A stretch of 64,000 bases of DNA from Candidatus Woesearchaeota archaeon (GTDB taxonomy: Archaea > Nanobdellota > Nanobdellia > Woesearchaeales > GW2011-AR9), in contig JABJOX010000004.1 in assembly GCA_018664115.1 (NCBI GenBank), positions 10,089-74,088 of the forward strand, read 5' to 3'. The notes under the pieces are model-generated. The model had not been told where the DNA came from. It saw nothing but the letters and a program-made list of their open reading frames with translations, and searched no databases. Below, piece after piece: positions 1 to 64,000 of this stretch. Position 1 is the first letter of the stretch; the number at the start of each line of letters is the position of its first letter. A program made the position numbers and the translations under genes.

Positions 1-1181
1 ATGGATTCGCTCCGTTAGAAACACCAATCATAGAACGTTACGAAACTTTGGCCGCAAAATTTGCTGCTGGAGAAAGTTCAGATATCATGAAAGAAACATT
101 TACCTTAACTGATCAAGGAAAAAGAAATCTGGGGTTACGATTTGATTTAACTGTTCCTTTAGCCAGATTTATCGCGATGAATCCAACTTTAAAAATGCCT
201 TTCAAACGTTTTGAGATGGGCGTTGTTTTCAGAGACGGACCAATTAAAGCTGGCAGAGTAAGACAGTTCTGGCAATGTGATGTTGATACAATAGGATCAA
301 AATCTATGTTAGCCGATGCAGAAATTCTTGCCGCTATTGATACCGGTTTTAACAAACTAAAATTAGACACAGTCATTAAAGTCAATAACAGAAAGTTACT
401 AAACGGAATTTTAGAACAAGCAAAAATTGAAGATAAAGAAACTGCGATAACTTCCATTGATAAGTTAGCTAAGATTGGAGTGAAAGGAGTTACAGATGAA
501 CTTCTTCAGAAAGGTTTCCAAAAGAAACAAATCACTGCAATTTTCAAATTAATTCAAGAAAACATTTCTTTAGCGAAACTAAAAAAACAAATCAAGACTG
601 AAGAAGGTCAAGAAGGAATTAAAGAATTGGAAGAATTATTTACTTACTTGAGAAACATGGGCATTAAATCAGTTAAGTTTGACGTTTCTCTGGCCAGAGG
701 TTTAGCTTACTATACCGGAACAATCTTTGAAGCGTTCATGAAAAAAGGTAAAATCACTTCTTCGTTAGCTGCTGGTGGAAGATGGGATAAAATGATTGGC
801 GACTTTATGGGTGGTAATAGAATTGTTCCTGCTGTTGGCGGTTCGTTCGGAATTGTTCCTATCATTGAATCGATTAAAGAGAAAGAACAGTTAACCAAAA
901 AAACTCTTGCTCAAGTTTTAGTAATCCCCATTAATACGCAAAAAGAATCTTTACAAATTGTTGAACAGTTGAGAAAAGAAAATATTAATGCTAGTTTAGA
1001 TCTTAACGGCAGAGGAATGAGTAAGAATTTACAATATGCCAACGCTTTAGGTATTCCATATGCTATTATCATCGGTAGCGATGAACTAAAGAAAAATAAA
1101 GTTCTTTTAAGAGATATGGTTACTGGGGACCAGAAATTGCTTGCTTTGAAAAGTGTGGTTACAAAACTAAAACAACAATGA
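1..1181 (+). CDS. hisS: Histidyl-tRNA synthetase, 5'-truncated at window edge. The reading frame is open from nt 3 (GFAPLETPIIERYETL...); the track start at 48 is internal.
   Basis: Class II aaRS motifs seen in translation: LRFDLTVPLARFIA (motif 2 region), AAGGRWDKMIGDF, GGSFGIVPI (motif 3), anticodon-binding C-terminal domain. The ORF continues upstream to position 3 with no stop. Confidence 0.85.
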   Translation, partial: GFAPLETPIIERYETLAAKFAAGESSDIMKETFTLTDQGKRNLGLRFDLTVPLARFIAMNPTLKMPFKRFEMGVVFRDGPIKAGRVRQFWQCDVDTIGSKSMLADAEILAAIDTGFNKLKLDTVIKVNNRKLLNGILEQAKIEDKETAITSIDKLAKIGVKGVTDELLQKGFQKKQITAIFKLIQENISLAKLKKQIKTEEGQEGIKELEELFTYLRNMGIKSVKFDVSLARGLAYYTGTIFEAFMKKGKITSSLAAGGRWDKMIGDFMGGNRIVPAVGGSFGIVPIIESIKEKEQLTKKTLAQVLVIPINTQKESLQIVEQLRKENINASLDLNGRGMSKNLQYANALGIPYAIIIGSDELKKNKVLLRDMVTGDQKLLALKSVVTKLKQQ

Positions 1182-1360
1182 ATAATCCTCAAAAACTAAA
1201 ATTAACTGGATACTTTATTCTAGCGATCTTAATTGCCAACTTAATTCTTTTTGCTTTAAGATTAATCAACTGGATAACTTTCTGGGGAGTAATTCTTCTC
1301 GGATTCTTGTTTGTTTGGAAAGTATTACCAAAACTAAAACATAAACTCTCCATTAAATAA
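1178..1360 (+). CDS. Small hydrophobic protein (60 aa), hypothetical
   Basis: ORF with two predicted TM-like hydrophobic stretches and a 4-nt overlap with the hisS stop. No recognisable motif. Confidence 0.3.
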   Translation: MNNPQKLKLTGYFILAILIANLILFALRLINWITFWGVILLGFLFVWKVLPKLKHKLSIK

Positions 1361-1393
1361 ATACTTATAAGTAATTCATTTTTCACTTTAAAT

Positions 1394-1639
1394 ATGCCTA
1401 AACAAATAGCTTTACTGTACAGGGACCTGTTAAAAGATTATGTTGTTAATGAACGAGGTAATTTAATTTATGAACCTAGAAACTCTGAAATCTTTCCAGA
1501 ACTAAATGAAGCAAGAAATTATATTCTGAAAAATTATGGTGGTAAGAAAACAAGAATTTTGATTGATGATCATTGTTTGGAAGAAGGCGGTTCAGAATTA
1601 GAAAAAAAACTTAAGAAAGCAAAAATTAAGATTGAATAA
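1394..1639 (+). CDS. Hypothetical protein (81 aa)
   Basis: ORF only, lysine-rich C-terminus. Confidence 0.3.
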   Translation: MPKQIALLYRDLLKDYVVNERGNLIYEPRNSEIFPELNEARNYILKNYGGKKTRILIDDHCLEEGGSELEKKLKKAKIKIE

Positions 1640-1641
1640 TC

Positions 1642-2535
1642 TTACTCTTCATACCAAGTAGTCACAACAGGTTTCTCGAAAACAATTACTGTATGTTCTG
1701 CTTGTGAAACCATTCCACGATTTTGATCAAACAAGGGTGGGTGTTCTTCAACACAATTAGCTCTTTTTAACATTCGTAAAGCGAAATTAGTTTTTGCACT
1801 GCCAAACTCTTTTTCTAACCATCTTTTAGCAAAAGGCAAACCATTATTTTTTTTCAATTCAATTAAAACTTTCCTTGAAATCGGATCTCTAACTCCGGAA
1901 TCGTTAGTTAATGTAAAAACTGTTGCTGGTGAACTTTCTTGCACAATCCCTGCTCCAGTAGAAGCGAAAGGTTCAATCGCAATTACATCGCCCTCTTTTA
2001 ACACATTCTCATTACCATTGTCAAAGTTTGGAACTGATGGAGGGACATGAATTTGATATTCGCCTAATCCATGACCAGATAAATTTTTTACTGGTGCAAA
2101 ACCATAATTGGTAATTGTATCATGAATAATTCCTCCTATTTCACCAAGAGTAACTCCCGGCTTAATTATTTTCAAAGCATTATTCAAAGCGTCACGACTC
2201 GCTTTAACTAAATCTGAATGTTCGCCAGATAAATCTACAGTTAAAGCATTATCAGCAATAAAACCATCAAGATGGACACCCACATCCAATTTAATAATCT
2301 GATCAGACAAAACAGTCTCATCATTTAAATCTGAACAGGAATGGGCTGCAAATTCGTTTAATGAAATCTGAGCTGGAAAAGCTGGCTTCCCACCTAATTC
2401 AACAATCTTCTCTTCAACGGCGTCAAGAATTTCAATTACTTTTGCTCCTTTAACGATTAAAGATTTTCCGTAATGTAAAGCTTCTGAGGCAATCTTGCCA
2501 GCATCAATGTACTTTTGTAAAGTTTTCTCATCCAT
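1642..2535 (-). CDS. map: Methionine aminopeptidase, type II (archaeal/eukaryotic type)
   Basis: About 297 aa, with the pita-bread metalloprotease pattern typical of archaeal MetAP2 (N-terminal MDEKTLQKYIDAGKIASEAL..., internal D/H/E metal ligands). Confidence 0.85.
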   Translation of the reverse strand: MDEKTLQKYIDAGKIASEALHYGKSLIVKGAKVIEILDAVEEKIVELGGKPAFPAQISLNEFAAHSCSDLNDETVLSDQIIKLDVGVHLDGFIADNALTVDLSGEHSDLVKASRDALNNALKIIKPGVTLGEIGGIIHDTITNYGFAPVKNLSGHGLGEYQIHVPPSVPNFDNGNENVLKEGDVIAIEPFASTGAGIVQESSPATVFTLTNDSGVRDPISRKVLIELKKNNGLPFAKRWLEKEFGSAKTNFALRMLKRANCVEEHPPLFDQNRGMVSQAEHTVIVFEKPVVTTWYEE

Positions 2536-2610
2536 TTTTATTGATTAATCTTTATTTGTTTTAAATGTTTTGTCAAAAGCTTTATAACTAACTACTATTC
2601 AGGAAGTAAA

Positions 2611-2976
2611 ATGACTGATCCAAATAAAAATTACCAACTAGAAAACATGGCTAAAAATTGTGAAACTCCAGAGATTTATGATAATCTTAAATCTCATCGT
2701 GGAACCATTGGTTACGAAGCTTTATCTATTGCTTTTGAAGCTTCTCAACAAAGAAATGAATCTTTATTAGGTAAGGCATTAGATTTAGTTCGAGATTATA
2801 CTTCTTTGAATGGAATGACTATGCCTAATAATTTACCTGCTGAATTATATCTAAATTTAACTTTTAATGAGTTTACTAAAAGAAAAAAATCCTCAAAGAA
2901 AAGAAATTTGGAAGATAAATGTTCAACATTAGGGACAGTAAGAAAAAATAATCGTTTCAGATTAAATCATTTTTAA
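2611..2976 (+). CDS. Hypothetical protein (121 aa)
   Basis: ORF diverging from map. A TATA-like ctttataa lies about 25 nt upstream of the ATG, suggesting a leaderless mRNA. Confidence 0.4.
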   Translation: MTDPNKNYQLENMAKNCETPEIYDNLKSHRGTIGYEALSIAFEASQQRNESLLGKALDLVRDYTSLNGMTMPNNLPAELYLNLTFNEFTKRKKSSKKRNLEDKCSTLGTVRKNNRFRLNHF

Positions 2977-2981
2977 TTTTT

Positions 2982-3743
2982 TTAATTAAAAAATTCTTTT
3001 AATTTATTTAACGTATCTTCAGGATTATTAACTGCGATACAATCAACGACTTTGGAAGCAGCAAAATCGTTTCCTCCAGGATGTAATTTATCACCAAAGA
3101 AGATTATCTCTGAATGATCTATTCCTCGATGTTCAGCAAACTTTCTGATACCCCATTCTTTATCAAAACCTTTCTTGGTTATATCTACGGAGGTTGTCCC
3201 ACCAATTTTCATGTGATACTTCTCAGAATCTAAATGCTTTTTCAAAAACTCAATCCATTCTAATCTTATTTTTCCATCAGGATCATAAACTGCTTTCATT
3301 TCACTAGAAGCATGTCTACCAATAGCAGACAAAGTTATTTGTGAATCTCGGTCTTGTACTTGATCTTCTTTAGTAGTCATTGATTGAATGTTATAATTTG
3401 AAATTAGTTTATCAAAAGCATTAATAATCTCTTTCTTCTCATCATCTGAAAGAGAATATTTATAGATTACTTCAACAGAATTATCATTTTTCACAAACGT
3501 ATAATTTGTTCCTGTCGTTCCTAAAATATGATGTTCTTTCTTTAATTTTGAAGAAATCATCCTTTGTAAACTTTCACTTTTTGTTCCACTGATGAAAGCG
3601 AAACTAAAACCAGCATCAACTAATCTAGAAATTTCAAAAGCCATCTCATCAGAAATTAATTGACAACTTTCACAAATAGTATCATCAACATCAGCAATGA
3701 TGACTTTCTTCTCATTAGAATTGATATTTTCTACGATTGGCAT
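2982..3743 (-). CDS. Eukaryotic-type phosphomannomutase (HAD-IIB family)
   Basis: N-terminal DVDDT (a DxDxT HAD motif I variant) and C-terminal FFGDKLHPGGNDF, which matches the PMM signature FFGDKTxxGGNDxE. Confidence 0.7.
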   Translation of the reverse strand: MPIVENINSNEKKVIIADVDDTICESCQLISDEMAFEISRLVDAGFSFAFISGTKSESLQRMISSKLKKEHHILGTTGTNYTFVKNDNSVEVIYKYSLSDDEKKEIINAFDKLISNYNIQSMTTKEDQVQDRDSQITLSAIGRHASSEMKAVYDPDGKIRLEWIEFLKKHLDSEKYHMKIGGTTSVDITKKGFDKEWGIRKFAEHRGIDHSEIIFFGDKLHPGGNDFAASKVVDCIAVNNPEDTLNKLKEFFN

Positions 3744-3745
3744 TT

Positions 3746-4483
3746 TTATAACAATGGCCTATAACTATGATAAGCGTGTTGATATTTATCTAAAGTGTCA
3801 GTAGGAAACCATTGATTTTTATGGATATGTGCAGATATTTCTCCTAACGGTGCAATTTTTTCAAAACAATCTTTTTCCATGGAAGACTTTCCTTCTGGCA
3901 GAATTTTAAGACATTCGGGTTCAATAATAAACCCGCCCGCGTTAATCAAATTGCTTGGCGCTTCTTCCCGTTGAGGTTTTTCAACGAAACTAATAATCTT
4001 ATTTTCTTTCAAAGTAGCTACTCCGAAATTTTCTACATCTTCTCGAGGAGTTAAAGCCATTGTTACTTGCGGTGCATCTCGTAAAAAATCTTTATACATA
4101 GTATTCAAATCAATGTCCATTAAGTTATCTCCCCATAATAAAGCGAATGGTTTTACTAATCCAGCAGCAGCTTGTTTAATTGCTCCTCCAGTTCCAAGTG
4201 GTTCAGTTTCAATGGAATAAGAGATATTTACTCCTAAATGGGATCCATCTTTGAAATGTTCTTTGATGTCTTCTGCTCTGTAACCTACAGAAAGGATAAC
4301 ATTTTTCACACCATACTTTCTTAAATTATCGATGATGTGTTCGATAATTGGTTTGTCTTGAATGGGTAATAATGGTTTAGGTGTTTTATCAGTTAATGGC
4401 CTTAACCTTGTTCCCAGTCCTCCTGCCAGAATAATTGCCGTTTCTATCATTTTATATTTTCCCTCTTTTTGTGTGTTAATCAA
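3746..4483 (-). CDS. Sugar-phosphate nucleotidyltransferase (mannose-1-P guanylyltransferase / glucose-1-P thymidylyltransferase-like). The true start is likely the internal Met of MIETAIILAGG.
   Basis: AIILAGGLGTRLRPLT N-terminal G-x-G-T-R-L motif of the NTP_transferase family. Adjacent to PMM, giving a GDP-mannose supply pair. Confidence 0.8.
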   Translation of the reverse strand: MINTQKEGKYKMIETAIILAGGLGTRLRPLTDKTPKPLLPIQDKPIIEHIIDNLRKYGVKNVILSVGYRAEDIKEHFKDGSHLGVNISYSIETEPLGTGGAIKQAAAGLVKPFALLWGDNLMDIDLNTMYKDFLRDAPQVTMALTPREDVENFGVATLKENKIISFVEKPQREEAPSNLINAGGFIIEPECLKILPEGKSSMEKDCFEKIAPLGEISAHIHKNQWFPTDTLDKYQHAYHSYRPLL

Positions 4484-4534
4484 AATGATTCTTTCTCTTT
4501 TTTAAAGGGTTATGGAATAAGAATCAAGAATTAA

Positions 4535-4553
4535 CAGAAACTTTTATAAATAG
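4535..4553 (+). promoter_or_regulatory. Archaeal-type BRE/TATA box (cagaaa / ttttataaata) about 20-25 nt upstream of the 5S rRNA 5' end
   Basis: Purine-rich BRE-like element followed by an 8-10 nt TATA-like element, spaced appropriately from the 5S start. Confidence 0.4.
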
Positions 4554-4568
4554 CTCCAAGAAATAGCT

Positions 4569-4686
4569 TAATGGACGGCCATAGGGGCGCGGTTCACCTG
4601 TTCCCATTTCGAACACAGAAGTTAAGAGTGCCTCCGTACCGGGGTGTACTGCGTTTTTGCGCGGGAAATCCAGTAAGCTGTCCACT
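4569..4686 (+). rRNA. rrf: 5S ribosomal RNA (about 118 nt), stand-alone
   Basis: Sequence ggacggccataggggcgcggttcacctgttcccatttcgaacacagaagttaagagtgcctccgtaccggggtgtactgcg...gctgtccact. It carries the universal 5S loop motifs (CCCATTTCGAAC...GAAGTTAAG...GTACTG) and 5'/3' end complementarity (helix I). Confidence 0.85.
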
Positions 4687-4693
4687 CTTTTTT
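4687..4693 (+). terminator. Oligo-T tract (T7) immediately after 5S rRNA, an archaeal-type terminator
   Basis: ccactcTTTTTTTaatacc. Archaeal Pol III-like/RNAP termination occurs at T-runs. Confidence 0.35.
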
Positions 4694-4780
4694 TAATACC
4701 TCTCTTGCACAACACTTTTAAACACTTTTTCTTTAGTTTCTATTAATTAAATATATCATAATCAAAATAGGTGATCAAAA

Positions 4781-5521
4781 ATAAAAGCATTAATCTTAGC
4801 TGCAGGGTACGCAACTCGTTTATATCCTTTAACAGAGAATCAAGCAAAGCCTTTGTTAAAAGTGGCAGGAATACCTATTGTTGAACATATTTTAAAAAAA
4901 TTAGAAAAACTTGATACTATTAATGAAATTATTATTGTAACTAATAACAAATTTTATGGTCATTTTATGGTTTGGTTAAACGATTATTCTTGTTCTAAAA
5001 ATGTAAAAGTGATTAATGATGGTACAATTAGTAACGATGACCGTTTAGGCGCTGTAGGTGATATTAATTATATTCTTAAAAATCAAGAAATCAATGATGA
5101 TTTATTGGTAATTGCGGGAGATAATCTTTTCGGATTTGAAATCAACAATTTTCTTAACCATTTCCAGCAAAAAAATAGTTCCCTTGTTGCTTTACATGAT
5201 TTAAAAGATAAAGAAAAAATAAAAAACAAATTTGGTGTTGCTATCTTATGCGACCAATTATCTAAAGTGATTGACTTCGAAGAAAAACCAGCTGAACCAA
5301 AAAGTACTTTAGCAGCAACTGCTTGTTATGTCTTTCACAAAGAAGATTTAAAACATGTTGAAGCTGCAGTTGAAAATGGTAAAGCAGACAATCCTGGTGA
5401 TTTAGTTAAATATTTAGTAAAAGAATCCGAAGTTCATGGATTTGTTTTCGATCATCATTGGTTTGATATTGGTAGCATGGAAGGTTTAAAACAAGCAGAA
5501 GAGGTTTACAGAAAACTATGA
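4781..5521 (+). CDS. Sugar-phosphate nucleotidyltransferase (NTP_transferase family). The conserved N-terminus (KALILAAGYATRLYPLT) lies upstream of the first canonical start (TTG at 4853), so the gene probably starts at ATA 4781 or has a damaged start.
   Basis: In-frame translation from 4775 gives SKIKALILAAGYATRLYPLTENQAKPLLKVAGIPIVEHIL, the classic G-x-G-T-R-L nucleotide-binding N-terminus. No ATG/GTG/TTG occurs between the stop at 4772 and 4853. Confidence 0.7.
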   Translation: MKALILAAGYATRLYPLTENQAKPLLKVAGIPIVEHILKKLEKLDTINEIIIVTNNKFYGHFMVWLNDYSCSKNVKVINDGTISNDDRLGAVGDINYILKNQEINDDLLVIAGDNLFGFEINNFLNHFQQKNSSLVALHDLKDKEKIKNKFGVAILCDQLSKVIDFEEKPAEPKSTLAATACYVFHKEDLKHVEAAVENGKADNPGDLVKYLVKESEVHGFVFDHHWFDIGSMEGLKQAEEVYRKL

Positions 5522-7257
5522 ATTCAGAATCTTACATAATTAGAATTGGTGGAGAAGCAGGTTGGGGAATAGCTTCAGCAGCAGACATTATTGCTAAACT
5601 TTTCATTAAATTAAACTATCATCTTTTTTCAAGTAAAGAATATATGTCTCAAATTAAGAAAGGCCACAATTTCCATACTATTAGAATTTCTAAAAAAAAG
5701 ATTCATGCAGATATTGACAGAATTGATTTGCTTCTTGCTTTAGATCAAACTACATTTGATACTCATTATGATTTAGTTTCAAAAAATGGAATCATTATTC
5801 ATGATGATAAAATTAAAATTGATCCTCAACAATTAAAAAACAAGAATTTAATCCAGATCCCTTTAACCAAGATTGAAGAGAAACTTAAAGAAAAAAATAT
5901 TCATAATGCTGTCTTTTTAGGGGCTTTAGTAAAAGCAATCGGAATTGATTATGCTCTATTGAGAAAAATAATTAAAGAAAGGTTTGTAGGTAAAGAGAAT
6001 CTTGTTAGTAAATTACTTTTAGCAGCAAAAGAAGGTGATGATTCCGTTAATAAAGTTAAAGATTTTCCTCTTCAAGAAGAAAATCAAGAAACAAAAACCA
6101 TTCCGGATTTCTTAGATGGAAATGAAGCCATCTCTCAAGGAGCATTAAAAGCGGGGTTAACATTTCACGTTCAATATCCCATGACTCCGGTATCAGGAAT
6201 TCTTCATTATCTTGCTAAAGAAGCAACAAAAAATAAAAGTCTAACAATTATTCAACCGGAAGATGAGATTGCGGGAATAAATTTTGCTCTTGGTGCATCT
6301 TATGCTGGAGCAAGAACAATGACTGCAACCTCGGGTGGGGGATTTGCTTTAATGGTTGAATCTTTTGGTCTCGCTGGCGTAGCAGAAATCCCTTTAGTTT
6401 TAATTGAAGGGCAACGGCCTGGTCCAGGAACTGGATTGCCTACAAAAACTGAACAAGGTGATTTAAAATTTGTTTTATCTGCAGGAACAGGAGATTTTCC
6501 TAAAATAATAATCGCTCCTGAAACTGTTGAAGGCTGTTACACTGAAACAAAACGTGCATTTTATCTGACAGAGAAATATCAAATTCCTGTAATTGTTTTG
6601 GTTGATAAACATTTAGCAGAAAGTTCTAAAACTTTTAACTTAAATGAAGAAGAAAAGAATTTCACTTTTGATTACGAGCAAAAAATTAATACCATCAATC
6701 AAGTTGACTCTTCTAAACTAAATTCTGACGGACTATTCAAACGTTATGAGAAAGAAGAAACTCAAAGAACAATTCCCGGAACAGAAAATGGAATATACAC
6801 TTGTGCTGGAGATGAACATGATGAAGTGGGAGTGATTACTGAAAATAGAGATATTAGAAATCAAATGATGCAAAGAAGGATGAATAAACTCAATCTTATC
6901 AAAGAAGAACTTCCAGTTCCAACACTTATCGGACCCAATGATGCAGATTTAACAATTGTTTCTTGGGGAAGTAATCACGGAGCAATCATTGAAGCCATGG
7001 AACTCTTAAATTCTGAAGAAAAGAAAGTCAATTTCCTTTCCATAAAATATATGGCCCCTTTCCAAGAGAATGAAATTCAAACAATCTTAGAAAAAGCAAA
7101 AAAATTAATCATTATTGAAAATAATTATTCTGCCCAATTAGCAAATCTTATCAGAGAAAAGACTGGAATCAATATAAAAAACAAAATCTTACGTTCCGAT
7201 GGCAGAACATTTACTGTTGATGATATTTACAATCAAATAAAACAAAACCAAAAATAA
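5518..7257 (+). CDS. korA: 2-oxoacid:ferredoxin oxidoreductase, alpha subunit (gamma-alpha fused, two-subunit archaeal type)
   Basis: 579 aa with an N-terminal gamma-like domain (IIRIGGEAGWGIASAADII) and an alpha catalytic domain. ATGA overlap with the upstream gene and followed directly by the beta subunit. Confidence 0.8.
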   Translation: MNSESYIIRIGGEAGWGIASAADIIAKLFIKLNYHLFSSKEYMSQIKKGHNFHTIRISKKKIHADIDRIDLLLALDQTTFDTHYDLVSKNGIIIHDDKIKIDPQQLKNKNLIQIPLTKIEEKLKEKNIHNAVFLGALVKAIGIDYALLRKIIKERFVGKENLVSKLLLAAKEGDDSVNKVKDFPLQEENQETKTIPDFLDGNEAISQGALKAGLTFHVQYPMTPVSGILHYLAKEATKNKSLTIIQPEDEIAGINFALGASYAGARTMTATSGGGFALMVESFGLAGVAEIPLVLIEGQRPGPGTGLPTKTEQGDLKFVLSAGTGDFPKIIIAPETVEGCYTETKRAFYLTEKYQIPVIVLVDKHLAESSKTFNLNEEEKNFTFDYEQKINTINQVDSSKLNSDGLFKRYEKEETQRTIPGTENGIYTCAGDEHDEVGVITENRDIRNQMMQRRMNKLNLIKEELPVPTLIGPNDADLTIVSWGSNHGAIIEAMELLNSEEKKVNFLSIKYMAPFQENEIQTILEKAKKLIIIENNYSAQLANLIREKTGINIKNKILRSDGRTFTVDDIYNQIKQNQK

Positions 7258-7259
7258 AA

Positions 7260-8015
7260 ATGACAGAATTAAAAACATTCAATCGAACTGAAATCCCTAA
7301 CTGGTGTCCTGGTTGTGGTAACTTTGGCATTATTGCGGGTGTAAAAAAAACACTCGCGGAATTAGACTTTAAACCAGAAAATACTGTGTTAGTTTCCGGA
7401 GTAGGCTGTTTTGCCAAACTTCCTTATTGGGTAAAAGTCAATGGTTTCGTTGGTTTGCATGGCAGATCGCTTCCAGTTGCGCAAGGAATTAAATTAGCAA
7501 ATCAAAATTTAAACGTTATCGCTTTTGGTGGTGATGGTGATGGTTATGGGGAAGGTGGCAATCATTTCACTCACGCTTGTAGAAGAAATATTAATATGGC
7601 TTATTTTGTTCATAATAATGGCGTTTTCGGTTTAACTACGGGGCAATATTCTCCTGCTTCTGAGAAAGGAAGGAAAAGTAAATCCTCTCCATTAGGTTCA
7701 ACAGAAAAACCAGTTAATCCTCTTGCTTTAGCAATCTCTGCTGGGGCAACTTTTGTGGCTCGAACTTATGCTGGAAATTTGAAAGAAATGGTCGAGATCA
7801 TGAAGAAAGCAATTCTTCATGATGGTTTTGCTTTTGTAGATATTATTCAACCTTGTGTCACATTTAATCCACAACACTCATTTGATTATTATAATGATAA
7901 AGTCTATTATCTAGATGATAAACATGATTCAAATAATAAGCTGCAAGCTTTAGAAAAAGCTTTAGAATGGGAACAAGAAGAAAAGTTTGCTTGTGGTATA
8001 TTCTATCAGGAATAA
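7260..8015 (+). CDS. korB: 2-oxoacid:ferredoxin oxidoreductase, beta (TPP-binding) subunit
   Basis: CPGCGNFG...GVGC cysteine cluster and GGDGDGYGEGGNHF TPP-binding motif (GDG-x-GxG-xN). Confidence 0.85.
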   Translation: MTELKTFNRTEIPNWCPGCGNFGIIAGVKKTLAELDFKPENTVLVSGVGCFAKLPYWVKVNGFVGLHGRSLPVAQGIKLANQNLNVIAFGGDGDGYGEGGNHFTHACRRNINMAYFVHNNGVFGLTTGQYSPASEKGRKSKSSPLGSTEKPVNPLALAISAGATFVARTYAGNLKEMVEIMKKAILHDGFAFVDIIQPCVTFNPQHSFDYYNDKVYYLDDKHDSNNKLQALEKALEWEQEEKFACGIFYQE

Positions 8016-8045
8016 ATAGTGATTATAACAATAAGAAAATAAAAA

Positions 8046-9368
8046 ATGAAAATTAGTATTTTTGGAACTGGATACGTTGGACTGGTAACTGGAGCAAGTT
8101 TAGCTAACTTGGGCCACGATGTTTTATGTGTGGATATAGACCAAAAAAAGATTGATTTAATCAATTCTGGAGAAATGCCTTTCTATGAACCCGGATTGAA
8201 AGAATTAGTTTTAAAAAATAAAGAAAACAAAAGAATAACATTTTCAACTGATATAGAAAAAGCAGTTCATTTTGCTGAAGCCATTTTTAATTGTGTGGGT
8301 ACGCCAATGAAAGAAGATGGTTCTGCTGATTTAAGTTATGTTTTTGAAGTAGTTAAGAGTGTAGTAAAATATTCTGATCAATATAAATTATTAATCAATA
8401 AAAGTACTGTTCCCCCTGGGACGGCAAAGAAATGTCAAGAATTAATAACAATCACGAACCCAAACGCAGAAATAGATGTAGCTTCTAATCCTGAATTCTT
8501 AAAACAGGGTAATGCTGTTTATGATTTTAATCACCCCGATAAGATTGTGGTTGGAGCCCAATCAGAAAAAGCATTTCAATTAATGCGTAAAGTGTATCAC
8601 GGTTTAATCAAGACTTATATGCCAATTATTGAAACTAACTGGGAAACTTCTGAAATGATTAAATATGCCAACAATTCTTTTCTAGCAACTAAAATAAGTT
8701 TTATTAATGAAATTGCCAATATCTGTAATAAAGTTGGTGCTGATGTGAAAACAGTTTCTAAAGCCATTGGAAAAGATTATCGGATTAGTCCTAAATTTCT
8801 TAATGCGGGCATTGGTTATGGGGGAAGTTGTTTTCCTAAAGATGTTCAGGCGTTAATTAACACTGCAAAAAGCTACAATTATCAACCCCAATTCTTACAG
8901 CAAGTTGAAGAACTTAATGAGAGACAGAAAACTATTCTTGTTCCTCAAATCATTGATAAACTTAAAGAGATTAATGGCAACCAAGTTACTATTTGGGGAT
9001 TAACTTTCAAACCAAAAACTAGCGATTTACGAGGAGCGACATCATTGAAAATTATTGAGGAATTGATAGATAATGGATTTAAAGTAAATATTTATGATCC
9101 TATTGCGTTAGAAGAAGTAAGAACTATCTTCTCAGACAAAGTTACTTATTCTAATTCTGTAAAAGATTCCGTTGTTAATAGCAATTTAATTGTTCTTGTA
9201 ACCGAATGGGACGAATTTAGAAATGTTGATTTCTCAGAATTAGGAAAATCAATGAAAACCAAAATTCTCTTTGATGGCCGAAATATTTATGAACCAGAGA
9301 CTTTAAAAGAGAACGGATTTGAATATTATGGAGTGGGGAGGAAAAATAAAAATCAAAACTTTATTTAA
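8046..9368 (+). CDS. ugd: UDP-glucose 6-dehydrogenase (nucleotide-sugar dehydrogenase)
   Basis: N-terminal Rossmann FGTGYVGLVTGASLA and catalytic GGSCFPKD motif, 440 aa. Confidence 0.9.
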   Translation: MKISIFGTGYVGLVTGASLANLGHDVLCVDIDQKKIDLINSGEMPFYEPGLKELVLKNKENKRITFSTDIEKAVHFAEAIFNCVGTPMKEDGSADLSYVFEVVKSVVKYSDQYKLLINKSTVPPGTAKKCQELITITNPNAEIDVASNPEFLKQGNAVYDFNHPDKIVVGAQSEKAFQLMRKVYHGLIKTYMPIIETNWETSEMIKYANNSFLATKISFINEIANICNKVGADVKTVSKAIGKDYRISPKFLNAGIGYGGSCFPKDVQALINTAKSYNYQPQFLQQVEELNERQKTILVPQIIDKLKEINGNQVTIWGLTFKPKTSDLRGATSLKIIEELIDNGFKVNIYDPIALEEVRTIFSDKVTYSNSVKDSVVNSNLIVLVTEWDEFRNVDFSELGKSMKTKILFDGRNIYEPETLKENGFEYYGVGRKNKNQNFI

Positions 9369-9670
9369 TATTATTAAAAAAAATGCTAAATCTGTAATTG
9401 GAGTAGATATTGAAAGCTCAGATATAGAAATAATTAATGGAAACGTGAAAACTATTAAATTAAATAAGAAATTTTACATTATTGTGGCAGGAGATCTTAT
9501 TGAACAATTATGTTGTCCCAGACCATTTTTAAATAATATCTGTTTGCATTTAAAAGATAAAAGTTCAATGATTAGTGTTACTCTTAGAAGAAAAAGGAAT
9601 AAGTTTAATTATTTATTTAGACTTATATTTGCAAACCATTTTCTGATAGTGTGTCATAAAAAGAATAGGG

Positions 9671-10378
9671 GTGAAATCTTCTCAGATGAATGATAAAAGA
9701 ATCAGGCTTGCTATAACACCAAGACATTTAGAGAATAGAGATGGTGAATTTTTTTCAGTACAAAAGAATTATTTAGATTTTTGGTCTAGTTATGGTTATG
9801 AACTTATTTTAATACCATTTATTGAAGATATGGATTTTGAGTCATTTTTTAATGAGTTAGGTATAAAAGGATTATTAATTGCTGGGGGTTATAAATATTA
9901 TTCTGAAAAGATTAGGGGATTTGAACATAAAGTTATTTCAGCGGCTTTAAACAAAAAACTTCCAATTATTGGTGTTTGTTGTGGACTTTGGAGCATTAAT
10001 GGTTTTTTTGGAGGAAAATTAAAATGGAACGAAAGACATAGTAAAAGAAATATTAAATTTGTTTCTCATTTTCTTTATAATAAAATTCTTGGAAGAAAGT
10101 ATATTCCGAAACACAAAATATTTCTCACTGGTGATATAATTAATAAATGTGAAGCAGAAGTTAACAGTTATCATAGAAAAGTAGTTAGTAAACTTGGTGA
10201 TGGTTTAAAACCTTTTATTTTATCTGATGATGGTGAAATTGAGGGGATTTATAATCTTGAGAAAAAAATTATTGCGGTTCAGTTTCATTTTGAACATGGT
10301 AATTGTAGTAAGTGGCTAGAAATAGATTGTATAAATTATATTAATAATCTATTTAATTTTAAAAATAATGGTGAATAA
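9671..10378 (+). CDS. Class-I glutamine amidotransferase-like / peptidase C26 (gamma-glutamyl hydrolase-like) protein
   Basis: PIIGVCCGLWSINGFFGG (nucleophile Cys in G-x-C-x-G) and a C-terminal AVQFHFE (His/Glu). Sits inside the insertion flanked by duplicated ugd 3' ends. Confidence 0.65.
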   Translation: MKSSQMNDKRIRLAITPRHLENRDGEFFSVQKNYLDFWSSYGYELILIPFIEDMDFESFFNELGIKGLLIAGGYKYYSEKIRGFEHKVISAALNKKLPIIGVCCGLWSINGFFGGKLKWNERHSKRNIKFVSHFLYNKILGRKYIPKHKIFLTGDIINKCEAEVNSYHRKVVSKLGDGLKPFILSDDGEIEGIYNLEKKIIAVQFHFEHGNCSKWLEIDCINYINNLFNFKNNGE

Positions 10379-10424
10379 TTATAAATTGAAATTTTTTGTT
10401 ATAATTGAGATCTGTTTGAGGTTA

Positions 10425-10583
10425 TATTAAAATTATTTTCATAGGGTGTTGGGATTTTAGAATTATTGACTATTATGGATTTAAAAAATTAATGAGAAAT
10501 AAAGTTTTGTTTAATATCCAAAATATTTATAAACTAAACGCTTTAAAAGAGAATGGATTTGAGTATTGTGGGGTAGGGAGGAA
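10425..10583 (+). pseudogene. Decayed duplicate of the 3' end of ugd (about 50 codons). Its stop overlaps the ATG of the downstream glycosyltransferase (ATGA).
   Basis: 10521-10583 aligns to 9281-9344 at about 84% identity (aaatatttat.aac.a....ctttaaaagagaa.ggatttga.tatt.tgg.gt.gggaggaaa). Weaker similarity continues upstream to about 10440. It translates as ...NIYKLNALKENGFEYCGVGRK*, compared with the ugd C-terminus NIYEPETLKENGFEYYGVGRK. Confidence 0.6.
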
Positions 10584-11441
10584 ATGATAGTATCTATTGT
10601 GATTATTTTTGATGAATTGAGGAAAGAGAAGCTTAATCGACTAATTAATTCTTTTAAAGATCAATTAAATCAACACGAATCAGAAGTAATATTGGTCCAT
10701 GAATCTATAGAAAAAGATAACAGTTTACATTTACCAACAAATTTCAAATATTTTATAGTTCCTCCTAAAAGGGGGATAGCATTTAATCGGAATAAAGGCA
10801 TAGAATACTCTAAGGGGGAAATAATTGTTTTTATTGATGATGATTGTTGGGTTCAGGAGAAATGGTTATCTTCTTTACTTGAATCTTTTAATGATAACAA
10901 GACTTTAGTAACTACTAGTGGAACAAGAATTCCCAAATCTAATCTTGTTGGTAACTGTATTTCTGCTTTAGGTTTTCCGGGCGGTGGTAATTTGGGCTTT
11001 GAAAAAGTTTGGAAAGTTTCTAATGAGGGTTATACCAATCATCTTGCTGTTGGAAATTCTGCTCTTAATAGAAAAGTTTTTGAATTAGTTGGCACTTTTG
11101 ACGAAAGTATGACTTTTGGAGCTGAAGATGCAGAAATATCTTATCGTTTAGAAAAAGCAGGAATATTAATAAAATATGTCCCTAATGCTTACGCTTATCA
11201 TGAAGCGAGAACTACTTTATCTTCATTTTCAAGATGGCAGATAAGGAGAGGAAGAGCAAATTATTATTTTAAAAAGAAGGTGGGTAAAGTGGGTAGTTTT
11301 ATTAAATTACGTCTGTGGTCGACTAAGAATATTTTATCGGAAAATAAATTCAATTTAAGACTTCCTTTAATTTTAATATTGTTATCTTTTAGTTTTGTTT
11401 TACAACAGATGGGTTACATTTATGAGAGGTTTAAAAAATGA
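10584..11441 (+). CDS. Glycosyltransferase family 2
   Basis: VFIDDDCWVQEKW (DxD region), GT-A fold pattern and C-terminal TM segment. ATG at 10584 is preceded by GGGAGG. The track start at 10566 is an alternative upstream start. Confidence 0.8.
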   Translation: MIVSIVIIFDELRKEKLNRLINSFKDQLNQHESEVILVHESIEKDNSLHLPTNFKYFIVPPKRGIAFNRNKGIEYSKGEIIVFIDDDCWVQEKWLSSLLESFNDNKTLVTTSGTRIPKSNLVGNCISALGFPGGGNLGFEKVWKVSNEGYTNHLAVGNSALNRKVFELVGTFDESMTFGAEDAEISYRLEKAGILIKYVPNAYAYHEARTTLSSFSRWQIRRGRANYYFKKKVGKVGSFIKLRLWSTKNILSENKFNLRLPLILILLSFSFVLQQMGYIYERFKK

Positions 11442-12907
11442 AAGTAATATTAGTGAATCCAAGAATTTATGATGTACCTAATCATCCTTTAGGTATACTC
11501 TATATCGCTGGTTATTTAGAAAAAAATGGTTTTGAAGTTGAAGTAATAGATCCTAATTTTGATGAATCTGCAATCGAAATTGCAAAAAAAATAATCTCTC
11601 TCAACCCCGACGTGGTTGGGATTAGTACAAGAACTCCACAATTTGATCATGCTAAAAATATTGCCTCTCATCTAAAATTATCTTCTGATATTCCAATTGT
11701 TTTTGGGGGTCCACATCCAACAGTTCTTCCTCAAGAAGTATTAAAAGAAAATTGTATTGATTTTGTAGCTATTGGTGAAGGCGAAATAACTTTTTCGGAA
11801 CTTTGTGAAGCTTTGAAAGAAAATAAGGGATTTAAGGATGTAAATGGTATAGGTTATAAAAAAAACGGAGAACTAATCTTTACAGAATCAAGGGAATTAA
11901 TTCCAGATTTAGATTCAATACCTTTCCCTGCAAGACATCTTCTTCCTTCAAAATGGTACTTTGCCCCTCCTAGAATAAGGGGGATATGGACAAAAAGCAC
12001 CGCTACTATTATGGCTTCAAGAGGTTGTCCATATCGGTGTATTTTTTGCGGAAGCCACCGTATTTTTGGAAGAAAAACTAGATTTAGATCTCCAGAGAAT
12101 ATTATTGAAGAACTTAAACATTTAAGAAATAAATACCATATTGATGCGGTCTGGTTTGCTGACGATACTTTCACACTTCACCCCGCTTGGGTAACCAAAC
12201 TTTGCAGTTTAATAAAACAGCAAGGGTGGAACGATTTTAAGTGGGTAGCGCAAGCAAGAGTTAATACTGTTAGTTATGAATTACTTAAAACAATGAAATC
12301 TGCGGGATGTGTGCAAATAGATTTTGGTGTTGAATCTGGTTCGCCAAAAGTGCTAAAAATATTAAAAAAAGATATAACACCTGAAAAAGTAATTGAGGCT
12401 TTTAATATTGCTAAAAAAGCAGGATTGCTTAGATATACTAGTTTTATTATAGGAACTCCGGGAGAAAAAGAAGAAGATTTGAGATTAACATTTAAACTCT
12501 TAAAAAAAATAAAACCTGATTATGTGGATTTTTATTTTATGACGCCTTATCCAGGTACAGAAGTTTACCAAATTGCAAAAGAATTAGGTGTTTTTGAAAA
12601 AGGTGTTTCTTTTAATAAATGGCTTCTTGGAAAACACAGTGATAAGCCAGTTATGTGTACAGATTTGTCTGAAAAAAAAATTATTGAATGGAGATCAAAA
12701 TTGTACAACGCCAGTTTTATTAGGAATTATAAAACTTTGATGAGAAATCCTTCTTTTATATTTGGGGGGTTGATGATAGCTTTTAAAGGAATTGGTGGTT
12801 TAAGAAAAGGATTAGGCCGTTTTTTTAAAACTGGCAAAATAGATAGTATTTTTGTAGAATTATTAGTAAATTATCGTATGAAAACAAAAAAACAATTTTA
12901 TAAATAA
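11438..12907 (+). CDS. Cobalamin (B12)-binding radical SAM protein (class B radical SAM, putative methyltransferase)
   Basis: N-terminal B12-binding Rossmann-like region (GILYIAGYLEKNGFEVEVIDPN) and radical SAM CxxxCxxC (ASRGCPYRCIFCGS). Confidence 0.8.
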   Translation: MKVILVNPRIYDVPNHPLGILYIAGYLEKNGFEVEVIDPNFDESAIEIAKKIISLNPDVVGISTRTPQFDHAKNIASHLKLSSDIPIVFGGPHPTVLPQEVLKENCIDFVAIGEGEITFSELCEALKENKGFKDVNGIGYKKNGELIFTESRELIPDLDSIPFPARHLLPSKWYFAPPRIRGIWTKSTATIMASRGCPYRCIFCGSHRIFGRKTRFRSPENIIEELKHLRNKYHIDAVWFADDTFTLHPAWVTKLCSLIKQQGWNDFKWVAQARVNTVSYELLKTMKSAGCVQIDFGVESGSPKVLKILKKDITPEKVIEAFNIAKKAGLLRYTSFIIGTPGEKEEDLRLTFKLLKKIKPDYVDFYFMTPYPGTEVYQIAKELGVFEKGVSFNKWLLGKHSDKPVMCTDLSEKKIIEWRSKLYNASFIRNYKTLMRNPSFIFGGLMIAFKGIGGLRKGLGRFFKTGKIDSIFVELLVNYRMKTKKQFYK

Positions 12908-12909
12908 AA

Positions 12910-13794
12910 ATGCAAAAAGTAAATCCTTTGATAAGTGTTATAATCCCCTCATATAATTCAGAAAGATTTATCTCAAAATGTTTATTTTCTTTATTATCTC
13001 AAAAAGTTGATTTTGATTATGAAATCATTGTTGTTGATAGTTCAAAAGATAACACTTCAGAAATAATAAAAGATAAATTTCCTTCCGTTAAACTTATCCA
13101 CTTAAAAGAACAAACCTTGCCGGGAGCGGGAAGAAATATAGGGATTTCAGAAGCTAAAGGTAAAATAATAGCATTTACGGATTCTGATTGTATTGTTAAT
13201 AATAATTGGCTCCAAACCGCTTTAGAAAGTATTAATAAGGGGTATAGTGTTGTTGGTGGATCTGTTAAAAACGCAAATTCACAGACACTAATTAGTATTG
13301 CTGATTACTTCCTTACATTTAACGAATTTCTTCCTACAATGCCAAAGAGAGAAGTTTTATTTATGCCCACATGTAACCTTATTTGTAAAAAAGAAGTTTT
13401 TGAAGATATCGGTGGTTTTCCTCCCCATTTAGCAGCAGGTGAAGACACTATTTTTAATTATAAAGCTTCCAAGAAGTATAAATTATTATTTAATCCAAGA
13501 ATAAAAATTAGTCACAATAATCGTGATTCTTTTAAAAAATTCTTTAAACATCATTATAATTTTGGATTACATGCAGCATTACTTCGAAAAAAATATAAAT
13601 TACCAGGTAATATATTTGTTAAATATCCCCCTTTGATTGTGTTAATTCCTTTTGTTCGTTTTTTTTTAATATCTTTAAGAATGGTCCGTTGGAATTGGAA
13701 AATGTTACCTTCTTTTATTGTTAGTTCTCCATTAATTTTCATTGGAATATTGATTTGGAGTGTGGGTTTTATGAAAAACATGTGGTGGTCTTAA
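12910..13794 (+). CDS. Glycosyltransferase family 2
   Basis: ISVIIPSYNSERFISKCL...TDSDC (DxD), GT2 pattern. Confidence 0.8.
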   Translation: MQKVNPLISVIIPSYNSERFISKCLFSLLSQKVDFDYEIIVVDSSKDNTSEIIKDKFPSVKLIHLKEQTLPGAGRNIGISEAKGKIIAFTDSDCIVNNNWLQTALESINKGYSVVGGSVKNANSQTLISIADYFLTFNEFLPTMPKREVLFMPTCNLICKKEVFEDIGGFPPHLAAGEDTIFNYKASKKYKLLFNPRIKISHNNRDSFKKFFKHHYNFGLHAALLRKKYKLPGNIFVKYPPLIVLIPFVRFFLISLRMVRWNWKMLPSFIVSSPLIFIGILIWSVGFMKNMWWS

Positions 13795-13853
13795 TAACAC
13801 AATAAAATCATTTCATCATAAGTTTTTTAAATGATACCCTCTGCAATCAATAA

Positions 13854-15035
13854 ATGCGAAGATCCTATCTTAATTTGTTGAAATACTATTTTATTAAAAA
13901 TCCTAAAACCCCTATCCAATTAATTCATTTTGTAACTTCAAAATGCAATGCTAAATGTAAACATTGTTTTTTTTGGAGTAAACTTAATTCTAAAGATGAA
14001 TTATCTTTAGAAGAGATAGATAAATTTAGTAAAAGTTTACCTGATTTGATTATTTTAAACATAAGCGGCGGTGAACCTTTTATTCGTCAAGACTTTGCAG
14101 AAATAATAAAAACTTATTATCGTAATACTCCGGTTAAAGAAGTAGCTGTTCCGACTAATGGTACTTTTACAAGTAAAATTGTAAAAGATTGTATTGACAT
14201 TTTAGAAAATTGTCCTGATTTAAATTTAAATGTGGTTATTTCTCTTGACGGCCCTGAAAATATTCATGATGAGATTAGGCAAGTTAATGATTGTTTTAAT
14301 ATGGCAATTAAAACTTTTAATGAATTAAAATTATTACAAAAAAAATATTCTCACCTGCAACTTTCAGTAATTTCAACTTTAACTTCTATTAATCAGGATA
14401 AATTAGAAGAATTCCATAGTTATGTTAAAAATGTAATGAAACCAGATGTTTTTGGGCTAAATTTAATTAGGGGAGAAGCAAGGGTGATGAATTTATTTGG
14501 AGTTGACTTAAATAAGTATAAACTTTTTTTCCAACTTCAATCTAAATCTTCTAAAAAAGGAATTAAATCTATAATTAGAGATTATATGAATAAATTAAGA
14601 ACTGGAATGATAATAAAGACTATAGAAAATAAAAAATTTATCATTCCTTGTAAAGCAGGAAGTTTGATGGCGGTAATATATGAACAAGGAGAGGTATATC
14701 CTTGTGAACTTTTAAATAATAAATCTTTAGGTAATATTAAAGATTTCAATTATAATTTTAAGAAATTATGGGCGTCACAAAAAACTAAAGAGACTTGTAA
14801 GTTTATTAGAGAGACAAAATGTTATTGTACCCATGAATGTTTTCAGAGGTTTAATATTATTTATAATCCAAAATTTATCACTAAACATGCTAGTAAAGCA
14901 ATATTCAGAAAATCAAAAATAATTAATGCTCTTAAAATCAATTATGAAGAGAAAAATAATCAGCAAGAGATGGTTGAAATAGGACAATTAAGAGGAGTAA
15001 GACATGATTACAAAGAAAATTACAAAGAAAAATAG
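13854..15035 (+). CDS. Radical SAM protein with C-terminal SPASM/twitch-like Cys cluster
   Basis: FVTSKCNAKCKHCFF (CxxxCxxC) plus downstream Cys-rich stretch CKAG...PCELL...CKF...CYCTHECF. Confidence 0.75.
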   Translation: MRRSYLNLLKYYFIKNPKTPIQLIHFVTSKCNAKCKHCFFWSKLNSKDELSLEEIDKFSKSLPDLIILNISGGEPFIRQDFAEIIKTYYRNTPVKEVAVPTNGTFTSKIVKDCIDILENCPDLNLNVVISLDGPENIHDEIRQVNDCFNMAIKTFNELKLLQKKYSHLQLSVISTLTSINQDKLEEFHSYVKNVMKPDVFGLNLIRGEARVMNLFGVDLNKYKLFFQLQSKSSKKGIKSIIRDYMNKLRTGMIIKTIENKKFIIPCKAGSLMAVIYEQGEVYPCELLNNKSLGNIKDFNYNFKKLWASQKTKETCKFIRETKCYCTHECFQRFNIIYNPKFITKHASKAIFRKSKIINALKINYEEKNNQQEMVEIGQLRGVRHDYKENYKEK

Positions 15036-15101
15036 GGTGGTTTAGAAAATTAATAATTTTTTAAATCAGTTTATTTTCATATCAAATAGATTTAATTATT
15101 T

Positions 15102-16019
15102 ATGTCTCTGATTATAATAATCTTTATAAATTACCTATTAATCATAACACTAATGTTACATAAACTTATGAATAAATATAATCGGTTTTCATTATTTCGT
15201 TATTTATATCATGGTTTTTTCCGGTTGTACTGTGATCATGTTAGTGATTACGTGATGATATCTTTTCCTAAAAGTGGCCATACTTGGTTAAGAGTTATGC
15301 TTGCCAAAGCATTTTCACTTCATTATGGTCTTTCTTCTCTTAATCTTGATCTTATTTTAATGGCAAAAGAAAAAAAAGGGATTCCAAAAATTGCTATTTA
15401 TCATGAAATATCTCCATTATTCTCAGTTAACTTCAGTTTAAAAAATAAAAAATTTTTGGGTTCATACGCAGAATCTGAAAAGGTTTTCATACGCACTCCT
15501 CTTAAAAAGAAAAAAATTATTTTTCTTGTACGAGACCCCAGAGATGTTGTAGTGTCGTTATTTTTTCATTTGACAAAGCGAAACAATTTTTATTTTAGAA
15601 ATGAGATGTCTCATTTTCTTAAAGAACCATTTAGTCTTACTAAAATCTTAAATTATATGAATCTTTGGTGTAAGGAAATGCAACGACGCCCAAATGAATT
15701 TTTATTTATTCGTTATGAGGATATGAAAACAAATACTGCAGAACAGTTAAGAAGAGTATTAGATTTCTTGGAAATAAATGTATCATATGATATTTTGAAT
15801 GAAGCTGTTGCTTTTGGTTCAATTGATAACATGCGTAAGATGGAAAAATGCAATTTGTTTGCCGATTATCGTTTGCAAGCAAAAAATCCAAGTGATCCTG
15901 AATCTTATAAAGTAAGAAAAGCTAAAGTGGGTGGTTATACTGATTATTTAAATCCTCAAGACTTGGAATATATAAATTTACGAATAAGTAAAGAGCTAAA
16001 TTCTGTATTTGGATATTAA
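15102..16019 (+). CDS. PAPS-dependent sulfotransferase with N-terminal membrane anchor
   Basis: 5'-PSB motif ISFPKSGHTWL (PKSGTTW-like) and 3'-PB motif VRDPRDVVVS (RDPxDxxVS). Hydrophobic N-terminus MSLIIIIFINYLLIITLML. Confidence 0.8.
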   Translation: MSLIIIIFINYLLIITLMLHKLMNKYNRFSLFRYLYHGFFRLYCDHVSDYVMISFPKSGHTWLRVMLAKAFSLHYGLSSLNLDLILMAKEKKGIPKIAIYHEISPLFSVNFSLKNKKFLGSYAESEKVFIRTPLKKKKIIFLVRDPRDVVVSLFFHLTKRNNFYFRNEMSHFLKEPFSLTKILNYMNLWCKEMQRRPNEFLFIRYEDMKTNTAEQLRRVLDFLEINVSYDILNEAVAFGSIDNMRKMEKCNLFADYRLQAKNPSDPESYKVRKAKVGGYTDYLNPQDLEYINLRISKELNSVFGY

Positions 16020-17455
16020 CTTGATTTTTTTAAAATTGATTTTACTAATTTTAGGTCTTTGATTGTGATTTCATTTAGAATTATGAGAATTAAAAAATAA
16101 GTTATTAACCATACCCCATAGTGGATTAATAGTTTCCACCCTGAAGAAATAGTTCTTGTTGCCATTATATAAATAATGAATGAGGATATAACAATTCTAA
16201 TGAATGACTTAGCAGTTATAATGACGGTTCTAAATCTTTTATATATGTAAATTAATGATAATAAAACACTTAAAATTGCAGTTATTAATAATGAGATGGC
16301 AGCTCCAATGGCGCCGTATATTGGGACAAAGATTAATGTAAGGGTGAGAGATAAGAATACACCTATCGTGGTTATAATTAGATCTATATTTGGTTTTCCT
16401 GCCCCATTGATTATAGAAGCGAATACTCTAAAAATAGAAAAGCAAGTTGTACTTATAATTAATATACTTAGAATGGCCCCCGCTGATACAAATGAGGAGG
16501 TATAAAAAAAGGTTACTAATTCATCTGCCGTTGTTGCAACAATAATCATGATCGGGGTGATAAGAAGTAGTAAATATCTTGTTGATTGACGAATGTATTT
16601 TTGAATTAGTTTATTGTTTTTTTCCGAAATGGCTTTTGAGATTGAAGGCATTAAAGTGAGGGATAAAGGTTGAAAAATAAGAAAAGAAACATTTGATAAT
16701 GCTGCAGCAGCGGTATAGAATCCAATTAAAGAATAATCTATACCTAAAAGTTTTAGAATGAATGGATTTGCGTTTTTAATAATTGTAAAGTTAATTGCAG
16801 TTAAAGTAATTGGTATTGAAAAATTAATGAGTTTTTTATTTTTAAATTCTCCAGTTGATTTCATTTTATCTTTAAGATAATAATGGCTAAGCCATATTGT
16901 GAGTGTAACTGAAATAAAATAACCCACTAGTATCCCCCAAATCTTAAATCCCATTAATACAAAAAGGAAAACTAATCCCACTCGAAGAATATGATGAACA
17001 CTTTTGACAATGGATTGTTCAGCGAACATACGTAGACCATTTAGATATCCGTTTGTGTAGAGTGAACGAATAGCTATTGGAACAACCATTATTCCCATGA
17101 AAATTATATAATACGTGAGGGAAGAATCTTTTAGTGCTTTAGCAATTAGTTTGGAAAAAATAATGTAAATAAATCCAAAACTTAATGAAGAATAGAGTTG
17201 TAATCTAAAAGATTTTACAAAAATATTTTTAAGACCATTTTTAGATTCTGCGATAAATTTTGAGACCGATCTTGGAATTCCGGTGTTAAGAAATGAAGTA
17301 TTTAAAAGATAAAGAGACATAAGTACGCCAAATATACCATAAATTTCCGAACCCAAAATTCTTCCAATTCCAATATTAATACTATAATTTGCGAGAACCG
17401 CTAGGAACTGAGCAATTATTAAATATGCAGTTCCACTAGCCAATTTTTTCTTCAT
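16016..17455 (-). CDS. Polysaccharide/oligosaccharide flippase (Wzx-like, MOP superfamily)
   Basis: 479 aa, about 12-14 predicted TM helices, with a Wzx-like layout. Confidence 0.7.
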   Translation of the reverse strand: MKKKLASGTAYLIIAQFLAVLANYSINIGIGRILGSEIYGIFGVLMSLYLLNTSFLNTGIPRSVSKFIAESKNGLKNIFVKSFRLQLYSSLSFGFIYIIFSKLIAKALKDSSLTYYIIFMGIMVVPIAIRSLYTNGYLNGLRMFAEQSIVKSVHHILRVGLVFLFVLMGFKIWGILVGYFISVTLTIWLSHYYLKDKMKSTGEFKNKKLINFSIPITLTAINFTIIKNANPFILKLLGIDYSLIGFYTAAAALSNVSFLIFQPLSLTLMPSISKAISEKNNKLIQKYIRQSTRYLLLLITPIMIIVATTADELVTFFYTSSFVSAGAILSILIISTTCFSIFRVFASIINGAGKPNIDLIITTIGVFLSLTLTLIFVPIYGAIGAAISLLITAILSVLLSLIYIYKRFRTVIITAKSFIRIVISSFIIYIMATRTISSGWKLLIHYGVWLITYFLILIILNEITIKDLKLVKSILKKSS

Positions 17456-18327
17456 TTTTTAGCAAGAAAAATAACTGCGTTTCCAAAACTGAATGGTCGT
17501 TTTTTAGAATCACTCCATTTTTGTAATTTTAATGATAGTTTTCTTGGAAGTATACTATAGTTACTATAAAATCCTCCTGCTCCACATCTACAAATAGTGA
17601 AACCAGCTTTTTTAATGAGAAATCTTAAACGTTTTGGTGTTATCAAGTTTTTTCGAGGAAGTTTTGTTTTTTTAATTAATCTGAGTTTTTTTTTACTTTT
17701 AAGATTGAATATAATGGCTATGAACAGAATCCAGTTTAAAATAAATGTATTTCTGATATAGAACTCATATTTCCCCCCAGTAATAATTGTGTAAATGACT
17801 TTAAATAATCCGAAAGGATTATCAAGATAATGTAACCCATAAAGATTTTCTTGACCGATGATAAAATATCCTCCTCTTTTAAGAACACGCTTTGCTTCAC
17901 GAAGACATTGCAATGGTGATTCCATATATTGCAAGAACCCTATGCCAAATACAACATCAAAGTAATCATCTTTAAATTGTAAATTTTTTGCATCCCCCAC
18001 ATTGAGACTAAATTTACCTTCAGTATTCGTAACTTTATAACAATTTTTTCTTGCAATTTTACAAAGGGTTTCTGAAATATCAATACCATGAAGATAATAA
18101 CCTTTTCTTATAATTTTAGCTGAAGTTATTCCTGCTCCAAATCCCAGTTCCAGAATTTTTGATTTTTGTGGCATGTTAAGGCTATCTAAAAATTTTATAA
18201 CCTTTTGTTCTCTTGCTTTTAGTCTTAAACCCTGAAAATCTTCTTTATAATAATAATCTTCCCATTTTGATTGTTGATCTGAATTCCACCAATCTTCCGA
18301 ACTCTTTTGATTTATATTTGAATCCAT
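17452..18327 (-). CDS. Class I SAM-dependent methyltransferase
   Basis: ILELGFGAGITSAKI (motif I, GxGxG) ... DVVFGIG. Overlaps the flippase by 4 nt. Confidence 0.75.
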   Translation of the reverse strand: MDSNINQKSSEDWWNSDQQSKWEDYYYKEDFQGLRLKAREQKVIKFLDSLNMPQKSKILELGFGAGITSAKIIRKGYYLHGIDISETLCKIARKNCYKVTNTEGKFSLNVGDAKNLQFKDDYFDVVFGIGFLQYMESPLQCLREAKRVLKRGGYFIIGQENLYGLHYLDNPFGLFKVIYTIITGGKYEFYIRNTFILNWILFIAIIFNLKSKKKLRLIKKTKLPRKNLITPKRLRFLIKKAGFTICRCGAGGFYSNYSILPRKLSLKLQKWSDSKKRPFSFGNAVIFLAKK

Positions 18328-18895
18328 AATTTAATTATCACTCCATAATACTTTAATTTATTGTTTTTATTTTTTGTTTGAAAGTTTAGTTATTAATTTA
18401 TTTATAATTAATATGGTTCTTTTATCTGTTTTAAGTTACTTTTTGAATTTATTGACTTTATTTGTTTTTCTTAAAACAAATAATCCCTTACTTTTTAGTA
18501 TTTTTCCCATAATATCTCTATTTTTTGTCGGTTTAAAAATATTATGTAACTATCAAGTTAAGTTTCTAATTTTACACTAAAAAGTTAAATTGGTATTACA
18601 GAGATTCCTTTAAGAGATATCTTTTTATTGTACCATTTCTGATACTTCTTTAGTGTTTCGAATAACTATTCTAAGAATATCTTTAAGTAGTTAAGAAACT
18701 CTTCTGCAATATTCCGGATTGTTCTTTCAACTTTTTATTTACCTTATGGATAATACGAGTGAGCAAATATTGGTTCTATATCATAGGCTTTGCATAATTT
18801 CTCCTATTTTTCATTTTTTAAAAATGTATACCTCAAAAGTTTACTTAATAAATTCACAACATTTTTAAAGTAACAATTTTTTACTAAAAATAGAT

Positions 18896-19615
18896 ATGGA
18901 TCAAAAAAAACATATTATAACTATAGATGGTTCAGGTTGGACTGGCAAATCTTCTACTGCAAAAGCATTAGCAAGAATTCTTAACTTTAAGCATATTAAT
19001 ACAGGCTCAATGTTTAGGGCTGTAGCTTGGAAAGCAAAACAATTAGGTGTTTTATTAGAAGACAATCAGGAAATAATAAAAATTACTAAAAATATGGTGA
19101 TTAACTTTAGAATAGAAAATAATTCTCAGCAGATTTTTGTTGATGGAGAAAATATAACTGCATTTTTATTATCTTCTTCATTGGTACCTTTAGCAGGAAA
19201 AGTTGCTCAAATTCCCGAAGTAAGAAAAGTTCTTTTGGAGCTTCAAAGGAAAATGGCAAAGGAAGGAAATGCTATCTTCGAAGGAAGAGACATGGGAACA
19301 GTTGTTTTTCCTAATGCTGATTGGAAATTTTATCTTGAAGCGTCTGTGCCTATTAAGATTAAAAGATTTCTGAAGATGCTTTCAAATGAAGAAAAAAATA
19401 AATATACTCTTGAAGAAGTAAAAAAGATAATAGAAGAAACAGACGAAAAGGATAAAAATAGAGAATTTGCTCCATTAAGAAAACCAAACAACGCAATCTT
19501 TTATGATAATAGTGAAAGTCCAACCCCTGAACAAGATGCAATTGTATTATGGTATTATATCACCCATCAAAAAGAAATTATTGATAATGCTTTAATTTTA
19601 CAATCTAGATTATGA
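18896..19615 (+). CDS. cmk: Cytidylate kinase (bacterial-type CMP kinase)
   Basis: ITIDGSGWTGKSSTAKALARILNFKHINTGSMFRAVAWKA. This matches the Cmk N-terminus pattern IDGPxGxGKxT...LDTGAMYRAVA. Confidence 0.75.
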   Translation: MDQKKHIITIDGSGWTGKSSTAKALARILNFKHINTGSMFRAVAWKAKQLGVLLEDNQEIIKITKNMVINFRIENNSQQIFVDGENITAFLLSSSLVPLAGKVAQIPEVRKVLLELQRKMAKEGNAIFEGRDMGTVVFPNADWKFYLEASVPIKIKRFLKMLSNEEKNKYTLEEVKKIIEETDEKDKNREFAPLRKPNNAIFYDNSESPTPEQDAIVLWYYITHQKEIIDNALILQSRL

Positions 19616-20328
19616 ATGAAACAAAAACATTAACAACAAAAGAACTTAGAGTTAAAGGAAGAAAAAAATGCTGGAGTCCATCCCAACGTTTTTGGATGGA
19701 AGTTTCTCTTTATTTAACTACACCGTTCTTAAGAACTTCCATTACTCCTAATATGATTACTGTTACTTGGATTATTTTAGAGATTTTTGCATTTTATCTT
19801 TTTACTTTGGGCGAATATTGGATTAATGTTCTAGCTGTAATTTTGTTCAATTTTATTGCATTAATTGGGGATCATATTGATGGTAATCTTGCAAGGATGA
19901 AAGAAAAGTTCAGTTTACTGGGACCTTATTTAGAGCAGTTAGGAATTTTCTTTGGTACACCTTTAATTTTTCTAGGATTAGCGATTGGAAATTATTTTCG
20001 TTATCAAAATTTTCTTTTTTTAATAATTAGTCTTGTAGGGGTATTGTTTTGGCTCTTTGAGAAGATTATTAGAATAAATCCTGTTTGGTTCAGTGAGAGG
20101 CAAGAAGAAATAGTAAAGAAGTTTTACGTTAAAGCATCATTTAGATCCGCTTCAAAGACAAGAATATTTTTTGAGATATTTCGTAGAGGGCAACCTTTTA
20201 ATTTCCTTTTCTTTTGTGTTGTTTTTGATTATACTCAACTTGCATCTTTGGTATATTCTTTTCTTTTCCTTTTTGAGTTTTGTAGAAAACTTTATATTAA
20301 TATAAAGAATCTAAATAAAAAAGTGTAA
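19612..20328 (+). CDS. CDP-alcohol phosphatidyltransferase-like integral membrane protein (divergent motif)
   Basis: GDHIDGNLAR...LLGPYLEQLG fits the D-x2-D-G-x2-A-R part of the CDP-OH phosphotransferase signature. Multi-TM, 238 aa, ATGA overlap with cmk. Confidence 0.5.
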   Translation: MNETKTLTTKELRVKGRKKCWSPSQRFWMEVSLYLTTPFLRTSITPNMITVTWIILEIFAFYLFTLGEYWINVLAVILFNFIALIGDHIDGNLARMKEKFSLLGPYLEQLGIFFGTPLIFLGLAIGNYFRYQNFLFLIISLVGVLFWLFEKIIRINPVWFSERQEEIVKKFYVKASFRSASKTRIFFEIFRRGQPFNFLFFCVVFDYTQLASLVYSFLFLFEFCRKLYINIKNLNKKV

Positions 20329-20385
20329 AGATGCATGATTTGAATTCTAACTTTTTCTTTTATAATATCTCAAAAAAATTTATCA

Positions 20386-21108
20386 TTAAAAATCGTCTAC
20401 TTGTGAAAATACAGATTTTTCATTAGCAATATATTGGGTAATTATTTTTCTTACTAGTTCTAGAAAAAAGAATAAAGTATAGAGGATTAATGTGTAGTTT
20501 GGGTATCCAAAAACAACTCCCCAAAACAAAATATTGAAAAAGTGTTCTAGTCTAAATAGGGCAAAAACATTATAAATTAGTTTATGTTGGAATCTTAAAA
20601 GAGACTTTTTCCCAGTATCACTAATTAAGTTTCTTTGTTCTTTTGGATACCACATTGGATTAAGCGTTATTGCTTTATTCAGTAAAAAGAATATTACTGC
20701 TAAGATTCCGTAGAGCAAGTAAATTGCATTATTATACCACCGAAATACTCCAATTGAAAATGTAAGTAATAAAATTGAGTTGGCAAGATAGTGACCAAGC
20801 TGATCAAGGTAAATTCCATTAATGGAAAATTGTTTTCTATAACGGGCAACAATGCCATCACTACAATCTATAATAAAGAATGCTTGAAAAAATATAAGGG
20901 AGATAATCATAGTTAATTGATCTCCTGTTGCTAGAAATAATGCCGAAATTATTTGTCCAATAATCCATATTATTGTAATTTGATTCGGAGTTAAAGGAGT
21001 ATAAAGAAATAACTTTGCTGGATAATAAGCTAAATTATTCATCAACCGATAAATTGGGTCTCCTCTCTTTGCATTTGCTTTTTCTTTAAGCTCACGAATC
21101 GTCGGCAT
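20386..21108 (-). CDS. CDP-alcohol phosphatidyltransferase-like integral membrane protein (paralog, convergent)
   Basis: IIDCSDGIVARYRKQFSINGIYLDQLG gives D-x2-D-G-x2-A-R...G-x3-D. Multi-TM, 240 aa. Confidence 0.55.
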   Translation of the reverse strand: MPTIRELKEKANAKRGDPIYRLMNNLAYYPAKLFLYTPLTPNQITIIWIIGQIISALFLATGDQLTMIISLIFFQAFFIIDCSDGIVARYRKQFSINGIYLDQLGHYLANSILLLTFSIGVFRWYNNAIYLLYGILAVIFFLLNKAITLNPMWYPKEQRNLISDTGKKSLLRFQHKLIYNVFALFRLEHFFNILFWGVVFGYPNYTLILYTLFFFLELVRKIITQYIANEKSVFSQVDDF

Positions 21109-21176
21109 TTTTATATGTTTATTGCTTTCTTTTAAATATTTTCCGAAATAAGGAACATTTTTTAGAGTAAATTAAT

Positions 21177-23978
21177 TTATTGTCCTTTTAAGAATAATAT
21201 TAATTGATTAACACTTTCATTTAAACTAATTTGTTGGGTTTCTAACTTTATGTCTGGACTATCTGGAATTTCATAAGGATTACTTTCTGCAACACCAATA
21301 AAATTATTAATTTCTCCGGCTAATGCTTTTTTGTAAAGTCCTTTCGTATCCCGCCTGATACATTCATCTAAGGAAGCATTGATGAATAGTTCTTTGAAGT
21401 TTTCTCCAACAATTAAACGGACCATCGTCCGATCTTCTTTGTAAGGAGAAATTATTGGTACTAAAACAAAATCATTATTTGCTGCTCTTTCTTTAGCTAA
21501 TTCCGCAATCAAACGATTATTTTCTCTTATATCCTCTCTAGAGAATCCAAGATCTTTGTGTAACGTATCTCTAACAACATCACCATCAAGAATTTCAACT
21601 TTATTTCCAAGACTTTCAAGTTTCTTTTTAAGTTCTAAAGCAATTGTTGTCTTTCCAGATCCAGACAAGCCTGTAAACCAGATTACTTTTCCTTCTTTGT
21701 TAGATATGTTATTTATTTTATTATATTCATTATTTTCATTTGGCTCAACTTTCTTCATTTCTTCTCTAACAAAAACTTCTTCTCCATTTTTAATACTTTC
21801 AACAATTAAACTGGAGACTTCTGGACGCATAAACCACTCTGGTGGAACTTGACCCAATTCAAATCTTTTTCTTGCTTCTGTTCCACTAATATGAAGCGGT
21901 TCTAACTCTTCGCCACTCTCCGTTTCTTTTTCGTGGACATGATGATTCAATTTATCCGAGTAGAATACTTTTCCATATTTTATAGGCTTAATCCCGATTT
22001 CAGGAAACTTATCAAAGATTTGATGCGAAGCATTAGGATGGTAGTAATCGCCTACACCTGTATGATCTCTCCCAACAATAAAATGGCTACACCCAAAATT
22101 TTTCCTGCAGAGAGCAGTAAATATAGCTTCTCTGGGACCAGCATAACGTGAGAATGTTGAAAATGTTGAAAATACTACTTTATTTTTTGGATAAATATTT
22201 TTCATCATTTCTTCATAACTTTTAATTATAAATTTAGAATTATAATCCCCAACTTTCTTTTTCCCAATAATGGGGTGAACAAATAATCCATCACAATTTT
22301 CTTTTTTCATTGCATCTAATTGAATGAACTCATGACCGCGATGAATAACATTTCTAGTATGGAAACCCACTATTTTAACCCACCCTCGATCTTCAAATAA
22401 TTTTCTGACTTGCTTTGGAGTTAGTTCATATTCTTTATGTTCAGATTCTCTTCTTTTAATCAAATTAATTTTTCCTCCAAGCAAAACAGGTTTCATATTA
22501 AAGACTATTTTTGCCCCAGGATGATTTTTATCATCAGTACAATACAATTTACTGATTACTTCTTCTTTATCATAATTATACTTTTCTTTAACTTTCATCG
22601 TTGCAACAATTTCATTCTTATCATTGGTTAAAATAATAGTTTCATCTAAATCAATTTGACTAGCAATCTCTTCAGAAACATCTAAAGTTACTGGTAATGG
22701 CCATACAACCCCATTTTTAAGTTTCATATGATCTAAGATCCCTTGAAAATCTTCTTTACCCATAAAACCTTCAATCGGACTAAATGTCCCAATAGCTATC
22801 TGTTCTACATCCATTAATTGTTCAGCATTCAATTTAATCTTTTTTAAAGAGTTTACATTTTCTGGAATCTCTTTGACAAATCTTTCAACTAATTTTCCTC
22901 CGTGTGGTTCAATTAAAGAACTAGTTTGAGAATTATCAGAGAGGTATTCATGATGGCTAATATTCTCAATATCATCGACATACTTTGAATGTTCAATCAG
23001 TTTATTTAACATATTAACACATTCCATTGGGTTTTCACCAATGGCTGTTTCTGCAGAAAGGATTAACCCACTTGCTCCGTCAATTATTGTATTTATTACA
23101 TCATTAACTTCTGCCCTAGTTGGTTTTTTATTAACAATCATAGATTCTAAAAGATTAGTTGCAATATATACAGGAGTATTTCTTTCTTTGGCTTTTTTAA
23201 GAATAATCTTTTGAATCAGAGGTATTTTTTCAATGGGGACTTCTTTACTCATATCTCCCCGATCCATCAATACAGCATCAGATTTCTCAATAATTTTATC
23301 AATGTCATGTAGTGATTCTTCTGCTTCAACTTTAGAAATAATATACATAGCATTATTAGTTACTTTCCTAACTTCATCAAGATCTTGGCTTTTTCTGACA
23401 AAGGACAAAGCTAAATGGCCAATCCCCTCTTCTAGCCCAATATTGATTGATTGTTTATCCTTTTCAGATAATACTGGTAAATGATAAACTTTATTGTTTC
23501 CAGGACTAACAATTACTGCTTTATTGTTTCCTAAATTACCTTCAGTCATTATTCTTGCAGAAATGTATCCCTCTTTAATAGTTGAAATATCAGAAATTTT
23601 AAGTATTAATGTATCAAAATCTACAAAAAGTAAATCACCTGTCTCTAATTGTTCTAAAATGTGCCCTGGAGTTAAACAGATCTCTTTTTTGTTTCCTATA
23701 ATTTTATTGCCATAAATTTTAATAATCTCGCCTTCATTATAATGGATGATTTTCTCCTCTAAATCACCAGTTCTTATTTGTGACCCCTCTGTATCAATAA
23801 TAAATGGAATATCAACTTTCTTTGCAATTTTAATGAAATATCTCAAGTCTTCAATACTAGAATGAGACATATTAATTCTAACAAAATCTACGCCCTTATC
23901 TTTTATTTTTTTCAAATCTTCTTCAGTATTTGTTGCTGGACCTAAAGTAACAATAATCTTAACATTTTTTTCTTCCAC
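21177..23978 (-). CDS. Tri-domain protein: pyruvate-kinase-like TIM-barrel domain + ATP sulfurylase + APS kinase (PAPS synthase with N-terminal PK-like module)
   Basis: N-terminal: KIIVTLGPATNT...VRINMSHSS...DTEGSQIRTG...ISKVEAEES...MDRGDMS...IATNLLESM (PK barrel motifs, no C-terminal regulatory domain). Middle: LIEPHGGKLV...GFHTRNVIHRGHE...GRDHTGVG...ISGTEARK (ATP sulfurylase). C-terminal: VIWFTGLSGSGKTTIA...ILDGDVVR (APS kinase P-loop). Confidence 0.85.
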   Translation of the reverse strand: MEEKNVKIIVTLGPATNTEEDLKKIKDKGVDFVRINMSHSSIEDLRYFIKIAKKVDIPFIIDTEGSQIRTGDLEEKIIHYNEGEIIKIYGNKIIGNKKEICLTPGHILEQLETGDLLFVDFDTLILKISDISTIKEGYISARIMTEGNLGNNKAVIVSPGNNKVYHLPVLSEKDKQSINIGLEEGIGHLALSFVRKSQDLDEVRKVTNNAMYIISKVEAEESLHDIDKIIEKSDAVLMDRGDMSKEVPIEKIPLIQKIILKKAKERNTPVYIATNLLESMIVNKKPTRAEVNDVINTIIDGASGLILSAETAIGENPMECVNMLNKLIEHSKYVDDIENISHHEYLSDNSQTSSLIEPHGGKLVERFVKEIPENVNSLKKIKLNAEQLMDVEQIAIGTFSPIEGFMGKEDFQGILDHMKLKNGVVWPLPVTLDVSEEIASQIDLDETIILTNDKNEIVATMKVKEKYNYDKEEVISKLYCTDDKNHPGAKIVFNMKPVLLGGKINLIKRRESEHKEYELTPKQVRKLFEDRGWVKIVGFHTRNVIHRGHEFIQLDAMKKENCDGLFVHPIIGKKKVGDYNSKFIIKSYEEMMKNIYPKNKVVFSTFSTFSRYAGPREAIFTALCRKNFGCSHFIVGRDHTGVGDYYHPNASHQIFDKFPEIGIKPIKYGKVFYSDKLNHHVHEKETESGEELEPLHISGTEARKRFELGQVPPEWFMRPEVSSLIVESIKNGEEVFVREEMKKVEPNENNEYNKINNISNKEGKVIWFTGLSGSGKTTIALELKKKLESLGNKVEILDGDVVRDTLHKDLGFSREDIRENNRLIAELAKERAANNDFVLVPIISPYKEDRTMVRLIVGENFKELFINASLDECIRRDTKGLYKKALAGEINNFIGVAESNPYEIPDSPDIKLETQQISLNESVNQLILFLKGQ

Positions 23979-24092
23979 TTTTTTCCCTCTTAATTAGTAT
24001 TAAAATTCAGTGAAGAATTAGTTTAAAAACATTATGGAAGATAAGAATCAAAGATAGATTGCTCTGGTTTTTTTTATTTTCCTCCATTTTTT

Positions 24093-24794
24093 TCACTTCT
24101 CCCAAAACAATTCTCTATTTACAAAAGCTCTCACTAATTTATCATTAAAAGCAGTATCACCTAATTTTATTCTTTCTGGGTGCCAAGTTACTGCTGCAAT
24201 TGGATAATCCGGATGATAAGCAGCTTCTATTGTTTCATCACTAGAACAGACAGCAAACGCTTTTAATTGCGAAGATAATATTTCGGGAAGAATTGCTTGG
24301 TTATGATAGGAATTCACTAAAACTTTTTCCAAGCCAAAAAATTTTTTAGTTTGATCATCAGTTAAAATAACCTCATGTTCGGCGGCCACATGTTTAACTT
24401 GGCTGTTTGTTTCATCTTTTATACTTTGTAATAAACTACCAGCAAAATGAACATTAAGATAATGTAACCCCCGACAAATACCTAAGATAGGAAGTTTTTT
24501 TTCAATTGCGTAATCGACAATTGCTTTCTCAGTTCTCTCCCGATCTAATGACCATTTGTTAGGAAATTTCATTTCTTGTCCGTACAAGCTGGGATGGACT
24601 CCGTTACCTCCGGTTAGAATTACACCTTCAACACCTAACTCTTCTAAATATTCTGCTGGATTTTCTAAAGAATTAGGAATTGGCACTAAAGTAATTCCAA
24701 ATTTAGGATAATATTGAGTATATTCTGTTTCCAGGATATCAACTGTTCCACCATATTCTGTTTCCAGTTGTTTTGTAGTAATTGCAACTCTCAT
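24093..24794 (-). CDS. Class-I glutamine amidotransferase-like / peptidase C26 (gamma-glutamyl hydrolase-like)
   Basis: KKLPILGICRGLHYLNV (Cys nucleophile) and NSYHNQAI (His). Paralog of 9671-10378. Start is 2 nt after the stop of the 1515-aa gene. Confidence 0.7.
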   Translation of the reverse strand: MRVAITTKQLETEYGGTVDILETEYTQYYPKFGITLVPIPNSLENPAEYLEELGVEGVILTGGNGVHPSLYGQEMKFPNKWSLDRERTEKAIVDYAIEKKLPILGICRGLHYLNVHFAGSLLQSIKDETNSQVKHVAAEHEVILTDDQTKKFFGLEKVLVNSYHNQAILPEILSSQLKAFAVCSSDETIEAAYHPDYPIAAVTWHPERIKLGDTAFNDKLVRAFVNRELFWEK

Positions 24795-24795
24795 T

Positions 24796-27700
24796 TTAAT
24801 CTAATAAGTTCAAATCAATAAACTTTTTAATTTCTCCGTTTTCAGTCCATTTAAGTGCATTTTCATAATCTTCATTTGTGTCAAATTCCATCCATCCCCG
24901 TTGAATCTTATTAGCCATTACTGTCCATCCATTATCAATCCAACTTTGAAGAAGATTAGTCATATTAATTTTTCTTACTGGCTTCCCATCAATTAAAGGT
25001 GTATCCCAATGTGAAGCTTTGATTTTCCTCCAGTGTTCCAAGACTTTTGGAACAAAATTTTTAGAGATGAAAGTTAAACTTGCATCTCTGCCATGTAATC
25101 TAGCTTCGTCAATAACATTTTCCTCTCCAATCTCAATAATAGAACCGTCTGGATTTAAAGTACAAGATTCAGAATCTTCTTTCCAATCACCATTACGGGC
25201 GGTCCAATAATCTTTATAATCAACATCAATTGCCTTACTAAGACTGAAATTTTCTTCCATAATTTGTTTAATAACTTTTGGTTCATGAATTGTGTCTGCG
25301 TAAGCAATTAATATGTCGCTACTGCCATCAAATTCTGCTTCTGCACAGAACAAAGAAGCAACCATATTTGTATTTTCCCAATCAGGATTATTATAATATT
25401 TAATTCCTGGGAAATTTATCTTTTCTGCGTTGAAACCGCGGACAATAGAGATATCAGTAAGGCCGGCTTTTTGAAATGTTTCAATTTGTCTTTGGAGAAG
25501 CGGTTTTCCTGCTAAAGGCAGTAATCCTTTCGGAAGAATTTCTGTATATTTATGTAATCTAGAACCTCGTCCAGCAGCCAAAATTATTACTTTCATTTTT
25601 TTATTCTTTAGTGTTTCATTTTCTTTATCTTCTTTTTTTTCATTACCTTTCAAAGTAGTAATCGGTCTAACCTGCAATAAATGTAGTTCATTATTATAAT
25701 AACACCATTCGCATTCAATTTCTTTGCCATAATCTTGCCGTAAACTTTCTCCTAATTGAACTAACTCTTTAATCTCATCTTCGTTAAGCACTCTGCCAGT
25801 CTTTTTAGAAACTTCTAATGACCCATCCATAATATAGGAGTAAGCTTCCCTTTCTTCATTAATTATATTAGCTTCAATTTCACTCCCATTGATAAAATAT
25901 TGATCAGGTTTGACTTTACCGGATACCACCGATTCACCAACACCAAAATTTGCATCAATCCAAATTCCTTCTTTCAAACTATCGCTAGGGTTTTGTGAGA
26001 ACAAAACCCCTGCTTTTTCACTTTGCAGAAATTCTTGTATAACAACAGAAATGTAAAACTTTTCTTGACTTATTCCTGATTGGTGAGCATAAAGCAAAAC
26101 ATTTTCTTTAAATGCAGAAGCAATACATTCTTTAATTGCTGAAAACAAGCTTTTTTCTTCTATTCCTAAGAGGGTCTTGAATTGGCCAGCAAAACTTGCT
26201 TTACTAGAATCTTCACTAGAGGCTGAACTTCTTACTGCTACCGCTTTTGTGTTTAATTGTTTAAACTGACCCAAAACTTCATTCTTGAATTCGTCGCTAA
26301 ATTGATAATCATTCACAAACTTTCGTAATGCTTTTAATTTTTCTTGTGATTGTTCTGGATAATTAAAATCAATGATGTAATCTTCTTTGTCGTTTAAGAA
26401 TGAATTAATAATTTGGTCATAAGCTCTTCTTGTTACGCTAAACGCTTTTGGAACATTATATCTCATCGAACATTTGGCAAGATTCTTTCCTTTCCCCCCT
26501 ACCAAAGAATATTCCTCTTCATTTATCTCATTTAGACTTGATGTGTATGGGATGCTTCTTAGAAAAAGACTTTTTTTAATTGTTATGAGGGGTTCTTTTT
26601 TATCTTCTGTTTTCTTTAAATCTATACCCTGAATATTTTTGGCTTTAAATTCTTCTGTTTCTCTTTTAGTTAATTTTCTAACAAATTTGTTATAAGTATC
26701 CACTTCAATAAAATCTCCTGTTTTAAAGAAACGTGTTGAGATTCTCGTTCCAACTAAACAAGGGATATTTAATTCTCTGGAAATAATTGCTGCGTGGCTG
26801 GTTATTCCACCTTCATCTGTAATTATTCCTTTAGTTTTGTGAAGAATGGAAACCATTGCTGGATGAGTCATTGTTGTAATATAAATGTCATCAGAGGTCA
26901 TTTCTTTTTTTGTTTTCATTAGCGATTTAATACTATCATCAGTTACTACTAAAGCTCTCCCTTTAACTCTTCCTAAATTTCCGACATCTCCACTTAACCC
27001 TTTAAGATTTTCTGGGATAGTATTAACTTCTTTTGAGTATTTTGGAATAAAGCTATACTCGGTAGATTCTGGGGATATTTCTATGTTAAAATATTGTAAT
27101 CTTTTCTTAACTTCTTCAGGAGTTAGTTTCTTATTTTCTTCTAAGAAATCTTTAACATCTTTTATCCTATAAGAAAACAAAAAGTCTTCAATATTCAGCT
27201 CTAATCTTTTTGCTATCTCTTTGAATAAACCTAAGAATAATAATTCATAACCTGCCCAGATATTTTTATTCTCTAACCTTATCAAAGCAATCTCTTGTAG
27301 ATAAAGGCATAGTTCTTTTAGTTTATTTGAACTTTGTCTGGCAAGACATTCTTCCTGTTTTTGCTTTAGAATCTTGCTTTCATTTATTGTTTTATTAATT
27401 TCATTTTCTAATTCTTGTGCATTAGTCTCGGAAATTTCGTTTTCTAAAAATTGATTGATAATTTCCCATGAATATGTGTTGATAAATCTCCAAGAATATT
27501 TTAATGCATACTCTTTAATGGCTTTTGGACCAACATTTATTTCCCTAATCAGTTTTAATTTGTCTTTTTTTTCTTTCAAAAATAAATCTTCTTTTGTTGG
27601 TGTTGTTAATAATTGTAATAACTCTTCTTTATTATCTGCAATAATCAAGGAAAGAATTCTGTCTTTTACTGCTTTTGTTGGTTCTTCTCGAGAGTATGGA

Positions 27701-29343
27701 AAGAATGAACCATTTTCCATCACTAAATTTATCAGTTGATTATAAATGGGAAATAGTTCTTTATTTGTTTTTAAAATATAATTGATATTTTTGTTTTTTT
27801 CATAAAATGAGAAAAACTTGGCGATTTGTTTTTTATTTTCTTCGACTACCTTTTCCTGTTCACTTTTATTGATTAATTTAAACCCTTCATAATTCCAGCG
27901 TTTAATATCTTCTTGATCAAAATAAACGGTGTGGTGTTTATCTCTAACTTCTGTAAAGATTTTCCCAATAATACTGTTACCAATTTGTTCCGGGAACATT
28001 ATGTATCTTAATGTGTGACATTCCAATGATTGTAATGATGTTGTTCCACCCCAACCATGGTATAAACTTGTAAATAAAGGTTTAACTTGAAAGATAATTA
28101 TTTCATTATTATTATCAATTACGAATTCAATCTTTAACTCTACTCTTGGAATTAATTCTTCAATTTCTTTTACTGCAAAGAATATTTGTTCGGCTTCTGG
28201 AAATAATTGAAACTCTCCTTTGAGTTTTACTTCCTCTAGATTCGAAACATTAATTGTCCCTTTACTTTCTTCTGCGATTGTTTCATCATTTTTACTTAGA
28301 GATGTGTAACTATAATTGATGATATATTTATTAGGATTATTTTTAATCAGGGCTGAACCTACCAGTTTAATATTGTTTGTTTGATTTTGCACCAATACTT
28401 GATGGAAAGAACTTTCTGGCGCTTTATTTTTATAAGAAGCGATGGTTTCATTAATTGCTTCTTCTACCTGAAGATTATCTTTTGGCTCTACATCCAACAA
28501 ACTTTTAAAACAACCACTTAACGTTCTTTCAGTCTGTTCATCAATTACAGAACTCCTAACCACAATTTTTTCTGGAAATTCTTCTTTAATTTTTTCCAAT
28601 ATTTGTTTTTTATCATTTTTCCAATCATTAATGGTAAAAGAAAACAGTTTTTCTACCTTTGATTTAGTTAAAATGGGTTGGAGTGTTTTTAATGTATCTG
28701 CTTTAGTTGAAATGATGTTTTTGTTTTTCCATTCTTTAGCAAAGTTTTCTTTTGTTTCATTATCCTCTTTATTTTCTTTAATTACTGAAGCAAAATGTTT
28801 AATATCCTTAAACTTATCTTTGTTTTCTAATAAGTAATTTATAATTTTAAAATTTGATAATCGTGAATAATAAGGGTGTTGTAATAATTTTCCACCAATA
28901 CTTTTAATGTACTCTGCTCCTGGAATATCTCCCCAGTTATCACCATGAATCAGAATTATTTCTGCATCTGGATATTCTTCATGGATTTTTTGCAGATTAT
29001 CTGTGGGGTCTCGATGATATTGAACTAAAACTCGATCTACAACTTTTAAATTTTCAATTACTGCTTTCCTTTCTTTTAAGTTTGAGATGGGCTTAACCCT
29101 ATATTCTTCCACTGCTTCATCAGTAAAAACCCCTATAATGTTATAATCAGAGACAGACTTAGCAAATTGGATAGACTGCAAATGCCCATAATGAAATAAA
29201 TCTCCTACTACTCCCACATAAGAGATCCGTTTAATTCCCGACTTTTTAATTTCTACATAATCTCCCTCTTGCATTTCAGAATTTTTAGGGATAGTTACAC
29301 ATAACTGATCATTAGATTTATTTTTCCATACAACTCTTTTCAT
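24796..29343 (-). CDS. Giant (1515 aa) multidomain enzyme: N-terminal HIGH-motif cytidylyltransferase + PEP-utilising phosphohistidine domain + PPDK/PEP-synthase ATP-grasp (PPDK_N) domain + MobA/GlmU-like NTP-transferase domain + uncharacterised C-terminal region
   Basis: N-terminal: VGVVGDLFHYGHLQSIQFAK (TagD/ECT-like HxGH). About aa 770-880: GLSGDVGNLGRVKGRALVV...GGITSHAAIISRELNIPCLVG (PEP-utilisers mobile domain). About aa 900-1150: VPKAFSVT...AVAVRSSASSEDSSKASFAGQFKT (PPDK_N hallmark). About aa 1200-1330: MKVIILAAGRGSRLHKYTEILPKGLLPLAGKPLL (NTP_transferase). Confidence 0.8.
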   Translation of the reverse strand: MKRVVWKNKSNDQLCVTIPKNSEMQEGDYVEIKKSGIKRISYVGVVGDLFHYGHLQSIQFAKSVSDYNIIGVFTDEAVEEYRVKPISNLKERKAVIENLKVVDRVLVQYHRDPTDNLQKIHEEYPDAEIILIHGDNWGDIPGAEYIKSIGGKLLQHPYYSRLSNFKIINYLLENKDKFKDIKHFASVIKENKEDNETKENFAKEWKNKNIISTKADTLKTLQPILTKSKVEKLFSFTINDWKNDKKQILEKIKEEFPEKIVVRSSVIDEQTERTLSGCFKSLLDVEPKDNLQVEEAINETIASYKNKAPESSFHQVLVQNQTNNIKLVGSALIKNNPNKYIINYSYTSLSKNDETIAEESKGTINVSNLEEVKLKGEFQLFPEAEQIFFAVKEIEELIPRVELKIEFVIDNNNEIIIFQVKPLFTSLYHGWGGTTSLQSLECHTLRYIMFPEQIGNSIIGKIFTEVRDKHHTVYFDQEDIKRWNYEGFKLINKSEQEKVVEENKKQIAKFFSFYEKNKNINYILKTNKELFPIYNQLINLVMENGSFFPYSREEPTKAVKDRILSLIIADNKEELLQLLTTPTKEDLFLKEKKDKLKLIREINVGPKAIKEYALKYSWRFINTYSWEIINQFLENEISETNAQELENEINKTINESKILKQKQEECLARQSSNKLKELCLYLQEIALIRLENKNIWAGYELLFLGLFKEIAKRLELNIEDFLFSYRIKDVKDFLEENKKLTPEEVKKRLQYFNIEISPESTEYSFIPKYSKEVNTIPENLKGLSGDVGNLGRVKGRALVVTDDSIKSLMKTKKEMTSDDIYITTMTHPAMVSILHKTKGIITDEGGITSHAAIISRELNIPCLVGTRISTRFFKTGDFIEVDTYNKFVRKLTKRETEEFKAKNIQGIDLKKTEDKKEPLITIKKSLFLRSIPYTSSLNEINEEEYSLVGGKGKNLAKCSMRYNVPKAFSVTRRAYDQIINSFLNDKEDYIIDFNYPEQSQEKLKALRKFVNDYQFSDEFKNEVLGQFKQLNTKAVAVRSSASSEDSSKASFAGQFKTLLGIEEKSLFSAIKECIASAFKENVLLYAHQSGISQEKFYISVVIQEFLQSEKAGVLFSQNPSDSLKEGIWIDANFGVGESVVSGKVKPDQYFINGSEIEANIINEEREAYSYIMDGSLEVSKKTGRVLNEDEIKELVQLGESLRQDYGKEIECEWCYYNNELHLLQVRPITTLKGNEKKEDKENETLKNKKMKVIILAAGRGSRLHKYTEILPKGLLPLAGKPLLQRQIETFQKAGLTDISIVRGFNAEKINFPGIKYYNNPDWENTNMVASLFCAEAEFDGSSDILIAYADTIHEPKVIKQIMEENFSLSKAIDVDYKDYWTARNGDWKEDSESCTLNPDGSIIEIGEENVIDEARLHGRDASLTFISKNFVPKVLEHWRKIKASHWDTPLIDGKPVRKINMTNLLQSWIDNGWTVMANKIQRGWMEFDTNEDYENALKWTENGEIKKFIDLNLLD

Positions 29344-29432
29344 GATAAAAACCTCTACTAGTGAGACTAGTACAATTCATTTCTTTAAATAATTAATATA
29401 TAAGCTTTATTTAACAAAAGTATAGAACGGGT

Positions 29433-30320
29433 TCATTTATGTAACATATCAGCAAAAAATCCAAATAAAATGATTTGAATTCCTGTTAACATTAAAAGCA
29501 TACTTAAAATCACTCTGGGAATTCCACCAACGACTCCTGTAAGAATAAAAGTGATGGTGATGTAAATACCCAACAGAAATCCCAATAGAAAAAAAATCCC
29601 ACCAATCTGCCCAAAAAACTTTAATGGTTGATAATCACGATAAATCCTGAATATATTTATCCAAGCTTTAATTGCATACTGGAACGGATTATTAAATAAT
29701 CTACTTTCTCTGGTTTTTCTACAAACAATTGGTACTTCACAGATTTTAAAACCTTGTTTAGCTGCTTTAATAATTTGTTCTTGAGTATAAGTAAATGTAT
29801 TAATGTAATTTATGTCTCTGGCAACTTCTGCAGTAAATGCACGATAACCAGTTGTGGAATCAGTGATTTTAACTTTAGTTAAAGAACTAATCACTTTAGC
29901 AAAAGCCAGATTTCCAATCTTTTTGAGAAACGGCATATGTTTAATGTTTCTCTTAAATCTACTACCTAAAACAAGTTCATAACCAGATTTAACTTTTTCA
30001 ATCATTTCGGGAATATGTTGTGGATGATATTGTCCATCAGCATCAGTATGGACAATAATGTCTGCTTTTCTTTTTAGGCACTCTTGCATCTCTTTTTTGA
30101 AAGTTTCCGCTAAACCCAAATTTCTTCTGTTAGAAACCACTATTGCTCCATCTTTTTCTGCAACTTCTTTTGTTCTATCTTTAGAACCATCATTAAGAAT
30201 CAAGAATTCGTATTTATAATTCGTATTACTCATTACCTCTTTAATCTCTTCTAAAACACGAGGTAATGTTTTCTCTTCATTATATGCTGGTATGGAAATA
30301 ATTATTTTCATTGGTTTCAC
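29433..30320 (-). CDS. Polyprenyl-phosphate glycosyltransferase (GT2, Dpm1/GtrB/ArnC-like) with C-terminal TM helices
   Basis: IIISIPAYNEEKTLPRVLEEI...LILNDGSKD...HTDADGQYHP and two C-terminal TM segments typical of GtrB/ArnC. Confidence 0.8.
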   Translation of the reverse strand: MKPMKIIISIPAYNEEKTLPRVLEEIKEVMSNTNYKYEFLILNDGSKDRTKEVAEKDGAIVVSNRRNLGLAETFKKEMQECLKRKADIIVHTDADGQYHPQHIPEMIEKVKSGYELVLGSRFKRNIKHMPFLKKIGNLAFAKVISSLTKVKITDSTTGYRAFTAEVARDINYINTFTYTQEQIIKAAKQGFKICEVPIVCRKTRESRLFNNPFQYAIKAWINIFRIYRDYQPLKFFGQIGGIFFLLGFLLGIYITITFILTGVVGGIPRVILSMLLMLTGIQIILFGFFADMLHK

Positions 30321-30366
30321 TTCTTACTCATTTTAATATTTGAATTATAAAGATATAGCTTTTTCA

Positions 30367-31803
30367 TTAGATACTTTCCTCATTGTGAGTGTGGGCTTTA
30401 ACAAGATTGTAAAGTAACATTGTAACCGTCATTGGTCCGACTCCTCCTGGAACAGGAGTAATAAACGAAGTTTTTTCTTTAACATTCTCAAAATCAACAT
30501 CTCCAACAATCTTACCTTCTTCTGTTCGGTTCATACCCACATCAATGATTATTGCTCCTTCTTTAACCATTTCTGCAGTGAGTAATTTTTCTTTACCTAC
30601 TGCAACAACAATTATGTCTGCAGTTTTAGTATGTTCAGCAATATCTTTAGTTCTACTATGGGCCATGGTTACAGTAGCATTTTTCATTAACATCAATTGA
30701 GCCATTGGTTTTCCGACAATATTACTTCTCCCAATAATAACAGCTTTTTTTCCTTCTAAATCGAGATTGTAGTGTTCAATCATTTTCATTATTCCGTAAG
30801 GTGTAGCAGGAATCATATCTTTCTCTTCATCAGACAATCCTAAGAAAATTTTGCCCATATTTATGGGATGAAAACCATCCACATCTTTTTTCGGATTAAT
30901 ACTATCAATCACTTTATTCTCATTAATTTGTTTTGGTAATGGTAATTGGACAATAAATCCGTCAACATTTTCATCTTTATTTAGCTTCTCAATCAAACCC
31001 AACAATTCACTTTCTTTTGTTTCTTCATTTAGTTTGTAATGTCGCGCTTTTACTCCAATCTTTTCAGCAGTTTTAAGTTTTTTTTTAATATAAATTTTAG
31101 ATGCCGAATTTTCTCCTACAGAAACAATTGCCAATGTTGGTTTGTCTTTTAGCTTTTTTACTTTTTCTTTAAGTTCTATTAATATTCTCTCAGATACTTC
31201 TTTTCCCGATAATAATGGTCTCATTTTATTTTCTTTTTTATTCTGATTAGTTTTAATAATCCTCTTTTCTGTTATAATATAATCCACCGGCACATCATGG
31301 CTTTTAACTTTTATGGAATCAACTATCTGGAAATCGTAAGCAATTCCCACTTTAATTCCTTTAAAATCTTTAAGAAATCGGTCATAATAGCCTAAACCAT
31401 GACCCAATCTATTTCCAGCTAAATCAAAAGCAACTCCAGGAACAAAAACAATGTCAACCTCTTCTTTATTAATCTCTAAACAATTTTTCTTTGGTTCCAT
31501 GATTTCAAATGCGCCTTCTTCCAAATCTTCACTTAAATTATTTATTTGATAGATTTTCATTGAAAAATCATCTTTATTTGTTTTTGGAAGAATTACTTTT
31601 TTTACTTGGAAATTTAATAACGAATTCATTAAACCATTCAAGTTAGCTTCATTTCCTTTTTGATAATAGAACATTGTTGAATTAGATTGATTGAAAAAAG
31701 AAAATGAGGATATTCTTTCTATAATCTGTTTACTTTTTAACATTACTTCTTCATCACTCATAGAATCTCTTTCTAACTTAATATTTTCTCTTAATTCTTT
31801 CAT
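30367..31803 (-). CDS. folD: Fusion: 5-formyltetrahydrofolate cyclo-ligase (N-terminal) + bifunctional methylene-THF dehydrogenase/methenyl-THF cyclohydrolase FolD (C-terminal)
   Basis: N-terminal half has the MTHFS motif GNRLGHGLGYYDRF. C-terminal half MRPLLSGKEVSERI...VGENSASKIYIKKK...DGFIVQLPLP...GGVGPMTVTML matches FolD. Confidence 0.8.
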   Translation of the reverse strand: MKELRENIKLERDSMSDEEVMLKSKQIIERISSFSFFNQSNSTMFYYQKGNEANLNGLMNSLLNFQVKKVILPKTNKDDFSMKIYQINNLSEDLEEGAFEIMEPKKNCLEINKEEVDIVFVPGVAFDLAGNRLGHGLGYYDRFLKDFKGIKVGIAYDFQIVDSIKVKSHDVPVDYIITEKRIIKTNQNKKENKMRPLLSGKEVSERILIELKEKVKKLKDKPTLAIVSVGENSASKIYIKKKLKTAEKIGVKARHYKLNEETKESELLGLIEKLNKDENVDGFIVQLPLPKQINENKVIDSINPKKDVDGFHPINMGKIFLGLSDEEKDMIPATPYGIMKMIEHYNLDLEGKKAVIIGRSNIVGKPMAQLMLMKNATVTMAHSRTKDIAEHTKTADIIVVAVGKEKLLTAEMVKEGAIIIDVGMNRTEEGKIVGDVDFENVKEKTSFITPVPGGVGPMTVTMLLYNLVKAHTHNEESI

Positions 31804-31916
31804 TTTTAACTTAAACGAACAAAATCACTTTAAAAACTTATGATACATTAACTTTAATATATTAATCACTCTTCCAAAAAGTATATAAAATAAAAGATTA
31901 GGGTTTCTTTGAAGAA

Positions 31917-32693
31917 ATGGAAAAAGAAATAGAAAAAACAATAGAAAAAGAAATAGTGAAAGATATAGGGAAAGAAGTAGATCATTCAGAAATCGAAGTT
32001 TCAGTTATATTTCCTACCTATAACGAAGCAGAAAACATAATCCCATTAATTCAGAGAACACAACAAGCTTTAGTTAATCATTCTAAAGAAATTATTATTG
32101 TTGATGATAACAGTCCTGACCTTACCTGGAAAATTGCAGAAGATTTAAACTCTTTTGATGTAAAAGTAATTAGGAGATTAGAAGATCGAGGTTTAGTCAA
32201 ATCAATTTCAAATGCCATCAAAGAAGCAAAGGGTAAATATGTTGTTTGGATGGATGCCGATCAATCAATGCCTCCAGAATTAATTCCGCGAATGTTACAG
32301 AAATTTAATAATTATGATATTGTTGTTGGTTCAAGATATGCTAAAGGCGGTAAAGATAAACGGCCTTTGTTAAGGGTTGTATCAAGTAGATTTATCAACG
32401 TTTTTACTAATATCATCCTTAACTTTAATGTGTTGGATTATGATAGTGGTTTTATTGCTGCAAAAAAAGATCTTCTTGAAAATATCACTCTTTCTGATTC
32501 TGCTTATGGAGAGTATTGTATCGAGTTTCTTTATGCTGCAGGAAAGAAAGGTTACAAAATCAAAGAAGTAGGATATCCTTTTGTTGATAGAAGAGCCGGA
32601 CAATCAAAAACTGCTGATACTTTATCTGGCCTTTTCAAGTATGGGATGTTATATCTGAAAAGAATAATTGAACTGAGATTTAAAAAGATTTAA
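31917..32693 (+). CDS. Polyprenyl-phosphate glycosyltransferase (GT2, Dpm1/ArnC-like, soluble-type)
   Basis: VSVIFPTYNEAENI...IIVDDNSPDLTWKIA...VWMDADQSMPPE. Paralog of 41765-42493 (shared IIVDDNSPDLTWK). Confidence 0.8.
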   Translation: MEKEIEKTIEKEIVKDIGKEVDHSEIEVSVIFPTYNEAENIIPLIQRTQQALVNHSKEIIIVDDNSPDLTWKIAEDLNSFDVKVIRRLEDRGLVKSISNAIKEAKGKYVVWMDADQSMPPELIPRMLQKFNNYDIVVGSRYAKGGKDKRPLLRVVSSRFINVFTNIILNFNVLDYDSGFIAAKKDLLENITLSDSAYGEYCIEFLYAAGKKGYKIKEVGYPFVDRRAGQSKTADTLSGLFKYGMLYLKRIIELRFKKI

Positions 32694-32726
32694 TTTTTAC
32701 AAAAGTTATCATTTGATAAACAAAAG

Positions 32727-33575
32727 ATGAAAGATATTATCGTTTTCACTCAGAATACAATGGCTTCTATAGTGGCTACAAGAGAAGTCTTAATAAATAA
32801 TTCAGACAGAATCAAAGCAATTGTCCTTGCCAGTCAATTTAAAGGAGAATCATTTACTGATCAACTAAAAGTTGCCTATAAACTTACAAAAAAATCTTCG
32901 TTTAGTTTTTTCTTTTACAAGTTATTAGAATCAAAAGTTTATAACTATCTTTTGTGGGGTCATAAATTAATAAAAACAAAAAATTATCAAAATGATTCTG
33001 CTAAAACTATTGAAGATCTCGCGGGCCAATATAATATTCCTATCATTAAAACAACCAACCTTAGTGATAATGATTTCTTAATTAACATTAAAGAATTAAA
33101 TCCAACATTTGTACTTTGTTTAGTGGCACAAATTTTGAGAAAGAATGTTTTTGAAACTCTTGGCAATAAGTTAATTAATGCTCATGGTTCTTATCTCCCA
33201 GAATATAGGGGTGCCGCTCAATATTTCTGGTATTTATTTAATGGGGATCGGCAATATGGGGTGACTGTTCATTTTATGGAAGCTGGATTGGATACTGGAG
33301 ATATTATTTTTCAAAGAAAATTTGATTATAATCAAAATGTCTCGATGTATGAATTACATCATAAATTAGCTACTTCATTTGGTTTTATGTTAAATGAGTT
33401 TATCAATAATTATGCTAATGACAATGACGACGATCATAATAATGAACTGATCTCATTTAAACAAGATGAAGAAAAAGCTACGATGACTAGGATGCCCACC
33501 AAAGAAGATTTTAGTCAGTTAAAGAAAAAAGGAAACAAGTTAATAACTTTTAAAGATTTTTTTAAATATATATAA
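32727..33575 (+). CDS. N10-formyl-THF-dependent formyltransferase (Fmt/ArnA-N/VioF-like sugar N-formyltransferase)
   Basis: Formyl_trans_N motifs: INAHGSYLPEYRGAA (H...SLLP..RG) and HFMEAGLDTGDII (catalytic Asp). Confidence 0.8.
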   Translation: MKDIIVFTQNTMASIVATREVLINNSDRIKAIVLASQFKGESFTDQLKVAYKLTKKSSFSFFFYKLLESKVYNYLLWGHKLIKTKNYQNDSAKTIEDLAGQYNIPIIKTTNLSDNDFLINIKELNPTFVLCLVAQILRKNVFETLGNKLINAHGSYLPEYRGAAQYFWYLFNGDRQYGVTVHFMEAGLDTGDIIFQRKFDYNQNVSMYELHHKLATSFGFMLNEFINNYANDNDDDHNNELISFKQDEEKATMTRMPTKEDFSQLKKKGNKLITFKDFFKYI

Positions 33576-33595
33576 TACATACAAAAAGGTGAACT

Positions 33596-35065
33596 ATGAA
33601 TTTGGAAAAAAATAAGAAAATTGTTTATTTGATTTTATTTCTAATTGTAATTTTAGGTGCCACCTTACGTTTTTATGATTTAAATACAGAATCTTTATGG
33701 ACAGATGAGATGGTTTCTTTGAACCACCTTAATAAAAATAGTCTTAAAGGGTTGGTTGATTCTGTTATTTACATGGAGTTAATGCCTCCCGGTTATTTTA
33801 TTATCTTAAAAGGATGGGTGGATATTTTTGGCAATACTGAATTTTCTTTAAGATTCTTATCTGCTTTTTTTGATAGTCTATCCATCATCTTAATTTATCT
33901 TTTTGGGGCAAGACTTTTTAATAAGAAAGTGGGCCTAATTAGTGCTTTAATTTTCTCAACAACAATGTTACAAATTGTCTATGCTCAAGAAGCAAGGCCT
34001 TATGCTTTATTTGGGTTTTTAGTTTTGCTTTCAACTTACTTGTTTGTTATTTTGTTCAAGAATCCTCTCAACAAAAGAAAGAAATTTTCTCTTCTGTTTG
34101 GCTATTCATTAGTAAATGCCTTACTACTATATACTAACTACATGGCTTTATTTGTAATTATTTTCCATTCTTTAATTTTATTTCTTTATTACAAGAAAAA
34201 CAAATCTTACCTGAGTTTAAAAAATCACTTTTCTTCGGCAATAATTTCAATCATTCTCTTTATTCCCGGATTGCAAATATTATTTATTCAAACAATGATT
34301 CGACATCCCAGTTTACAAGAAAGTTTAATTTTAAGGGGTGTACCAGTTTTCTTAAGTAACTTAGGTGTCGGTTTTTATTTACTCCCGTTAATTTTACTTT
34401 TATTATTTACGTTCATCATTTTCATTTTATTTAGAAAATATTCATTTAAAATGCCTAAAAATAAAACATTTATTTGGGTTACATTTATTTCTTTAGCACT
34501 TATTAGTATTGCTCATTTATTTTTAATAGATACCATCACAAGATCTTTTGCTTTAGTAAGACATTCTTTTTTTATTATTCCTTTTTTTTATATTGTAATT
34601 GCAAAAGCAATTAGTTTATTAAAATCAAAGAGAACTCAAACAACAATTGTTTTTTTAATCTTAATTTTTAACCTTTTTACTCTAACTATATATTACCATG
34701 AAACTACCAAAGCCCCCTGGGATAAAGCAGTAATCAAAATTAAAGAACATTCTTCAAGTAAACCTTTGATTTTATTTGATCGTTCTGGTTCTAACATTCT
34801 TTTGTTCGATTATTATTGGAATCATGAATTGTATAGTAAATATGACCAGATTAAGCTTACTTGGGAAAATAAAAGAGAACTAATGAAAATAGATGAGTCT
34901 CAACTATTTAATTTATTAAATCAGAAAAAAGAATTCTGGCTTGTTTCTTCAAGAAATATAAAAACTGGCGATTATTATGTTAATTTATTGAAAGATAAAT
35001 ATAACTTAATTTATTCGGAAAGTTATAAAGAATTAGATTTATATTATTACAATTCTATAATTTGA
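33596..35065 (+). CDS. GT-C fold membrane glycosyltransferase (ArnT/PMT-like, GT83/GT39-like)
   Basis: 489 aa polytopic protein with an acidic motif in the first extracytoplasmic loop (LWTDEMVSL) and a hydrophilic C-terminal domain. Follows ArnC-like and formyltransferase genes. Confidence 0.6.
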   Translation: MNLEKNKKIVYLILFLIVILGATLRFYDLNTESLWTDEMVSLNHLNKNSLKGLVDSVIYMELMPPGYFIILKGWVDIFGNTEFSLRFLSAFFDSLSIILIYLFGARLFNKKVGLISALIFSTTMLQIVYAQEARPYALFGFLVLLSTYLFVILFKNPLNKRKKFSLLFGYSLVNALLLYTNYMALFVIIFHSLILFLYYKKNKSYLSLKNHFSSAIISIILFIPGLQILFIQTMIRHPSLQESLILRGVPVFLSNLGVGFYLLPLILLLLFTFIIFILFRKYSFKMPKNKTFIWVTFISLALISIAHLFLIDTITRSFALVRHSFFIIPFFYIVIAKAISLLKSKRTQTTIVFLILIFNLFTLTIYYHETTKAPWDKAVIKIKEHSSSKPLILFDRSGSNILLFDYYWNHELYSKYDQIKLTWENKRELMKIDESQLFNLLNQKKEFWLVSSRNIKTGDYYVNLLKDKYNLIYSESYKELDLYYYNSII

Positions 35066-35146
35066 TTATTTCTTTTATATCTTCTAATTTAATTAACTTT
35101 ATATACTCTTAATAACATAGATTCATTTAATTTAAAAAAAGAAAAA

Positions 35147-37099
35147 ATGGTTAGTATAATAACAATTATTTTGTTTTTCTTGTATACTTGGGGCTTAGGT
35201 TTTACAGTCACCTATTTCGTAAAACAATCTGAAAATACTTTAGAAAGACATTTGATGAATATTGGGATTGGTTTAGGTGTTTTCGCAATATTATCAATCA
35301 TTCTTAACTTTTTTCGAGTTCCATTGGATTGGAAAATATTTTTGGTTTTGAGTTTAATCATTCCGGTTTACGATTTAATTAAGAAGTATAAGAATAAACA
35401 ATTGTCTTTTCCAAATTTTAAATTAACTAAATCAAATCTTGCAATTTTGATTGTACTCTTAATTTTCTTAACTTCTTTTTACATTTATACTAAAGGTGCT
35501 TTTAGTTATCCTTATTTAGAAGATGAAGACCCTTGGGGCCATGCTATTGGAGTAAAATATGTTGCATTAGAAAAAGATGCTTATGACCCTCCATTAATTG
35601 GCGAGGACCTTCAGGGACAAGATTTAGTTCTTTCTTATATTGATCCTTATCCCCCCGCTTATGACGTTTTTTTAGGAATATTGCATCAAACATCTCCAGA
35701 TTTGACTTGGACCATGAAATTTTTTAATGCTTTAATAATTTCTTTGGGTTTCATTTTTTTCTTTTTTTTTGCCTGGCAATTTATAGGAAATAGGAATAAA
35801 GCTTTATTTGCAACTTTTATTTTGGCAGCAATTCCTTGTTATTTAAGCCATTTTATCTGGGCACATTCATTGGTTGTCACATTATTTTTTCCGACAATGT
35901 ACGCTTTTGAAATGATTAAAAAAGATAGAAAGTGGATGTTTGTTGCTTTAATTCTGGTTGCTGCAATTTGGGTTTCTCAAAATTTATCACAACCAATAAA
36001 AATCACAATGATGATTCTATTATATTTAATTGTTATTTCTATAGTTCAAAAGAAATTTTTCACAAAAGGTTTTATTGCTTTATTTGGAGGTATGATTTTG
36101 TCCCAAGTTTGGTGGGGCGCCATGGTGAAAAAATATACATTAAAAGGTTTTATTAGAATTTGGCAGGGGAATTTGTTAGATTCTGGAGGAACTTCTTCTT
36201 CAACTTTGATTAGCTTATCTAACAAACTCATTTCTGTTCTTCAATCAATCGTTAATCCTGGGGGAAGTGGATCAAGAGCTTATCTTTTTAATGATTTTTT
36301 TATTGCTAAATCTCAAAATATGATTAATAATCCAATCGGTGTTGGGATTGTTATTTCATTATTGGTTTTAATAGGATTTATCTTTGTAATCTGGAAACAC
36401 AAATCTGCTATTGTTAAATCAAAACAGACTTGGGTTATTGTTACTTTATTTTGGTTAATTTTCACTTTTTGGGGTGTAAATGGCCAAACTTTTCCTATCT
36501 CTGTTGCTCGAGGACCTTTTAGGATTTGGATGTTAATGGCTATTCCAATTGCTTTAATTTCTGTTGAAGGGTTGTACTTTGTTAAAGCATTATTCAAACA
36601 AAAACATTTGAAAATTTTAGTTGTAATTTTAGTTGTTACTGGAATTATTTTTACTTCCGCTCAACAAAAATATGAACATAATACTTCTATTTGGCCAACT
36701 TCTGGTTCTTATTCTGGTGCTCATCAGTCTGAACCTTTTGAATATGGTTTGTGGTTCAATTCAATTCCAGATACCACTTCTGTTTTTACATATTCTCCCC
36801 GAGATAAATTAACTATTGGTTATGGAAAATATAGTTGTGCTTGGTGTCAAAACATTTTGGATTTTAGAGAAAACATACTACATGAAAATGCAGAAGAACT
36901 TCATCAATTTTTAAAAGAAAATCAATATCAATTTTTAATAATTAATGCTCGAATGGAAAATAAATATTTCAAGGGTATATTTGGAGAAGAAGAAACAAAT
37001 AAATTGCTTCAAGTTCGTTATAATGAAATAATCAATTCGGAACTTTTTATTCCGGTTTATCAAAAAGAAAATATGTTTGTGGTGTTTGAAGTAAAATGA
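35147..37099 (+). CDS. Large polytopic membrane protein, putative GT-C-like glycosyltransferase
   Basis: 650 aa, more than 12 TM segments, acidic loop motif YPYLEDEDPWGH after the third TM, hydrophilic C-terminal domain. Confidence 0.4.
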   Translation: MVSIITIILFFLYTWGLGFTVTYFVKQSENTLERHLMNIGIGLGVFAILSIILNFFRVPLDWKIFLVLSLIIPVYDLIKKYKNKQLSFPNFKLTKSNLAILIVLLIFLTSFYIYTKGAFSYPYLEDEDPWGHAIGVKYVALEKDAYDPPLIGEDLQGQDLVLSYIDPYPPAYDVFLGILHQTSPDLTWTMKFFNALIISLGFIFFFFFAWQFIGNRNKALFATFILAAIPCYLSHFIWAHSLVVTLFFPTMYAFEMIKKDRKWMFVALILVAAIWVSQNLSQPIKITMMILLYLIVISIVQKKFFTKGFIALFGGMILSQVWWGAMVKKYTLKGFIRIWQGNLLDSGGTSSSTLISLSNKLISVLQSIVNPGGSGSRAYLFNDFFIAKSQNMINNPIGVGIVISLLVLIGFIFVIWKHKSAIVKSKQTWVIVTLFWLIFTFWGVNGQTFPISVARGPFRIWMLMAIPIALISVEGLYFVKALFKQKHLKILVVILVVTGIIFTSAQQKYEHNTSIWPTSGSYSGAHQSEPFEYGLWFNSIPDTTSVFTYSPRDKLTIGYGKYSCAWCQNILDFRENILHENAEELHQFLKENQYQFLIINARMENKYFKGIFGEEETNKLLQVRYNEIINSELFIPVYQKENMFVVFEVK

Positions 37100-37353
37100 A
37101 TGAAAAAATAAATTTATGGCAAAAAGGATTGTTGATTGCGTTATATGGTTTAATTATTTTAATGGTTATATTTTCAATTGGAGCTACAAAAAATCTTGGT
37201 GAAGATGGCTATAACAATTGTATTCAAAAAAAATGTGATAAAAAAGGAGAAGATTTTTGTCATAAATTTAGAGAAATAAATAATTGTTGTTTAGGTGCGG
37301 GAGGAAATGTTGCTCAATCAAATAGTGGTTTAATTTGTATTTTTGATAAATAA
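37096..37353 (+). CDS. Small membrane-anchored cysteine-rich protein (85 aa)
   Basis: N-terminal TM helix followed by 8 Cys in 50 residues (CIQKKCDKKGEDFCHKF...NNCCLGAGG...LICIF). ATGA overlap with the upstream gene. Confidence 0.4.
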   Translation: MNEKINLWQKGLLIALYGLIILMVIFSIGATKNLGEDGYNNCIQKKCDKKGEDFCHKFREINNCCLGAGGNVAQSNSGLICIFDK

Positions 37354-37405
37354 ACATAATATATAAATTAAAGCTTTATAAAAAATAAAATCATTAAACT
37401 GTAAT

Positions 37406-39133
37406 ATGAGATTTAATAAAAATAATTTTTACTTGATCTTAATTTTTTTGTTAGCATTAGTTATAAAAATAATTACTGCTTTTTATACTCCTCTTGATAC
37501 TGATGAAATGATTTATTCTCTTATTCCTCTTAATATCATTTCTGCAGAAAGATTAGGTAATGTTTTTCAATCTCATCTTTATTTTTATTTTGCAGATATT
37601 GGATACCAAATCGCAGGGGGTTTAAGTCCTTTTACAGCAAGGTTACCTTCGATTATTTTTGGTTCTTTTTTGGTATTTATTATATACCTGGTTGCTTTTA
37701 ATTTGTTTAAGAATAGAAAGGTTGCATTAACTTCTTCTTTTTTGTTTGCGCTTTCTGGATATGTGATTAGATACAATATTGAAACTGATATGCCCGCATT
37801 TTTTTTCAGCCTGTTAAGTATTTTATTTTTTATAAAAGGTTTACGTGGAGACTATAGAAATTTTTATTTATCCTCATTATTTCTTGCTTTTAGCGTACTT
37901 ATTAAAAATATTGTGCTTATATTTATTCCCGTATATTTACTCATTTTGATATTTTATTATTTTAAGAAGAAAACACCCCATTTAACTTTGAATAAAGCAA
38001 TTAAAGAATTATTTTTTAATAAGAAAATAATTTTGAGATCTCTCATATGTTGTAGTATATTTGTTTTAATTATATCACCCGTATTAATATATAATTATCT
38101 GATTTACAAATATAATGGATTTACAGATATTTATTTTGCTTCTTTTGGATTTGGAAAAGATCTTTATAGTAGTATTCAAAATAAACCTTGGAATTTATTA
38201 AAATTGACGGCTTCTGCTTCCAATTTTATTGTTAATTTTTTTAAGAAAGATGGAATTATTTTTATTTTTGGTTTATTTGGGGCTTTTTTTTCTTTTCGGA
38301 AAAATAAATATTTTACCTCTTTACTTTTACTTTCTTTAGTTACATTATTTGTTTTTGTTGGTGGAATTACTGGTGTTGGTTCTCACGCTCTTTGGGTTCC
38401 TATAGTATTAAGTATTTTTTCTGGTTATTCGTTAGTGTTAATTTCTAAAAAAGTTTCATCATTTTTTAATATTAAATTCTTTCTCAAAGGAATCTTAGTC
38501 ATTGCTTTAATACTTAGTATTTTTTCTATTAAAGAAGTAGTTGAATTGAGTAATCATTCTAGTACTCTTCAACTTTGGGATGTGGTTCACGAACAGATTC
38601 CTTCTAATGCAATTGTGGTTATGGATCCTCGTATTTATCGAGGATCATATGCTTGGGTTTTTAATGACCGAGATTATCTTGAAGGAACTCAATTCTTTAC
38701 TTTTTTAGAATATATTGAAAGTTCTTCTGAGGAGAAACAGAATATTCCTTTTTATTATATTGAGTGTAGGCCGGGAAGCTATTGTGGATGGAAGCCAGAA
38801 GATTTTAATAATATTGAAAGTTATAGTAAACAGTTAAGTGAATTTCTATTGCCAAAAATGAAGAAAATAGCAGAAATAAAATCAGAACATAATTATTGGA
38901 TTTATCAAGGTACAATTCTTGCACCAAAATTTGTTCATGAATCAATTATTAAACCGGAATTTTGGTTTTATCCAGTTGGGTGGTGGAAAAATAGTCAAAT
39001 TATTGATGATTACAATCCTGTTGGAATAGACATTTTATTTAATAAATTTGGATTTGTAATTTTTTATCTTACTGTTTTTTGTTCTTTATTAACTATTTTC
39101 TTTGTAATTTACTTAGTAATCACGGAAAAATGA
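37406..39133 (+). CDS. GT-C fold membrane glycosyltransferase (ArnT/PMT-like), paralog of 33596-35065
   Basis: 575 aa polytopic. First-loop motif YTPLDTDEMIYSL parallels LWTDEMVSL of the 489-aa protein. Confidence 0.55.
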   Translation: MRFNKNNFYLILIFLLALVIKIITAFYTPLDTDEMIYSLIPLNIISAERLGNVFQSHLYFYFADIGYQIAGGLSPFTARLPSIIFGSFLVFIIYLVAFNLFKNRKVALTSSFLFALSGYVIRYNIETDMPAFFFSLLSILFFIKGLRGDYRNFYLSSLFLAFSVLIKNIVLIFIPVYLLILIFYYFKKKTPHLTLNKAIKELFFNKKIILRSLICCSIFVLIISPVLIYNYLIYKYNGFTDIYFASFGFGKDLYSSIQNKPWNLLKLTASASNFIVNFFKKDGIIFIFGLFGAFFSFRKNKYFTSLLLLSLVTLFVFVGGITGVGSHALWVPIVLSIFSGYSLVLISKKVSSFFNIKFFLKGILVIALILSIFSIKEVVELSNHSSTLQLWDVVHEQIPSNAIVVMDPRIYRGSYAWVFNDRDYLEGTQFFTFLEYIESSSEEKQNIPFYYIECRPGSYCGWKPEDFNNIESYSKQLSEFLLPKMKKIAEIKSEHNYWIYQGTILAPKFVHESIIKPEFWFYPVGWWKNSQIIDDYNPVGIDILFNKFGFVIFYLTVFCSLLTIFFVIYLVITEK

Positions 39134-39201
39134 TCGTTAAAATACTTTGTTGATTCTTAAAGAAGATTTTTTTTGCTGTAATTTAAAGTTTAATTATTAA
39201 G

Positions 39202-39948
39202 TTATTTTCTTTCGCGATTATCTTCTTTTACAGTAGCTATTGCAAAAAGCCGATCTCCAATAGGAAAAATAAAATGATTTTCAAGATATTTATACCACCA
39301 ATACATTAGTTTGTTAACGATAGGATTTAGTTTTTCATAAGGGTACTCGTCTTTTTTTGTGATCTTTAAATAAATACTTGCAAAAAGCATTAAGAAGTTA
39401 TAATATTTAAGTTTAATATCTTTATATCCTGCGGATTTTAATTTAAGATATAACATTTTTTTTGTATAGCGTCTAACATGACCAATACGCCGATCCCTTT
39501 CGGTGAATAAACAATTAAATGTTGGTTTATCAGTTATCATAATTTTACCATTATGTTTTAATAGCCTTCTAGCTGCTGCCATCATTGCGACATCATCTTC
39601 AATATGCTCAAGAACACCAGCAAATAGTATTCCATCAAACTTATCTTTAGTTTCAAATTCTTCTATTCTCTTAATCTCAAAATTAATTTGAATACCATTT
39701 TCTTCTGCTTTTTTTTTAGCTAAAGCAATTAAAGGTTCACTAACATCTATTCCCGTAACATCAAATCCACTTTTAGCTAAATGCACTGTTACTTTTCCAA
39801 GACCACAACCAACATCAAGGACACGATTTATATTTTCTTTTTTAAGAATTTTAGCAATAATTTTAGCTCGTTGTTCATTATAAAAAGGTGTTTCTTTATC
39901 TAAACTCATCTCTGCAAGTTCAGTTTCATGTTGCTCTTTTTCATTCAT
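39202..39948 (-). CDS. Class I SAM-dependent methyltransferase
   Basis: VLDVGCGLGKVTVHLAKSGFDVTGIDVSE (motif I/II), GILFAGVLEH. Confidence 0.8.
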   Translation of the reverse strand: MNEKEQHETELAEMSLDKETPFYNEQRAKIIAKILKKENINRVLDVGCGLGKVTVHLAKSGFDVTGIDVSEPLIALAKKKAEENGIQINFEIKRIEEFETKDKFDGILFAGVLEHIEDDVAMMAAARRLLKHNGKIMITDKPTFNCLFTERDRRIGHVRRYTKKMLYLKLKSAGYKDIKLKYYNFLMLFASIYLKITKKDEYPYEKLNPIVNKLMYWWYKYLENHFIFPIGDRLFAIATVKEDNRERK

Positions 39949-40147
39949 GGTTTTTTCTTCCTAAGTTAAAGTATTTAAATTTATTGGTTTAATCGTTTAT
40001 GTTTTTAGGAAGAGAAAAGAACATTTTGATTCTTAATATCTTCTCCATTCCCACAACCTTTTTATATAAAGATTGGATTGAGACTTTATTGATTAGGATA
40101 TTTATTAAAACATTAGTGTAAAGATCAATTAAAATTGGCAGTTTAAA

Positions 40148-40618
40148 GTGGAAAATTCAATAGAAAGAATTGAACGTAATGGTAAGATTCTCGCAATTGT
40201 TACTCGAGCAAAAGCATTGCAAGAATTGGAACAATCTGGTAAAAGCATGCTATTTGTTAGTCCGGACGAATTTTCATTTCAAGTTGGAATACATAATCGA
40301 CCAAAGGGCGATATTTGCACTCCTCATGTCCATATTCCTTTCTCTCAACTTACAAACTTTCCAGTGCAAGAATTTTTTTATATAATCTCAGGTAGTGTTA
40401 AAATTGATATTTATAATCCTGATGATAACAATTATGATCTTAAAGTTTCTGAAGTAACAATCAATGAGGGAGATTCTATAATTCTTAATTGTGGCCATGG
40501 CTTTACTTTCTTGGAAGATAATACTAAAGTGATTGAATTGAAACAAGGCCCTTATCGGGGCCGAGAGAACGAGAAACGAGATGTTAAAGAAACAAATAAA
40601 GAAGGTGATTACATATGA
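40148..40618 (+). CDS. Cupin-fold protein, putative NDP-sugar 3,4-ketoisomerase (FdtA/QdtA/WxcM-like). GTG start.
   Basis: About 150 aa with a cupin-like His pattern (TPHVHIPF...GHGFTF). Its stop overlaps the start of the DegT aminotransferase (ATGA). FdtA-FdtB-like gene order. Confidence 0.5.
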   Translation: MENSIERIERNGKILAIVTRAKALQELEQSGKSMLFVSPDEFSFQVGIHNRPKGDICTPHVHIPFSQLTNFPVQEFFYIISGSVKIDIYNPDDNNYDLKVSEVTINEGDSIILNCGHGFTFLEDNTKVIELKQGPYRGRENEKRDVKETNKEGDYI

Positions 40619-41781
40619 GTCAAGATTTTATCCCTGTTTGTGAACCCACTCTGAGTGGAAATGAATTAAAATATGTTACTGAAGCTGTGCAAACTGGTTG
40701 GATTTCTTCCGGCGGATCTTTCTTAAAACAGTTTGAAGAAAAGTTTGCTGCTTATTGTGGTGTCAAACATGGAATTAGTTGTACAAATGGAACAACTGCT
40801 TTACATTTGGCGATTGAAGCTTTGGGTATTGGTAAGAGTGATGAAGTTATTACTCCTACATTTACCATGGCTGCCTCTTCCAATGCGATCATTTATTCAG
40901 GGGCTAAACCCGTACTTATTGATTCTGAATTAGATACTTGGAACATGGACATCAATAAGATTGAAGAAAAAATTACCGAGAAAACAAAAGCAATCATGGT
41001 GGTCCATACTTATGGCCATCCTGTTGATATGGATAGAGTAAAAGAAATTGCTGACAGATACAATTTGTTTATTATTGAAGATGCTGCTGAAGCGCATGGT
41101 GCCGAATATAAAGGAAGAAAAGCTGGCAGTTTAAGCGATGTGGCTTGTTTTAGTTTTTATGCTAATAAAATTATTACTACTGGAGAAGGTGGGATGGTTA
41201 TTACAAACAATGACAAAATTGCCGAAGAAGCCAGAAAATTAAGAAACCATTATTTTGGCGAACCAAGATTTTTGCATCAGAAAGTAGGATATAATCATCG
41301 CTTGACAAATCTTCAAGCAGCTATTGGTCTTGCTCAAGTTGAGAAATTAGATGATTATGTTGGGATGAGAAGAAATAATGCTCATCTTTACAATGAACTG
41401 CTTAAAGATGTTCCAGGGATAACTTTACCGCCAGAAAAAGATTGGGCCAAGAATGTTTATTGGATGTATGGAGTTTTAGTACAACCAGAATTTGGAATGA
41501 CTATGCCCGAACTTTGTAAAAAATTAAAAGAAAGAGGAATTGATACTAGAACTTTCTTTATTGGGATGCATAAACAACCTGCTTATTTTGGCGATGATCC
41601 AAGATTTCCTGACACTACTGGAAATTATCCCGGTTCAGATGAATTAGAAGCTAAAGGATTCTATTTGCCTTCTACTAGCCATTTAACTAATAAGCAAATA
41701 ATTTTCATTGTTAATCAGATAAAAGAGATTCAGGAAGATAATAGAGAAAGGAATAGAGAAGAGAATGCAACTAAACAATAA
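40615..41781 (+). CDS. DegT/DnrJ/EryC1/StrS-family PLP-dependent sugar aminotransferase (ArnB/FdtB-like)
   Basis: GWISSGGSFLKQFEEKFA...NGTTALHLA...HTYGHP...FSFYANKIITTGEGG (PLP-Lys region). Confidence 0.9.
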   Translation: MSQDFIPVCEPTLSGNELKYVTEAVQTGWISSGGSFLKQFEEKFAAYCGVKHGISCTNGTTALHLAIEALGIGKSDEVITPTFTMAASSNAIIYSGAKPVLIDSELDTWNMDINKIEEKITEKTKAIMVVHTYGHPVDMDRVKEIADRYNLFIIEDAAEAHGAEYKGRKAGSLSDVACFSFYANKIITTGEGGMVITNNDKIAEEARKLRNHYFGEPRFLHQKVGYNHRLTNLQAAIGLAQVEKLDDYVGMRRNNAHLYNELLKDVPGITLPPEKDWAKNVYWMYGVLVQPEFGMTMPELCKKLKERGIDTRTFFIGMHKQPAYFGDDPRFPDTTGNYPGSDELEAKGFYLPSTSHLTNKQIIFIVNQIKEIQEDNRERNREENATKQ

Positions 41782-42493
41782 TCTTAACGAATTTAAAGTT
41801 TCTGTAGTTCTTCCTTCTTATAATGAAAGAGATAGTATTGTAGAAGCGATTAATCGAATCAACAATGCTGTTGGTGAGCAATTATTAGAAATTATCATCG
41901 TTGATGACAATTCTCCTGATTTAACTTGGAAATTGCTTGAAGAACTAAATCATCCAAAAGTAAAACTTATTCGTAGAATTAATGAAAAAGGTTTAGCTTC
42001 ATCTTTAGATGATGGGATCAGAGCTGCTCAGGGTGATGTAATTGTTTGGTTAGATGCTGATTTAGGATTATCTCCAGAAGAGATTCCGGGCTTGGTATCT
42101 CAATTAAATAAATATGATGTTGCGATTGGTTCGAGGTATGTTAAAGGTGGTAAAGACCCTCGACCAGCATTTAGAGTTTTTGTTAGCATTCTAATAAATC
42201 TTTATGCAATGACTTTTTTAGGTTTTGGAGTGAGAGATTATACTTCTGGATTTGCTGCTGTCCGCAAAGAAGTGTTTGATAAAGTTCATTTTTCTAGGAA
42301 AGGTTTTGGAGAATATTTCATTGATTTTGCTTACAAATCAAAAAAAGCAGGATATAAAATTATTGAAATGCCTTGCGTTTATCAAGTTCGTTCTGGCGGA
42401 GTATCTAAATCAGATGGTGATTTAGGAACATTATTTAGCTTGGGAAAAGATTATGGTTTAAGAGTCTTAAAATTAAGATTTGGAAAAGATTAG
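41765..42493 (+). CDS. Polyprenyl-phosphate glycosyltransferase (GT2, Dpm1/GtrB-like)
   Basis: VSVVLPSYNERDSI...IIVDDNSPDLTWKLL...VWLDADLGLSPEE. Immediately followed by a GtrA-like gene. Confidence 0.8.
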   Translation: MQLNNNLNEFKVSVVLPSYNERDSIVEAINRINNAVGEQLLEIIIVDDNSPDLTWKLLEELNHPKVKLIRRINEKGLASSLDDGIRAAQGDVIVWLDADLGLSPEEIPGLVSQLNKYDVAIGSRYVKGGKDPRPAFRVFVSILINLYAMTFLGFGVRDYTSGFAAVRKEVFDKVHFSRKGFGEYFIDFAYKSKKAGYKIIEMPCVYQVRSGGVSKSDGDLGTLFSLGKDYGLRVLKLRFGKD

Positions 42494-42495
42494 CT

Positions 42496-42930
42496 TTGGT
42501 TAAAAATATGAATTACACAAAAAGCAATGAATTAGGTCAAAATTATTTTAATCCTAAGATATTAAACTCAAACTATTTTCGTTATTTTAAATTTTTAATT
42601 GGCGGAGGATTAAGTTTACTTTTAAATTTATTTATCACTTTTATTTTAACCGAATATGTTCATATTTGGTATATGGCTTCATTTGCAATTGCTTTAGGCA
42701 TGGAAATATTTTTTTTATTTTTATATCACTCTGTAATCACATTTAAGAAAAAAGGTAATTTTATTTTATTTTTTCTTATCATCTTATTTATCAGCGACTT
42801 AAATTGGATTTTAGTTTATTTAACTACTGAATTATTAAATTGGCACTATTTATTTGCCATTGTAATTGTTGCGGGCACTGTTTCAATTATTAATTTTCTA
42901 TTTAACAAATATTTTGTCTTTAAAGTGTGA
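42496..42930 (+). CDS. GtrA-family small membrane protein (4 TM)
   Basis: 144 aa, 4 hydrophobic helices, FKFLIGGGLS...NFLFNKYFVF typical of the GtrA family, paired with a GtrB-like GT2. Confidence 0.7.
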   Translation: MVKNMNYTKSNELGQNYFNPKILNSNYFRYFKFLIGGGLSLLLNLFITFILTEYVHIWYMASFAIALGMEIFFLFLYHSVITFKKKGNFILFFLIILFISDLNWILVYLTTELLNWHYLFAIVIVAGTVSIINFLFNKYFVFKV

Positions 42931-43006
42931 AACTTTCCTAAATATTCTTTTTAAGTGTTAGAGAACAGAAAACTTTATAATATTTAGATAAGGGTATGTC
43001 TTTAAT

Positions 43007-44308
43007 ATGGACAATCAACAAAACGAGGTTGGAAATGAGACTAAATTAAGTCCTGATAATCAAATCCCTACTGCTTATACTACAAGAACAACTTGCCGAG
43101 TTTGTAATTCAGATAAGTTAACATTCTTATTCACTCTTGGAGATCAATACATTAACGATTTCCCAAGAAAAGAAGATTTTCACAAACTTAGAAAAGCACC
43201 TTTAGAAATGATTTTTTGTGAGAACTGTTCATTAGTACAATTGAAACATACTGCTCCTCAAGAATTGCTTTATACTGGTTTTTATTGGTACAAGTCTGGC
43301 GTTACAGAAACGATGATTAAAGCGCTTAAAGAGATCGCTAATCTTGCTGAACAAAGATTCAATCTTCAGTCTGGTGACGTTATGCTTGACATCGGCAGTA
43401 ATGATGGCACTCTTTTGCGACAATTTACTGTTCCGGGATTAATCACTGTTGGTGTAGAACCAGCAACTAATTTGGCTGAGGAAGGTAGCAAAGGAATAAC
43501 TCATTTAATTAACGATTTTTGGATTTATGATAAATATTTTTCCGTTGTGGGCAAGAAAGCTAAAGTAATTACAGCTTTAGGCATGTTTTATGATATGGAA
43601 GACCCTAATCAATTTATTGCTGATGCTGAAAAAGCTTTAACTGATGATGGCGTTTTCATTGCGCAATTAATGTGCCTAAAAAACATGTTGGATAGTAATG
43701 ATGTGGGCAATATTTGTCACGAACATTTAGAATATTATTCTTTTGCTTCTCTTGAATATCTTTTCGGACAGAACGGTTTAGAAATTTTTGATATTGAAAT
43801 AAATAATGTTAATGGTGGTAGTTACAGGTTATATGCAAAAAAGAAAGGTGCAATGATCAATATTCCAGAAGGGGCTGCAGAAAGAATAGCTCAAGTTAAA
43901 GAAGAAGAAAAAGACTTTCAGGATAAGAAAGTTTATCAAGATTTTTTTCAGAGATTAGAAGATAATAAGAAGAGATGTGTTGATTTTATCAAACAGGAAA
44001 CTGCTAAAGGCAAGAAAGTTTGGGTTTTTGGCGCTTCTACTAAAGGCAATGTTATTTTACAATATTATGGTTTAGATGATTCATTGATTACTGCTGCTTC
44101 TGAACGAAGTCCTTGGAAATTTGGACGATATACGGTAGGAACAAATGTCCCTATTGTTTCAGAAGAAGAAGCTAGGAAAGCTCAACCTGATTATTTTTTA
44201 GTATTACCTTATGCTTTTTTTAATGAGATGTATGCTCGTGAAACAGAATGGAGACTAAAAGGTGGGAAATGGATTGTTCCTTTACCAGAATTTAGAGTTG
44301 TTGATTAA
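43007..44308 (+). CDS. SAM-dependent methyltransferase of the NDP-hexose C-methyltransferase (TylCIII-like) architecture
   Basis: N-terminal putative Zn-ribbon (CRVCNSD...CENC), SAM motif LDIGSNDGTLL and a long C-terminal domain, 433 aa. Confidence 0.6.
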   Translation: MDNQQNEVGNETKLSPDNQIPTAYTTRTTCRVCNSDKLTFLFTLGDQYINDFPRKEDFHKLRKAPLEMIFCENCSLVQLKHTAPQELLYTGFYWYKSGVTETMIKALKEIANLAEQRFNLQSGDVMLDIGSNDGTLLRQFTVPGLITVGVEPATNLAEEGSKGITHLINDFWIYDKYFSVVGKKAKVITALGMFYDMEDPNQFIADAEKALTDDGVFIAQLMCLKNMLDSNDVGNICHEHLEYYSFASLEYLFGQNGLEIFDIEINNVNGGSYRLYAKKKGAMINIPEGAAERIAQVKEEEKDFQDKKVYQDFFQRLEDNKKRCVDFIKQETAKGKKVWVFGASTKGNVILQYYGLDDSLITAASERSPWKFGRYTVGTNVPIVSEEEARKAQPDYFLVLPYAFFNEMYARETEWRLKGGKWIVPLPEFRVVD

Positions 44309-44310
44309 AA

Positions 44311-45946
<1,636 letters not shown>

Positions 45947-46013
45947 TTTTTTCTTACTAACAAATAGTTATTGTTTCAAAAGATTTATAAACTAAAAGTT
46001 TTCTAATTAATTT

Positions 46014-46460
46014 ATGGTTGAACACTCTAAAAAACACGATGTTTGTGGATATATTCGAAGAATATCTGGAATGGATGATAAATTAGAAGAATTCTTAACA
46101 AGTACTGAAAGAGAACAGTATAATACCCGTAGACAAAGAAAAGGTGTAAACAAAATTGCTAAAGAAGTATTTAAAGACTGTGGGTTGGGATATCAACTGA
46201 ATAGATGTTTTGGATATCCAGCAAATAATACTCGGATTTTACCTTTAGATGATCTTGCTAAAGTTTTGTATCAAGTTGGTGTTGCTTCATCTGTTGAAGA
46301 AGGAAAAGAAATTATTCCTGAACTTACTAAACTTCCTGAAAACACATTAAAATTTAGGGAGGGTGGTCCTCGCTTACTTTTTAAAGAAGCAACTACTTCA
46401 AATGGTTTAGAAGGAGAAGTGAAGTATGGGGTAGTAATAAGTTCAGACCATCTCGAATAA
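46014..46460 (+). CDS. Hypothetical protein (148 aa)
   Basis: ORF only. Confidence 0.35.
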   Translation: MVEHSKKHDVCGYIRRISGMDDKLEEFLTSTEREQYNTRRQRKGVNKIAKEVFKDCGLGYQLNRCFGYPANNTRILPLDDLAKVLYQVGVASSVEEGKEIIPELTKLPENTLKFREGGPRLLFKEATTSNGLEGEVKYGVVISSDHLE

Positions 46461-46497
46461 ATTATCATTAAAGAAACATTCTATGAGGTAAATAAAA

Positions 46498-47448
46498 ATG
46501 ACAAATACAAATGATTTTCAAGTTGAAGAAGTAAACTATTTTGATTATGTAACGACGGTACCTATAATTGAAAAACGGTTAAGAAAAAGTTTATCAAGAG
46601 AACTTATTAGTCATTGGTGTGTTGATCACATGTTCACAAAAGAGGGATTATGTGCAGCTAATCCTGATGACATTTCTCAATCAAGAGACTTTCAATGGCA
46701 TATTGATAATGTTATTAATCCTCTGGTGAAGAGTGGAGAGATTAGTGATGGTAGTGATTCTCCATTTGATGATCGGAAATTAAGATATAATACTCCAACA
46801 CTTATTCCATTATCATCAGTCAGAGATCGAACTTCATTTACCTTACCTTTTGGAATAACTCACTACAAAGCTTTCCAAGCCGATCAAAATAGAAGTGATG
46901 AAGAAAATTTAGCTCTTCAAAAGAGAGGTGAAGAATTGTTTGGTGATAAATACGCTTTCTTTTCCAGAGCACCAGGAATTGCTGTTCTTCCCATAACTAA
47001 AGAAGGTTCTGTTTTTATTGGAGAAAGAACAAATGAAGATGCTAAAGGGTTACTAAATGCAGTTGCCGGACATTTAAAATATCGTCATCCAGAAAAAGTT
47101 GATTTGAATGAAGATTTATTAGCAGAAATGGAAGAAGAGTTTGGATTATTAGAATCCTCTTTGATTGAACGTCCATTTTTTGCTGGTGTTTATTCAAATC
47201 CAATTAAAGGCGATTTAGATTTCACTTATATTGCTCAAACAGATGCTCCTGATGAGTACTTTTCTTCAGGTAGATGGATGGAAAAAGTTTCTGAAAGAGA
47301 ACATAAACCTTTAATTCAATTAAGTTCAATGAGTGATGTTCAACGTATATTAGATACTGGTAAAGTGCCAGATGGTAGAGAATTTGATATCATGTACTCT
47401 ACTCGTGGAGCTTTAATGAGTCTTAAACCAGGAGAATTAAGAGACTAA
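46498..47448 (+). CDS. Hypothetical protein (316 aa) with a weak Nudix-box-like segment (…AEMEEEFGL)
   Basis: GHLKYRHPEKVDLNEDLLAEMEEEFGL loosely resembles GX5EX7REUXEEXGU with altered spacing. Its position between the gmd paralogs recalls gmm, but the match is weak. Confidence 0.35.
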   Translation: MTNTNDFQVEEVNYFDYVTTVPIIEKRLRKSLSRELISHWCVDHMFTKEGLCAANPDDISQSRDFQWHIDNVINPLVKSGEISDGSDSPFDDRKLRYNTPTLIPLSSVRDRTSFTLPFGITHYKAFQADQNRSDEENLALQKRGEELFGDKYAFFSRAPGIAVLPITKEGSVFIGERTNEDAKGLLNAVAGHLKYRHPEKVDLNEDLLAEMEEEFGLLESSLIERPFFAGVYSNPIKGDLDFTYIAQTDAPDEYFSSGRWMEKVSEREHKPLIQLSSMSDVQRILDTGKVPDGREFDIMYSTRGALMSLKPGELRD

Positions 47449-47454
47449 TAATCT

Positions 47455-48261
47455 TTGATAGTAATGAAACAAATAAAATCAATTTTGGCCGACGCCGATG
47501 GTACTCTGATCGAAGGAGGAAAGTTTCATAACTTTCCCGAAGAATTAAAAAGAGCTATCGCTGATATCCGTTCTGATGGAGTATTATTCAACTTAGCTTC
47601 TGGGAGACCTTTCTTTGAACAAGAGATTCTTTATGACCTTCTGATTGGAGATGAGAACAAAAACCCTCAAGAAGGGATCCTTTATGAGGGGTCATCATTA
47701 AAATTGTTTGATAGAGATGAACCTTTTGTTCTCGGGGGTTTAACTAAAGAACAAGTTCAAGATATTAAAACTTTTATTACAAAACATAATTTGTGCGATG
47801 GATTAGTTCCACAATCTAATAACGAGAAATATGAAACTCAAACTGGTTATGTGACTCCAACATTTATTTCTGATGGGAAAACTGATTCAGTTTTATTACA
47901 GAGCAGATTCCCAGCAACTAAAGATACAATTGAATCACAGTTCCCATACGCAGAAGTTTCTATGTCTGCCGATGCAATTGATGTTTTTGCGAGAGGTGTA
48001 ACCAAAGCCAAACCAACCGCAAAATATTCTCAAGTTACGGGCATTCCTTTAGATCAGATTGCCGTATTTGGCGATTCTGGGAACGATATGCCTATGTTTG
48101 AGGTTGTTGGTAAAGAAGGCGGATTAACTGTCTATGTGGGGACAAATCCAGAACAAGAAGAAACTATTCGATCTTACAAACATCATTTCATTCCAGAACA
48201 ACGGGGACCTTTAGGAGCCGTGAAAGGGATAGAATACATTTTAAAATTAAATAAAGAATAA
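47455..48261 (+). CDS. HAD-superfamily hydrolase, subfamily IIB (Cof-like sugar phosphatase)
   Basis: ILADADGTLIEG (motif I DxDGT) and VFGDSGNDMPMF (motif IV GDxxNDxxM). Confidence 0.7.
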   Translation: MIVMKQIKSILADADGTLIEGGKFHNFPEELKRAIADIRSDGVLFNLASGRPFFEQEILYDLLIGDENKNPQEGILYEGSSLKLFDRDEPFVLGGLTKEQVQDIKTFITKHNLCDGLVPQSNNEKYETQTGYVTPTFISDGKTDSVLLQSRFPATKDTIESQFPYAEVSMSADAIDVFARGVTKAKPTAKYSQVTGIPLDQIAVFGDSGNDMPMFEVVGKEGGLTVYVGTNPEQEETIRSYKHHFIPEQRGPLGAVKGIEYILKLNKE

Positions 48262-48275
48262 AAATTAAAAAACTT

Positions 48276-49409
48276 TCAACCTTTCAACAACTTTTTCCAA
48301 GTAGATTTCTTTTTCTTTCCTGCTAATTTCTTCCCACCAATTGCAGCCGCTTCTCTCTTAGCATCCCTGGTAACATTCCGAGCAATAACATCCATTCCAT
48401 GCGGGAAACTTGGCGCGTCCCAAGGGAAATTTTCTCCAGAAGTAAATTTCTTCCATAATCTCAAATCAGATTCTACCATCATTTTTACAAGTTCTTTAAA
48501 TTTAATTTCTGCTTCCCAACCAAGTACATCTCTCGCCTTTCTTGCATCTCCACATAATTGATGAACTTCCATTGGTCGATGTAATTTTTGGTCAGATTTA
48601 ACATATTTTTTCCAGTCTAAACCAACAACTTTGAATGCTTCTTCTGCAAATTCTCCTACAGAATATGTTTCCCCAGTAGCAATAACAAAATCATCTGGTT
48701 TATCATGCTGCATCATCATCCACATCATCTTAACAAAATCTCCAGCATAACCCCAGTCTCGTTTAGCGTCTAAATTTCCAAGAACTAATTCTTTTTGTAA
48801 TCCTAATTTGATCTTTGCTACAGAGTTAGTGATTTTTCTAGTAACAAACTCTAATCCTCTGAGTGGACTTTCATGATTAAATAAAATTCCATTACAAGTG
48901 AAGATTCCATAAGAATGACGATAAATTTTTGTCATGTGATAAGCATGCAATTTTGCTGCCGCATAGGGTGAGTTTGGCATCATTGGTGTTCTTTCATCTT
49001 GTGGACATTCTTTTGCTCCTCCAAACAGTTCTGAGGTAGATGCCTGATAAAATTTGATGTTTTTATTCAAATGCCTAATAATTTCTAAAAAACGAGTTGC
49101 TCCACTTGCATCAATTTCTGTTGTGTGTAAAGGCTGATCAAATGATGCTCCAACAAAACTTTGCGCAGCTAAGTTATAAATCTCGTCTGGATTGGAAACA
49201 GTAACCGCTTCTAATAATGAGGACATATCGCTTAAGTCAGCAGGAATCAAAGTAATTTTTTTCAATATGCCTAAATGTTGTAATCGCCAAAAGTTTGGTG
49301 AAGAAGTTCTTCGATAAGTTCCGTAAACTTTGTATCCTTTGCTTAATAATAATCTTGCTAAATATGGCCCATCTTGGCCAGTAATTCCCGTAATTAATGC
49401 TCGTTTCAT
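48276..49409 (-). CDS. gmd: GDP-mannose 4,6-dehydratase (second paralog) with Lys-rich C-terminal tail
   Basis: ALITGITGQDGPYLARLLLSKGYKVYGTYRRTS...NLAAQSFVGASF. The C-terminus AAAIGGKKLAGKKKKSTWKKLLKG is atypical. Confidence 0.85.
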   Translation of the reverse strand: MKRALITGITGQDGPYLARLLLSKGYKVYGTYRRTSSPNFWRLQHLGILKKITLIPADLSDMSSLLEAVTVSNPDEIYNLAAQSFVGASFDQPLHTTEIDASGATRFLEIIRHLNKNIKFYQASTSELFGGAKECPQDERTPMMPNSPYAAAKLHAYHMTKIYRHSYGIFTCNGILFNHESPLRGLEFVTRKITNSVAKIKLGLQKELVLGNLDAKRDWGYAGDFVKMMWMMMQHDKPDDFVIATGETYSVGEFAEEAFKVVGLDWKKYVKSDQKLHRPMEVHQLCGDARKARDVLGWEAEIKFKELVKMMVESDLRLWKKFTSGENFPWDAPSFPHGMDVIARNVTRDAKREAAAIGGKKLAGKKKKSTWKKLLKG

Positions 49410-49538
49410 GGTATTAATTGTCTGGGGAATGAGCGTTTAAAAAGCTTCTGGAACACTGAAATCATTACTAGAGAATATAAATGATGATTGTTAGAAGATA
49501 GTATCAATAACTTTAAAAAGTCTCATTTGAAGTTTTAA

Positions 49539-51026
49539 TTGATGGCTAATTATACAAAAAAAGCAATAAAAGGGGCAGGGATAACTTTAATCATGAGCAT
49601 TCTTGCTGCAGTTGTTGCTTATGTTACCAGAATAATTTTAGCAAGGAATCTTGGTCCTTATGAGTATGGGTTGTTTTCGGCAGTCTTCACTTTTATTATC
49701 TTCTTACTTTTTTTTCGTGATTTAGGATTGAGACAATCTTTATCAAAACATATTGCTGAATTTAAAGCAAAACAGGATTACAATCAAATAAAAACTGCTA
49801 TTAATGTAGTTCTCTTATTCCAACTATTTAGCTCATTAATGTTTGTTTTGATACTTTATTTCTTATCAGATTATCTCGCCATCAATTACTTCAAAGACAT
49901 CAATGCTTCTTTAGTATTAAAAATCTTTTTGCTTTATGTTCTTTTTAGTATTTTCTTTATTGTTTTGAAAGGAATTTTTCAGGGCTTCCAGAAAATGTTT
50001 TTTTTCTCTTCAGTTGAGTTTTCTAAGAATCTTATAATTCTAATATCTGTTTTAATTCTTTTTAAATTTGGATTTACTTTGCTTGCTCCCATCATTGCTT
50101 ATGCTTTAGTTAGCTTAATCCTTTTCATGATTTATTTTTATCCAGCATTAAAGATGTCACAATACTTTAAACATAACATTATCAATTTTAAAATCACTAC
50201 AAAAAAAGTTGTTTTGTTTGGGATACCTCTGTTGGCAGCTTCTTTTGCAGGAAAAATTATTGGTTATATTGATACTTTACTTCTTACTTATTTTGGAACC
50301 TTGACAGAAGTCGGGGTTTATAATGTTGTTTTGCCAACAGCACTAATTTTACTCCTTTTTGGCAGGTCTATTTCCGCAATCATTTTTCCCATGGCATCAG
50401 AATTGTGGGCTAAGAAAGATTTAAAAAGAATCAATGAAGGATTACGTTTAATTCATAAGTATTCATTCATCATTTTAACTCCCATAATATTTTCAATTTT
50501 AGTTTATTCTCAGATAATAATCAGAACATTTTTTGGTTCGGAATATGAATCTGGATATTTGGCGATGCAAATTCTATTAGTTGGAATGGCATTTTTTATC
50601 GTTGCGATGATTAATAATCAAGTTATTTCTGCTCTTGGTGAACCTAAATATGTAGCAAAGATAATTGCGGTCGCAGCATTTCTTAACATTGTTTTAAATC
50701 TATTTTTAATCCCAAAATACAGCATTAATGGTGCGGCTATAGCTACTTCCATCAGTTATTTTTTAATCTTATTTCTTTCTATGATCAAACTAAAGAAATT
50801 AATTAGAACAAAAATCCCTTCATTGATTTGGATTAAACAATTTATTTTAGCAGTTCTGTTTGTCATTGTCGTTATAATGGTAAAAAGTAATTTATCAGTT
50901 AACATTTATTTAGAAATCATAACTTCTGTTTTGTTTGCTAGTTTAATCTATTTTATAACTACTTATCTTTTTGGTTTAATTAACATTAAAGAAATAAAGT
51001 ATTATTTGAGGATATTAAGAAAATGA
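49539..51026 (+). CDS. Polysaccharide flippase (Wzx-like, MOP superfamily), second copy
   Basis: 495 aa, about 14 TM, Wzx-like. Confidence 0.7.
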   Translation: MMANYTKKAIKGAGITLIMSILAAVVAYVTRIILARNLGPYEYGLFSAVFTFIIFLLFFRDLGLRQSLSKHIAEFKAKQDYNQIKTAINVVLLFQLFSSLMFVLILYFLSDYLAINYFKDINASLVLKIFLLYVLFSIFFIVLKGIFQGFQKMFFFSSVEFSKNLIILISVLILFKFGFTLLAPIIAYALVSLILFMIYFYPALKMSQYFKHNIINFKITTKKVVLFGIPLLAASFAGKIIGYIDTLLLTYFGTLTEVGVYNVVLPTALILLLFGRSISAIIFPMASELWAKKDLKRINEGLRLIHKYSFIILTPIIFSILVYSQIIIRTFFGSEYESGYLAMQILLVGMAFFIVAMINNQVISALGEPKYVAKIIAVAAFLNIVLNLFLIPKYSINGAAIATSISYFLILFLSMIKLKKLIRTKIPSLIWIKQFILAVLFVIVVIMVKSNLSVNIYLEIITSVLFASLIYFITTYLFGLINIKEIKYYLRILRK

Positions 51027-52330
51027 GCGTTATCAATATGATTAAAGATGTACTTGAGAAACTTAACACAAATAATCTTTCTTATTGCATTCTAAGAAAC
51101 TATGACTTTTTATTAGAAAACAGAGCCCCAATAAAAGATTCTGAAAGAAGTATTGATTTGGTTGTTGCAGAAAATGATTATCTTAGATTCTCAAAAATCT
51201 TAAAGTCATTTGGTTTTAGAAAAAGAAAACAACAATTCTCACTTAAACATAAAGCCTTCTTTAAAATTAACGAAAATTTGGATGTAATCAGTTTTGACGT
51301 TCAAGTAGGAGGCGTGCATTGGAACGACATGTGTTATCTTGAAGAAAAAATTATTCTAAAGAACAGACTCAAAAAATCTTTCTTTTACATCCCACATGAT
51401 AATGATACTTTTGTGATGCTTCTTGTCCATTCCATTTTAGGTAAAAGATATTTTAAACCGGAATACCAGAAAATATTGCTTAACTTAATCTCTATTGTTG
51501 ATTACGATTATGTAAAAAAAGAATTATCTAGAATATTTAATAAAAATATTGCGGAAAAACTATTTAAATTAATAAAAGAAGATAACTTTGAAAAAATAGA
51601 TTGTTATCCACTTATATTTTTTTACATTATCAAGAAACCAAAAAACTTTTTCATTTTTACCACTTTATCCTGGCGTTATTTCCTGCAAAGAAAAAATCCT
51701 TTTCGAATTGGACCATTGATTAGTATTCTTGGTCCTGATGGCTCAGGAAAATCTACCCTAGTTAGAGAATTGAATAATCATCTTGTTCAACAAAACAGAA
51801 AAACTTCGCTGATTTATACTGGCAGAGGAAGAGACCATATTTTGCCAATCACTCATTTGGGTAGATCCTATAAAAAGAAAGAAAAAGATTCTTATGGAGA
51901 TAAAGAAAAACAATTGACAAATAAAACTTCATTTAAAACAAAGTTACTTTATACTTTTGCTGCCCCCGTTTTTACTTTGGATCTTTATCTCAGATACTGG
52001 TTAAGAATTTTTCCACAAAGATTTAAGAAAAAGATAGTAATTACTGACAGATATTGTTCAGACATCATTTTAATGAGAAATGTTCCATTCTTCTTTAAAA
52101 GATTTCTTTTAAGTTTGTTTCCAAAACCCACTATTTCAGTTTATCTTCATAACGACGCAGAAATACTTCATCAAAGAAGACCAGAAGAACCAGTTATGGA
52201 ATTAGATAGGCAAATGAATATTTTCAGAAAGTTTAATTATTCTTTAACTTTAAAAACTGATGATAAAAATTTGACTAAGGAAAAAAGTATTAATTATATT
52301 TTCTCTAAACTTCTTCGTGATTGGCGTTAA
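51023..52330 (+). CDS. Two-domain protein: N-terminal uncharacterised nucleotidyltransferase-like region (NTP_transf_5-like) + C-terminal P-loop NTPase/kinase-like domain
   Basis: C-terminal Walker A ILGPDGSGKSTLV. The N-terminal region (YCILRNYDFL...IDLVV) resembles uncharacterised nucleotidyltransferase families by eye only. Confidence 0.45.
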   Translation: MSVINMIKDVLEKLNTNNLSYCILRNYDFLLENRAPIKDSERSIDLVVAENDYLRFSKILKSFGFRKRKQQFSLKHKAFFKINENLDVISFDVQVGGVHWNDMCYLEEKIILKNRLKKSFFYIPHDNDTFVMLLVHSILGKRYFKPEYQKILLNLISIVDYDYVKKELSRIFNKNIAEKLFKLIKEDNFEKIDCYPLIFFYIIKKPKNFFIFTTLSWRYFLQRKNPFRIGPLISILGPDGSGKSTLVRELNNHLVQQNRKTSLIYTGRGRDHILPITHLGRSYKKKEKDSYGDKEKQLTNKTSFKTKLLYTFAAPVFTLDLYLRYWLRIFPQRFKKKIVITDRYCSDIILMRNVPFFFKRFLLSLFPKPTISVYLHNDAEILHQRRPEEPVMELDRQMNIFRKFNYSLTLKTDDKNLTKEKSINYIFSKLLRDWR

Positions 52331-52340
52331 TAATATTAAT

Positions 52341-53462
52341 TTAATTTTTTTTATCTTTTAATAATTCTTCATATAATTCAATAAATTGTTGAGTTATTTT
52401 CTCAACAGAGAATTCTTGTGATTTCTGATATGCTTTTTCAACCATCTCCAAATCAGGATTTTTTAAAGCATAAATAATTGTTTCTTGAAGAGATTCGACA
52501 TTTCCTGGCTTGGCCATAAAAACACAACCATCTGCAATTTCTCTTAGCTCAGGCAAATCTGTTGTTACAACTGGAGTTTTACATGCCATTGCTTCAAGTA
52601 AGCAAGAAGGATTTCCTTCAGTTCCTTCTAAATGTGGATAAGGTAAGATAACTAAGTCTGCCATGGCCACATAATCTTCTATTTTTACTTCTTCTGCAAT
52701 AAAATTAATTTGTCTTGCGAACCCTTTCATTTCAAGATAAGATTTGTATTTTAAAGAATAAGTAAAATTTCGTGGAATGCAAATAAATATGTTTTTTTCA
52801 TGTTCTTCCAATATTTTAGGTATTGCTTTTATAAGAATATTTGACCCTTTTATTTCCCATAGTGCTCCATAGTATAAAATTATTTTATTTCCTTCGTACC
52901 CATACTTCCTTTTTAAGGAAAGCCTTTTCAGAGGCATGAACTTATTATGATCAATAAATGATCTCACAACTCTTATCTTATCTTTTGGAACACCTTTTTT
53001 GATTAGTTTATCAGCATGAACATTTGTTGAAACAGTAACAAAATCTGCATATTTTAATAACCAGTAACATGAATTTGCAATATAGCTTATAAATTTATTT
53101 TTTTTCTTAATTTTTATATCCCTTATTATTGGATACGATTTTAAAGTATGTACTAATAATGGTTTTTTTGTGAACAGTTTTGTTAAAAGACTTCTTATAA
53201 ATAATGCAGGTGAGGAACTAACGCTGTAAATAATATCAATTTTTTTTTCTTTTCTCAGGAGAAAAGCTGGGCTGAATAATGTATGTAGGAATCCATTTTT
53301 GAATTCAATTATTGGAATATTTTTTGTATCGATGGTATGCCCTTTTTTCCCGATTATTTTTACATTATGTCCTTTTTCAATTAATTCTTGAGCAAGTTCT
53401 ACTGTTGTAAGAGAAGTAGCTTCTTTTTTCATTAGTCCAGTAGCAAGTATGATGATATTCAT
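52341..53462 (-). CDS. Glycosyltransferase family 4 (GT-B, group 1)
   Basis: EGNPSCLLEAMACKTPVVTTDLPELREI (E-x7-E motif region of GT4). Confidence 0.8.
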   Translation of the reverse strand: MNIIILATGLMKKEATSLTTVELAQELIEKGHNVKIIGKKGHTIDTKNIPIIEFKNGFLHTLFSPAFLLRKEKKIDIIYSVSSSPALFIRSLLTKLFTKKPLLVHTLKSYPIIRDIKIKKKNKFISYIANSCYWLLKYADFVTVSTNVHADKLIKKGVPKDKIRVVRSFIDHNKFMPLKRLSLKRKYGYEGNKIILYYGALWEIKGSNILIKAIPKILEEHEKNIFICIPRNFTYSLKYKSYLEMKGFARQINFIAEEVKIEDYVAMADLVILPYPHLEGTEGNPSCLLEAMACKTPVVTTDLPELREIADGCVFMAKPGNVESLQETIIYALKNPDLEMVEKAYQKSQEFSVEKITQQFIELYEELLKDKKN

Positions 53463-53592
53463 TTTATTTACAATTTAAATCCATCTTATAACCTAAATCC
53501 TCTTTTTCTCTTATTAAAAGAATATTGGAACTATGTTCATTATTGAACAATATTCCGAAAGTCTTTTAAATAATATTGAATAATAAAAAATC

Positions 53593-54132
53593 ATGCCTAT
53601 TAGTCCTAAAACAGTCAGTAAAATAACTCGCGTTGGTCTTTTAAATAGAATTTTTGGGAATATTTATTTGGGGTTAAGATTGTTTTATCAAGAAATGAAA
53701 TGCGCTGAATTTCGTAAAAAATATAATATTCATCCCTCATTTCGTTTTAATGGTCCAGGAACAATTTTCTATGGTGCTGGAAAAATATTTGCTGGTGAGA
53801 ATTCTTATATTGGGCGTTATAGTGCAATTTCTACATCTAAAGGAAATAAGGTGATTATAGGGAAAGGATGTGCTATTAGTCATTTTGTGATGATGTATAC
53901 TACATCAAGAAAAACTAATCAAGATTTTTCTCAGGTTCCGCACCAACAAGAGTTTGGAGATATTATTATTGGACCTTATACCTGGATTGGCGCTCGTGTT
54001 TTTATTAAACACGGTGTGACTATTGGAAAGAATTGCGTAATTGGGGCTAATAGTGTAGTGACAAAAGATATCCCTGATTTTTCTGTTGCTGTTGGTTGTC
54101 CAGCTAGAGTTGTGAAAAAGATAATTATTTAA
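53593..54132 (+). CDS. Left-handed beta-helix (hexapeptide-repeat) acyl/acetyltransferase
   Basis: Hexapeptide repeats WIGARVFIKHGVTIGKNCVIGANSVVTKDIP. Confidence 0.75.
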   Translation: MPISPKTVSKITRVGLLNRIFGNIYLGLRLFYQEMKCAEFRKKYNIHPSFRFNGPGTIFYGAGKIFAGENSYIGRYSAISTSKGNKVIIGKGCAISHFVMMYTTSRKTNQDFSQVPHQQEFGDIIIGPYTWIGARVFIKHGVTIGKNCVIGANSVVTKDIPDFSVAVGCPARVVKKIII

Positions 54133-54790
54133 TTATTTCTCTAATCAACATAAAAGTCTCTGCAGCTTCTAAACATACTTCATTTCCACGTTGTATGGCT
54201 TTTATTTCAGCTCCTTTTAATGATCGTGGATGAGGATATTCTCGCAATTCTGATTTATATAATGACATTGCTTCCCCTTTCTTTGCTAACTCTTGTGAGA
54301 TGTCAATATAAATATTAGGTATAAATGGTGTTGTATATGGTGATGATTGCTCAGTTTCACTTATAACTTCATAACTAAATATTTTTTTAATAAATGGGTT
54401 TATTTTTGGTTTAGCTGCAATTAAAGCACATTGAAAAGTTATTTGATGGTCTTTATGTAAATCCCCTTGATGTGGTATAAATAACTCGTTTGGTTGACAT
54501 TCTTCAATAATTTCTTTTAATTTATGATTAATTTCGTTTTGAGGTACGACATCTAGACTAGCAGCGATAAAATCACAAAAGAATACTTTTTTTATTCCAA
54601 TTAAATTTGCTACTCTTAGGACTTCTTTTCTCTTTTCTTCCAGGACTTCTTTTCCATAGTAAGTTTCTTCTCCTTTAGTCATAATACAAAGAAAAACTTC
54701 ATTTCCTGCTTTAATATTTTTAATTATTGTCCCTCCACAGCCAAGAACTTCGTCATCGGGATGGGGTGCAATTACAAGTATTTTTTTCAT
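54125..54790 (-). CDS. PIG-L/LmbE-family N-acetyl-sugar deacetylase
   Basis: ILVIAPHPDDEVLGCGGTI (PIG-L signature HPDDE) ... HKDH. Confidence 0.85.
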   Translation of the reverse strand: MKKILVIAPHPDDEVLGCGGTIIKNIKAGNEVFLCIMTKGEETYYGKEVLEEKRKEVLRVANLIGIKKVFFCDFIAASLDVVPQNEINHKLKEIIEECQPNELFIPHQGDLHKDHQITFQCALIAAKPKINPFIKKIFSYEVISETEQSSPYTTPFIPNIYIDISQELAKKGEAMSLYKSELREYPHPRSLKGAEIKAIQRGNEVCLEAAETFMLIREIIK

Positions 54791-55485
54791 TAGTAAAATC
54801 CTCCTGAATTTTTAATTATCTCTTTGCTTTCCTTTCCTTTGTTAAAGAGGAGATCAATAATCCCCATATTTGGAAAAAAATTATTATTATCACTGAATCT
54901 TTGTTCATATTGAGGATGTTCAAACCGCTGGTATACCAAAGAGATTCCTGCTTTATTAAATAAATTTTCATCTATATATCCTTTACTTCCTGGTCCGGAT
55001 ATGTAGGTGTTGGCATTGATTGATTTACAAATGTTTATTAATCTTTCATTAGATTTACCACTGATTTTTAATGATGATTCAGTTACGATTTTTATGTTTA
55101 TTCCTAGGTATTCTAATAAGTATTTAATAAGTTCTAAATCTAATTCATGTAATGTTAAGCTTTCTTTGTTTATTATTTTTTTTATTTTCGGAAAAATTTC
55201 ATTAAAATGGGGTGAATTTTTATAATAACATTCAATTGACTTAAGATGTTTTTTTCTCCAAGGTAGCTTATTATTTATTTTAATGTTTTTAATGATTTTA
55301 CTTTCTTTAATAAGAGGTATTGTTAACCACATATATCCATTTGGAGTTATAATTTTATTTCGATGTATAAATCCTTCTTTATTAAACTCAGTGTTATCCA
55401 TAACTACATAAACATCAGCCAATGATAATTTGTGGAAAAAACCAATGTAAGGGAAGTACTGTGGTTGATGTATTACTATTCTCAT
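54790..55485 (-). CDS. WbqC-like family protein
   Basis: MRIVIHQPQYFPYIGFFHKLSLADVYVVMDNTEFNKEGFIHRNKI...GYMWLTIPL matches the characteristic WbqC-like N-terminus. Confidence 0.65.
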   Translation of the reverse strand: MRIVIHQPQYFPYIGFFHKLSLADVYVVMDNTEFNKEGFIHRNKIITPNGYMWLTIPLIKESKIIKNIKINNKLPWRKKHLKSIECYYKNSPHFNEIFPKIKKIINKESLTLHELDLELIKYLLEYLGINIKIVTESSLKISGKSNERLINICKSINANTYISGPGSKGYIDENLFNKAGISLVYQRFEHPQYEQRFSDNNNFFPNMGIIDLLFNKGKESKEIIKNSGGFY

Positions 55486-55492
55486 CTTCTTT

Positions 55493-57217
55493 TCATTTTA
55501 AGTATGATTTAATTATTAGTTGACATATTTTAGTTGTTGCTTTTCCGTCAATTAGTTGTTGTCCTTTTTTTGACATTTCTCTTCGGGTTTCTGTATTTAA
55601 TATCAAGTTTCTTAGTTTCTCTTCTGCTTTACTTATAGTCCATTCATTCTTGTGTCCTAAATATATACTTACTCTTGCATCTTCAAAGGCCTTTGCAAAG
55701 AATTGCTGGTGATCATCATGATTAAAATCATAGGAAGCTGTTAAGCATAAGGTAGGAACACCACATCTCGCAAATTCATACAACACATTTCCACCGCCAG
55801 ATATGCCAATATCTGCTTTAATCATTAATTCTTTTATTTCTTTGACATTATGTAATATTGTGGTATTATCCACTGATTGATAAGTTTCAATTACTTCTTT
55901 TCTGTTTTGTTCACTTATTCCTGGTCCAAGAACCAAAGTAAAATTTTGTTCTGGAAATTTTTCAATTACTTCTTTTAACTTTAAAATCTGGAAACATTGA
56001 TCACCCCCACCTAATAAAACTAGAATCTCTTTAACATCTTCAACTATCTTTGTTGATACATCTTCAAATCCTTTCCTTAATGGCATGTAATTCAAACCCG
56101 AATAGTAGTTAGACTTTGTATTAGAAAAGTTTATTGGGAATGAGTTGATTATAAGGTCTCCTCTAACATTTCTTTCTTTCTCACTGTCGATGAATCTGAC
56201 TCTTAATGATTTACCAAATCTCTCGGAACTTGTATCATCTAAGTATTTTCTTAAATCAGTCACAATAATATCTGGATCTTCTTTAATTATTGATTCTTTG
56301 ATTTTTTCAGCAGGTAAAGAGGAATATCCATATTCATTCAGGAAGTTTCTTGCTTCTTCATTTGAAAAGAATAATATTTCTACTTTTGGTAACATTTCTC
56401 TTAATGATTCACAAATAGTAATACCTCTATATATGTGGCCCATACCTATTTCACCATCTCCATCAGCTCTCACAAATATTTTCAATCTTTTTTTTAAAAT
56501 TATTTCTGGATTAGCGCGTAAAGTTGAGAGAAGGTCTTCAGTTTTATAATAACCATTGTTAACCGGTGTTGTCATATCTACAATTGTTTTCATAAAGTCA
56601 AAATCATCTTGGGTGTCAATAGCAAAACTTATTCTAAAACTTCTTTTTTCTTTAGGAACACTAACCTGTAATATTTTATATTTATCTGGGTGTTGAAGTA
56701 TCCACTCGTCGAGATGTTCACGATGTTCATCGGTTTTAGCTAGTTGAACAGATTCTTTAAATGCTTTACGTGAGATAACTTCTGCTCCGCAAGGAAGCCC
56801 TTCCAAATGATAATAATTAGTACTTAAGTCGCAACCCTCTTTCTCGTGTGCTTCAATCAGGTTGTCAATCTCTTCATAGTCTAGGAAAGGCGAATCAGCA
56901 CAAACTCTAACAATGTTAACAAATTCAGGATTAAGATTTTCAACTATATCATTAAATCTTTCTAAGACGTTATCTTCAGATCCAAAATGTATATTTACTC
57001 CCAATTTTTGAGTAACATTTTCAAGAACCTTATTTTTCTGATCTTTAGAAGTGGCAAGGCAAATTTTATCAATTCTTTTACATCTCTGTAAGATGCTTAA
57101 GGCATGTTCAACAATGGGTTTTCCTCCGATTTCCATCATAATCTTATTTGGTAACCTAGTTGAACCCATTCTTGCTTGGATAATTGCAATTGTTTTTCTG
57201 GGATTATTAGTATACAT
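55493..57217 (-). CDS. Fusion: acylneuraminate/pseudaminate cytidylyltransferase (PseF/NeuA-like) + PseG-like UDP-sugar hydrolase (MurG-like GT-B)
   Basis: N-terminal AIIQARMGSTRLPNKIMMEIGGKPIVEH (CTP_transf_3). After about aa 245: KIFVRADGDGEIGMGHIYRGITI (PseG-like start) and a C-terminal GT-B half. Confidence 0.75.
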   Translation of the reverse strand: MYTNNPRKTIAIIQARMGSTRLPNKIMMEIGGKPIVEHALSILQRCKRIDKICLATSKDQKNKVLENVTQKLGVNIHFGSEDNVLERFNDIVENLNPEFVNIVRVCADSPFLDYEEIDNLIEAHEKEGCDLSTNYYHLEGLPCGAEVISRKAFKESVQLAKTDEHREHLDEWILQHPDKYKILQVSVPKEKRSFRISFAIDTQDDFDFMKTIVDMTTPVNNGYYKTEDLLSTLRANPEIILKKRLKIFVRADGDGEIGMGHIYRGITICESLREMLPKVEILFFSNEEARNFLNEYGYSSLPAEKIKESIIKEDPDIIVTDLRKYLDDTSSERFGKSLRVRFIDSEKERNVRGDLIINSFPINFSNTKSNYYSGLNYMPLRKGFEDVSTKIVEDVKEILVLLGGGDQCFQILKLKEVIEKFPEQNFTLVLGPGISEQNRKEVIETYQSVDNTTILHNVKEIKELMIKADIGISGGGNVLYEFARCGVPTLCLTASYDFNHDDHQQFFAKAFEDARVSIYLGHKNEWTISKAEEKLRNLILNTETRREMSKKGQQLIDGKATTKICQLIIKSYLK

Positions 57218-57219
57218 TT

Positions 57220-58263
57220 TTATGTCCGTTCAGTAATATCTTTCCACCTGATGAAGTCATCTTTTGCAATATCCTTATTAACTTTAGCACCTAGTATGGC
57301 CTCGTAATGTTGGGGCCAAATTCCTTTTCCTGGTCTTTTCACAATAGTATTATTTTCAGTAAGAACTTCACCTTTTTTGATATCTCTCCAGGCAATAAAG
57401 CTTTTTCTGAATCCTTTGGCAGTCTTTTTTTCTCCATCTAGTATTTTCTTTTCTGCTGAACCCAAAGCAGCTTCTGCTATTCTAATGCCTTTACACATTT
57501 CTCTGAATTCATTTGGTTCTAAAGCAAAGAAAGTGTCTGTCCCTGGGTCATTTCTGGAAAGGCAAAAATGTTTCTCAATCATATTTGCACCAATTGCAGC
57601 CGCAGCAATTGGTGTATAGATGTCTGCTGTATGATCTGAAAAACCAACTGGAACGCTAAAAGCAAGTTTATACATTTCCATTACTCTTAAATTTGCATCT
57701 TTGGGGTCATTCGGATAAATAGAAGTTGTTTGAAATAATAAGATGTCTTTGTTTCCTTCTTCCTTAATTGCCTCAATTGCCATTGAAATTTCTGTCATTG
57801 TTGAAATTCCAGTTGACATGAAGATGGGTTTACCTTTTCGTGCAATATACTTTAAAAGAGGGATATTTGTGATTTCGTCTGCGCCAGTTTTGTAGGCATC
57901 GGTCCCTAATTCTTCTAGAAAATCAGTTGTTTCTCGACAACTTGGTGTGGAAAATATAATCATTCCATTTTCTCTAGCGTAATCAAAAATTTGTTGATGT
58001 GACTCTTTATTTACTTCAAATTTTTTACACACCTGGTATTGGTCAATTTCTCCAAGGCCTTTTACTTCAAATCTGGATTGTGGTTGGGCAATCTTATCTG
58101 CAAAGTAAGTTTGTAGTTTTATGGCATCTGCACCAGCGTCTTTTGTATAATCTATCATTTTTTTAGCTTGCTCAATAGTCTCATAATTCCCACCTATTTC
58201 AGCTATTATAAAAATAGGTTGATTTGGTCCAATTATTCTATTAACAACAGTGACTTGTTTCAT
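57220..58263 (-). CDS. Nonulosonic acid synthase (NeuB/PseI/LegI family) with C-terminal SAF domain
   Basis: IAEIGGNYETIEQAKKMIDYTKDAGADAIKLQT (NeuB signature) and a C-terminal antifreeze-like domain (KKGEVLTENNTIVKRPGKG). Confidence 0.85.
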   Translation of the reverse strand: MKQVTVVNRIIGPNQPIFIIAEIGGNYETIEQAKKMIDYTKDAGADAIKLQTYFADKIAQPQSRFEVKGLGEIDQYQVCKKFEVNKESHQQIFDYARENGMIIFSTPSCRETTDFLEELGTDAYKTGADEITNIPLLKYIARKGKPIFMSTGISTMTEISMAIEAIKEEGNKDILLFQTTSIYPNDPKDANLRVMEMYKLAFSVPVGFSDHTADIYTPIAAAAIGANMIEKHFCLSRNDPGTDTFFALEPNEFREMCKGIRIAEAALGSAEKKILDGEKKTAKGFRKSFIAWRDIKKGEVLTENNTIVKRPGKGIWPQHYEAILGAKVNKDIAKDDFIRWKDITERT

Positions 58264-58350
58264 TTTAATCTCTTTTATTTAAAATTTTTCATTTAAATAT
58301 TTTATGAATAAGAATACTATTTTTTTAACAATAGACTTTTCATAATTCAT

Positions 58351-59493
58351 TTAAACTATTTTTTTAATCAATTTTTCGTTTCTAATGTTGCTTTCATCAA
58401 GATGACCGCCTTTCTTTTTTATTTCTTTCATATTTTTAAATTCAAAACCTAAGTCTCCACTGACAACTTCCCGACCACTAATTTTAACTTTTATTGTTTT
58501 TCTCCTATCGCCATCAAAACATTCAGTGCAAGCTTTTAACTTTAATCTTTCACTTTTTAATATTAATTTACGAACTTCTTTTAATTCTTTGCCGAGCCAT
58601 ATTTCTTTAATTGTTTGTTTATTTAAATCTCCAACATAATTACGATCATTGAAATCATTAATGCATTGAACAACTTTACCATTCCAGCAAATAACCATCC
58701 TTTGCCAAGGTACTGGGCAAAAGTAGTAAGGATTTTGATCTTTATTTTTAAGACTATGATCTTGTGTATCATTAACAGCAATTTCATCAACTATTGGGCC
58801 TAATGCATTATAAAACTCTTCAGGATTGTCTTTTATTGCTGAAAATACTGATTGAACTTTTAGAATTGGTTTTTTGGTTCCTTTTTCTTTTTTAATTCTT
58901 TGAATAGTTTTTAATCTTTTTAAAGATTCTTCATATTTAGCAGGGTCTCTGATGGCTTCATAAACTTTACCAGTGCCATCAAAGGAATTTGTAATCCAAT
59001 CAACTCCAGCGTCTACTAGTTTTCTAGACATTTCTTCACTCATATTTAGACCATTTGTAAGGAAAGAAACTTCTTTAATGCCTTTTATTTTAGCATATTT
59101 TATCATATCAACCACTTTTGGATGAATTAGGGGCTCACCCCTCCAACTGAGACGGATAGAATAAACTTTATTTTTTGATGCTTCATCAATAATCTTAGTA
59201 AATAATTCCCACCTCATAAAACCCATTGTTTTATCTTTAAAATTAAATTGTTTTTTCCAGATATTATCTCTATAACACATTGGACATTTCATATTACATG
59301 AATTTGTTGTTTCGAGATCTAAATGGTCTGGGAATTTAGGTAAAATTTTTAATTTTGGATAGATATGCCACTTAATCCTGTTTTTTATAAAAGGAATCAT
59401 GTGGCCTCTACCTCTATTGATAATAAATTTAAGTTTAGTTTTCCAATCAGTAACACTATATTGCATTGAGTGTTTTTTATTATTTATATCCAT
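58351..59493 (-). CDS. Radical SAM protein with SPASM-like C-terminal Cys cluster
   Basis: LETTNSCNMKCPMCYRD (CxxxCxxC) and C-terminal CPVPWQRMVICWNGKVVQC...CTEC. Confidence 0.75.
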   Translation of the reverse strand: MDINNKKHSMQYSVTDWKTKLKFIINRGRGHMIPFIKNRIKWHIYPKLKILPKFPDHLDLETTNSCNMKCPMCYRDNIWKKQFNFKDKTMGFMRWELFTKIIDEASKNKVYSIRLSWRGEPLIHPKVVDMIKYAKIKGIKEVSFLTNGLNMSEEMSRKLVDAGVDWITNSFDGTGKVYEAIRDPAKYEESLKRLKTIQRIKKEKGTKKPILKVQSVFSAIKDNPEEFYNALGPIVDEIAVNDTQDHSLKNKDQNPYYFCPVPWQRMVICWNGKVVQCINDFNDRNYVGDLNKQTIKEIWLGKELKEVRKLILKSERLKLKACTECFDGDRRKTIKVKISGREVVSGDLGFEFKNMKEIKKKGGHLDESNIRNEKLIKKIV

Positions 59494-59575
59494 TTGATAT
59501 TAACTTCCATATTAATGATTTTATTACTTTGATTGTTTAGGTTTTACTTATAAAAGTTGTTGAAAAATACTTTTT

Positions 59576-59935
59576 TTAAATTTCATTCTCTTTGATAAAA
59601 ACAACTTTAGTTCCAATACTCTTTTCAATTTGTTTTTTCCGTTGAAGTAAAGCATCAAGAATAGGTTGTTCATATTTTTCACTATAAATTTTCATGAAAA
59701 TTGGGCTTGGTTGTCTAGAGTTAGTTATTACATTTCGGAGATGAAACAAATCTTTTTCAGTTTCTCCTTTTTTTTTGAGAAAGTAGCAAGGGCGACCCGA
59801 TCCAAACAACTTTTTTTCCACTTTAGTTTTAATTTCGATTCTAAGTGTTTTTTCAACTTCAGATGAAAATTCATTTAAGATTGTTAAAAATTTTATATTT
59901 TTTTCTTTTAGTTCATTTAATTCTTTAAATGTCAT
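59576..59935 (-). CDS. Hypothetical protein (119 aa)
   Basis: ORF with a 4-nt overlap with the upstream gene in the same operon. Confidence 0.35.
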   Translation of the reverse strand: MTFKELNELKEKNIKFLTILNEFSSEVEKTLRIEIKTKVEKKLFGSGRPCYFLKKKGETEKDLFHLRNVITNSRQPSPIFMKIYSEKYEQPILDALLQRKKQIEKSIGTKVVFIKENEI

Positions 59936-61050
59936 ATTGTCACCTTTTTGGCTTTAAGTATCATGAAGCCACCTTCTAGGTCTTCTATTTTATCTAAATA
60001 TACTTCAAACATTTTTTTAATAACCGGTATCCATATTTCTTTCATAGTTTTTCCTAAATCTTTATTTTTGTATTCATCATATTTTTTTATAATATCTACA
60101 GAGAAAGCTCTAGTCCCAATATCAAAGAGTTTAATGAGGTCAGGAGAGGCATAGGTAATTACTTTTTCTAAAATAAATCCTGCTCTTTGTAATTCATCTT
60201 TCCATTCTTCTAGTGACTTTTGGGTTGCGCTATAAACAGATCTTCCACGATCATAATTTACAAACAGTTGTGCTTTTTTTAGATCATTTTTTTCTTCTAA
60301 CTTTTTAGCTTCATTAATGAAGAAAAGATTTTTTTTAAATTTGTTATTTGGGGTTGTTAGGATAAGTTGGCCATCTTTTTGTAGGACTCTATTCACTTCT
60401 TTTAGGATTGGTTGTACATTTTCAAAATCTTTTATTACATTTGAATATACTGTTCTGAATGTTTTTGAAAGATAAGGTAAGTTATGGATGTCACCTTCTA
60501 ATATCTCTTTATACGTATTAAGCATTTGAGCTTTTTTTACTAAACTTTTTTTGATATCAATGCCGGAAGAAATTTTCTCCTCAATTTGATTGGTTAAAAT
60601 AGGGTGATATTCTTCTCCAACGTTATCATAAATATCTTTTTTGTCTAGTTTTACACCCTGAAATGTATCAAACTCTAAAGAAAATTTGTTTCCCTTTGCA
60701 ATTGATAAATTAATCCCATCCCCACATCCGAGATCTAGTAGTGGTTCTTGTAAACAATCCCACTCTTTAAGTATTTCTGCTTCAATTGTTCTCCAAACAG
60801 CTGTTTCTGGACGAAGCCAGTAGACATTAAGATACTGGTCAAAGAAAAGTGAATCAATGATTTGTTTTTTCTTTTCAATTACTTTTTTTTTCTTTTTAGC
60901 AACAACATTCAATAACAATGAAAGAATGAAATCCTTATCTTCTTCAGTATAATCTGAAATTTTTCGAATATTTACTGGACTAACACATTTCTTACAGAAA
61001 AGAACAGTGTTTTCATTTTCTTCTTCACAAACCGAACATTTTTCAAGCAT
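59932..61050 (-). CDS. SAM-dependent methyltransferase with N-terminal Zn-ribbon
   Basis: CSVCEEEN...CKKC (CxxC...CxxC) and LLDLGCGDGINL (motif I). Stop at 59932 forms ATGA with the downstream gene start at 59935. Confidence 0.55.
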   Translation of the reverse strand: MLEKCSVCEEENENTVLFCKKCVSPVNIRKISDYTEEDKDFILSLLLNVVAKKKKKVIEKKKQIIDSLFFDQYLNVYWLRPETAVWRTIEAEILKEWDCLQEPLLDLGCGDGINLSIAKGNKFSLEFDTFQGVKLDKKDIYDNVGEEYHPILTNQIEEKISSGIDIKKSLVKKAQMLNTYKEILEGDIHNLPYLSKTFRTVYSNVIKDFENVQPILKEVNRVLQKDGQLILTTPNNKFKKNLFFINEAKKLEEKNDLKKAQLFVNYDRGRSVYSATQKSLEEWKDELQRAGFILEKVITYASPDLIKLFDIGTRAFSVDIIKKYDEYKNKDLGKTMKEIWIPVIKKMFEVYLDKIEDLEGGFMILKAKKVTI

Positions 61051-62620
61051 CTTCTCTTCCTCTTTGCATAAACTCTTTAATCGAATTAATTATTAAATCT
61101 AATTCTTCTTTAGGTATTCCCGGATACATTGGTAATGTTAAAATTCTGTTTGATATCTCTTCAGTTTTTGGAAGTTCCCCTTTTTTACATTTTTTTTTTT
61201 GATAAAATTTTGTAAGATGAATTGGTGAATAATAAATTCTGCTCATTATTTTATTTTCTGTCAAATGTTTTTGTAATTTGTCTCTGTTTTCTTTATTTTT
61301 TAATTTGATGGTGTACATTTGATAAAAATGATTAGAATTTAAATATGGTTTTGGAACTTCAATATCTTTAAACTCACTTAATTTTTGATTTAGATATGAT
61401 GCGCTACTAATTCTTGATTGCATAATTTCATTGAAATGATTAAGTTGTGATGACCCTAATGCAGCATTCATTGAAGACATACGAAAATTATGCCCCACTT
61501 CAAGATATTCCATCTCATCAGTTGTAGAAAAATAATCTTGACCATTATCAACTCTTCCATGGGATCGTATAAGTTTCATTTTTTCGTATAGATGTTGAGA
61601 ATCAGTAATAACTGCTCCCCCTTCACCAGTTGTAATTAGCTTGTTTTGACAGAAACTTAAGATTGATGCAATACCAAAAGTTCCGCACAATTTTCCATTT
61701 TTTCTGACACCCAATGAATGAGCATTATCTTCTAAGAGATGGATGTTATGTTTGTTTGCAATTTCTTTTAATTTCTCAATATCTTTTGAAACGCCACCAG
61801 CGTAATGTAAAGCTACAATTGCTTTGGTGTTTGCTGTAATCTTTCTTTCAACATCTTCTGCATCCAATCCTAATGTTTCTTCTTCAGACTCGGCAAATAT
61901 TGGAATTCCTCCAGCAAGAATAATGGCATTAGCAGTGGCAATAAATGTAAATGAAGGTACAATAACTTCTTTTCCTTCAACTCCAATTGCTTTATACATC
62001 GCAAAGAGGGCAGAAGTGCCAGAATTGAATGTTAAAGCATATTTGACTCCATTAAATTCAGCTAATTTTTTTTCAAATTCTTCTATTTCCGGTCCTGCAG
62101 CCCAATGCGTCCCTCTTCTGATTACTTTATTTACGGCTTCTACATTATCTTCTGACCATTCTGTTTTGAACAAAGGAATCTTCCATTGATTTGTTTTTTT
62201 AATTTCTCCCCCATTATTGTTGTTCATTATTTTTTTCAAAAATTTAGCAGGGCTACCAATCCAAACTTCATTTGCAGGAATATCTTTATTAACAAAACTC
62301 ATTGCCCCAACGATAGAATTCTCTCCTATAGTGATTCCTGGCATGACCACGCAATGTGAACCTAATGAACTATTTTTTTCTAAAATTATTTTTCCTTTTT
62401 TATTGTCAATATCTGTTCTTGAATAAAGTGAACAATGTGAACCAATCTTGACATTTTCCCCAATGGAAATACTTTCAGAAGCATCAAGTAATGAAAAAGC
62501 CCCAATGTCGGTGTTTCTACTTAATTTTAAGTTCTCTTTATGAAGCACTAACCAATTATATTTATTAAGTTCTCTATTTTTTATCTCTGGTTGTTGCCAA
62601 TTATTGTTTTCGTCATCCAT
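61043..62620 (-). CDS. Fusion: hexapeptide-repeat sugar N-acetyltransferase (PglD/PseH-like) + DegT-family aminotransferase (PglE/PseC-like)
   Basis: N-terminal left-handed beta-helix repeats (IGSHCSLYS...LGSHCVVMPGITIGENSIVGAMSFV). C-terminal DegT motifs (HWAAGPEIEEFEKKLAEF...NSGTSAL...SFCQNKLITTGEGG). Also contains an A11 homopolymer at 61190-61200. Confidence 0.8.
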   Translation of the reverse strand: MDDENNNWQQPEIKNRELNKYNWLVLHKENLKLSRNTDIGAFSLLDASESISIGENVKIGSHCSLYSRTDIDNKKGKIILEKNSSLGSHCVVMPGITIGENSIVGAMSFVNKDIPANEVWIGSPAKFLKKIMNNNNGGEIKKTNQWKIPLFKTEWSEDNVEAVNKVIRRGTHWAAGPEIEEFEKKLAEFNGVKYALTFNSGTSALFAMYKAIGVEGKEVIVPSFTFIATANAIILAGGIPIFAESEEETLGLDAEDVERKITANTKAIVALHYAGGVSKDIEKLKEIANKHNIHLLEDNAHSLGVRKNGKLCGTFGIASILSFCQNKLITTGEGGAVITDSQHLYEKMKLIRSHGRVDNGQDYFSTTDEMEYLEVGHNFRMSSMNAALGSSQLNHFNEIMQSRISSASYLNQKLSEFKDIEVPKPYLNSNHFYQMYTIKLKNKENRDKLQKHLTENKIMSRIYYSPIHLTKFYQKKKCKKGELPKTEEISNRILTLPMYPGIPKEELDLIINSIKEFMQRGREDA

Positions 62621-62622
62621 TT

Positions 62623-63561
62623 TTAATAATTCTCCGGATTTGAAGCAATTTCTTTTGCTACTTGAGTTAATCCATCTTTAACATTTACCTTCGCTTTAAA
62701 TCCCAATAATTGTTCAGCTTTAGTAGTATCTGCTTGTCTTCTGGTAACTAATACTTCACGATCTCTAAAAATGGGTTGGATATCTTTGTCAAGTGCTTGG
62801 ATAATTATTTGTGCTAGTTGTGCTATAGATGTACTGATGCCAGTTCCTACATTGAAAACTTCATTGACTGCTTCAGATTCCATGGCGGCAATATTGGTTT
62901 GAACAACATCTGAGACATGAGTAAAATCCATTGATTGATTTCCTTTACCATCGATTATTGGTGACTCATTATTTATAATTCTCTGGATAAAATGAGTTAC
63001 AACAGTAGTATAATAAGCATGAGCAGCTTGTCTTTCTCCGTAAACATTATAGTAACGTAAGGAATTGTATTTTAATCCTTTTGTTGCTAAATGTTGAAGT
63101 AAATGTTCACAATATAATTTTGCAGCCCCATATGGTTCTTTAGGATAAAGTTGGTCCTCCTCGTGCATAGGTAATCTCTTTGGGTCACCATAAACGCTTG
63201 ATGAAGAAGAGAAAATAACTCTTTTCACACCATGATCAAGGGCAGATTTAAAGATGTTATAAGAACCTTGAATGTTAACTCCTAAACAATCATCTGGAGA
63301 TTTTACACTCGCTTGAATATGAATTGCTGCTGTATGAAAAACATAATCAACGTTTTTCATAGCTAAATCTACAATGTCTTTGTTCCTAATATCTCCTTCA
63401 ATAAATTCTACTTTCCCTTCATCAATTAAATATTGTATAGTTGACTTCTTTCCTTTTATTAATGAGTCCAAAACTTTTACATTTATTCCTTTTTTAACTA
63501 AAGCTTCAACTAAATGACTGCCTATAAAACCAGCCCCTCCTGTTACTAATGCTGCTGTCAT
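62623..63561 (-). CDS. NAD-dependent NDP-sugar epimerase/dehydratase (extended SDR, GalE/WbpP-like)
   Basis: ALVTGGAGFIGSHLVEALV (GxxGxxG), YGAAKLYCE (YxxxK). Confidence 0.85.
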   Translation of the reverse strand: MTAALVTGGAGFIGSHLVEALVKKGINVKVLDSLIKGKKSTIQYLIDEGKVEFIEGDIRNKDIVDLAMKNVDYVFHTAAIHIQASVKSPDDCLGVNIQGSYNIFKSALDHGVKRVIFSSSSSVYGDPKRLPMHEEDQLYPKEPYGAAKLYCEHLLQHLATKGLKYNSLRYYNVYGERQAAHAYYTTVVTHFIQRIINNESPIIDGKGNQSMDFTHVSDVVQTNIAAMESEAVNEVFNVGTGISTSIAQLAQIIIQALDKDIQPIFRDREVLVTRRQADTTKAEQLLGFKAKVNVKDGLTQVAKEIASNPENY

Positions 63562-64000
63562 ATTATCACCCTCTTAATATTATATAATGATTCTTCCAAC
63601 GGTTTGAAAATAAAACCGCATTCTTGTTCTGTAAAAGTACAATCTAATGAATTGTTCTTAGACCGATAACTTTTTTCTTCACTTTTTTTTATAATCACTA
63701 AATTAGTATTAAAACTAAAAAATTTAGCTACCTCTATAGTAAAATCATAAATAGACCTCGTTTTTCCTCCTGCATGAAAAATTCCTGTTTTCTCTTTTTC
63801 AATAATGTTTTTTGTAAGTAGTGCCACATCTTGTACAAAAACTGGACTTTTAATCTGGTCAAAGTGAGCTGTAAATATATCTCCTACTGAGAGCGCATCA
63901 TAAATATAATTAAAAATGGTTTTGTGTTGATATTTTTTTGGTAATCCAAAAATAAGGCACGGCCTTATAATCACATGATTCTTCAATTTTCTAATTATAT
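63558..64000 (-). CDS. SDR-family NDP-sugar reductase, C-terminal portion (RmlD / dTDP-4-dehydrorhamnose reductase-like). The gene runs off the window end.
   Basis: The reading frame stays open to nt 64000. C-terminal GIFHAGGKTRSIYDFTIEVAKFF resembles the RmlD C-terminus (G.YHL.g.g.tSWyDFA). Confidence 0.5.
   Translation of the reverse strand, partial: IIRKLKNHVIIRPCLIFGLPKKYQHKTIFNYIYDALSVGDIFTAHFDQIKSPVFVQDVALLTKNIIEKEKTGIFHAGGKTRSIYDFTIEVAKFFSFNTNLVIIKKSEEKSYRSKNNSLDCTFTEQECGFIFKPLEESLYNIKRVII

What the first reader, a model, noticed from the sequence alone, without database searches (positions are those of the whole stretch)
21177..23978. Pyruvate-kinase-like domain fused to ATP sulfurylase and APS kinase (PAPS synthase with a PEP-linked module)
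The N-terminal 330 aa carry PK barrel motifs (TLGPAT, NMSHSS, DTEGSQIRTG, ISKVEAEES, MDRGD, ATNLLESM) but no C-terminal regulatory domain. Fused downstream are a complete ATP sulfurylase (HTRNVIHRGHE, GRDHTGVG) and an APS kinase (GLSGSGKTT). Sat-CysC fusions are well known, but I know of no PK-like N-terminal module on them. PEP + ADP to ATP could locally regenerate ATP and pull the unfavourable sulfurylase reaction. The nearby giant enzyme also uses PEP-family domains. The motif DTKGPEIR reads DTEGSQIR here (Lys to Glu), so the activity of this domain is uncertain.
Basis: partly seen in the sequence, partly recalled or inferred. Interest (0 to 1): 0.8.

Follow-up and report, generated by a model that had tools for sequence, protein, structure and literature searches.

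The report
Pyruvate-kinase-fused PAPS synthase for glycan sulfation
This archaeal gene joins a pyruvate-kinase-type module to the two enzymes that make the cell's activated sulfate donor (PAPS); it belongs to a large family, apparently undescribed in the literature, in which sulfate activation probably carries its own ATP-recharging unit.

Summary
Window 21177-23978 (-) is one 933-aa ORF with a PK barrel (aa 4-321, no PK C-domain), PUA_2 plus ATP sulfurylase (356-727) and an APS kinase (763-912). It is not an assembly artefact. More than 100 homologues share the layout, and at least 530 species genomes carry the PK subtype, in DPANN, CPR, Chloroflexota, Planctomycetota, Acidobacteriota, Nitrospinota and a cultured [Flexibacter]. 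The window is from a Woesearchaeota archaeon.

All known PK catalytic residues are invariant. The Lys-to-Glu change sits at RMPK position 114, which is not catalytic (the K114Q mutant has wild-type kcat). The PK domain belongs to a distinct clade with the signature DTEGSQIR / DRGD / ATNLLE / AAETAIG. This clade occurs fused to Sat, Sat-CysC or CysC, or standalone inside the same operons. Neighbours are sulfotransferases, APS kinases and CysQ within surface-glycan clusters.

Best reading: a PEP-driven PAPS synthase whose PK module converts the ADP made by APS kinase back to ATP. This is inferred, not assayed.

Novelty: a new variant of a known kind. I found no paper describing it, and pipelines label it either 'sulfate adenylyltransferase' or 'pyruvate kinase'.

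The parts
21177..23978 (-). Whole gene: 933-aa PK-Sat-CysC trifunctional protein (GTG start, TAA/stop included)
   Evidence: ORF list. Pfam and NCBIfam. 100%-identical protein P0001 and >100 homologues with the same layout. AF2 model mean pLDDT 88.7, pTM 0.72.
23984..23988 (-). Shine-Dalgarno-like GAGGG, 5 nt upstream of the GTG start
   Evidence: Read directly from the sequence.
23016..23969 (-). Pyruvate-kinase barrel (A domain plus inserted B 'lid' domain), aa 4-321. Catalytic residues: R34, N36, S38, D62, T63, R69, K153, K216, E218, D242, T274, S308, E310. Family-specific: E64, S66, Q67, D239, N275, A309, I313.
   Evidence: Pfam PF00224 241 bits. Alignment to PDB PKs 2e28/1pky. Conservation in 120 homologues. 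Signature clade. Mean pairwise identity 60% and 17% invariant columns, similar to the Sat catalytic domain.
22914..23015 (-). Poorly conserved linker between PK and Sat (aa 322-355). It replaces the PK C-terminal allosteric domain.
   Evidence: No Pfam hit. pLDDT 61-66 around aa 331-350. 31% mean pairwise identity and 0 invariant columns.
22452..22913 (-). PUA-like N-terminal domain of ATP sulfurylase (aa 356-509)
   Evidence: Pfam PF14306, E 1.2e-47.
21798..22433 (-). ATP sulfurylase catalytic domain (aa 516-727). The HTRNVIHRGHE motif (H540 in place of the usual Gln) and the GRDHTGVG loop (T640 in place of the usual Ala).
   Evidence: Pfam PF01747, E 3.9e-75. Best PDB relatives 2gks and 8a8d. 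H540 120/120 and T640 118/120 in the family. Role of the Gln/Ala positions in binding the APS sulfate from PMC3779200.
21693..21797 (-). Flexible linker between Sat and CysC (aa 728-762)
   Evidence: pLDDT below 50 for aa 741-760.
21243..21692 (-). APS kinase domain (aa 763-912): P-loop GLSGSGKTT, LDGDVVR, ISPY, KGLYKKA
   Evidence: Pfam PF01583, E 1.2e-50. TIGR00455 191.5 bits against cut-off 138.7. Motif conservation.
15102..16019 (+). Sulfotransferase (Sulfotransfer_1), the likely consumer of the PAPS, about 5 kb away in the same glycan island
   Evidence: Pfam PF00685, E 4.7e-28. A sulfotransferase lies within 6 kb of the fusion in 39 of 58 well-flanked loci. It is directly adjacent in L001, L002, L003, L088 and L089.

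Best explanation
The gene encodes a trifunctional, PEP-driven PAPS synthase of a Woesearchaeota (DPANN) archaeon. The Sat domain makes APS from ATP and sulfate. The CysC domain phosphorylates APS to PAPS and releases ADP. The N-terminal PK barrel, a dedicated non-allosteric PK subtype, uses PEP to convert that ADP back to ATP. The net reaction becomes sulfate + ATP + PEP -> PAPS + PPi + pyruvate. Removing ADP keeps APS kinase out of its E-ADP-APS dead-end complex, and through fast APS consumption it indirectly pulls the unfavourable sulfurylase equilibrium. The PAPS feeds sulfotransferases that decorate surface glycans or lipids encoded in the same island.

Shown here: the architecture, intact catalytic residues in all three modules, strong purifying selection on the PK domain, recurrence of the fusion, and a recurrent genomic link to APS kinase, sulfotransferase and CysQ. 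Inferred: that the PK domain actually turns over PEP and ADP, that the ATP/ADP exchange is local, and the identity of the sulfated acceptor.
For: Domain architecture with strong E-values.

PK active site: R34, N36, S38, D62, T63, R69, K153, K216, E218, D242, T274 and E310 are invariant or nearly so (117-120 of 120 homologues), aligned to solved PKs. The PK domain is as conserved as the Sat and CysC domains (60% vs 68% and 58% mean pairwise identity, against 31% for the linker). The Lys114 and Glu117 positions are known to be non-essential for catalysis.

Rosetta-stone pattern: the same PK clade is found as PK-Sat (81 of the top 150 representatives), PK-Sat-CysC, PK-CysC and standalone proteins of about 330 aa. 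Standalone genes sit in operons with Sat-CysC, APS kinase or sulfotransferase (L084, L087). All 129 signature-bearing domains form one NJ clade that excludes 15 canonical PKs, with fused and free forms interspersed.

Neighbourhoods: in 58 loci with at least 3 kb of flank on each side, 38 have an APS kinase (fused or within 6 kb), 39 a sulfotransferase, 15 a CysQ, and 52 at least one of these. In L008 and L027 the adjacent 'Sat-CysC' has a degenerate Sat, so PK-Sat is the active sulfurylase there.

Biochemical rationale: PAPSS1 made almost no PAPS in vitro unless PK/PEP removed ADP, because of the E-ADP-APS dead-end complex (PMC9885120).
Against: No enzymology exists for any family member.

The commonest fusion partner is Sat (which neither makes nor uses ADP), not CysC. 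That is not what a pure 'ADP scavenger for APS kinase' model predicts.

The PK clade carries fixed substitutions next to catalytic residues (K114E, P116S/A, E117Q, A292D, Q328N, G362A in RMPK numbering). Ser361 is only S/A 61/58. Altered specificity or kinetics therefore cannot be excluded.

Some carriers (Pacearchaeales) are reported to lack a glycolytic route to PEP (preprint 10.64898/2026.05.13.725050).

The Sat domain has changes at both sulfate-contacting positions (Q to H, A to T). Their effect is unknown.

No CysQ or sulfate transporter was found in this 64-kb window.
Confidence: 0.6

Rival explanations
1. Neo-functionalised PK-like module. The domain keeps the PK scaffold and the metal and phosphate ligands, but it no longer works as a general ADP-dependent pyruvate kinase. 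It might couple PEP cleavage directly to the sulfurylase step (a functional analogue of the CysN GTPase), use a different phosphoryl acceptor, or act as a PEP sensor that gates costly PAPS synthesis.
For: Clade-wide fixed substitutions flank catalytic residues: E64, S66, Q67, D239, N275, A309. The proposed proton-relay Ser361 is dispensable (S/A 61/58). The allosteric C-domain is lost. The core conserved partner is Sat rather than the ADP-producing CysC (81 PK-Sat vs 2 PK-CysC representatives). The Sat domain co-varies at both sulfate-contact positions (H540, T640).
Against: Every residue known to bind PEP, Mg2+, K+ and the nucleotide phosphates is retained. K114Q and E117 variants of bona fide PKs remain active. 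Pure sensor domains usually lose catalytic residues. A standalone member's partner Sat has NTRN rather than HTRN, so the Sat variant is not strictly tied to PK. No chemistry for direct coupling is known.
Confidence: 0.17
2. Housekeeping PK that happens to be fused. In reduced DPANN/CPR genomes this domain is the cell's only pyruvate kinase and serves general substrate-level ATP synthesis. The fusion to Sat-CysC would be incidental co-expression without mechanistic coupling.
For: Pipelines already call these proteins 'pyruvate kinase' (JGI names). Only 39/123 Woesearchaeales and 9/54 Pacearchaeales complete genomes have any K00873 hit, which is compatible with the fusion being the sole PK where present. 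PFOR, which consumes pyruvate, is encoded in the window (5518-8015).
Against: The same clade occurs in large-genome Chloroflexota, Acidobacteriota, Planctomycetota and a [Flexibacter] isolate, which are expected to have canonical PKs; I did not verify this here. The clade is specifically and repeatedly linked to Sat, CysC and sulfotransferase genes even when unfused. The repeated fusion and fission inside one clade argues for functional coupling.
Confidence: 0.1
3. In this particular lineage the CysC domain also, or instead, serves the upstream Cj1416-1418-like genes as the 3'-kinase of a CDP-phosphoramidate-type donor (the Cj1415 role). The PK domain, with its broad NDP tolerance, would then help regenerate ATP or CTP for that pathway.
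For: Directly upstream and co-oriented lie a GATase whose best NCBIfam hit is gamma-glutamyl-CDP-amidate hydrolase, and a 1515-aa protein with PRK05849-like/ATP-grasp, phospho-His and two nucleotidyltransferase modules. No other APS-kinase-like gene exists in the 64 kb. The gene order is conserved in the 89%-identical relative L088. Cytidylate kinase and two CDP-alcohol transferases are adjacent. Cj1415-1418 make CDP-phosphoramidate 3'-phosphate (PMC11800397). That Cj1415 is an APS-kinase homologue is from my own knowledge and was not verified here.
Against: The hydrolase hit is far below its cut-off (80 vs 250 bits). The CysC domain passes the APS-kinase equivalog cut-off. The association disappears in the 65%-identical relative, which instead has three sulfotransferase-like genes. 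The association is also absent from the 80 genome loci. A sulfotransferase is present in the window.
Confidence: 0.08
4. Artefact: two or three adjacent genes merged by a sequencing or assembly error.
Against: The ORF is continuous. An identical protein occurs in another assembly, and more than 100 homologues at 51-90% identity from NCBI, JGI, ENA and Logan have the same layout. 80 of 80 GTDB species loci show PK fused or adjacent.
Confidence: 0.01

Closest known systems
Bifunctional Sat/APS kinase of Aquifex aeolicus (PDB 2gks) and other Sat-CysC PAPS synthases
   Same: Same Sat (PUA_2 + catalytic) then CysC order. Best PDB match, 355 bits over both domains. RN, HxxH, GRD, P-loop and DGD motifs are present.
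   Different: An extra 320-aa PK barrel at the N-terminus. Gln of QXRN is replaced by His and Ala of GRDHAG by Thr. NF004040 scores 453.5, below its 669 equivalog cut-off.
Canonical pyruvate kinases (e.g. E. coli PykF 1pky, G. stearothermophilus 2e28, rabbit muscle PK)
   Same: Full A+B barrel, about 35-38% identity. All catalytic, Mg2+, K+ and phosphate ligands are conserved.
   Different: No C-terminal allosteric/tetramerisation domain. A separate clade with DTEGSQIR / DRGD / ATNLLE / AAETAIG in place of DTKGPEIR / ARGD / ATQMLE / SGETAKG. The K+-site signature T113/E114/Q117/T120 matches neither the K+-dependent (T/K/E/T) nor the K+-independent (L/Q/K/L) pattern.
CysDN(C) sulfate activation complex
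   Same: Another solution in which a second energy-releasing reaction (GTP hydrolysis by CysN) is physically joined to the unfavourable sulfurylase. CysN-CysC fusions exist (PDB 4bzp, listed). That GTP hydrolysis drives APS formation is established knowledge, not tested here.
   Different: Unrelated folds: PAPS-reductase-like CysD and EF-Tu-like CysN. The coupling there is conformational. Here the energy source would be PEP and the coupling is probably through nucleotide recycling. L002 and L059 carry CysD/CysN genes in the same locus as the PK fusion.
Engineered PAPS cascades with PK/PEP ATP regeneration
   Same: The same three activities combined for the same purpose. PK/PEP was required for PAPS accumulation (PMC9885120).
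   Different: Those are mixtures of separate enzymes in vitro. Here the combination is a natural single polypeptide.
Eukaryotic multi-domain PAPS synthases (human PAPSS1/2, CysC-Sat order)
   Same: Sat and APS kinase on one chain, supplying sulfotransferases (PDB 1x6v hit).
   Different: Opposite domain order and no PK module.

Membership tests
Pyruvate kinase (EC 2.7.1.40, Pfam PF00224 barrel + PF02887 C-domain) | PK (beta/alpha)8 barrel with inserted B domain | tested here: met
   PF00224 matched 2-328 of 328 positions, 241 bits. AF2 model shows a beta-rich insert at aa 68-158.
Pyruvate kinase (EC 2.7.1.40, Pfam PF00224 barrel + PF02887 C-domain) | Catalytic, metal and phosphate ligands (RMPK R72, N74, S76, D112, T113, R119, K206, K269, E271, D295, T327, E363) | tested here: met
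   All are present in the window protein and invariant or nearly so (117-120 of 120 homologues). S361 is present here (S308) but is S/A in the family.
Pyruvate kinase (EC 2.7.1.40, Pfam PF00224 barrel + PF02887 C-domain) | C-terminal alpha/beta (allosteric, tetramer-forming) domain | tested here: not met
   No PF02887 hit. The PK homology ends at about aa 330-345 and is followed by a non-conserved linker.
Pyruvate kinase (EC 2.7.1.40, Pfam PF00224 barrel + PF02887 C-domain) | Curated whole-protein score for the equivalog (TIGR01064) | tested here: not met
   285.3 bits against a cut-off of 306.4. The shortfall is consistent with the missing C-domain.
Pyruvate kinase (EC 2.7.1.40, Pfam PF00224 barrel + PF02887 C-domain) | PEP + ADP -> pyruvate + ATP activity | not testable with these tools
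   Requires enzymology.
Homo-oligomeric ATP sulfurylase (Sat; TIGR00339) | PUA-like N-domain plus catalytic domain, above the curated cut-off | tested here: met
   TIGR00339 365.7 vs 322.95. NF003166 427.7 vs 387.
Homo-oligomeric ATP sulfurylase (Sat; TIGR00339) | QXRNxxHxxH and GRD(H)AG substrate loops | tested here: inconclusive
   RN, HxxH and GRDH are present. The sulfate-contacting Gln is His (H540) and the Ala is Thr (T640), both fixed in the family. The functional consequence is unknown.
APS kinase (CysC; TIGR00455, PF01583) | P-loop, DGD, ISPY and KGLYKKA motifs, with score above the curated cut-off | tested here: met
   191.5 vs 138.7 bits. Motifs conserved in 76/76 CysC-bearing homologues.
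Bifunctional Sat/CysC (NF004040 equivalog) | Whole-protein equivalog score | tested here: not met
   453.5 vs cut-off 669. It works like one, but it is a separate lineage with an added domain.
Cytidine diphosphoramidate kinase (C. jejuni Cj1415-type) | Specificity for CDP-amidate and genomic association with Cj1416-1418 homologues | tested here: inconclusive
   Distant Cj1416-1418-like genes lie upstream here and in L088 but not in L089 or the other loci. No Cj1415 sequence or model was available for comparison.
PK-Sat fusion family (defined here) | PK-clade signature D[TS]EG[SA]Q[IVL]R, DRGD, ATNLLE[ST]M, [SA]AETA[IV]G, with N-terminal fusion to Sat | tested here: met
   DTEGSQIR, DRGD, ATNLLESM and SAETAIG are all present. 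The window protein clusters inside the signature clade.

The most novel reading that the evidence does not exclude
The PK-like clade is not a mere ATP recycler but a dedicated energy-coupling subunit of sulfate activation. It would use PEP cleavage, through direct nucleotide hand-over within a PK-Sat(-CysC) complex or through an altered acceptor, to drive APS/PAPS formation. That would make it a PEP-powered counterpart of the GTP-powered CysDN system, with co-evolved changes in the sulfurylase anion pocket (Q to H, A to T). A corollary is that many 'pyruvate kinase' calls in DPANN/CPR metabolic reconstructions are really this module.
Probability: 0.15. Interest if true: 0.85.

Novelty: new variant of a known kind. 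Interest (0 to 1): 0.62.

Why it matters
1. It would be a natural single-chain version of the PK/PEP-assisted PAPS cascades that biocatalysis groups assemble by hand. That makes it a ready-made, possibly superior catalyst for enzymatic sulfation.

2. It defines a large pyruvate-kinase clade that I found undescribed in the held literature: barrel only, non-allosteric, with an unusual monovalent-cation-site signature. Its biology is tied to sulfation rather than glycolysis.

3. It is a practical annotation trap. Pipelines name these proteins 'pyruvate kinase' or 'sulfate adenylyltransferase'. In streamlined DPANN/CPR genomes a lone K00873 hit is read as substrate-level phosphorylation capacity, and a recent Nanobdellota survey finds such hits puzzling. 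If they are PK-Sat fusions, energy-metabolism inferences for these symbionts need revisiting.

4. It indicates that sulfated surface glycans or lipids are a common, energetically prioritised feature of episymbiotic archaea and bacteria, which is relevant to host attachment.

Tried and rejected
Assembly or frameshift artefact: rejected.

Degenerate pseudo-PK: rejected, because all catalytic residues are invariant and domain conservation equals that of Sat and CysC.

Lys-to-Glu in DTKGPEIR as an inactivating change: rejected on published K114Q data.

CPR (Patescibacteria) origin of the window: this was my early assumption from named homologues. It was rejected because the HisRS is 100% identical to Woesearchaeota entries.

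General functional link between the fusion and the upstream giant enzyme plus GATase: the link is conserved only in the closest relative and the giant enzyme lacks a PEP-binding barrel. I kept it only as a low-probability lineage-specific rival.

HTRN/GRDHTG as a strict marker of PK association: not upheld, because the Sat partner of a standalone PK has NTRN.

Literature search for a prior description: five relevant queries (and the Nitrospinota paper) found none. The library is incomplete, so this is absence of evidence only.

The Taylor & Raushel 2018 Cj1415 paper could not be retrieved.

The AF2 model gives no coordinates or PAE through this interface, so I could not assess an inter-domain channel.
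Full report
**1. What is in the sequence**

Window 21177-23978 on the minus strand is a single 933-aa ORF with a GTG start. A GAGGG Shine-Dalgarno lies five bases upstream. Pfam finds four domains in order:
- PK barrel, aa 4-321, covering the whole model (241 bits)
- PUA_2, aa 356-509
- ATP-sulfurylase, aa 516-727
- APS_kinase, aa 763-912

No pyruvate-kinase C-terminal domain is present. NCBIfam places the Sat part above the sopT cut-off and the CysC part above the apsK cut-off. The PK part falls just short of the whole-protein PK cut-off, as expected without the C-domain. An AlphaFold2 model built on 64 family members is confident (mean pLDDT 88.7, pTM 0.72). Its low-confidence segments are a moderately weak PK-Sat linker (about aa 331-350, pLDDT 61-66), a dip in the late Sat domain (about aa 681-700, pLDDT 72-78) and a disordered Sat-CysC linker (aa 741-760).

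**2. The fusion is real and common**

A 100%-identical protein and more than 100 homologues at 51-90% identity, from NCBI, JGI, ENA and Logan assemblies, have the same layout. They are either about 930 aa (PK-Sat-CysC) or about 750 aa (PK-Sat).

Carriers include DPANN archaea, many CPR phyla, Chloroflexota, Planctomycetota, Omnitrophota, Acidobacteriota, Gemmatimonadota, Latescibacterota, Acidimicrobiia, Nitrospinota, Myxococcota, Bdellovibrionota and a cultured [Flexibacter] sp. ATCC 35103. Some NCBI titles in that list, such as 'uncultured Methanosarcinales' or 'Gammaproteobacteria', look like loose MAG labels, and I did not rely on them.

The window itself comes from a Candidatus Woesearchaeota archaeon: its histidyl-tRNA synthetase (48-1181) is 100% identical to NCBI entries of that name. 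This corrected my initial guess of a CPR bacterium.

**3. The PK module**

Alignment to solved PKs and conservation over 120 homologues show that every residue known to bind PEP, Mg2+, K+ and the nucleotide phosphates is present and invariant or nearly so (117-120 of 120). In rabbit-muscle (RMPK) numbering with window residues in brackets, these are R72 (R34), N74 (N36), S76 (S38), D112 (D62), T113 (T63), R119 (R69), K206 (K153), K269 (K216), E271 (E218), D295 (D242), T327 (T274) and E363 (E310). S361 is Ser here, but the family splits S/A 61/58.

The RMPK K114Q mutant has wild-type kcat and remains K+-dependent (PMC8835810). Position 117 (Gln here) carries Ser, Gln, Arg, Asn, Gly or Val in one crenarchaeal PK branch, and the characterised members of that branch (with Ser, Val or Arg) are active and K+-independent (PMC4374775). 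The window's T113/E114/Q117/T120 combination matches neither the classical K+-dependent nor the K+-independent signature, so cation dependence is open.

Across the three-domain family the PK domain is as constrained as the catalytic partners:

| Region | Mean pairwise identity | Invariant columns |
|---|---|---|
| PK barrel | 60% | 17% |
| Sat catalytic | 68% | 19% |
| CysC | 58% | 15% |
| PK-Sat linker | 31% | 0% |

**4. A distinct PK clade tied to sulfate activation**

I ran a whole-library phmmer search with the PK domain alone (1.84 billion representatives) and classified the top 150 locally. The result:
- 81 PK-Sat
- 3 PK-Sat-CysC
- 2 PK-CysC
- roughly 45 standalone PK barrels, mostly about 310-360 aa

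All of these carry the same signature: D[TS]EG[SA]Q[IVL]R, DRGD, ATNLLE[ST]M and [SA]AETA[IV]G. Canonical PKs (DTKGPEIR, ARGD, ATQMLESM, SGETAKG, about 470 aa) appear only at the bottom of the list, at about 35-38% identity.

In a neighbour-joining tree the 129 signature-type domains form one clade that excludes all 15 canonical PKs. Fused and free forms are interspersed within it. The tree is crude and has no bootstrap. This pattern implies repeated fusion or fission within a lineage that has long been coupled to sulfate activation.

Standalone members sit in the same operons. In L084 the order is PK, two genes, then Sat-CysC. In L087 it is sulfotransferase-like, PK, then APS kinase. A PK-CysC fusion lies beside a flippase, a CDP-alcohol transferase and a GT2.

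**5. Context**

In the homologous loci examined with precomputed Pfam, the recurrent core is sulfotransferase, the fusion, and an Inositol_P (CysQ-type PAP phosphatase). This core is embedded in glycan clusters with NeuB, NeuC-like epimerase, CMP-sugar synthetase, flippases, Wzy and GTs.

I clustered all flanking ORFs of 84 loci and built HMMs for the recurrent families. Of 58 loci with at least 3 kb of flank on each side:
- 38 have an APS kinase, fused or within 6 kb
- 39 have a sulfotransferase
- 15 have a CysQ
- 52 (90%) have at least one of these

In two Chloroflexota loci the adjacent 'Sat-CysC' has a degenerate sulfurylase: QTRN…HxxH reads QPHS…YRMD, and GRDH reads SRNH. There, PK-Sat is the active sulfurylase and the neighbour supplies the kinase.

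In the window itself a Sulfotransfer_1 gene lies 5 kb away (15102-16019). Around it are a flippase, methyltransferases, several GT2s, radical-SAM enzymes and sugar-nucleotide genes. No CysQ homologue was detected in the 64 kb.

**6. How it most likely works**

The Sat-CysC part is a PAPS synthase of the Aquifex type. The best PDB matches are 2gks and the M. thermolithotrophicus Sat 8a8d. The steps are:
- Sat: ATP + sulfate -> APS + PPi
- CysC: APS + ATP -> PAPS + ADP
- PK module (proposed): PEP + ADP -> pyruvate + ATP

The net reaction would be sulfate + ATP + PEP -> PAPS + PPi + pyruvate. The benefit is documented for the human enzyme in vitro. APS kinase forms a dead-end E-ADP-APS complex, and without PK/PEP almost no PAPS accumulated (PMC9885120).

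The pull on the unfavourable sulfurylase equilibrium is therefore indirect, through rapid APS consumption.

What is shown: the architecture, intact active sites, purifying selection and the genomic coupling. What is inferred: catalysis by the PK module, locality of the nucleotide exchange, and the acceptor of the sulfate.

**7. What does not fit neatly**

- The dominant partner of the PK clade is Sat, not the ADP-producing CysC.
- The clade has fixed substitutions adjacent to catalytic residues: K114E, P116S/A, E117Q, A292D, Q328N, G362A.
- Ser361 is dispensable in the family.
- The fused sulfurylases carry His for the Gln and Thr for the Ala whose side chain and backbone NH, respectively, hydrogen-bond the sulfate of APS in characterised enzymes (PMC3779200). 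In this family H540 is 120/120 and T640 is 118/120. In the genome loci, 74 and 73 of 82 fused Sats carry them.

These points leave room for a more specialised coupling or altered specificity (rival 1). However, the Sat partner of one standalone PK has Asn at the Gln position, so the Sat variant is not strictly tied to PK.

Some carriers (Pacearchaeales) are reported to lack glycolytic PEP formation (preprint 10.64898/2026.05.13.725050). Woesearchaeales nearly always have enolase (122/123), so PEP should be available to the organism of this window.

**8.

The 1515-aa protein upstream (24796-29343) combines these modules:
- a cytidylyltransferase-like module
- a PRK05849-like region
- a swivelling phospho-His domain
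- a PPDK_N ATP-grasp
- an NTP_transf_3 module

It lacks the PEP/pyruvate-binding barrel. It therefore resembles ATP-dependent phosphotransferases of the Rph/PigC type, and by my recollection Cj1418, rather than a PEP enzyme.

Between that protein and the fusion lies a GATase (24093-24794) whose best NCBIfam hit is gamma-glutamyl-CDP-amidate hydrolase (80 bits, cut-off 250). The pair is reminiscent of the C. jejuni Cj1416-1418 route to CDP-phosphoramidate 3'-phosphate (PMC11800397). The only APS-kinase-like domain in the window is the fusion's CysC.

The gene order is conserved in an 89%-identical relative. It is gone in a 65%-identical one, which instead has three sulfotransferase-like genes, and it is absent from the wider family. 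I treat this as a lineage-specific side issue and a low-probability rival.

**9. Comparison with what is known, and novelty**

The protein works like a Sat-CysC PAPS synthase plus a pyruvate kinase. It is a member of the Sat and CysC families by curated thresholds. It is not a full member of the PK equivalog (no C-domain, below cut-off, separate clade) or of the NF004040 bifunctional equivalog.

I found no paper describing a PK-Sat or PK-Sat-CysC fusion. The held library is incomplete, so this is not proof of absence. The sequences are abundant in public databases under the names 'sulfate adenylyltransferase' or 'pyruvate kinase'.

I rate it a new variant of a known kind. It is a large, coherent, unstudied family with a clear testable function, and its immediate practical consequence is for how 'pyruvate kinase' hits in reduced archaeal and bacterial genomes are read.

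**10. Verdict**

My confidence that this is a genuine three-domain PAPS-forming enzyme is about 0.9. My confidence that the PK module is an active PEP:ADP phosphotransferase recycling ADP for the module is about 0.6. Interest is 0.62.

Noticed in passing
window 24796-29343 (-) and 24093-24794 (-): A 1515-aa multi-domain protein (cytidylyltransferase-like + PRK05849-like + phospho-His swivel + PPDK_N ATP-grasp + NTP_transf_3, with no PEP-binding barrel) sits with a Peptidase_C26 GATase whose best NCBIfam hit is gamma-glutamyl-CDP-amidate hydrolase. Together they resemble a fused version of the C. jejuni Cj1416-1418 phosphoramidate-donor pathway, here in a Woesearchaeote. The only APS-kinase-like (Cj1415-like) domain in the 64 kb is the CysC domain of the fusion.
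   Followed up: partly
window 48-1181 (+): The histidyl-tRNA synthetase is 100% identical to NCBI 'Candidatus Woesearchaeota archaeon' proteins, so the window is DPANN archaeal and not CPR. The ORF as listed (377 aa, TTG start) is shorter than the 426-aa database proteins because it runs off the window start.
   Followed up: yes
window 19612-20328 (+) and 20386-21108 (-); also L004, L014, L026, L030, L051, L085, L087, L088: CDP-alcohol phosphatidyltransferase paralogues recur next to PK-Sat or PK-CysC genes, mostly in DPANN loci. A cytidylate kinase (18896-19615) sits beside them here. This hints at a CDP-activated head group, or a sulfated phospholipid or glycan target.
   Followed up: partly
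L003 12274-12876; L022, L026, L030, L058: In several DPANN loci the gene right after PK-Sat is a 200-aa AAA_33/Zeta-toxin-like P-loop kinase rather than a PF01583 APS kinase. It is a candidate non-orthologous APS kinase.
   Followed up: partly
L004 12197-13654; L021 15003-16361; L067 12243-13574: Further fusions occur inside the same sulfation module: CysC-sulfotransferase, CysC-CysQ and CysQ-CysC.
   Followed up: no
L008 14072-15784; L027 2819-4516: Chloroflexota 'Sat-CysC' genes next to PK-Sat have a degenerate sulfurylase domain (QPHS…YRMD, SRNH). By my recollection this resembles the inactive Sat-like domain on the Thiobacillus denitrificans APS kinase (PDB 3cr8).
   Followed up: partly
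L002 3048-5897 and 9397-9972; L059 796-3617: Some loci carry a CysD/CysN-type sulfurylase, a PAPS-reductase-like gene and a standalone APS kinase beside the PK-Sat(-CysC) fusion. That places two sulfate-activation systems in one cluster.
   Followed up: no
window 30367-31803 (-), 32727-33575 (+): A 5-formyl-THF cyclo-ligase is fused to FolD (dehydrogenase/cyclohydrolase), near a formyltransferase and GT2s. This suggests N-formylated sugars in the same glycan island.
   Followed up: no
protein names; preprint 10.64898/2026.05.13.725050: JGI names several PK-Sat fusions 'pyruvate kinase'. A 2026 survey reports K00873 in only 39/123 Woesearchaeales and 9/54 Pacearchaeales and regards the latter as unexplained. 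These hits may be this fusion. Its near-universal 'PEP synthase' (K01007) calls might likewise include ATP-grasp/phospho-His proteins like the giant enzyme here.
   Followed up: partly
window 4571-4686 (+): An isolated 5S rRNA gene with no 23S or 16S in the 64 kb, and no tRNA genes anywhere in the window.
   Followed up: no
window 9671-10378 (+), 11438-12907 (+), 13854-15035 (+): A second Peptidase_C26/GATase paralogue (weak hit to the same CDP-amidate hydrolase model), a B12-binding radical-SAM enzyme and a SPASM radical-SAM enzyme lie within the glycan island. B12-radical-SAM genes also recur near the fusion in 6 other loci (cluster 20).
   Followed up: no
L065 (NZ_MTQF01000013.1, [Flexibacter] sp. 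ATCC 35103): A cultured, publicly available strain carries a full PK-Sat-CysC gene, which gives a tractable system for genetics and biochemistry.
   Followed up: no

What the first reader, a model, noticed from the sequence alone, without database searches (positions are those of the whole stretch)
24796..29343. 1515-aa multidomain enzyme with two nucleotidyltransferases flanking permuted PEP-synthase-like dikinase domains
One uninterrupted ORF combines four recognisable modules. The first is a HIGH-motif cytidylyltransferase (GDLFHYGH, TagD/ECT-like). About 500 aa of unassigned sequence follows. Next comes a PEP-utilising phosphohistidine swivel domain (GGITSHAAIISRELNIPCLVG), then the ATP-grasp nucleotide-binding domain of PEP synthase/PPDK (AVRSSASSEDSSKASFAGQ). 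Then comes a MobA/IspD-like NTP-transferase (ILAAGRGSRL), and finally about 170 aa of unknown tail. In canonical PEP synthase/PPDK/rifampin phosphotransferase the ATP-grasp domain precedes the His domain. Here the order is reversed and no PEP/pyruvate TIM-barrel is visible. A dikinase core (X + ATP to X-P + AMP + Pi) sandwiched between two NTP-transferases suggests a self-contained phosphorylate-then-nucleotidylate machine making an NDP/CDP-activated small molecule. It would act in a cluster that also has CDP-alcohol-phosphotransferase-like membrane proteins and a cmk. I do not recognise this architecture as any described enzyme.
Basis: partly seen in the sequence, partly recalled or inferred. 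Interest (0 to 1): 0.9.

Follow-up and report, generated by a model that had tools for sequence, protein, structure and literature searches.

The report
Fused archaeal glutamine-kinase/cytidylyltransferase for phosphoramidate sugars
This 1515-residue Woesearchaeota protein is a gene fusion of the first two enzymes of the known Campylobacter phosphoramidate-donor pathway, and its working ATP-binding domain has moved to the far side of the phospho-carrier histidine; it is an interesting variant, not a new kind of enzyme.

Summary
The ORF is real: 24796-29343, minus strand, 1515 aa, and the same sequence occurs on 16 public contigs.

Two 'unknown' stretches are now assigned:
- aa 200-430 is a second ATP-grasp, degenerate, in the canonical N-terminal position.
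- aa 431-800 is a helical central domain.
- The 170-aa 'tail' is simply the rest of the C-terminal nucleotidyltransferase.

The protein belongs to the C. jejuni MeOPN donor pathway (Cj1415-Cj1418):
- ATP-grasp 1 matches the Cj1418 L-glutamine kinase family (PRK05849).
- The C-terminal NTase is a Cj1416-type phosphoglutamine cytidylyltransferase. It is 27% identical to Cj1416 and 45% identical to the NTase of a canonical bacterial cassette.
- The next gene is a Cj1417-type γ-glutamyl-CDP-amidate hydrolase.

In relatives, kinase, NTase and hydrolase are separate adjacent genes. Here the first two are fused.

The central-His-ATP-grasp 2 core is not Cj1418-like. It belongs to an unnamed dikinase family that exists in both domain orders.

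Likely function: L-Gln → phospho-Gln → CDP-Gln, which the neighbouring hydrolase converts to CDP-amidate for glycan decoration.

The role of the N-terminal HIGH-motif cytidylyltransferase is unresolved.

Verdict: new variant of a known kind; interest 0.5.

The parts
28774..29232 (-). N-terminal HIGH-motif cytidylyltransferase-like domain (aa 38-190; FHYGH at aa 50-54)
   Evidence: Pfam PF01467 E 2.3e-10. The closest solved structures are the Fom1 cytidylyltransferase domain 5x3d (E 3e-13), ECT 3elb and TagD 1coz. Of the columns conserved at 90% or more in the 980-aa family, 97% are kept in this subfamily and 100% in this protein.
28054..28746 (-). ATP-grasp 1 (aa 200-430): Cj1418/PRK05849-type nucleotide-binding domain with degraded catalytic motifs, probably vestigial
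   Evidence: NCBIfam PRK05849 positions 7-219. It is 26% identical to C. jejuni Cj1418 residues 8-214. Only 54% (69% in this protein) of the family's conserved columns are retained. D270, S274, A276, V330, T333 and R421 are replaced in this protein, and E406 and Q419 are also lost in most subfamily members. The domain is missing entirely in relative P0278.
26944..28053 (-). Helical central domain (aa 431-800), the presumed acceptor-substrate site; motifs HGWGGTTSLQSLECHTLRY, HHTVYFD..D..RWN.EG, MENGSFFPYSR, RFINTYS, IRLENKNIWAGYE
   Evidence: Many polar residues are invariant across the subfamily. AF2 pLDDT is 85-95. hhalign detects no homology to the PRK05849 central domain. It is about 30% identical to the central domains of unnamed ~800-aa dikinases of both domain orders. 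Together with grasp1 and the His domain it is collinear with rifampin phosphotransferase in Foldseek.
26659..26943 (-). Phosphohistidine swivel domain (aa 801-895), catalytic His850 in GGITSHAAIISRE
   Evidence: Pfam PEP-utilizers E 8e-20. The His motif aligns with the GGANSH His737 motif of the C. jejuni Cj1418 orthologue.
25609..26553 (-). ATP-grasp 2 (aa 931-1245): intact PEP-synthase/RPH-type nucleotide-binding domain, placed after the His domain
   Evidence: Pfam PPDK_N E 2.8e-67, nearly full length. It is 31% identical to the RPH ATP-grasp in Foldseek. The motifs VRSSAS.EDS...SFAGQF, ANFGVGESVVSG and E.E.EW...LLQVRP are invariant in the subfamily.
24799..25596 (-). C-terminal Cj1416-type NTP transferase (aa 1250-1515; ILAAGRGSRL), the predicted CTP:phosphoglutamine cytidylyltransferase. 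Joined by the linker KGNEKKEDKENETLKNKK, after which the original start Met is retained
   Evidence: Pfam NTP_transf_3. Identity is 27.5% over the full length of Cj1416 (E 3e-24). Identity is 45% to the NTase of the canonical Lachnospiraceae cassette L009. It is a separate gene in L002, L007, L001 and L003-L008.
24093..24794 (-). Adjacent downstream gene: Peptidase_C26/GATase, the predicted γ-glutamyl-CDP-amidate hydrolase (Cj1417 type)
   Evidence: The best NCBIfam hit is NF045546 'gamma-glutamyl-CDP-amidate hydrolase' (80 bits, below the cut-off of 250). Identity to the C. jejuni Cj1417 orthologue is 32.6% (E 3e-19). The catalytic residues are present (Cys in GICRG, His-Pro-Glu in WHPE). The gene is syntenic in all relatives.
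21180..21716 (-). APS-kinase domain at the C-terminus of the 933-aa PK-PUA-ATP-sulfurylase-APS-kinase protein. It is the only candidate in the window for the Cj1415-type 3'-kinase step; this assignment is tentative
   Evidence: Identity to the C. jejuni Cj1415 orthologue is 37% (E 5e-19). It is the only APS-kinase-like sequence in the window. However, it passes the genuine APS-kinase model TIGR00455 and is fused to ATP sulfurylase.
19612..21108 (.). Two divergent CDP-alcohol-phosphotransferase-family membrane proteins (19612-20328 +, 20386-21108 -), with cmk at 18896-19615. Possibly linked to the pathway; this is inferred
   Evidence: Pfam PF01066. The CAPT motif is incomplete. The family is enriched near HIGH-CTase-fused kinases, 10/26 versus 4/144 loci.

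Best explanation
The gene encodes a multifunctional enzyme for the first steps of a phosphoramidate-donor pathway, of the type known from the Campylobacter jejuni O-methyl-phosphoramidate capsule modification.

**Proposed steps.**
1. ATP binds the intact C-terminal ATP-grasp 2. Its β,γ-pyrophosphoryl group is passed to His850 of the swivel domain. AMP and Pi are released and a phospho-His is left. This step is inferred from the dikinase family mechanism.
2. The swivel domain carries the phosphoryl group to the helical central domain. [quoted passage not shown] The substrate is inferred from the conserved gene partners.
3. The fused Cj1416-type NTase condenses phospho-glutamine with CTP, giving CDP-L-glutamine and PPi.
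4. The adjacent C26 hydrolase releases glutamate, giving cytidine diphosphoramidate. This donor then decorates a surface glycan made by the surrounding glycosylation genes.

**Other points.**
- The N-terminal ATP-grasp 1 is a decaying relic of the ancestral Cj1418-type kinase.
- The protein arose by two events. First, the central and His part of a HIGH-CTase/Cj1418-type fusion was replaced by a 'permuted' dikinase core (central-His-ATP-grasp). Then the stop codon before the neighbouring NTase gene was lost.
- The HIGH-motif cytidylyltransferase is conserved and probably active, but its substrate is not established.
For: **Homology shown here.**
- Domains.
- The ~980-aa relatives are full-length PRK05849 members (856 bits against a cut-off of 501). 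They are 35.5% identical over the full length to the C. jejuni Cj1418 orthologue, which carries GGANSH with His737.
- This protein is 50-55% identical to those relatives over aa 1-428.
- The C-terminal NTase, the neighbouring C26 protein and the APS-kinase domain each match the C. jejuni Cj1416, Cj1417 and Cj1415 orthologues (E 3e-24, 3e-19 and 5e-19).
- The C26 protein's best named family is γ-glutamyl-CDP-amidate hydrolase.

**Synteny shown here.**
- Kinase, NTase and C26 are adjacent in all 8 archaeal/Elusimicrobiota loci examined.
- In 80 bacterial genome loci, the NTase is present in 70, C26 in 70 and APS kinase in 64.
- In 80 metagenome loci, the NTase is present in 60 and C26 in 69.
- Subfamily members with the same rearranged core keep NTase and C26 directly downstream as separate genes (L002, L007).

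**Degeneracy of grasp1 against integrity of grasp2:**. Grasp1 is lost altogether in P0278.

**Pathway chemistry from the literature:** PMC11800397, PMC6429109 and PMC10971088.
Against: - The acceptor-binding central domain is not detectably homologous to that of Cj1418/PRK05849 (hhalign). The whole protein scores only 172.6 bits on PRK05849, against a cut-off of 501. Glutamine specificity therefore rests on gene context, not on the kinase core itself.
- Stand-alone relatives of the permuted core lie in unrelated contexts (L011).
- There are two cytidylyltransferase domains where the known pathway needs one.
- No homologue of the C. jejuni MeOPN transferases or of the Cj1419/1420 methyltransferases is present, so the fate of the product is unknown.
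- The C26 score is below NCBIfam's equivalog cut-off.
- The AF2 inter-domain geometry is unreliable (pTM 0.46).
- No biochemistry exists for any archaeal member.
Confidence: 0.65

Rival explanations
1. The architecture is the same, but the acceptor is different. Because the central domain was swapped, the dikinase core phosphorylates some other small molecule, for example an amino alcohol, a hydroxy-amino acid or a phosphonate-like head group. One or both NTases then make a CDP-X. The neighbouring CDP-alcohol-phosphotransferase-family proteins transfer this to a lipid or glycan, and cmk recycles the CMP.
For: - The central domain is unrelated to that of Cj1418.
- PGAP names the NTase 'phosphocholine cytidylyltransferase family'.
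- Two CDP-OH_P_transf genes and cmk lie within 6 kb.
- CDP-OH_P_transf is enriched near HIGH-CTase fusions (10/26 versus 4/144).
- CDP-amino-acid donors used by phosphotransferases now have a precedent in CDP-threonine (bioRxiv 10.64898/2026.02.12.704994).
Against: - The C26 hydrolase, which needs a γ-glutamyl substrate, stays directly adjacent in every member of the rearranged subfamily (L001, L002, L007, window).
- The NTase is 45% identical to the one in a canonical four-gene bacterial cassette.
- CDP-OH_P_transf is absent from most HIGH-fused loci of 14 kb or more in the metagenome set.
Confidence: 0.2
2. A housekeeping or resistance dikinase: a PEP synthase/PPDK or a rifampin-type antibiotic phosphotransferase that happens to be fused to nucleotidyltransferases.
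For: The best NCBIfam and PDB matches for ATP-grasp 2 and the His domain are PEP synthase and rifampin phosphotransferase.
Against: - There is no PEP/pyruvate TIM barrel.
- All equivalog cut-offs are missed by a wide margin: 277 against 598 for PpsA, and 235 against 999 for RPH.
- The conserved operon partners are NTase and C26, inside a glycan-synthesis region.
Confidence: 0.03
3. Artefact: a frameshift, a read-through error or a chimeric assembly joins two or three genes.
For: Homologues of the NTase part are separate genes in related genomes. Short cluster members of 266, 497 and 862 aa exist.
Against: - The identical 1515-aa product is called on 16 contigs from independent sources, and a second 1515-aa variant exists.
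- The junction is an in-frame 18-residue linker followed by the retained start Met.
- The short members come from contigs of 2-4.5 kb, so they are probably cut at contig ends.
- The order of the parts matches the gene order in relatives.
Confidence: 0.03

Closest known systems
Campylobacter jejuni L-glutamine kinase Cj1418 (EC 2.7.3.13; NCBIfam PRK05849 family)
   Same: - ATP-grasp 1 is homologous (26% identity, E 1e-10).
- The phosphohistidine motif is shared.
- The operon partners are the same (Cj1416-like NTase, Cj1417-like C26).
- Like Cj1418, it is a dikinase without a TIM barrel.
- Close relatives of the N-terminal 428 aa are bona fide full-length PRK05849 members.
   Different: - The central domain is not homologous.
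- The PRK05849-type ATP-grasp has lost its conserved catalytic residues.
- A second, PEP-synthase/RPH-like ATP-grasp follows the His domain.
- There are extra N-terminal HIGH-CTase and C-terminal NTase domains.
- The size is 1515 aa against 779 aa.
C. jejuni CTP:phosphoglutamine cytidylyltransferase Cj1416
   Same: - Full-length homology to aa 1250-1494 (27.5% identity).
- The GxGxRL signature is present.
- It sits next to the C26 hydrolase.
- It is 45% identical to the NTase of a canonical cassette.
   Different: Here it is covalently fused to the kinase. In every other locus examined it is a stand-alone protein of about 260 aa.
Rifampin phosphotransferase (RPH; PDB 5hv1, 5fbs)
   Same: - Best structural match.
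- Grasp1, central and His domains are collinear with the whole of RPH (840-895 aligned columns).
- Grasp2 superposes on the RPH ATP-grasp (31% identity).
- It shares the three-domain, TIM-barrel-less swivel logic (PMC4844700).
   Different: - It misses the RPH equivalog cut-off (235 against 999 bits).
- The substrate domain and the genomic context differ.
- The ATP-grasp is duplicated and relocated.
Unnamed ~800-aa PEP-synthase-like dikinases with the order central-His-ATP-grasp (e.g. P0294, P0313, P0395) and canonical-order relatives (P0288, P0295)
   Same: About 30% identity across aa 431-1231, including the central domain. The 'permuted' order is the same.
   Different: - They are stand-alone proteins with no CTase, NTase or C26 partners (L011).
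- Their function is unknown.
- None reaches any NCBIfam cut-off.
Split two-component dikinases (phenylphosphate synthase type; HpeI, PDB 9goj)
   Same: An ATP-grasp module separable from the module carrying the His and substrate domains. 9goj is a structural match to grasp2 (PMC12167813).
   Different: Those are separate polypeptides that act on phenolic substrates.
Fom1 (cytidylyltransferase domain fused to PEP mutase, PDB 5x3d)
   Same: It is the closest solved relative of the N-terminal HIGH domain (E 3e-13). It is also a case of a CTase fused to the first enzyme of a phosphorus-chemistry pathway.
   Different: The partner enzyme and the substrate (a phosphonate) differ.

Membership tests
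L-glutamine kinase (Cj1418 / NCBIfam PRK05849) | Full-length match to the family profile above its curated cut-off (501 bits) | tested here: not met
   The score is 172.6 bits. Only profile positions 7-219 (ATP-grasp) and the His motif match. Relatives P0010, P0085 and the L009 protein score 855-1000 bits.
L-glutamine kinase (Cj1418 / NCBIfam PRK05849) | Conserved nucleotide-binding residues in the N-terminal ATP-grasp | tested here: not met
   Only 54% (69% in this protein) of the columns conserved at 90% or more are retained. The VRSSA..ED....S.AG, GV.FT and E...Q.RP motifs are degraded.
L-glutamine kinase (Cj1418 / NCBIfam PRK05849) | Phosphohistidine swivel domain with a catalytic His (GGxxSH; His737 in the C. 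jejuni orthologue) | tested here: met
   GGITSH with His850; PEP-utilizers E 8e-20.
L-glutamine kinase (Cj1418 / NCBIfam PRK05849) | Family-specific central (acceptor) domain | tested here: not met
   hhalign between the subfamily and the PRK05849 family aligns only 53 columns of the His domain.
L-glutamine kinase (Cj1418 / NCBIfam PRK05849) | Genomic association with a Cj1416-type NTase and a Cj1417-type amidohydrolase | tested here: met
   The NTase is fused and C26 is adjacent. The same holds in all loci of relatives.
L-glutamine kinase (Cj1418 / NCBIfam PRK05849) | ATP + L-Gln → AMP + Pi + N-phospho-L-Gln activity | not testable with these tools
   Requires an enzyme assay.
CTP:phosphoglutamine cytidylyltransferase (Cj1416 type) | Full-length homology to Cj1416 and to NTases of canonical Cj1415-1418-type cassettes | tested here: met
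   Identity is 27.5% over residues 1-248 of the C. jejuni orthologue (E 3e-24). Identity is 45% to the L009 NTase, which lies in a cassette of PRK05849, APS kinase, C26 and NTase.
CTP:phosphoglutamine cytidylyltransferase (Cj1416 type) | N-terminal G-x-G-x-R-L nucleotide-binding signature | tested here: met
   ILAAGRGSRL at aa 1255-1264.
PEP synthase / pyruvate phosphate dikinase | C-terminal PEP/pyruvate-binding TIM-barrel domain, and an equivalog score | tested here: not met
   There is no PEP-utilizers_C hit. The score is 276.8 bits against a cut-off of 598 for PRK06464.
Rifamycin phosphotransferase (RPH) | Equivalog-level match including the rifampin-binding domain | tested here: not met
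   The score is 235.5 bits against a cut-off of 999. The similarity is structural only.
HIGH-signature cytidylyltransferase superfamily (PF01467) | HxGH motif and a Pfam gathering score | tested here: met
   FHYGH is present. The score is 41.3 bits against a cut-off of 21. The motif is invariant in family and subfamily.
γ-glutamyl-CDP-amidate hydrolase (Cj1417; NF045546), for the neighbouring gene | Equivalog cut-off (250 bits) and a Cys-His-Glu triad | tested here: inconclusive
   It is the best-scoring family, but at 80 bits. The triad is present. Identity to the C. jejuni orthologue is 32.6%. The L009 cassette hydrolase also scores only 120 bits.

The most novel reading that the evidence does not exclude
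DPANN archaea, and some Elusimicrobiota, run a variant phosphoramidate or phospho-amino-acid decoration pathway. In it, the universally fused HIGH-motif cytidylyltransferase makes a second CDP-activated intermediate. Divergent CDP-alcohol-phosphotransferase-family membrane enzymes, which lack the fourth catalytic Asp, then transfer the phosphoramidate or phospho-glutamine moiety from CDP-amidate or CDP-glutamine directly onto a lipid-linked or protein-linked glycan and release CMP, which the adjacent cmk recycles. This would replace the 3'-phospho-CDP-amidate/Cj1421-22 route. It would be the first use of a CAPT-family enzyme with a P-N donor. It would also be the first evidence of phosphoramidate glycans in archaea.
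Probability: 0.15. Interest if true: 0.75.

Novelty: new variant of a known kind. Interest (0 to 1): 0.5.

Why it matters
- P-N bond-forming glutamine kinase chemistry has so far been characterised only in Campylobacter. Here the same cassette turns out to be very widespread. The cassette is also embedded in the N-glycosylation and surface-glycan regions of ultrasmall DPANN archaea. This predicts phosphoramidate-decorated archaeal surfaces.
- The protein is a natural experiment in dikinase modularity. A functional ATP-grasp has been moved to the other side of the swivel histidine, and the old one decays in place. It is still present here and already lost in P0278. This gives a direct test of how far the swivel domain can tolerate a change in topology.
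- A single polypeptide that makes CDP-glutamine from Gln, ATP and CTP would be a practical biocatalyst for making phosphoramidate donors.
- The unexplained second cytidylyltransferase marks a step that the Campylobacter model does not account for.

Tried and rejected
1. **Raushel papers.** I tried to read the primary papers on Cj1415-1418 (PMC5629633, PMC5938751, PMC6643271, PMC5938747). None is held. The pathway statements therefore rest on later open-access summaries and on my own knowledge of the mechanism.
2. **AFDB fold search.** The afdb50 library was unavailable, so only a PDB Foldseek search was run.
3. **PDB profile search of the central domain.** It found only matches to the His and ATP-grasp domains.
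4. **Central domain as a diverged PRK05849 central domain.** Rejected by hhalign.
5. **HIGH-CTase as a replacement for the Cj1416-type NTase.** Rejected. Both are present in every HIGH-fused locus with enough flanking sequence.
6. **HIGH-CTase as a replacement for the Cj1415-type kinase.** Not supported. APS-kinase presence is 7/26 against 68/144 loci, p = 0.08, and P0085 carries both.
7. **Obligatory link between the HIGH-CTase and CDP-OH_P_transf.** Only partly supported. The family is enriched (10/26 against 4/144) but is absent from many long loci.
8. **Search for C. jejuni MeOPN transferase and Cj1419/1420 homologues** in the window and the DPANN loci. None was found.

Full report
**1. 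Observation**

The window has about 30% G+C. It carries one uninterrupted ORF on the minus strand at 24796-29343, 1515 aa.

- CTP_transf_like, aa 48-136, with FHYGH.
- PEP-utilizers, aa 817-884, with GGITSH; the catalytic His is His850.
- PPDK_N, aa 946-1244, E 2.8e-67, nearly full length.
- NTP_transf_3, aa 1252-1364.
- No PEP/pyruvate TIM barrel.

The identical protein is in NCBI (Candidatus Woesearchaeota archaeon), JGI, ENA and Logan on 16 contigs, and a second 1515-aa variant exists. A chimera or frameshift is therefore excluded.

**2. What the 'unassigned' parts are**

- Residues 207-425 match positions 7-219 of NCBIfam PRK05849. This is the ATP-grasp of a ~780-aa dikinase family.
- Residues 431-800 form a helical domain that AlphaFold models confidently (pLDDT 85-95).
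- The C-terminal 'tail' belongs to the NTase. The C. jejuni Cj1416 orthologue aligns over its residues 1-248 with aa 1250-1494.

The true layout is:

HIGH-CTase | ATP-grasp 1 | central | His swivel | ATP-grasp 2 | NTase

Foldseek against the PDB gives rifampin phosphotransferase as the top hit, in two registers:
- Grasp1, central and His domains are collinear with the whole of RPH (840-895 columns).
- Grasp2 superposes on the RPH ATP-grasp (31% identity).

**3. Relatives and what they say**

The homologue search found three layers.

- **Layer a: over 100 DPANN proteins of 950-1000 aa.** Several are named 'glutamine kinase' by JGI.
  - Their order is HIGH-CTase, ATP-grasp, central, His.
  - They are full-length PRK05849 members (856 bits against a cut-off of 501).
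  - They align with the query only over aa 1-428, at 50-55% identity.
  - Some carry an additional N-terminal APS-kinase domain (P0085, P0099).
- **Layer b: eight proteins of 1130-1335 aa (P0002-P0009).** These equal the query minus the NTase.
- **Layer c: the query cluster itself.**

**4. The link to Campylobacter, tested directly**

A scan of species-representative genomes with a PRK05849 alignment found at least 558 relatives across Bacteria. One is a C. jejuni locus (L036). Its ORFs are a 779-aa dikinase carrying GGANSH with His737, a 200-aa GATase, a 253-aa NTase and a 170-aa APS-kinase-like protein. This is the Cj1418-Cj1415 order.

BLASTP results:

| C. jejuni protein | Compared with | Identity | E-value |
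|---|---|---|---|
| Cj1418 | P0010, full length | 35.5% | 1e-144 |
| Cj1418 | query, grasp1 only (plus the His motif) | 26% | 1e-10 |
| Cj1416 | query aa 1250-1494 | 27.5% | 3e-24 |
| Cj1417 | downstream C26 gene (24093-24794) | 32.6% | 3e-19 |
| Cj1415 | APS-kinase domain of the 933-aa neighbour | 37% | 5e-19 |

Further support:
- The C26 gene's best NCBIfam family is 'gamma-glutamyl-CDP-amidate hydrolase'.
- The query NTase is 45% identical to the NTase of a Lachnospiraceae locus (L009). That locus holds a stand-alone PRK05849 kinase (1000 bits), an APS kinase, C26 and the NTase.
- According to the literature, Cj1415-Cj1418 make 3'-phospho-cytidine-diphosphoramidate from L-Gln, ATP and CTP. 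Cj1418 was the first enzyme shown to phosphorylate an amide nitrogen (PMC11800397, PMC10971088, PMC6429109).

**5. Synteny**

- In every archaeal or Elusimicrobiota locus examined, the kinase gene is accompanied by a ~262-aa NTase and a C26 gene (L001-L008, L010).
- In 80 bacterial genome loci the counts are NTase 70, C26 70 and APS kinase 64.
- In 80 metagenome loci the counts are NTase 60 and C26 69.
- In L002 and L007 the rearranged kinase, the NTase and C26 are consecutive separate genes. The window has the same order, with the first two fused through an 18-residue linker and the NTase start Met retained.

**6. The rearranged dikinase core**

- Columns at least 90% conserved in 111 layer-a proteins are 97% retained in the HIGH domain of the rearranged subfamily. 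In ATP-grasp 1 only 54% are retained (69% in the query).
- The invariant residues of the VRSSA..ED....S.AG, GV.FT and E...Q.RP motifs are mostly lost.
- ATP-grasp 2 keeps all of these motifs invariantly.
- P0278 (953 aa) has a CTase-like N-terminus joined directly to the central-His-grasp2 core, with grasp1 deleted.
- The central domain shows no detectable homology to the PRK05849 central domain (hhalign).
- An exhaustive profile search found ~800-aa stand-alone proteins with the same central domain in both orders. P0294, P0313, P0395 and P0399 have central-His-grasp. P0288, P0295 and P0296 have grasp-central-His. All are about 30% identical to the query, and none reaches a curated family cut-off.
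- One stand-alone permuted member lies between NUDIX and UvrA genes, with no pathway partners.

The 'permutation' is therefore real, but it is inherited from a pre-existing and uncharacterised dikinase family. That core replaced the Cj1418-type central and His part. The old ATP-grasp was left behind.

**7. Mechanism proposed**

- Shown: domain identities, integrity or decay of motifs, and gene partnerships.
- Inferred: ATP is used at grasp2. His850 is pyrophosphorylated and then phosphorylated. The phosphoryl group is delivered to L-Gln at the central domain. The fused NTase makes CDP-Gln. The neighbouring C26 makes CDP-amidate.

Downstream steps are open:
- The only APS-kinase-like domain in the window belongs to a bona fide PAPS-synthase-like fusion.
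- No Cj1421/22-type transferase or Cj1419/20-type methyltransferase is present.

**8. The second cytidylyltransferase**

The HIGH domain is strictly conserved, with HxGH invariant. Its nearest solved relative is the Fom1 CTase domain. It is never found in the 80 bacterial stand-alone loci (0/80). It always co-occurs with the Cj1416-type NTase, so it is not a simple replacement for that enzyme.

CDP-alcohol-phosphotransferase-family genes are enriched near HIGH-fused kinases. The count is 10/26 against 4/144 loci, Fisher p = 8.5e-7. The window has two of them plus cmk. However, the association is not universal, and phylogeny is not controlled for. The window's two CAPT-like proteins also lack the fourth Asp of the family motif.

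I regard the substrate of the HIGH domain as unknown. The most novel reading, with a probability of about 0.15, is a second CDP-activated intermediate used by these membrane transferases.

**9. Comparison with the literature, and novelty**

- The library holds no description of this fused or rearranged enzyme, nor of a phosphoramidate pathway in DPANN.
- A preprint reports a structure-predicted MeOPN-like four-gene cluster in Borg elements of Methanoperedens (10.1101/2024.11.05.622173).
- Another preprint notes that CDP-glutamine is the only CDP-amino acid known besides CDP-threonine, and that it is not known to be a phosphotransferase donor.
- Automated pipelines already attach the correct enzyme names.

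The finding is therefore a new variant of a known kind. The pathway is known. The tri-/tetra-domain fusion is new, with a relocated ATP-grasp and an unexplained extra cytidylyltransferase.

**10. Scores**

- Interest: 0.5.
- Confidence in the main explanation: 0.65.

Noticed in passing
window 21177-23978 (-): A 933-aa single chain combines a pyruvate-kinase barrel, a PUA_2 domain, ATP sulfurylase and APS kinase. PK-PUA-ATP-sulfurylase fusions recur beside the glutamine-kinase cassette in other DPANN loci (L006 383-2647, L007 9306-11555). PEP-driven ATP regeneration for PAPS synthesis is a possible rationale.
   Followed up: partly
window 30367-31803 (-) and 32727-33575 (+); L009 5079-6364: A 5-formyl-THF cyclo-ligase is fused to FolD, next to a formyltransferase. 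A Formyl_trans_N gene and a conserved family-less 186-aa protein also sit inside the bacterial phosphoramidate cassette of Lachnospiraceae. The formyltransferase is found in 7/80 genome loci and 12/80 metagenome loci. This hints at an N-formyl step linked to the pathway.
   Followed up: partly
window 19612-20328 (+), 20386-21108 (-), 18896-19615 (+): Two divergent CDP-alcohol-phosphotransferase paralogues have the motif DxxDGxxAR-x8-G-xxx-(E/D), but the fourth catalytic Asp is replaced by Ile or His. They are co-transcribed with, or adjacent to, cytidylate kinase.
   Followed up: partly
P0294, P0313, P0395, P0399 (L011 3735-6167): A family of stand-alone ~800-aa dikinases has the domain order central-His-ATP-grasp, together with canonical-order sisters. 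There is no TIM barrel and no curated family. One lies between NUDIX and UvrA genes. The function is unknown.
   Followed up: partly
window 9671-10378 (+): A second Peptidase_C26/GATase-like gene lies about 14 kb from the first. It is more weakly related to Cj1417 (26% identity).
   Followed up: no
window 11438-12907 (+), 13854-15035 (+), 15102-16019 (+): A B12-binding radical SAM enzyme, a radical-SAM/SPASM enzyme and a Sulfotransfer_1 protein sit within the same glycan-decoration region. Sulfotransferase-like genes were detected in 4/26 HIGH-fused loci (window, L001, L006, L010) against 1/144 others (Fisher p = 0.002).
   Followed up: no
window 35147-37099 (+), 37406-39133 (+), 46498-47448 (+), 51023-52330 (+): Large ORFs of 650, 575, 316 and 435 aa have no Pfam family. 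They lie amid glycosyltransferase and flippase genes.
   Followed up: no
L093-L172 (metagenome loci): In the metagenome set, most stand-alone PRK05849 loci lack a detectable APS-kinase-like gene (present in 3/63), against 64/80 in the genome set. The Cj1415-type step is therefore not universal.
   Followed up: no

Follow-up and report, generated by a model that had tools for sequence, protein, structure and literature searches.

The segment at 30367-35065 of the analysed DNA (64,000 nucleotides, hereafter the window) from a Candidatus Woesearchaeota archaeon belongs to a recurring conserved module of genes for an aminotransferase, an N-formyltransferase, a polyprenyl-phosphate GT2, and a GT-C. 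On balance, we favour the reading that this segment is the core of a DPANN module by which a lipid-linked N-formyl amino-6-deoxyhexose would be built and then passed on to an outer-face acceptor, with a neighbouring folate unit feeding the formyl group. The sugar is probably not Ara4N; based on homology and synteny, from which all pathway steps below were deduced, a formamido-6-deoxyhexose derived from GDP-mannose (perosamine-type) and carried by dolichyl phosphate would fit best.

Genes of the segment and their conserved order

The original prediction described four consecutive genes, encoding an MTHFS-FolD fusion, a GT2, a formyltransferase (FT), and a GT-C. All four open reading frames exist at the positions it gave, their identities were borne out by Pfam, and the genes are adjacent, but they are not co-linear: the MTHFS-FolD gene (30367-31803) occupies the minus strand and diverges from the plus-strand GT2-FT-GT-C genes. 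The 113-bp spacer (31804-31916) reads as AT-rich and carries patterns resembling TATA boxes ca. 27-34 nt 5' of both start codons (TTTTTAAA on the minus strand and GTATATAAAA on the plus strand).

The GT2 gene (31917-32693, plus strand; Pfam Glycos_transf_2, E 1e-32) encodes a soluble protein consisting of the catalytic domain only, with no predicted TM helix. Its best PDB match was the dolichyl phosphate mannose synthase (DPMS) of P. furiosus (5MLZ, 134 bits), followed at a distance by GtrB (50 bits) and ArnC (47 bits). The GT-C gene (33596-35065, plus strand; Pfam PMT_2, E 2e-12) encodes a protein with ca. 11 TM helices. TM1 is followed by a conserved LWTDE motif, which aligned to LWQPDE of ArnT. 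The protein matched the ArnT HMM weakly (27 bits), and none of the solved GT-C structures was detectably similar to it in sequence.

FT (32727-33575, plus strand; 282 aa; Pfam Formyl_trans_N, E 6e-21) has a Candidatus Woesearchaeota counterpart at 100% identity; the host is a tiny archaeon from the sea. The predicted motifs HGSYLPEYRG and DTGDII are present, and the catalytic triad Asn151/His153/Asp189 is invariant in 28 homologues. FT has the N-domain only, as the C-terminal domain of Fmt and ArnA (Formyl_trans_C) was not detected by Pfam, and carries a family-specific, aromatic-rich insertion of ca. 46 residues that makes up a helical hairpin (residues 43-82). An AF2 model showed the FT fold (pLDDT 92.7). 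From the invariant triad and this high-confidence model, we infer that FT is competent. Identity with Fmt was rejected since Formyl_trans_C is missing, the host is archaeal, and the family profile scored 102 bits against ArnA-FT versus at most 89 bits against Fmt in the PDB, while a Foldseek search with the model gave a tie between Fmt and ArnA-FT.

In 16 related loci, FT occurs with this GT2 and mostly with a GT-C. The GT2 and FT genes were adjacent in all 17 loci, at FT identities of 34-91%, and GT-C orthologues adjoined FT in 13 loci. In line with this linkage, one protein of the wider family (P0397) is a fusion of GT2 and FT. Genuine members of the FT family in GTDB genomes all came from DPANN-type MAGs. 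Contiguous blocks were found in three loci, namely Gmd-cupin-DegT-GT2-FT-GT-C in L011, cupin-DegT-GT2-FT-GT-C in L003, and SDR-cupin-DegT-GT2-FT in L010, the DegT orthologue being directly upstream of GT2-FT in each. The distant locus L013 keeps Gmd, cupin, DegT, GT2, FT, and PMT_2 genes along with genes for 646-aa and 83-aa proteins, and in both L011 and L013 the operon SDR-cupin-DegT-GT2-FT-GT-C is headed by a Gmd orthologue.

Sugar-nucleotide genes and the predicted sugar

A search for a generator of a 4-keto sugar found two GDP-mannose 4,6-dehydratase (Gmd) paralogues in the window (48276-49409, minus strand; 44834-45946, plus strand). Their TIGR01472 scores were 408 and 381 bits (cut-off 415), and the best PDB matches were all Gmd (376 bits). 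The gene at 48276-49409 is the orthologue of the SDR heading the L011 and L013 operons (62-64% identity). The DegT-family aminotransferase, predicted at 40615 and found there (40615-41781, plus strand), was closest to GDP-perosamine synthase (3BN1/3DR4, 324 bits), ahead of QdtB (241 bits) and ArnB (198 bits), and scored 347 bits with the NCBIfam LegC family. A cupin gene (40148-40618, plus strand) stands 5' of the aminotransferase gene in every locus. The cupin is of the WbuC family of metallocupins, with invariant H60, H62, Q74, E75, and H117; its NCBIfam WbuC score of 26.5 bits did not reach the cut-off of 42, and its homologue in L003 belongs to PF19480 and bears the JGI name WbuC. The AF2 model of the cupin (pLDDT 91) gave cysteine dioxygenase, lyxose isomerase, and quercetinase as the top Foldseek matches.

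The favoured pathway would begin with the conversion of GDP-mannose to GDP-4-keto-6-deoxymannose by Gmd, and GDP-mannose could be provided by PMM (2982-3743) and a Man-1-P guanylyltransferase-like protein (3746-4483). The cupin may then epimerise or isomerise the keto-sugar, the perosamine-synthase-like aminotransferase would yield a GDP-amino-6-deoxyhexose, and FT would N-formylate this product with 10-formyl-THF. Since the role of the cupin is only putative, the amino group could be at C3 or C4, and more than one configuration is possible. N-formyl sugars do occur in archaeal glycans (PMC6137143). In the window, the DegT and Gmd genes lie 5.5-15 kb from FT, with genes for a second GT2, a GNAT, and a C-methyltransferase in between; thus, the genes may serve the synthesis of several sugars. 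The methyltransferase, at 43007, is of the TylC3 type (Methyltransf_13/14), as had been proposed.

The original prediction had likened the segment to the Arn pathway, in which UDP-GlcA made by Ugd is decarboxylated, aminated, and formylated to UDP-Ara4FN, loaded onto polyprenyl phosphate, and used for Ara4N transfer. The likeness to Arn (PmrHFIJKLM) of E. coli and Salmonella holds for the module as such: both have an aminotransferase, a formyltransferase using 10-formyl-THF, a GT2 for putting the formamido sugar onto polyprenyl phosphate, and an outer-face GT-C, and the order DegT-GT2-FT(-GT-C) in L003, L010, and L011 parallels arnB-arnC-arnA-(arnD)-arnT. Besides, ArnA-FT is the top-scoring solved relative of the FT family, and BLASTP identities were 34% with ArnB, 33% with ArnC, and 26% with ArnA-FT. 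However, the Ara4N product did not stand. No UDP-GlcA decarboxylase, ArnD deformylase, or ArnE/F was found in the window; the only, weak match to ArnA-DH (62623-63561, 25% identity) scored better as GalE/LegB. The aminotransferase and GT2 are far closer to perosamine synthase and DPMS than to ArnB and ArnC, and the SDR of the operon is Gmd, so that the chemistry appears to be of the GDP-mannose type. The ugd gene (8046-9368), expected upstream as the source of UDP-GlcA, is present in the window but lies 22 kb away, with more than 15 genes between, and is outside the conserved module. Archaea lack lipid A, which therefore cannot be the acceptor, and the archaeal module further differs from Arn by the missing C-terminal subdomain and the 46-residue helical insertion of FT and by the folate genes alongside. 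The lack of the decarboxylase largely refutes a true Arn pathway, which we regard as very improbable.

As an alternative, a 3-formamido-3,6-dideoxyhexose had been proposed, on the view that the cupin is FdtA-like. The cupin would then act as a 3,4-ketoisomerase, followed by C3 amination (mycosamine- or Qui3N-like) and formylation, with the remaining steps as in the favoured route. The constant place of the cupin gene between those for the dehydratase and aminotransferase is that of FdtA/QdtA in known clusters, D-lyxose isomerase and other metal-dependent sugar isomerases are among the structural matches of the cupin, and QdtB was a fairly good match of the aminotransferase. Nevertheless, the FdtA-like assignment was rejected: the cupin had no FdtA Pfam match, FdtA/QdtA structures were not among its top 50 Foldseek matches, and its WbuC-type family conserves a His/His/Glu/His metal site, whereas FdtA is metal-free. 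In addition, the top match of the aminotransferase is a C4 enzyme. These results make a 3-formamido sugar unlikely and, because the SDRs are Gmd-type and not RmlB-type, such a sugar would be GDP- rather than dTDP-linked.

The perosamine-type reading resembles the Brucella O-antigen system, in which Gmd, a perosamine-synthase-like aminotransferase, and the N-formyltransferase WbkC are likewise encoded together. The archaeal FT is not a WbkC orthologue, however, since its family is not close to this known GDP-perosamine formyltransferase (68 bits, versus 102 bits with ArnA-FT), and the archaeal module has an additional metallocupin between Gmd and the aminotransferase. In Brucella, N-formylperosamine is polymerised in the cytoplasm on bactoprenol, whereas the archaeal sugar is predicted to pass via a Dol-P monosaccharide carrier and GT-C.

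Predicted lipid loading and transfer

In the favoured pathway, the GT2 at 31917-32693 would transfer the formamido sugar to dolichyl phosphate. After flipping, possibly via a GtrA-like protein, the GT-C at 33596-35065 would transfer the sugar onto a surface protein, glycan, or lipid. The GtrA-like protein (42496-42930; 4 TM), a candidate flippase component, is encoded next to a paralogous GT2 that is 45% identical to the GT2 of the segment (pair at 41765-42930, plus strand). Downstream of the segment are genes for a 650-aa protein with ca. 12 TM helices and an EDEDPW motif (35147-37099, plus strand), an 85-aa conserved single-TM protein always encoded after it (37096-37353, plus strand), and a second GT-C-like protein with a TDEM motif (37406-39133, plus strand), which is 28% identical to the first GT-C and whose homologues carry PMT/PMT_2. 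The 650-aa protein had no Pfam or NCBIfam match; its orthologues are 52-69% identical in 11 loci and 57% in L013, a stronger conservation than that of FT, and it is possibly a further GT-C-like enzyme. This pair and the second GT-C may participate in the transfer.

This route resembles Dol-P-Man systems (DPMS of P. furiosus, AglD/AglR/AglS of Haloferax, and eukaryotic Dpm1/PMT): the GT2 is nearest to archaeal DPMS, a PMT_2 GT-C adjoins it, the setting is archaeal, and a single sugar would be delivered outside from Dol-P. In Haloferax, AglD/AglR/AglS constitute such a Dol-P-sugar and GT-C route (PMC3871713). The GT2 of the window differs in having no TM helices, and, since FT is wedged between GT2 and GT-C and amino-sugar genes are present, the predicted donor is a modified 6-deoxy-mannose-type sugar instead of mannose.

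FT might also act on a substrate other than an NDP-sugar, either a Dol-P-linked amino sugar at the membrane or a nonulosonic acid (NulO) precursor, as in 5-N-formyl-legionaminic acid. FT's aromatic-rich hairpin could sit on the membrane, and relatives in the wider family are fused to GT2 (P0397) or LPG_synthase_TM. NeuB/NulO genes are present in the window and in L006, the aminotransferase scores well with LegC, and Halorubrum has N-formyl-legionaminic acid. We consider this quite unlikely, since FT has no predicted TM helix, its characterised relatives all use soluble substrates, and most FT loci (L003, L010, L011, and L013) have no NulO genes, while GT2 and GT-C are constant. NulOs are activated with CMP and are not known to travel by Dol-P GT2/GT-C routes.

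The MTHFS-FolD fusion and the proposed folate supply

The 478-aa fusion protein, identified by both Pfam and NCBIfam, comprises MTHFS (residues 1-189; 5-FTHF_cyc-lig at 2-179, E 1e-41), a 9-residue linker (TNQNKKENK), and FolD from Met194 (THF_DHG_CYH at 198-309, E 3e-37; THF_DHG_CYH_C at 312-473, E 2e-69), and contains the predicted GHGLGYYDR motif. An assembly artefact was rejected because 25 contigs carry the identical protein and the fusion is also seen in relatives at 82-86% identity. This architecture occurred in 5 of the best 120 FolD clusters listed, and no description of it was found in the literature searched. The two genes are also fused in L015, L020, and L006, whereas in L004 they are separate with a 56-bp gap, and the fusion is a recent and simple end-to-end join of two adjacent genes. 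In the FolD tree, fusions fell into three separate lineages, each with unfused sister loci, pointing to at least three independent origins. In the lineage of the window, the fusion came after the loss of an SHMT gene formerly between MTHFS and FolD; SHMT and FolC are absent from the 64-kb window.

The original prediction also asked whether the folate genes recur near FT. Folate genes (MTHFS, FolD, and sometimes SHMT and FolC) were within 10 kb of FT in 10 of 16 informative loci, and in nine of these they were divergent from and adjoined GT2-FT. A gene for an AglJ/Dol-P-hexose-transferase-like GT2 was directly 3' of FolD on the same strand in nine loci, with gaps of 28-46 bp and 66-93% identity to that of the window. 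The latter (29433-30320, minus strand; Pfam Glycos_transf_2; three TM helices predicted at the C-terminus) follows MTHFS-FolD after 46 bp and scored 148 bits with AglJ, 115 with Dol-P hexose transferase, and 70 with ArnC in NCBIfam, all below the cut-off.

The divergent MTHFS-FolD gene would be the source of 10-formyl-THF for FT: MTHFS would convert 5-formyl-THF to 5,10-methenyl-THF, which the FolD cyclohydrolase would convert to 10-formyl-THF, and the FolD dehydrogenase could bring in methylene-THF from SHMT. Alternatively, the folate genes may be ordinary housekeeping genes (e.g. SHMT/FolD for thymidylate and amino acids) and chance neighbours, with the fusion unrelated to FT. This would accord with the six loci (L003, L009, L010, L013, L018, and L023) in which no folate genes were found within 10 kb of FT, and with the FolD half being a typical FolD that shares 55-57% identity with bacterial enzymes; descent alone can also preserve synteny among related genomes. 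Some Woesearchaeota have been noted to carry folate C1 genes, with no mention of a glycan link (PMC5994134). However, the folate genes in nine loci are flanked by two glycosylation genes, pointing away from GT2-FT and running in the same direction as the AglJ-like GT2, and this arrangement persists at FolD identities of just 42-48%. The three independent fusions are all in the same genomic context, and FolD and MTHFS specifically yield 10-formyl-THF, of which the adjacent FT is an obvious consumer. An archaeon does not need Fmt. We therefore find chance neighbourhood doubtful, though by no means negligible, and FolD, SHMT, and MTHFS may serve housekeeping such as dTMP synthesis as well as the favoured formyl supply to FT. 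Like FolD itself and eukaryotic C1-THF synthase, the fusion brings successive one-carbon activities sharing 5,10-methenyl-THF into one polypeptide, but the partner here is MTHFS, the 5-formyl-THF cyclo-ligase.

Gene order around the formyltransferase

The four ORFs named in the original prediction were found in the window, the G+C content of which is ca. 30%, and their domains were confirmed: a fusion of 5-formyl-THF cyclo-ligase (MTHFS) with FolD (30367-31803, minus strand), a GT2 (31917-32693, plus strand), a formyltransferase of 282 amino acids (FT; 32727-33575, plus strand) and a GT-C enzyme of the PMT_2 type (33596-35065, plus strand). The description of these genes as a consecutive run with ugd upstream has to be modified, since the fusion gene, on the minus strand, diverges from the others across 113 bp, and ugd is located 22 kb upstream.

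Gene order was compared in 17 loci carrying an FT homologue, which were read or scanned and include the window. A DPMS-like GT2 gene adjoined the FT gene in all 17 loci and an orthologue of the PMT_2 GT-C gene did so in 13, followed in 11 of the 17 by genes for a 650-aa multi-TM protein and an 85-aa protein. A pair of cupin and DegT aminotransferase genes was found in nearly all loci. The genes were contiguous in the order Gmd-cupin-DegT-GT2-FT-GT-C in locus L011, cupin-DegT-GT2-FT-GT-C in L003 and SDR-cupin-DegT-GT2-FT in L010, and the whole gene set was kept in the distant locus L013, whose FT is 37% identical to that of the window. The DegT (40615-41781, plus strand), cupin (40148-40618, plus strand) and Gmd-type SDR (48276-49409, minus strand) of the window showed 50-76%, 33-66% and 59-64% identity, respectively, with the proteins of these operons. 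Since they are orthologues of the operon genes, they appear to belong functionally with FT despite a distance of 5-15 kb. The order DegT-GT2-FT-GT-C parallels arnB-arnC-arnA-(arnD)-arnT, which supports the predicted Arn-like logic of the module.

The module DegT gene was interrupted by an intein (PT-HINT/Intein_splicing) in L004 (17374-19695) and L010 (5054-7429). In L011, a defence/restriction island (1876-6168; Fic, EcoRI-type methylase, GmrSD/HNH and PD-(D/E)XK) separates the folate genes from those of the sugar module, and its insertion accounts for the 9-kb gap. The window (11438-12907, plus strand) and L013 (9468-10883) each encode a B12-binding radical-SAM protein, the two being 39% identical; in L013 the gene is located inside the module, between those for GT2 and an LPG_synthase_TM protein. 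Methylation of the sugar or the lipid is a possible role of this protein.

Formyltransferase, glycosyltransferases and membrane proteins

The window derives from a DPANN archaeon, since FT matched a Candidatus Woesearchaeota MAG protein at 100% identity; identical copies were recorded on 28 contigs, mostly marine. Only Formyl_trans_N was detected by Pfam and NCBIfam searches, and FT was without the C-terminal domain that Fmt and ArnA possess: no match to the tRNA-binding Formyl_trans_C domain (PF02911) was obtained, and only ca. 65 residues lie beyond the catalytic domain. The scores of FT were 81 bits against the Fmt model TIGR00460 (cut-off, 201) and 71 bits against the NCBIfam ArnA model (cut-off, 777). 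The triad Asn151/His153/Asp189 is present and invariant across 28 homologues, and the AlphaFold model (pLDDT, 92.7) showed a formyltransferase fold, for which Fmt and ArnA-FT were tied in a Foldseek search. FT was placed by ranking the bit scores of its family profile against PDB chains, and in this ranking ArnA-FT (102 bits) preceded Fmt (67-89 bits), WbkC (68 bits), PseJ (62 bits), WlaRD (58 bits), QdtF (57 bits) and FdtF (50 bits). Thus, by this ranking, FT did not group with Fmt, although Fmt scored close to ArnA-FT. That FT is itself an Fmt was ruled out by the absence of Formyl_trans_C, the archaeal host (a Woesearchaeote) and the context of a glycosylation operon. Judged by sequence, the family is an orthologue of no characterised sugar formyltransferase.

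Close relatives of FT (≥34% identity, ca. 275 aa) formed only ca. 36 clusters, and the GTDB genomes carrying them were exclusively MAGs of Woesearchaeota or Nanoarchaeia, of which some bear the label 'uncultured Methanosarcinales'. Several MAGs with the latter title (L018-L023) carry the DPANN-type module; since their gene content and synteny match those of the Woesearchaeota/Nanoarchaeia loci, these titles look doubtful. A profile search extended the family to 217 clusters at E < 1e-30, nearly all of 250-290 aa, which, if our model is right, would represent an uncharacterised family of short sugar formyltransferases. Bacterial loci from the genome scan (L024-L094) were left out as partial Fmt-like matches. 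Fusions to GT2, LPG_synthase_TM or PilZ occur in a few members of the wider family (P0295, P0309, P0345 and P0397); the cluster names gave little taxonomy beyond one PilZ-FT fusion, which is from an Omnitrophota bacterium. In FT, ca. 46 residues are inserted between strands 2 and 3 and fold into a helical hairpin, and residues 43-82 correspond to a conserved, aromatic-rich helical hairpin in which F61, Y64, K65 and E68 are invariant. The hairpin and the fusions hint that members of the family act close to the membrane and, in bacteria, under c-di-GMP control.

The best solved relative of GT2 was the Dol-P-mannose synthase (DPMS) of Pyrococcus furiosus (134 bits, E 5e-38; residues 23-234), compared with 50 bits for GtrB and 47 bits for ArnC. 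It is shorter than PfDPMS (258 vs 374 aa), and no hydrophobic segment was predicted, so that it would have no TM anchor of the kind found in archaeal DPMS. The GT-C enzyme matched PMT_2 in Pfam and has ca. 11 TM segments, and a sequence search against solved structures returned no match. Its LWTDE motif after TM1 is kept in the orthologues and aligns with LWQPDE of ArnT, in agreement with the acidic D/E motif that PMT/ArnT-like GT-C enzymes have in their first outer loop. Of the membrane proteins in the module, those best conserved are the 650-aa protein, which has ca. 12 TM segments and no Pfam family, and the 85-aa single-TM protein, whose gene overlaps that of the former (35147-37353, plus strand); the pair retains 57% identity even in L013. 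These proteins may be an undescribed GT-C-like enzyme pair.

Folate genes and the MTHFS-FolD fusion

The fusion gene encodes a complete MTHFS domain followed by both FolD domains in one frame (Pfam coverage, 2-186/186, 1-115/115 and 1-158/160), with the motifs GxGxGxYDR and PGGVGP both present and residue 189 of MTHFS joined via nine residues to the start methionine of FolD. The order of the domains is that of the reactions, from 5-formyl-THF through methenyl-THF to 10-formyl-THF. Substrate channelling by the fusion protein can reasonably be inferred, and the protein could be of use as a compact enzyme in the production of 10-formyl-THF.

Folate genes were located within 10 kb of the FT gene in 10 of the 16 informative loci. 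In the full form (L001, L005 and L022), MTHFS-SHMT-FolD are on one strand and a FolC-like gene is on the other, abutting GT2-FT; L019 has this layout without FolD, and in L004, L016 and L011 SHMT is missing and MTHFS and FolD are neighbouring, unfused genes. Neither SHMT nor FolC left a remnant detectable by tblastn in the 64-kb window. In nine loci, a gene for an AglJ-like TM-GT2 (29433-30320, minus strand, in the window) follows the folate genes on the same strand within a few tens of bp, which embeds the folate genes between glycosylation genes. MTHFS-FolD fusions recurred beside FT in related genomes: besides the window, which groups with L015, the two genes are fused in L020 and in L006/P0084. 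These three groups formed separate branches with unfused sisters in a tree of FolD domains, indicating at least three independent fusions. Such repetition is a natural experiment, and suggests that the conversion of 5-formyl-THF/methenyl-THF to 10-formyl-THF gains from coupling.

An Rfam search detected no THF or ZTP riboswitch near the folate genes; the only match was a stand-alone 5S rRNA gene (4571-4686, plus strand; 66.9 bits) between sugar-nucleotide genes. No tRNA was found when the window was scanned.

Sugar chemistry, overall reading and other clusters in the window

The sugar had been predicted to be Ara4N, the pathway of which requires a UDP-GlcA decarboxylase, and none was found among the SDRs of the window. 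In a tblastn search with ArnA-DH, the sole match was at 62623-63561 (25% identity), the product of which scored 176/173 bits against GalE/LegB vs 71/54 bits against UDP-xylose synthase/ArnA. No tblastn match to ArnD or ArnE/F was obtained within the 64-kb window, although a GtrA-like protein is present. The two module SDRs (48276-49409 and its paralogue at 44834-45946, plus strand) scored 408 and 381 bits against the Gmd model TIGR01472, just below its cut-off of 415, and the top PDB matches were all Gmd (376 bits). The best solved relatives of DegT were GDP-perosamine synthases (324 bits, E 1e-95), ahead of QdtB (241 bits) and ArnB (198 bits); DegT is also close to LegC-family and other DegT enzymes, and its sequence does not reveal regiospecificity. 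The proposed equivalents of ArnB, ArnC and ArnT did not hold up as orthologues, since DegT and GT2 are nearer to perosamine synthase and DPMS, and the GT-C enzyme gave no BLASTP match to ArnT and an HMM score of only 27 bits (cut-off, 567). Ara4N was made very unlikely by the lack of a decarboxylase, ArnD and ArnE/F in the window, together with the Gmd-type SDRs, the perosamine-synthase-like DegT and the DPMS-like GT2.

A 3-formamido-3,6-dideoxyhexose had been offered as the alternative; the FdtA/QdtA route to such sugars starts with dTDP-glucose 4,6-dehydratase (RmlB) and uses a 3,4-ketoisomerase cupin. The SDRs are of the Gmd type and not the RmlB type (71-101 bits to RmlB, against 381-408 to Gmd), and the cupin, which had been called FdtA-like, showed no match to PF05523 (FdtA) in Pfam. 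Its sole family signal was a weak match to WbuC (26.5 bits; cut-off, 42); WbuC and PF19480 are the names given to its homologues, and its metal-site motif is conserved, with invariant His/His/Gln-Glu/His. Its top structural neighbours were cysteine dioxygenase, D-lyxose isomerase and quercetinase, and no FdtA or QdtA structure was among its top 50 Foldseek PDB matches. An FdtA-like cupin was ruled out by the Pfam, NCBIfam and Foldseek results; the protein is instead a WbuC-family metallocupin. It might epimerise or isomerise a keto-sugar, a role on which both the site of the amino group and its configuration would hinge.

The window also contains genes for PMM and a Man-1-P guanylyltransferase-like protein. 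Together with the Gmd-type SDRs, the Per-like DegT and the DPMS-like GT2, these suggest an amino-6-deoxyhexose derived from GDP-mannose. The evidence points to N-formylperosamine as the simplest candidate, with less confidence than we attach to the general model. In the most likely mechanism, GDP-mannose would be converted by Gmd, possibly the cupin, and DegT, the amino sugar would be formylated by FT and loaded by GT2 onto Dol-P, and, after flipping, it would be transferred outside the cell by the GT-C enzyme. The original prediction held for the genes observed and in part for their interpretation. The general model, which we hold to be somewhat more probable than its negation, is that of an Arn-like module of archaea in which a formamido sugar is built from GDP-mannose and the genes of the folate supply are located alongside and have fused repeatedly.

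The module shares its logic with the Arn pathway but differs in sugar chemistry and lacks some of its components. It shares the early chemistry of the Gmd-Per-WbkC route to N-formylperosamine, whereas its FT and mode of delivery differ. Archaeal glycosylation through Dol-P-mannose and GT-C enzymes, such as Haloferax AglD/AglR/AglS (PMC3871713), is the third of the closest known systems. N-formyl sugars are known in archaeal glycans as 5-N-formyl-legionaminic acid (PMC6137143). That sugar is not known to use a Dol-P GT2/GT-C route, and NulO genes are absent from most FT loci. The literature searched contained no earlier description of the module or of the MTHFS-FolD fusion. If the model is true, Archaea would here have a first pathway of the Arn style, leading from an amino sugar through N-formylation and a polyprenyl-phosphate carrier to external GT-C transfer. 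The model would also provide a concrete reason for folate one-carbon enzymes in host-dependent DPANN archaea. Surface glycans form the contact between episymbiont and host, and a distinctive formylated sugar could affect attachment or recognition.

A bolder proposal, which we regard as speculative and rather improbable, concerns a genome-reduced DPANN clade with no need of fMet initiation and probably none of de novo purine synthesis. In such a clade, the folate branch (SHMT, FolD, MTHFS and FolC) would be kept mainly to formylate a surface sugar and would be wired into the glycosylation operon, selection for 10-formyl-THF delivery would have fused MTHFS with FolD at least three times, and the Dol-P/GT-C route would be Arn-like and of a kind without earlier description in Archaea.

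Further clusters were observed in the window. At 24093-29343 (minus strand), a Peptidase_C26 protein best matched gamma-glutamyl-CDP-amidate hydrolase (80 bits; cut-off, 250), and its neighbour is a 1515-aa fusion of CTP_transf_like, PEP-utilizers, PPDK_N and NTP_transf_3 domains; L001 and L005 have kept this pair. The identification of Peptidase_C26 genes as folate gamma-glutamyl hydrolases was set aside in favour of a gamma-glutamyl-CDP-amidate-hydrolase-like protein tied to the neighbouring PPDK-like fusion. The pair is reminiscent of Campylobacter Cj1416-Cj1418, and the archaeon may thereby possess a MeOPN-like pathway for a phosphoramidate. A 933-aa fusion of pyruvate-kinase barrel, PUA_2, ATP-sulfurylase and APS kinase (21177-23978, minus strand) is, from its domain composition, a predicted PAPS synthase joined to an ATP-regenerating domain; in L004 the same fusion lacks APS kinase. 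A sulfotransferase gene is located nearby (15102-16019, plus strand), and the two together suggest sulfated glycans. Genes of a nonulosonic-acid cluster of the pseudaminic/legionaminic type, with NeuB, WbqC and PIG-L, occupy 54125-63986 (minus strand) and include fusions of CTP_transf_3 with a PseG-like domain (55493-57217) and of a hexapeptide acetyltransferase with a PseC-like domain (61043-62620). Finally, at 18896-21108, a gene for a bacterial-type CMP kinase (cmk, 180 bits) precedes two divergent paralogues of CDP-alcohol phosphatidyltransferase, and these genes may serve CDP-linked head-group or glycan phosphodiester chemistry.
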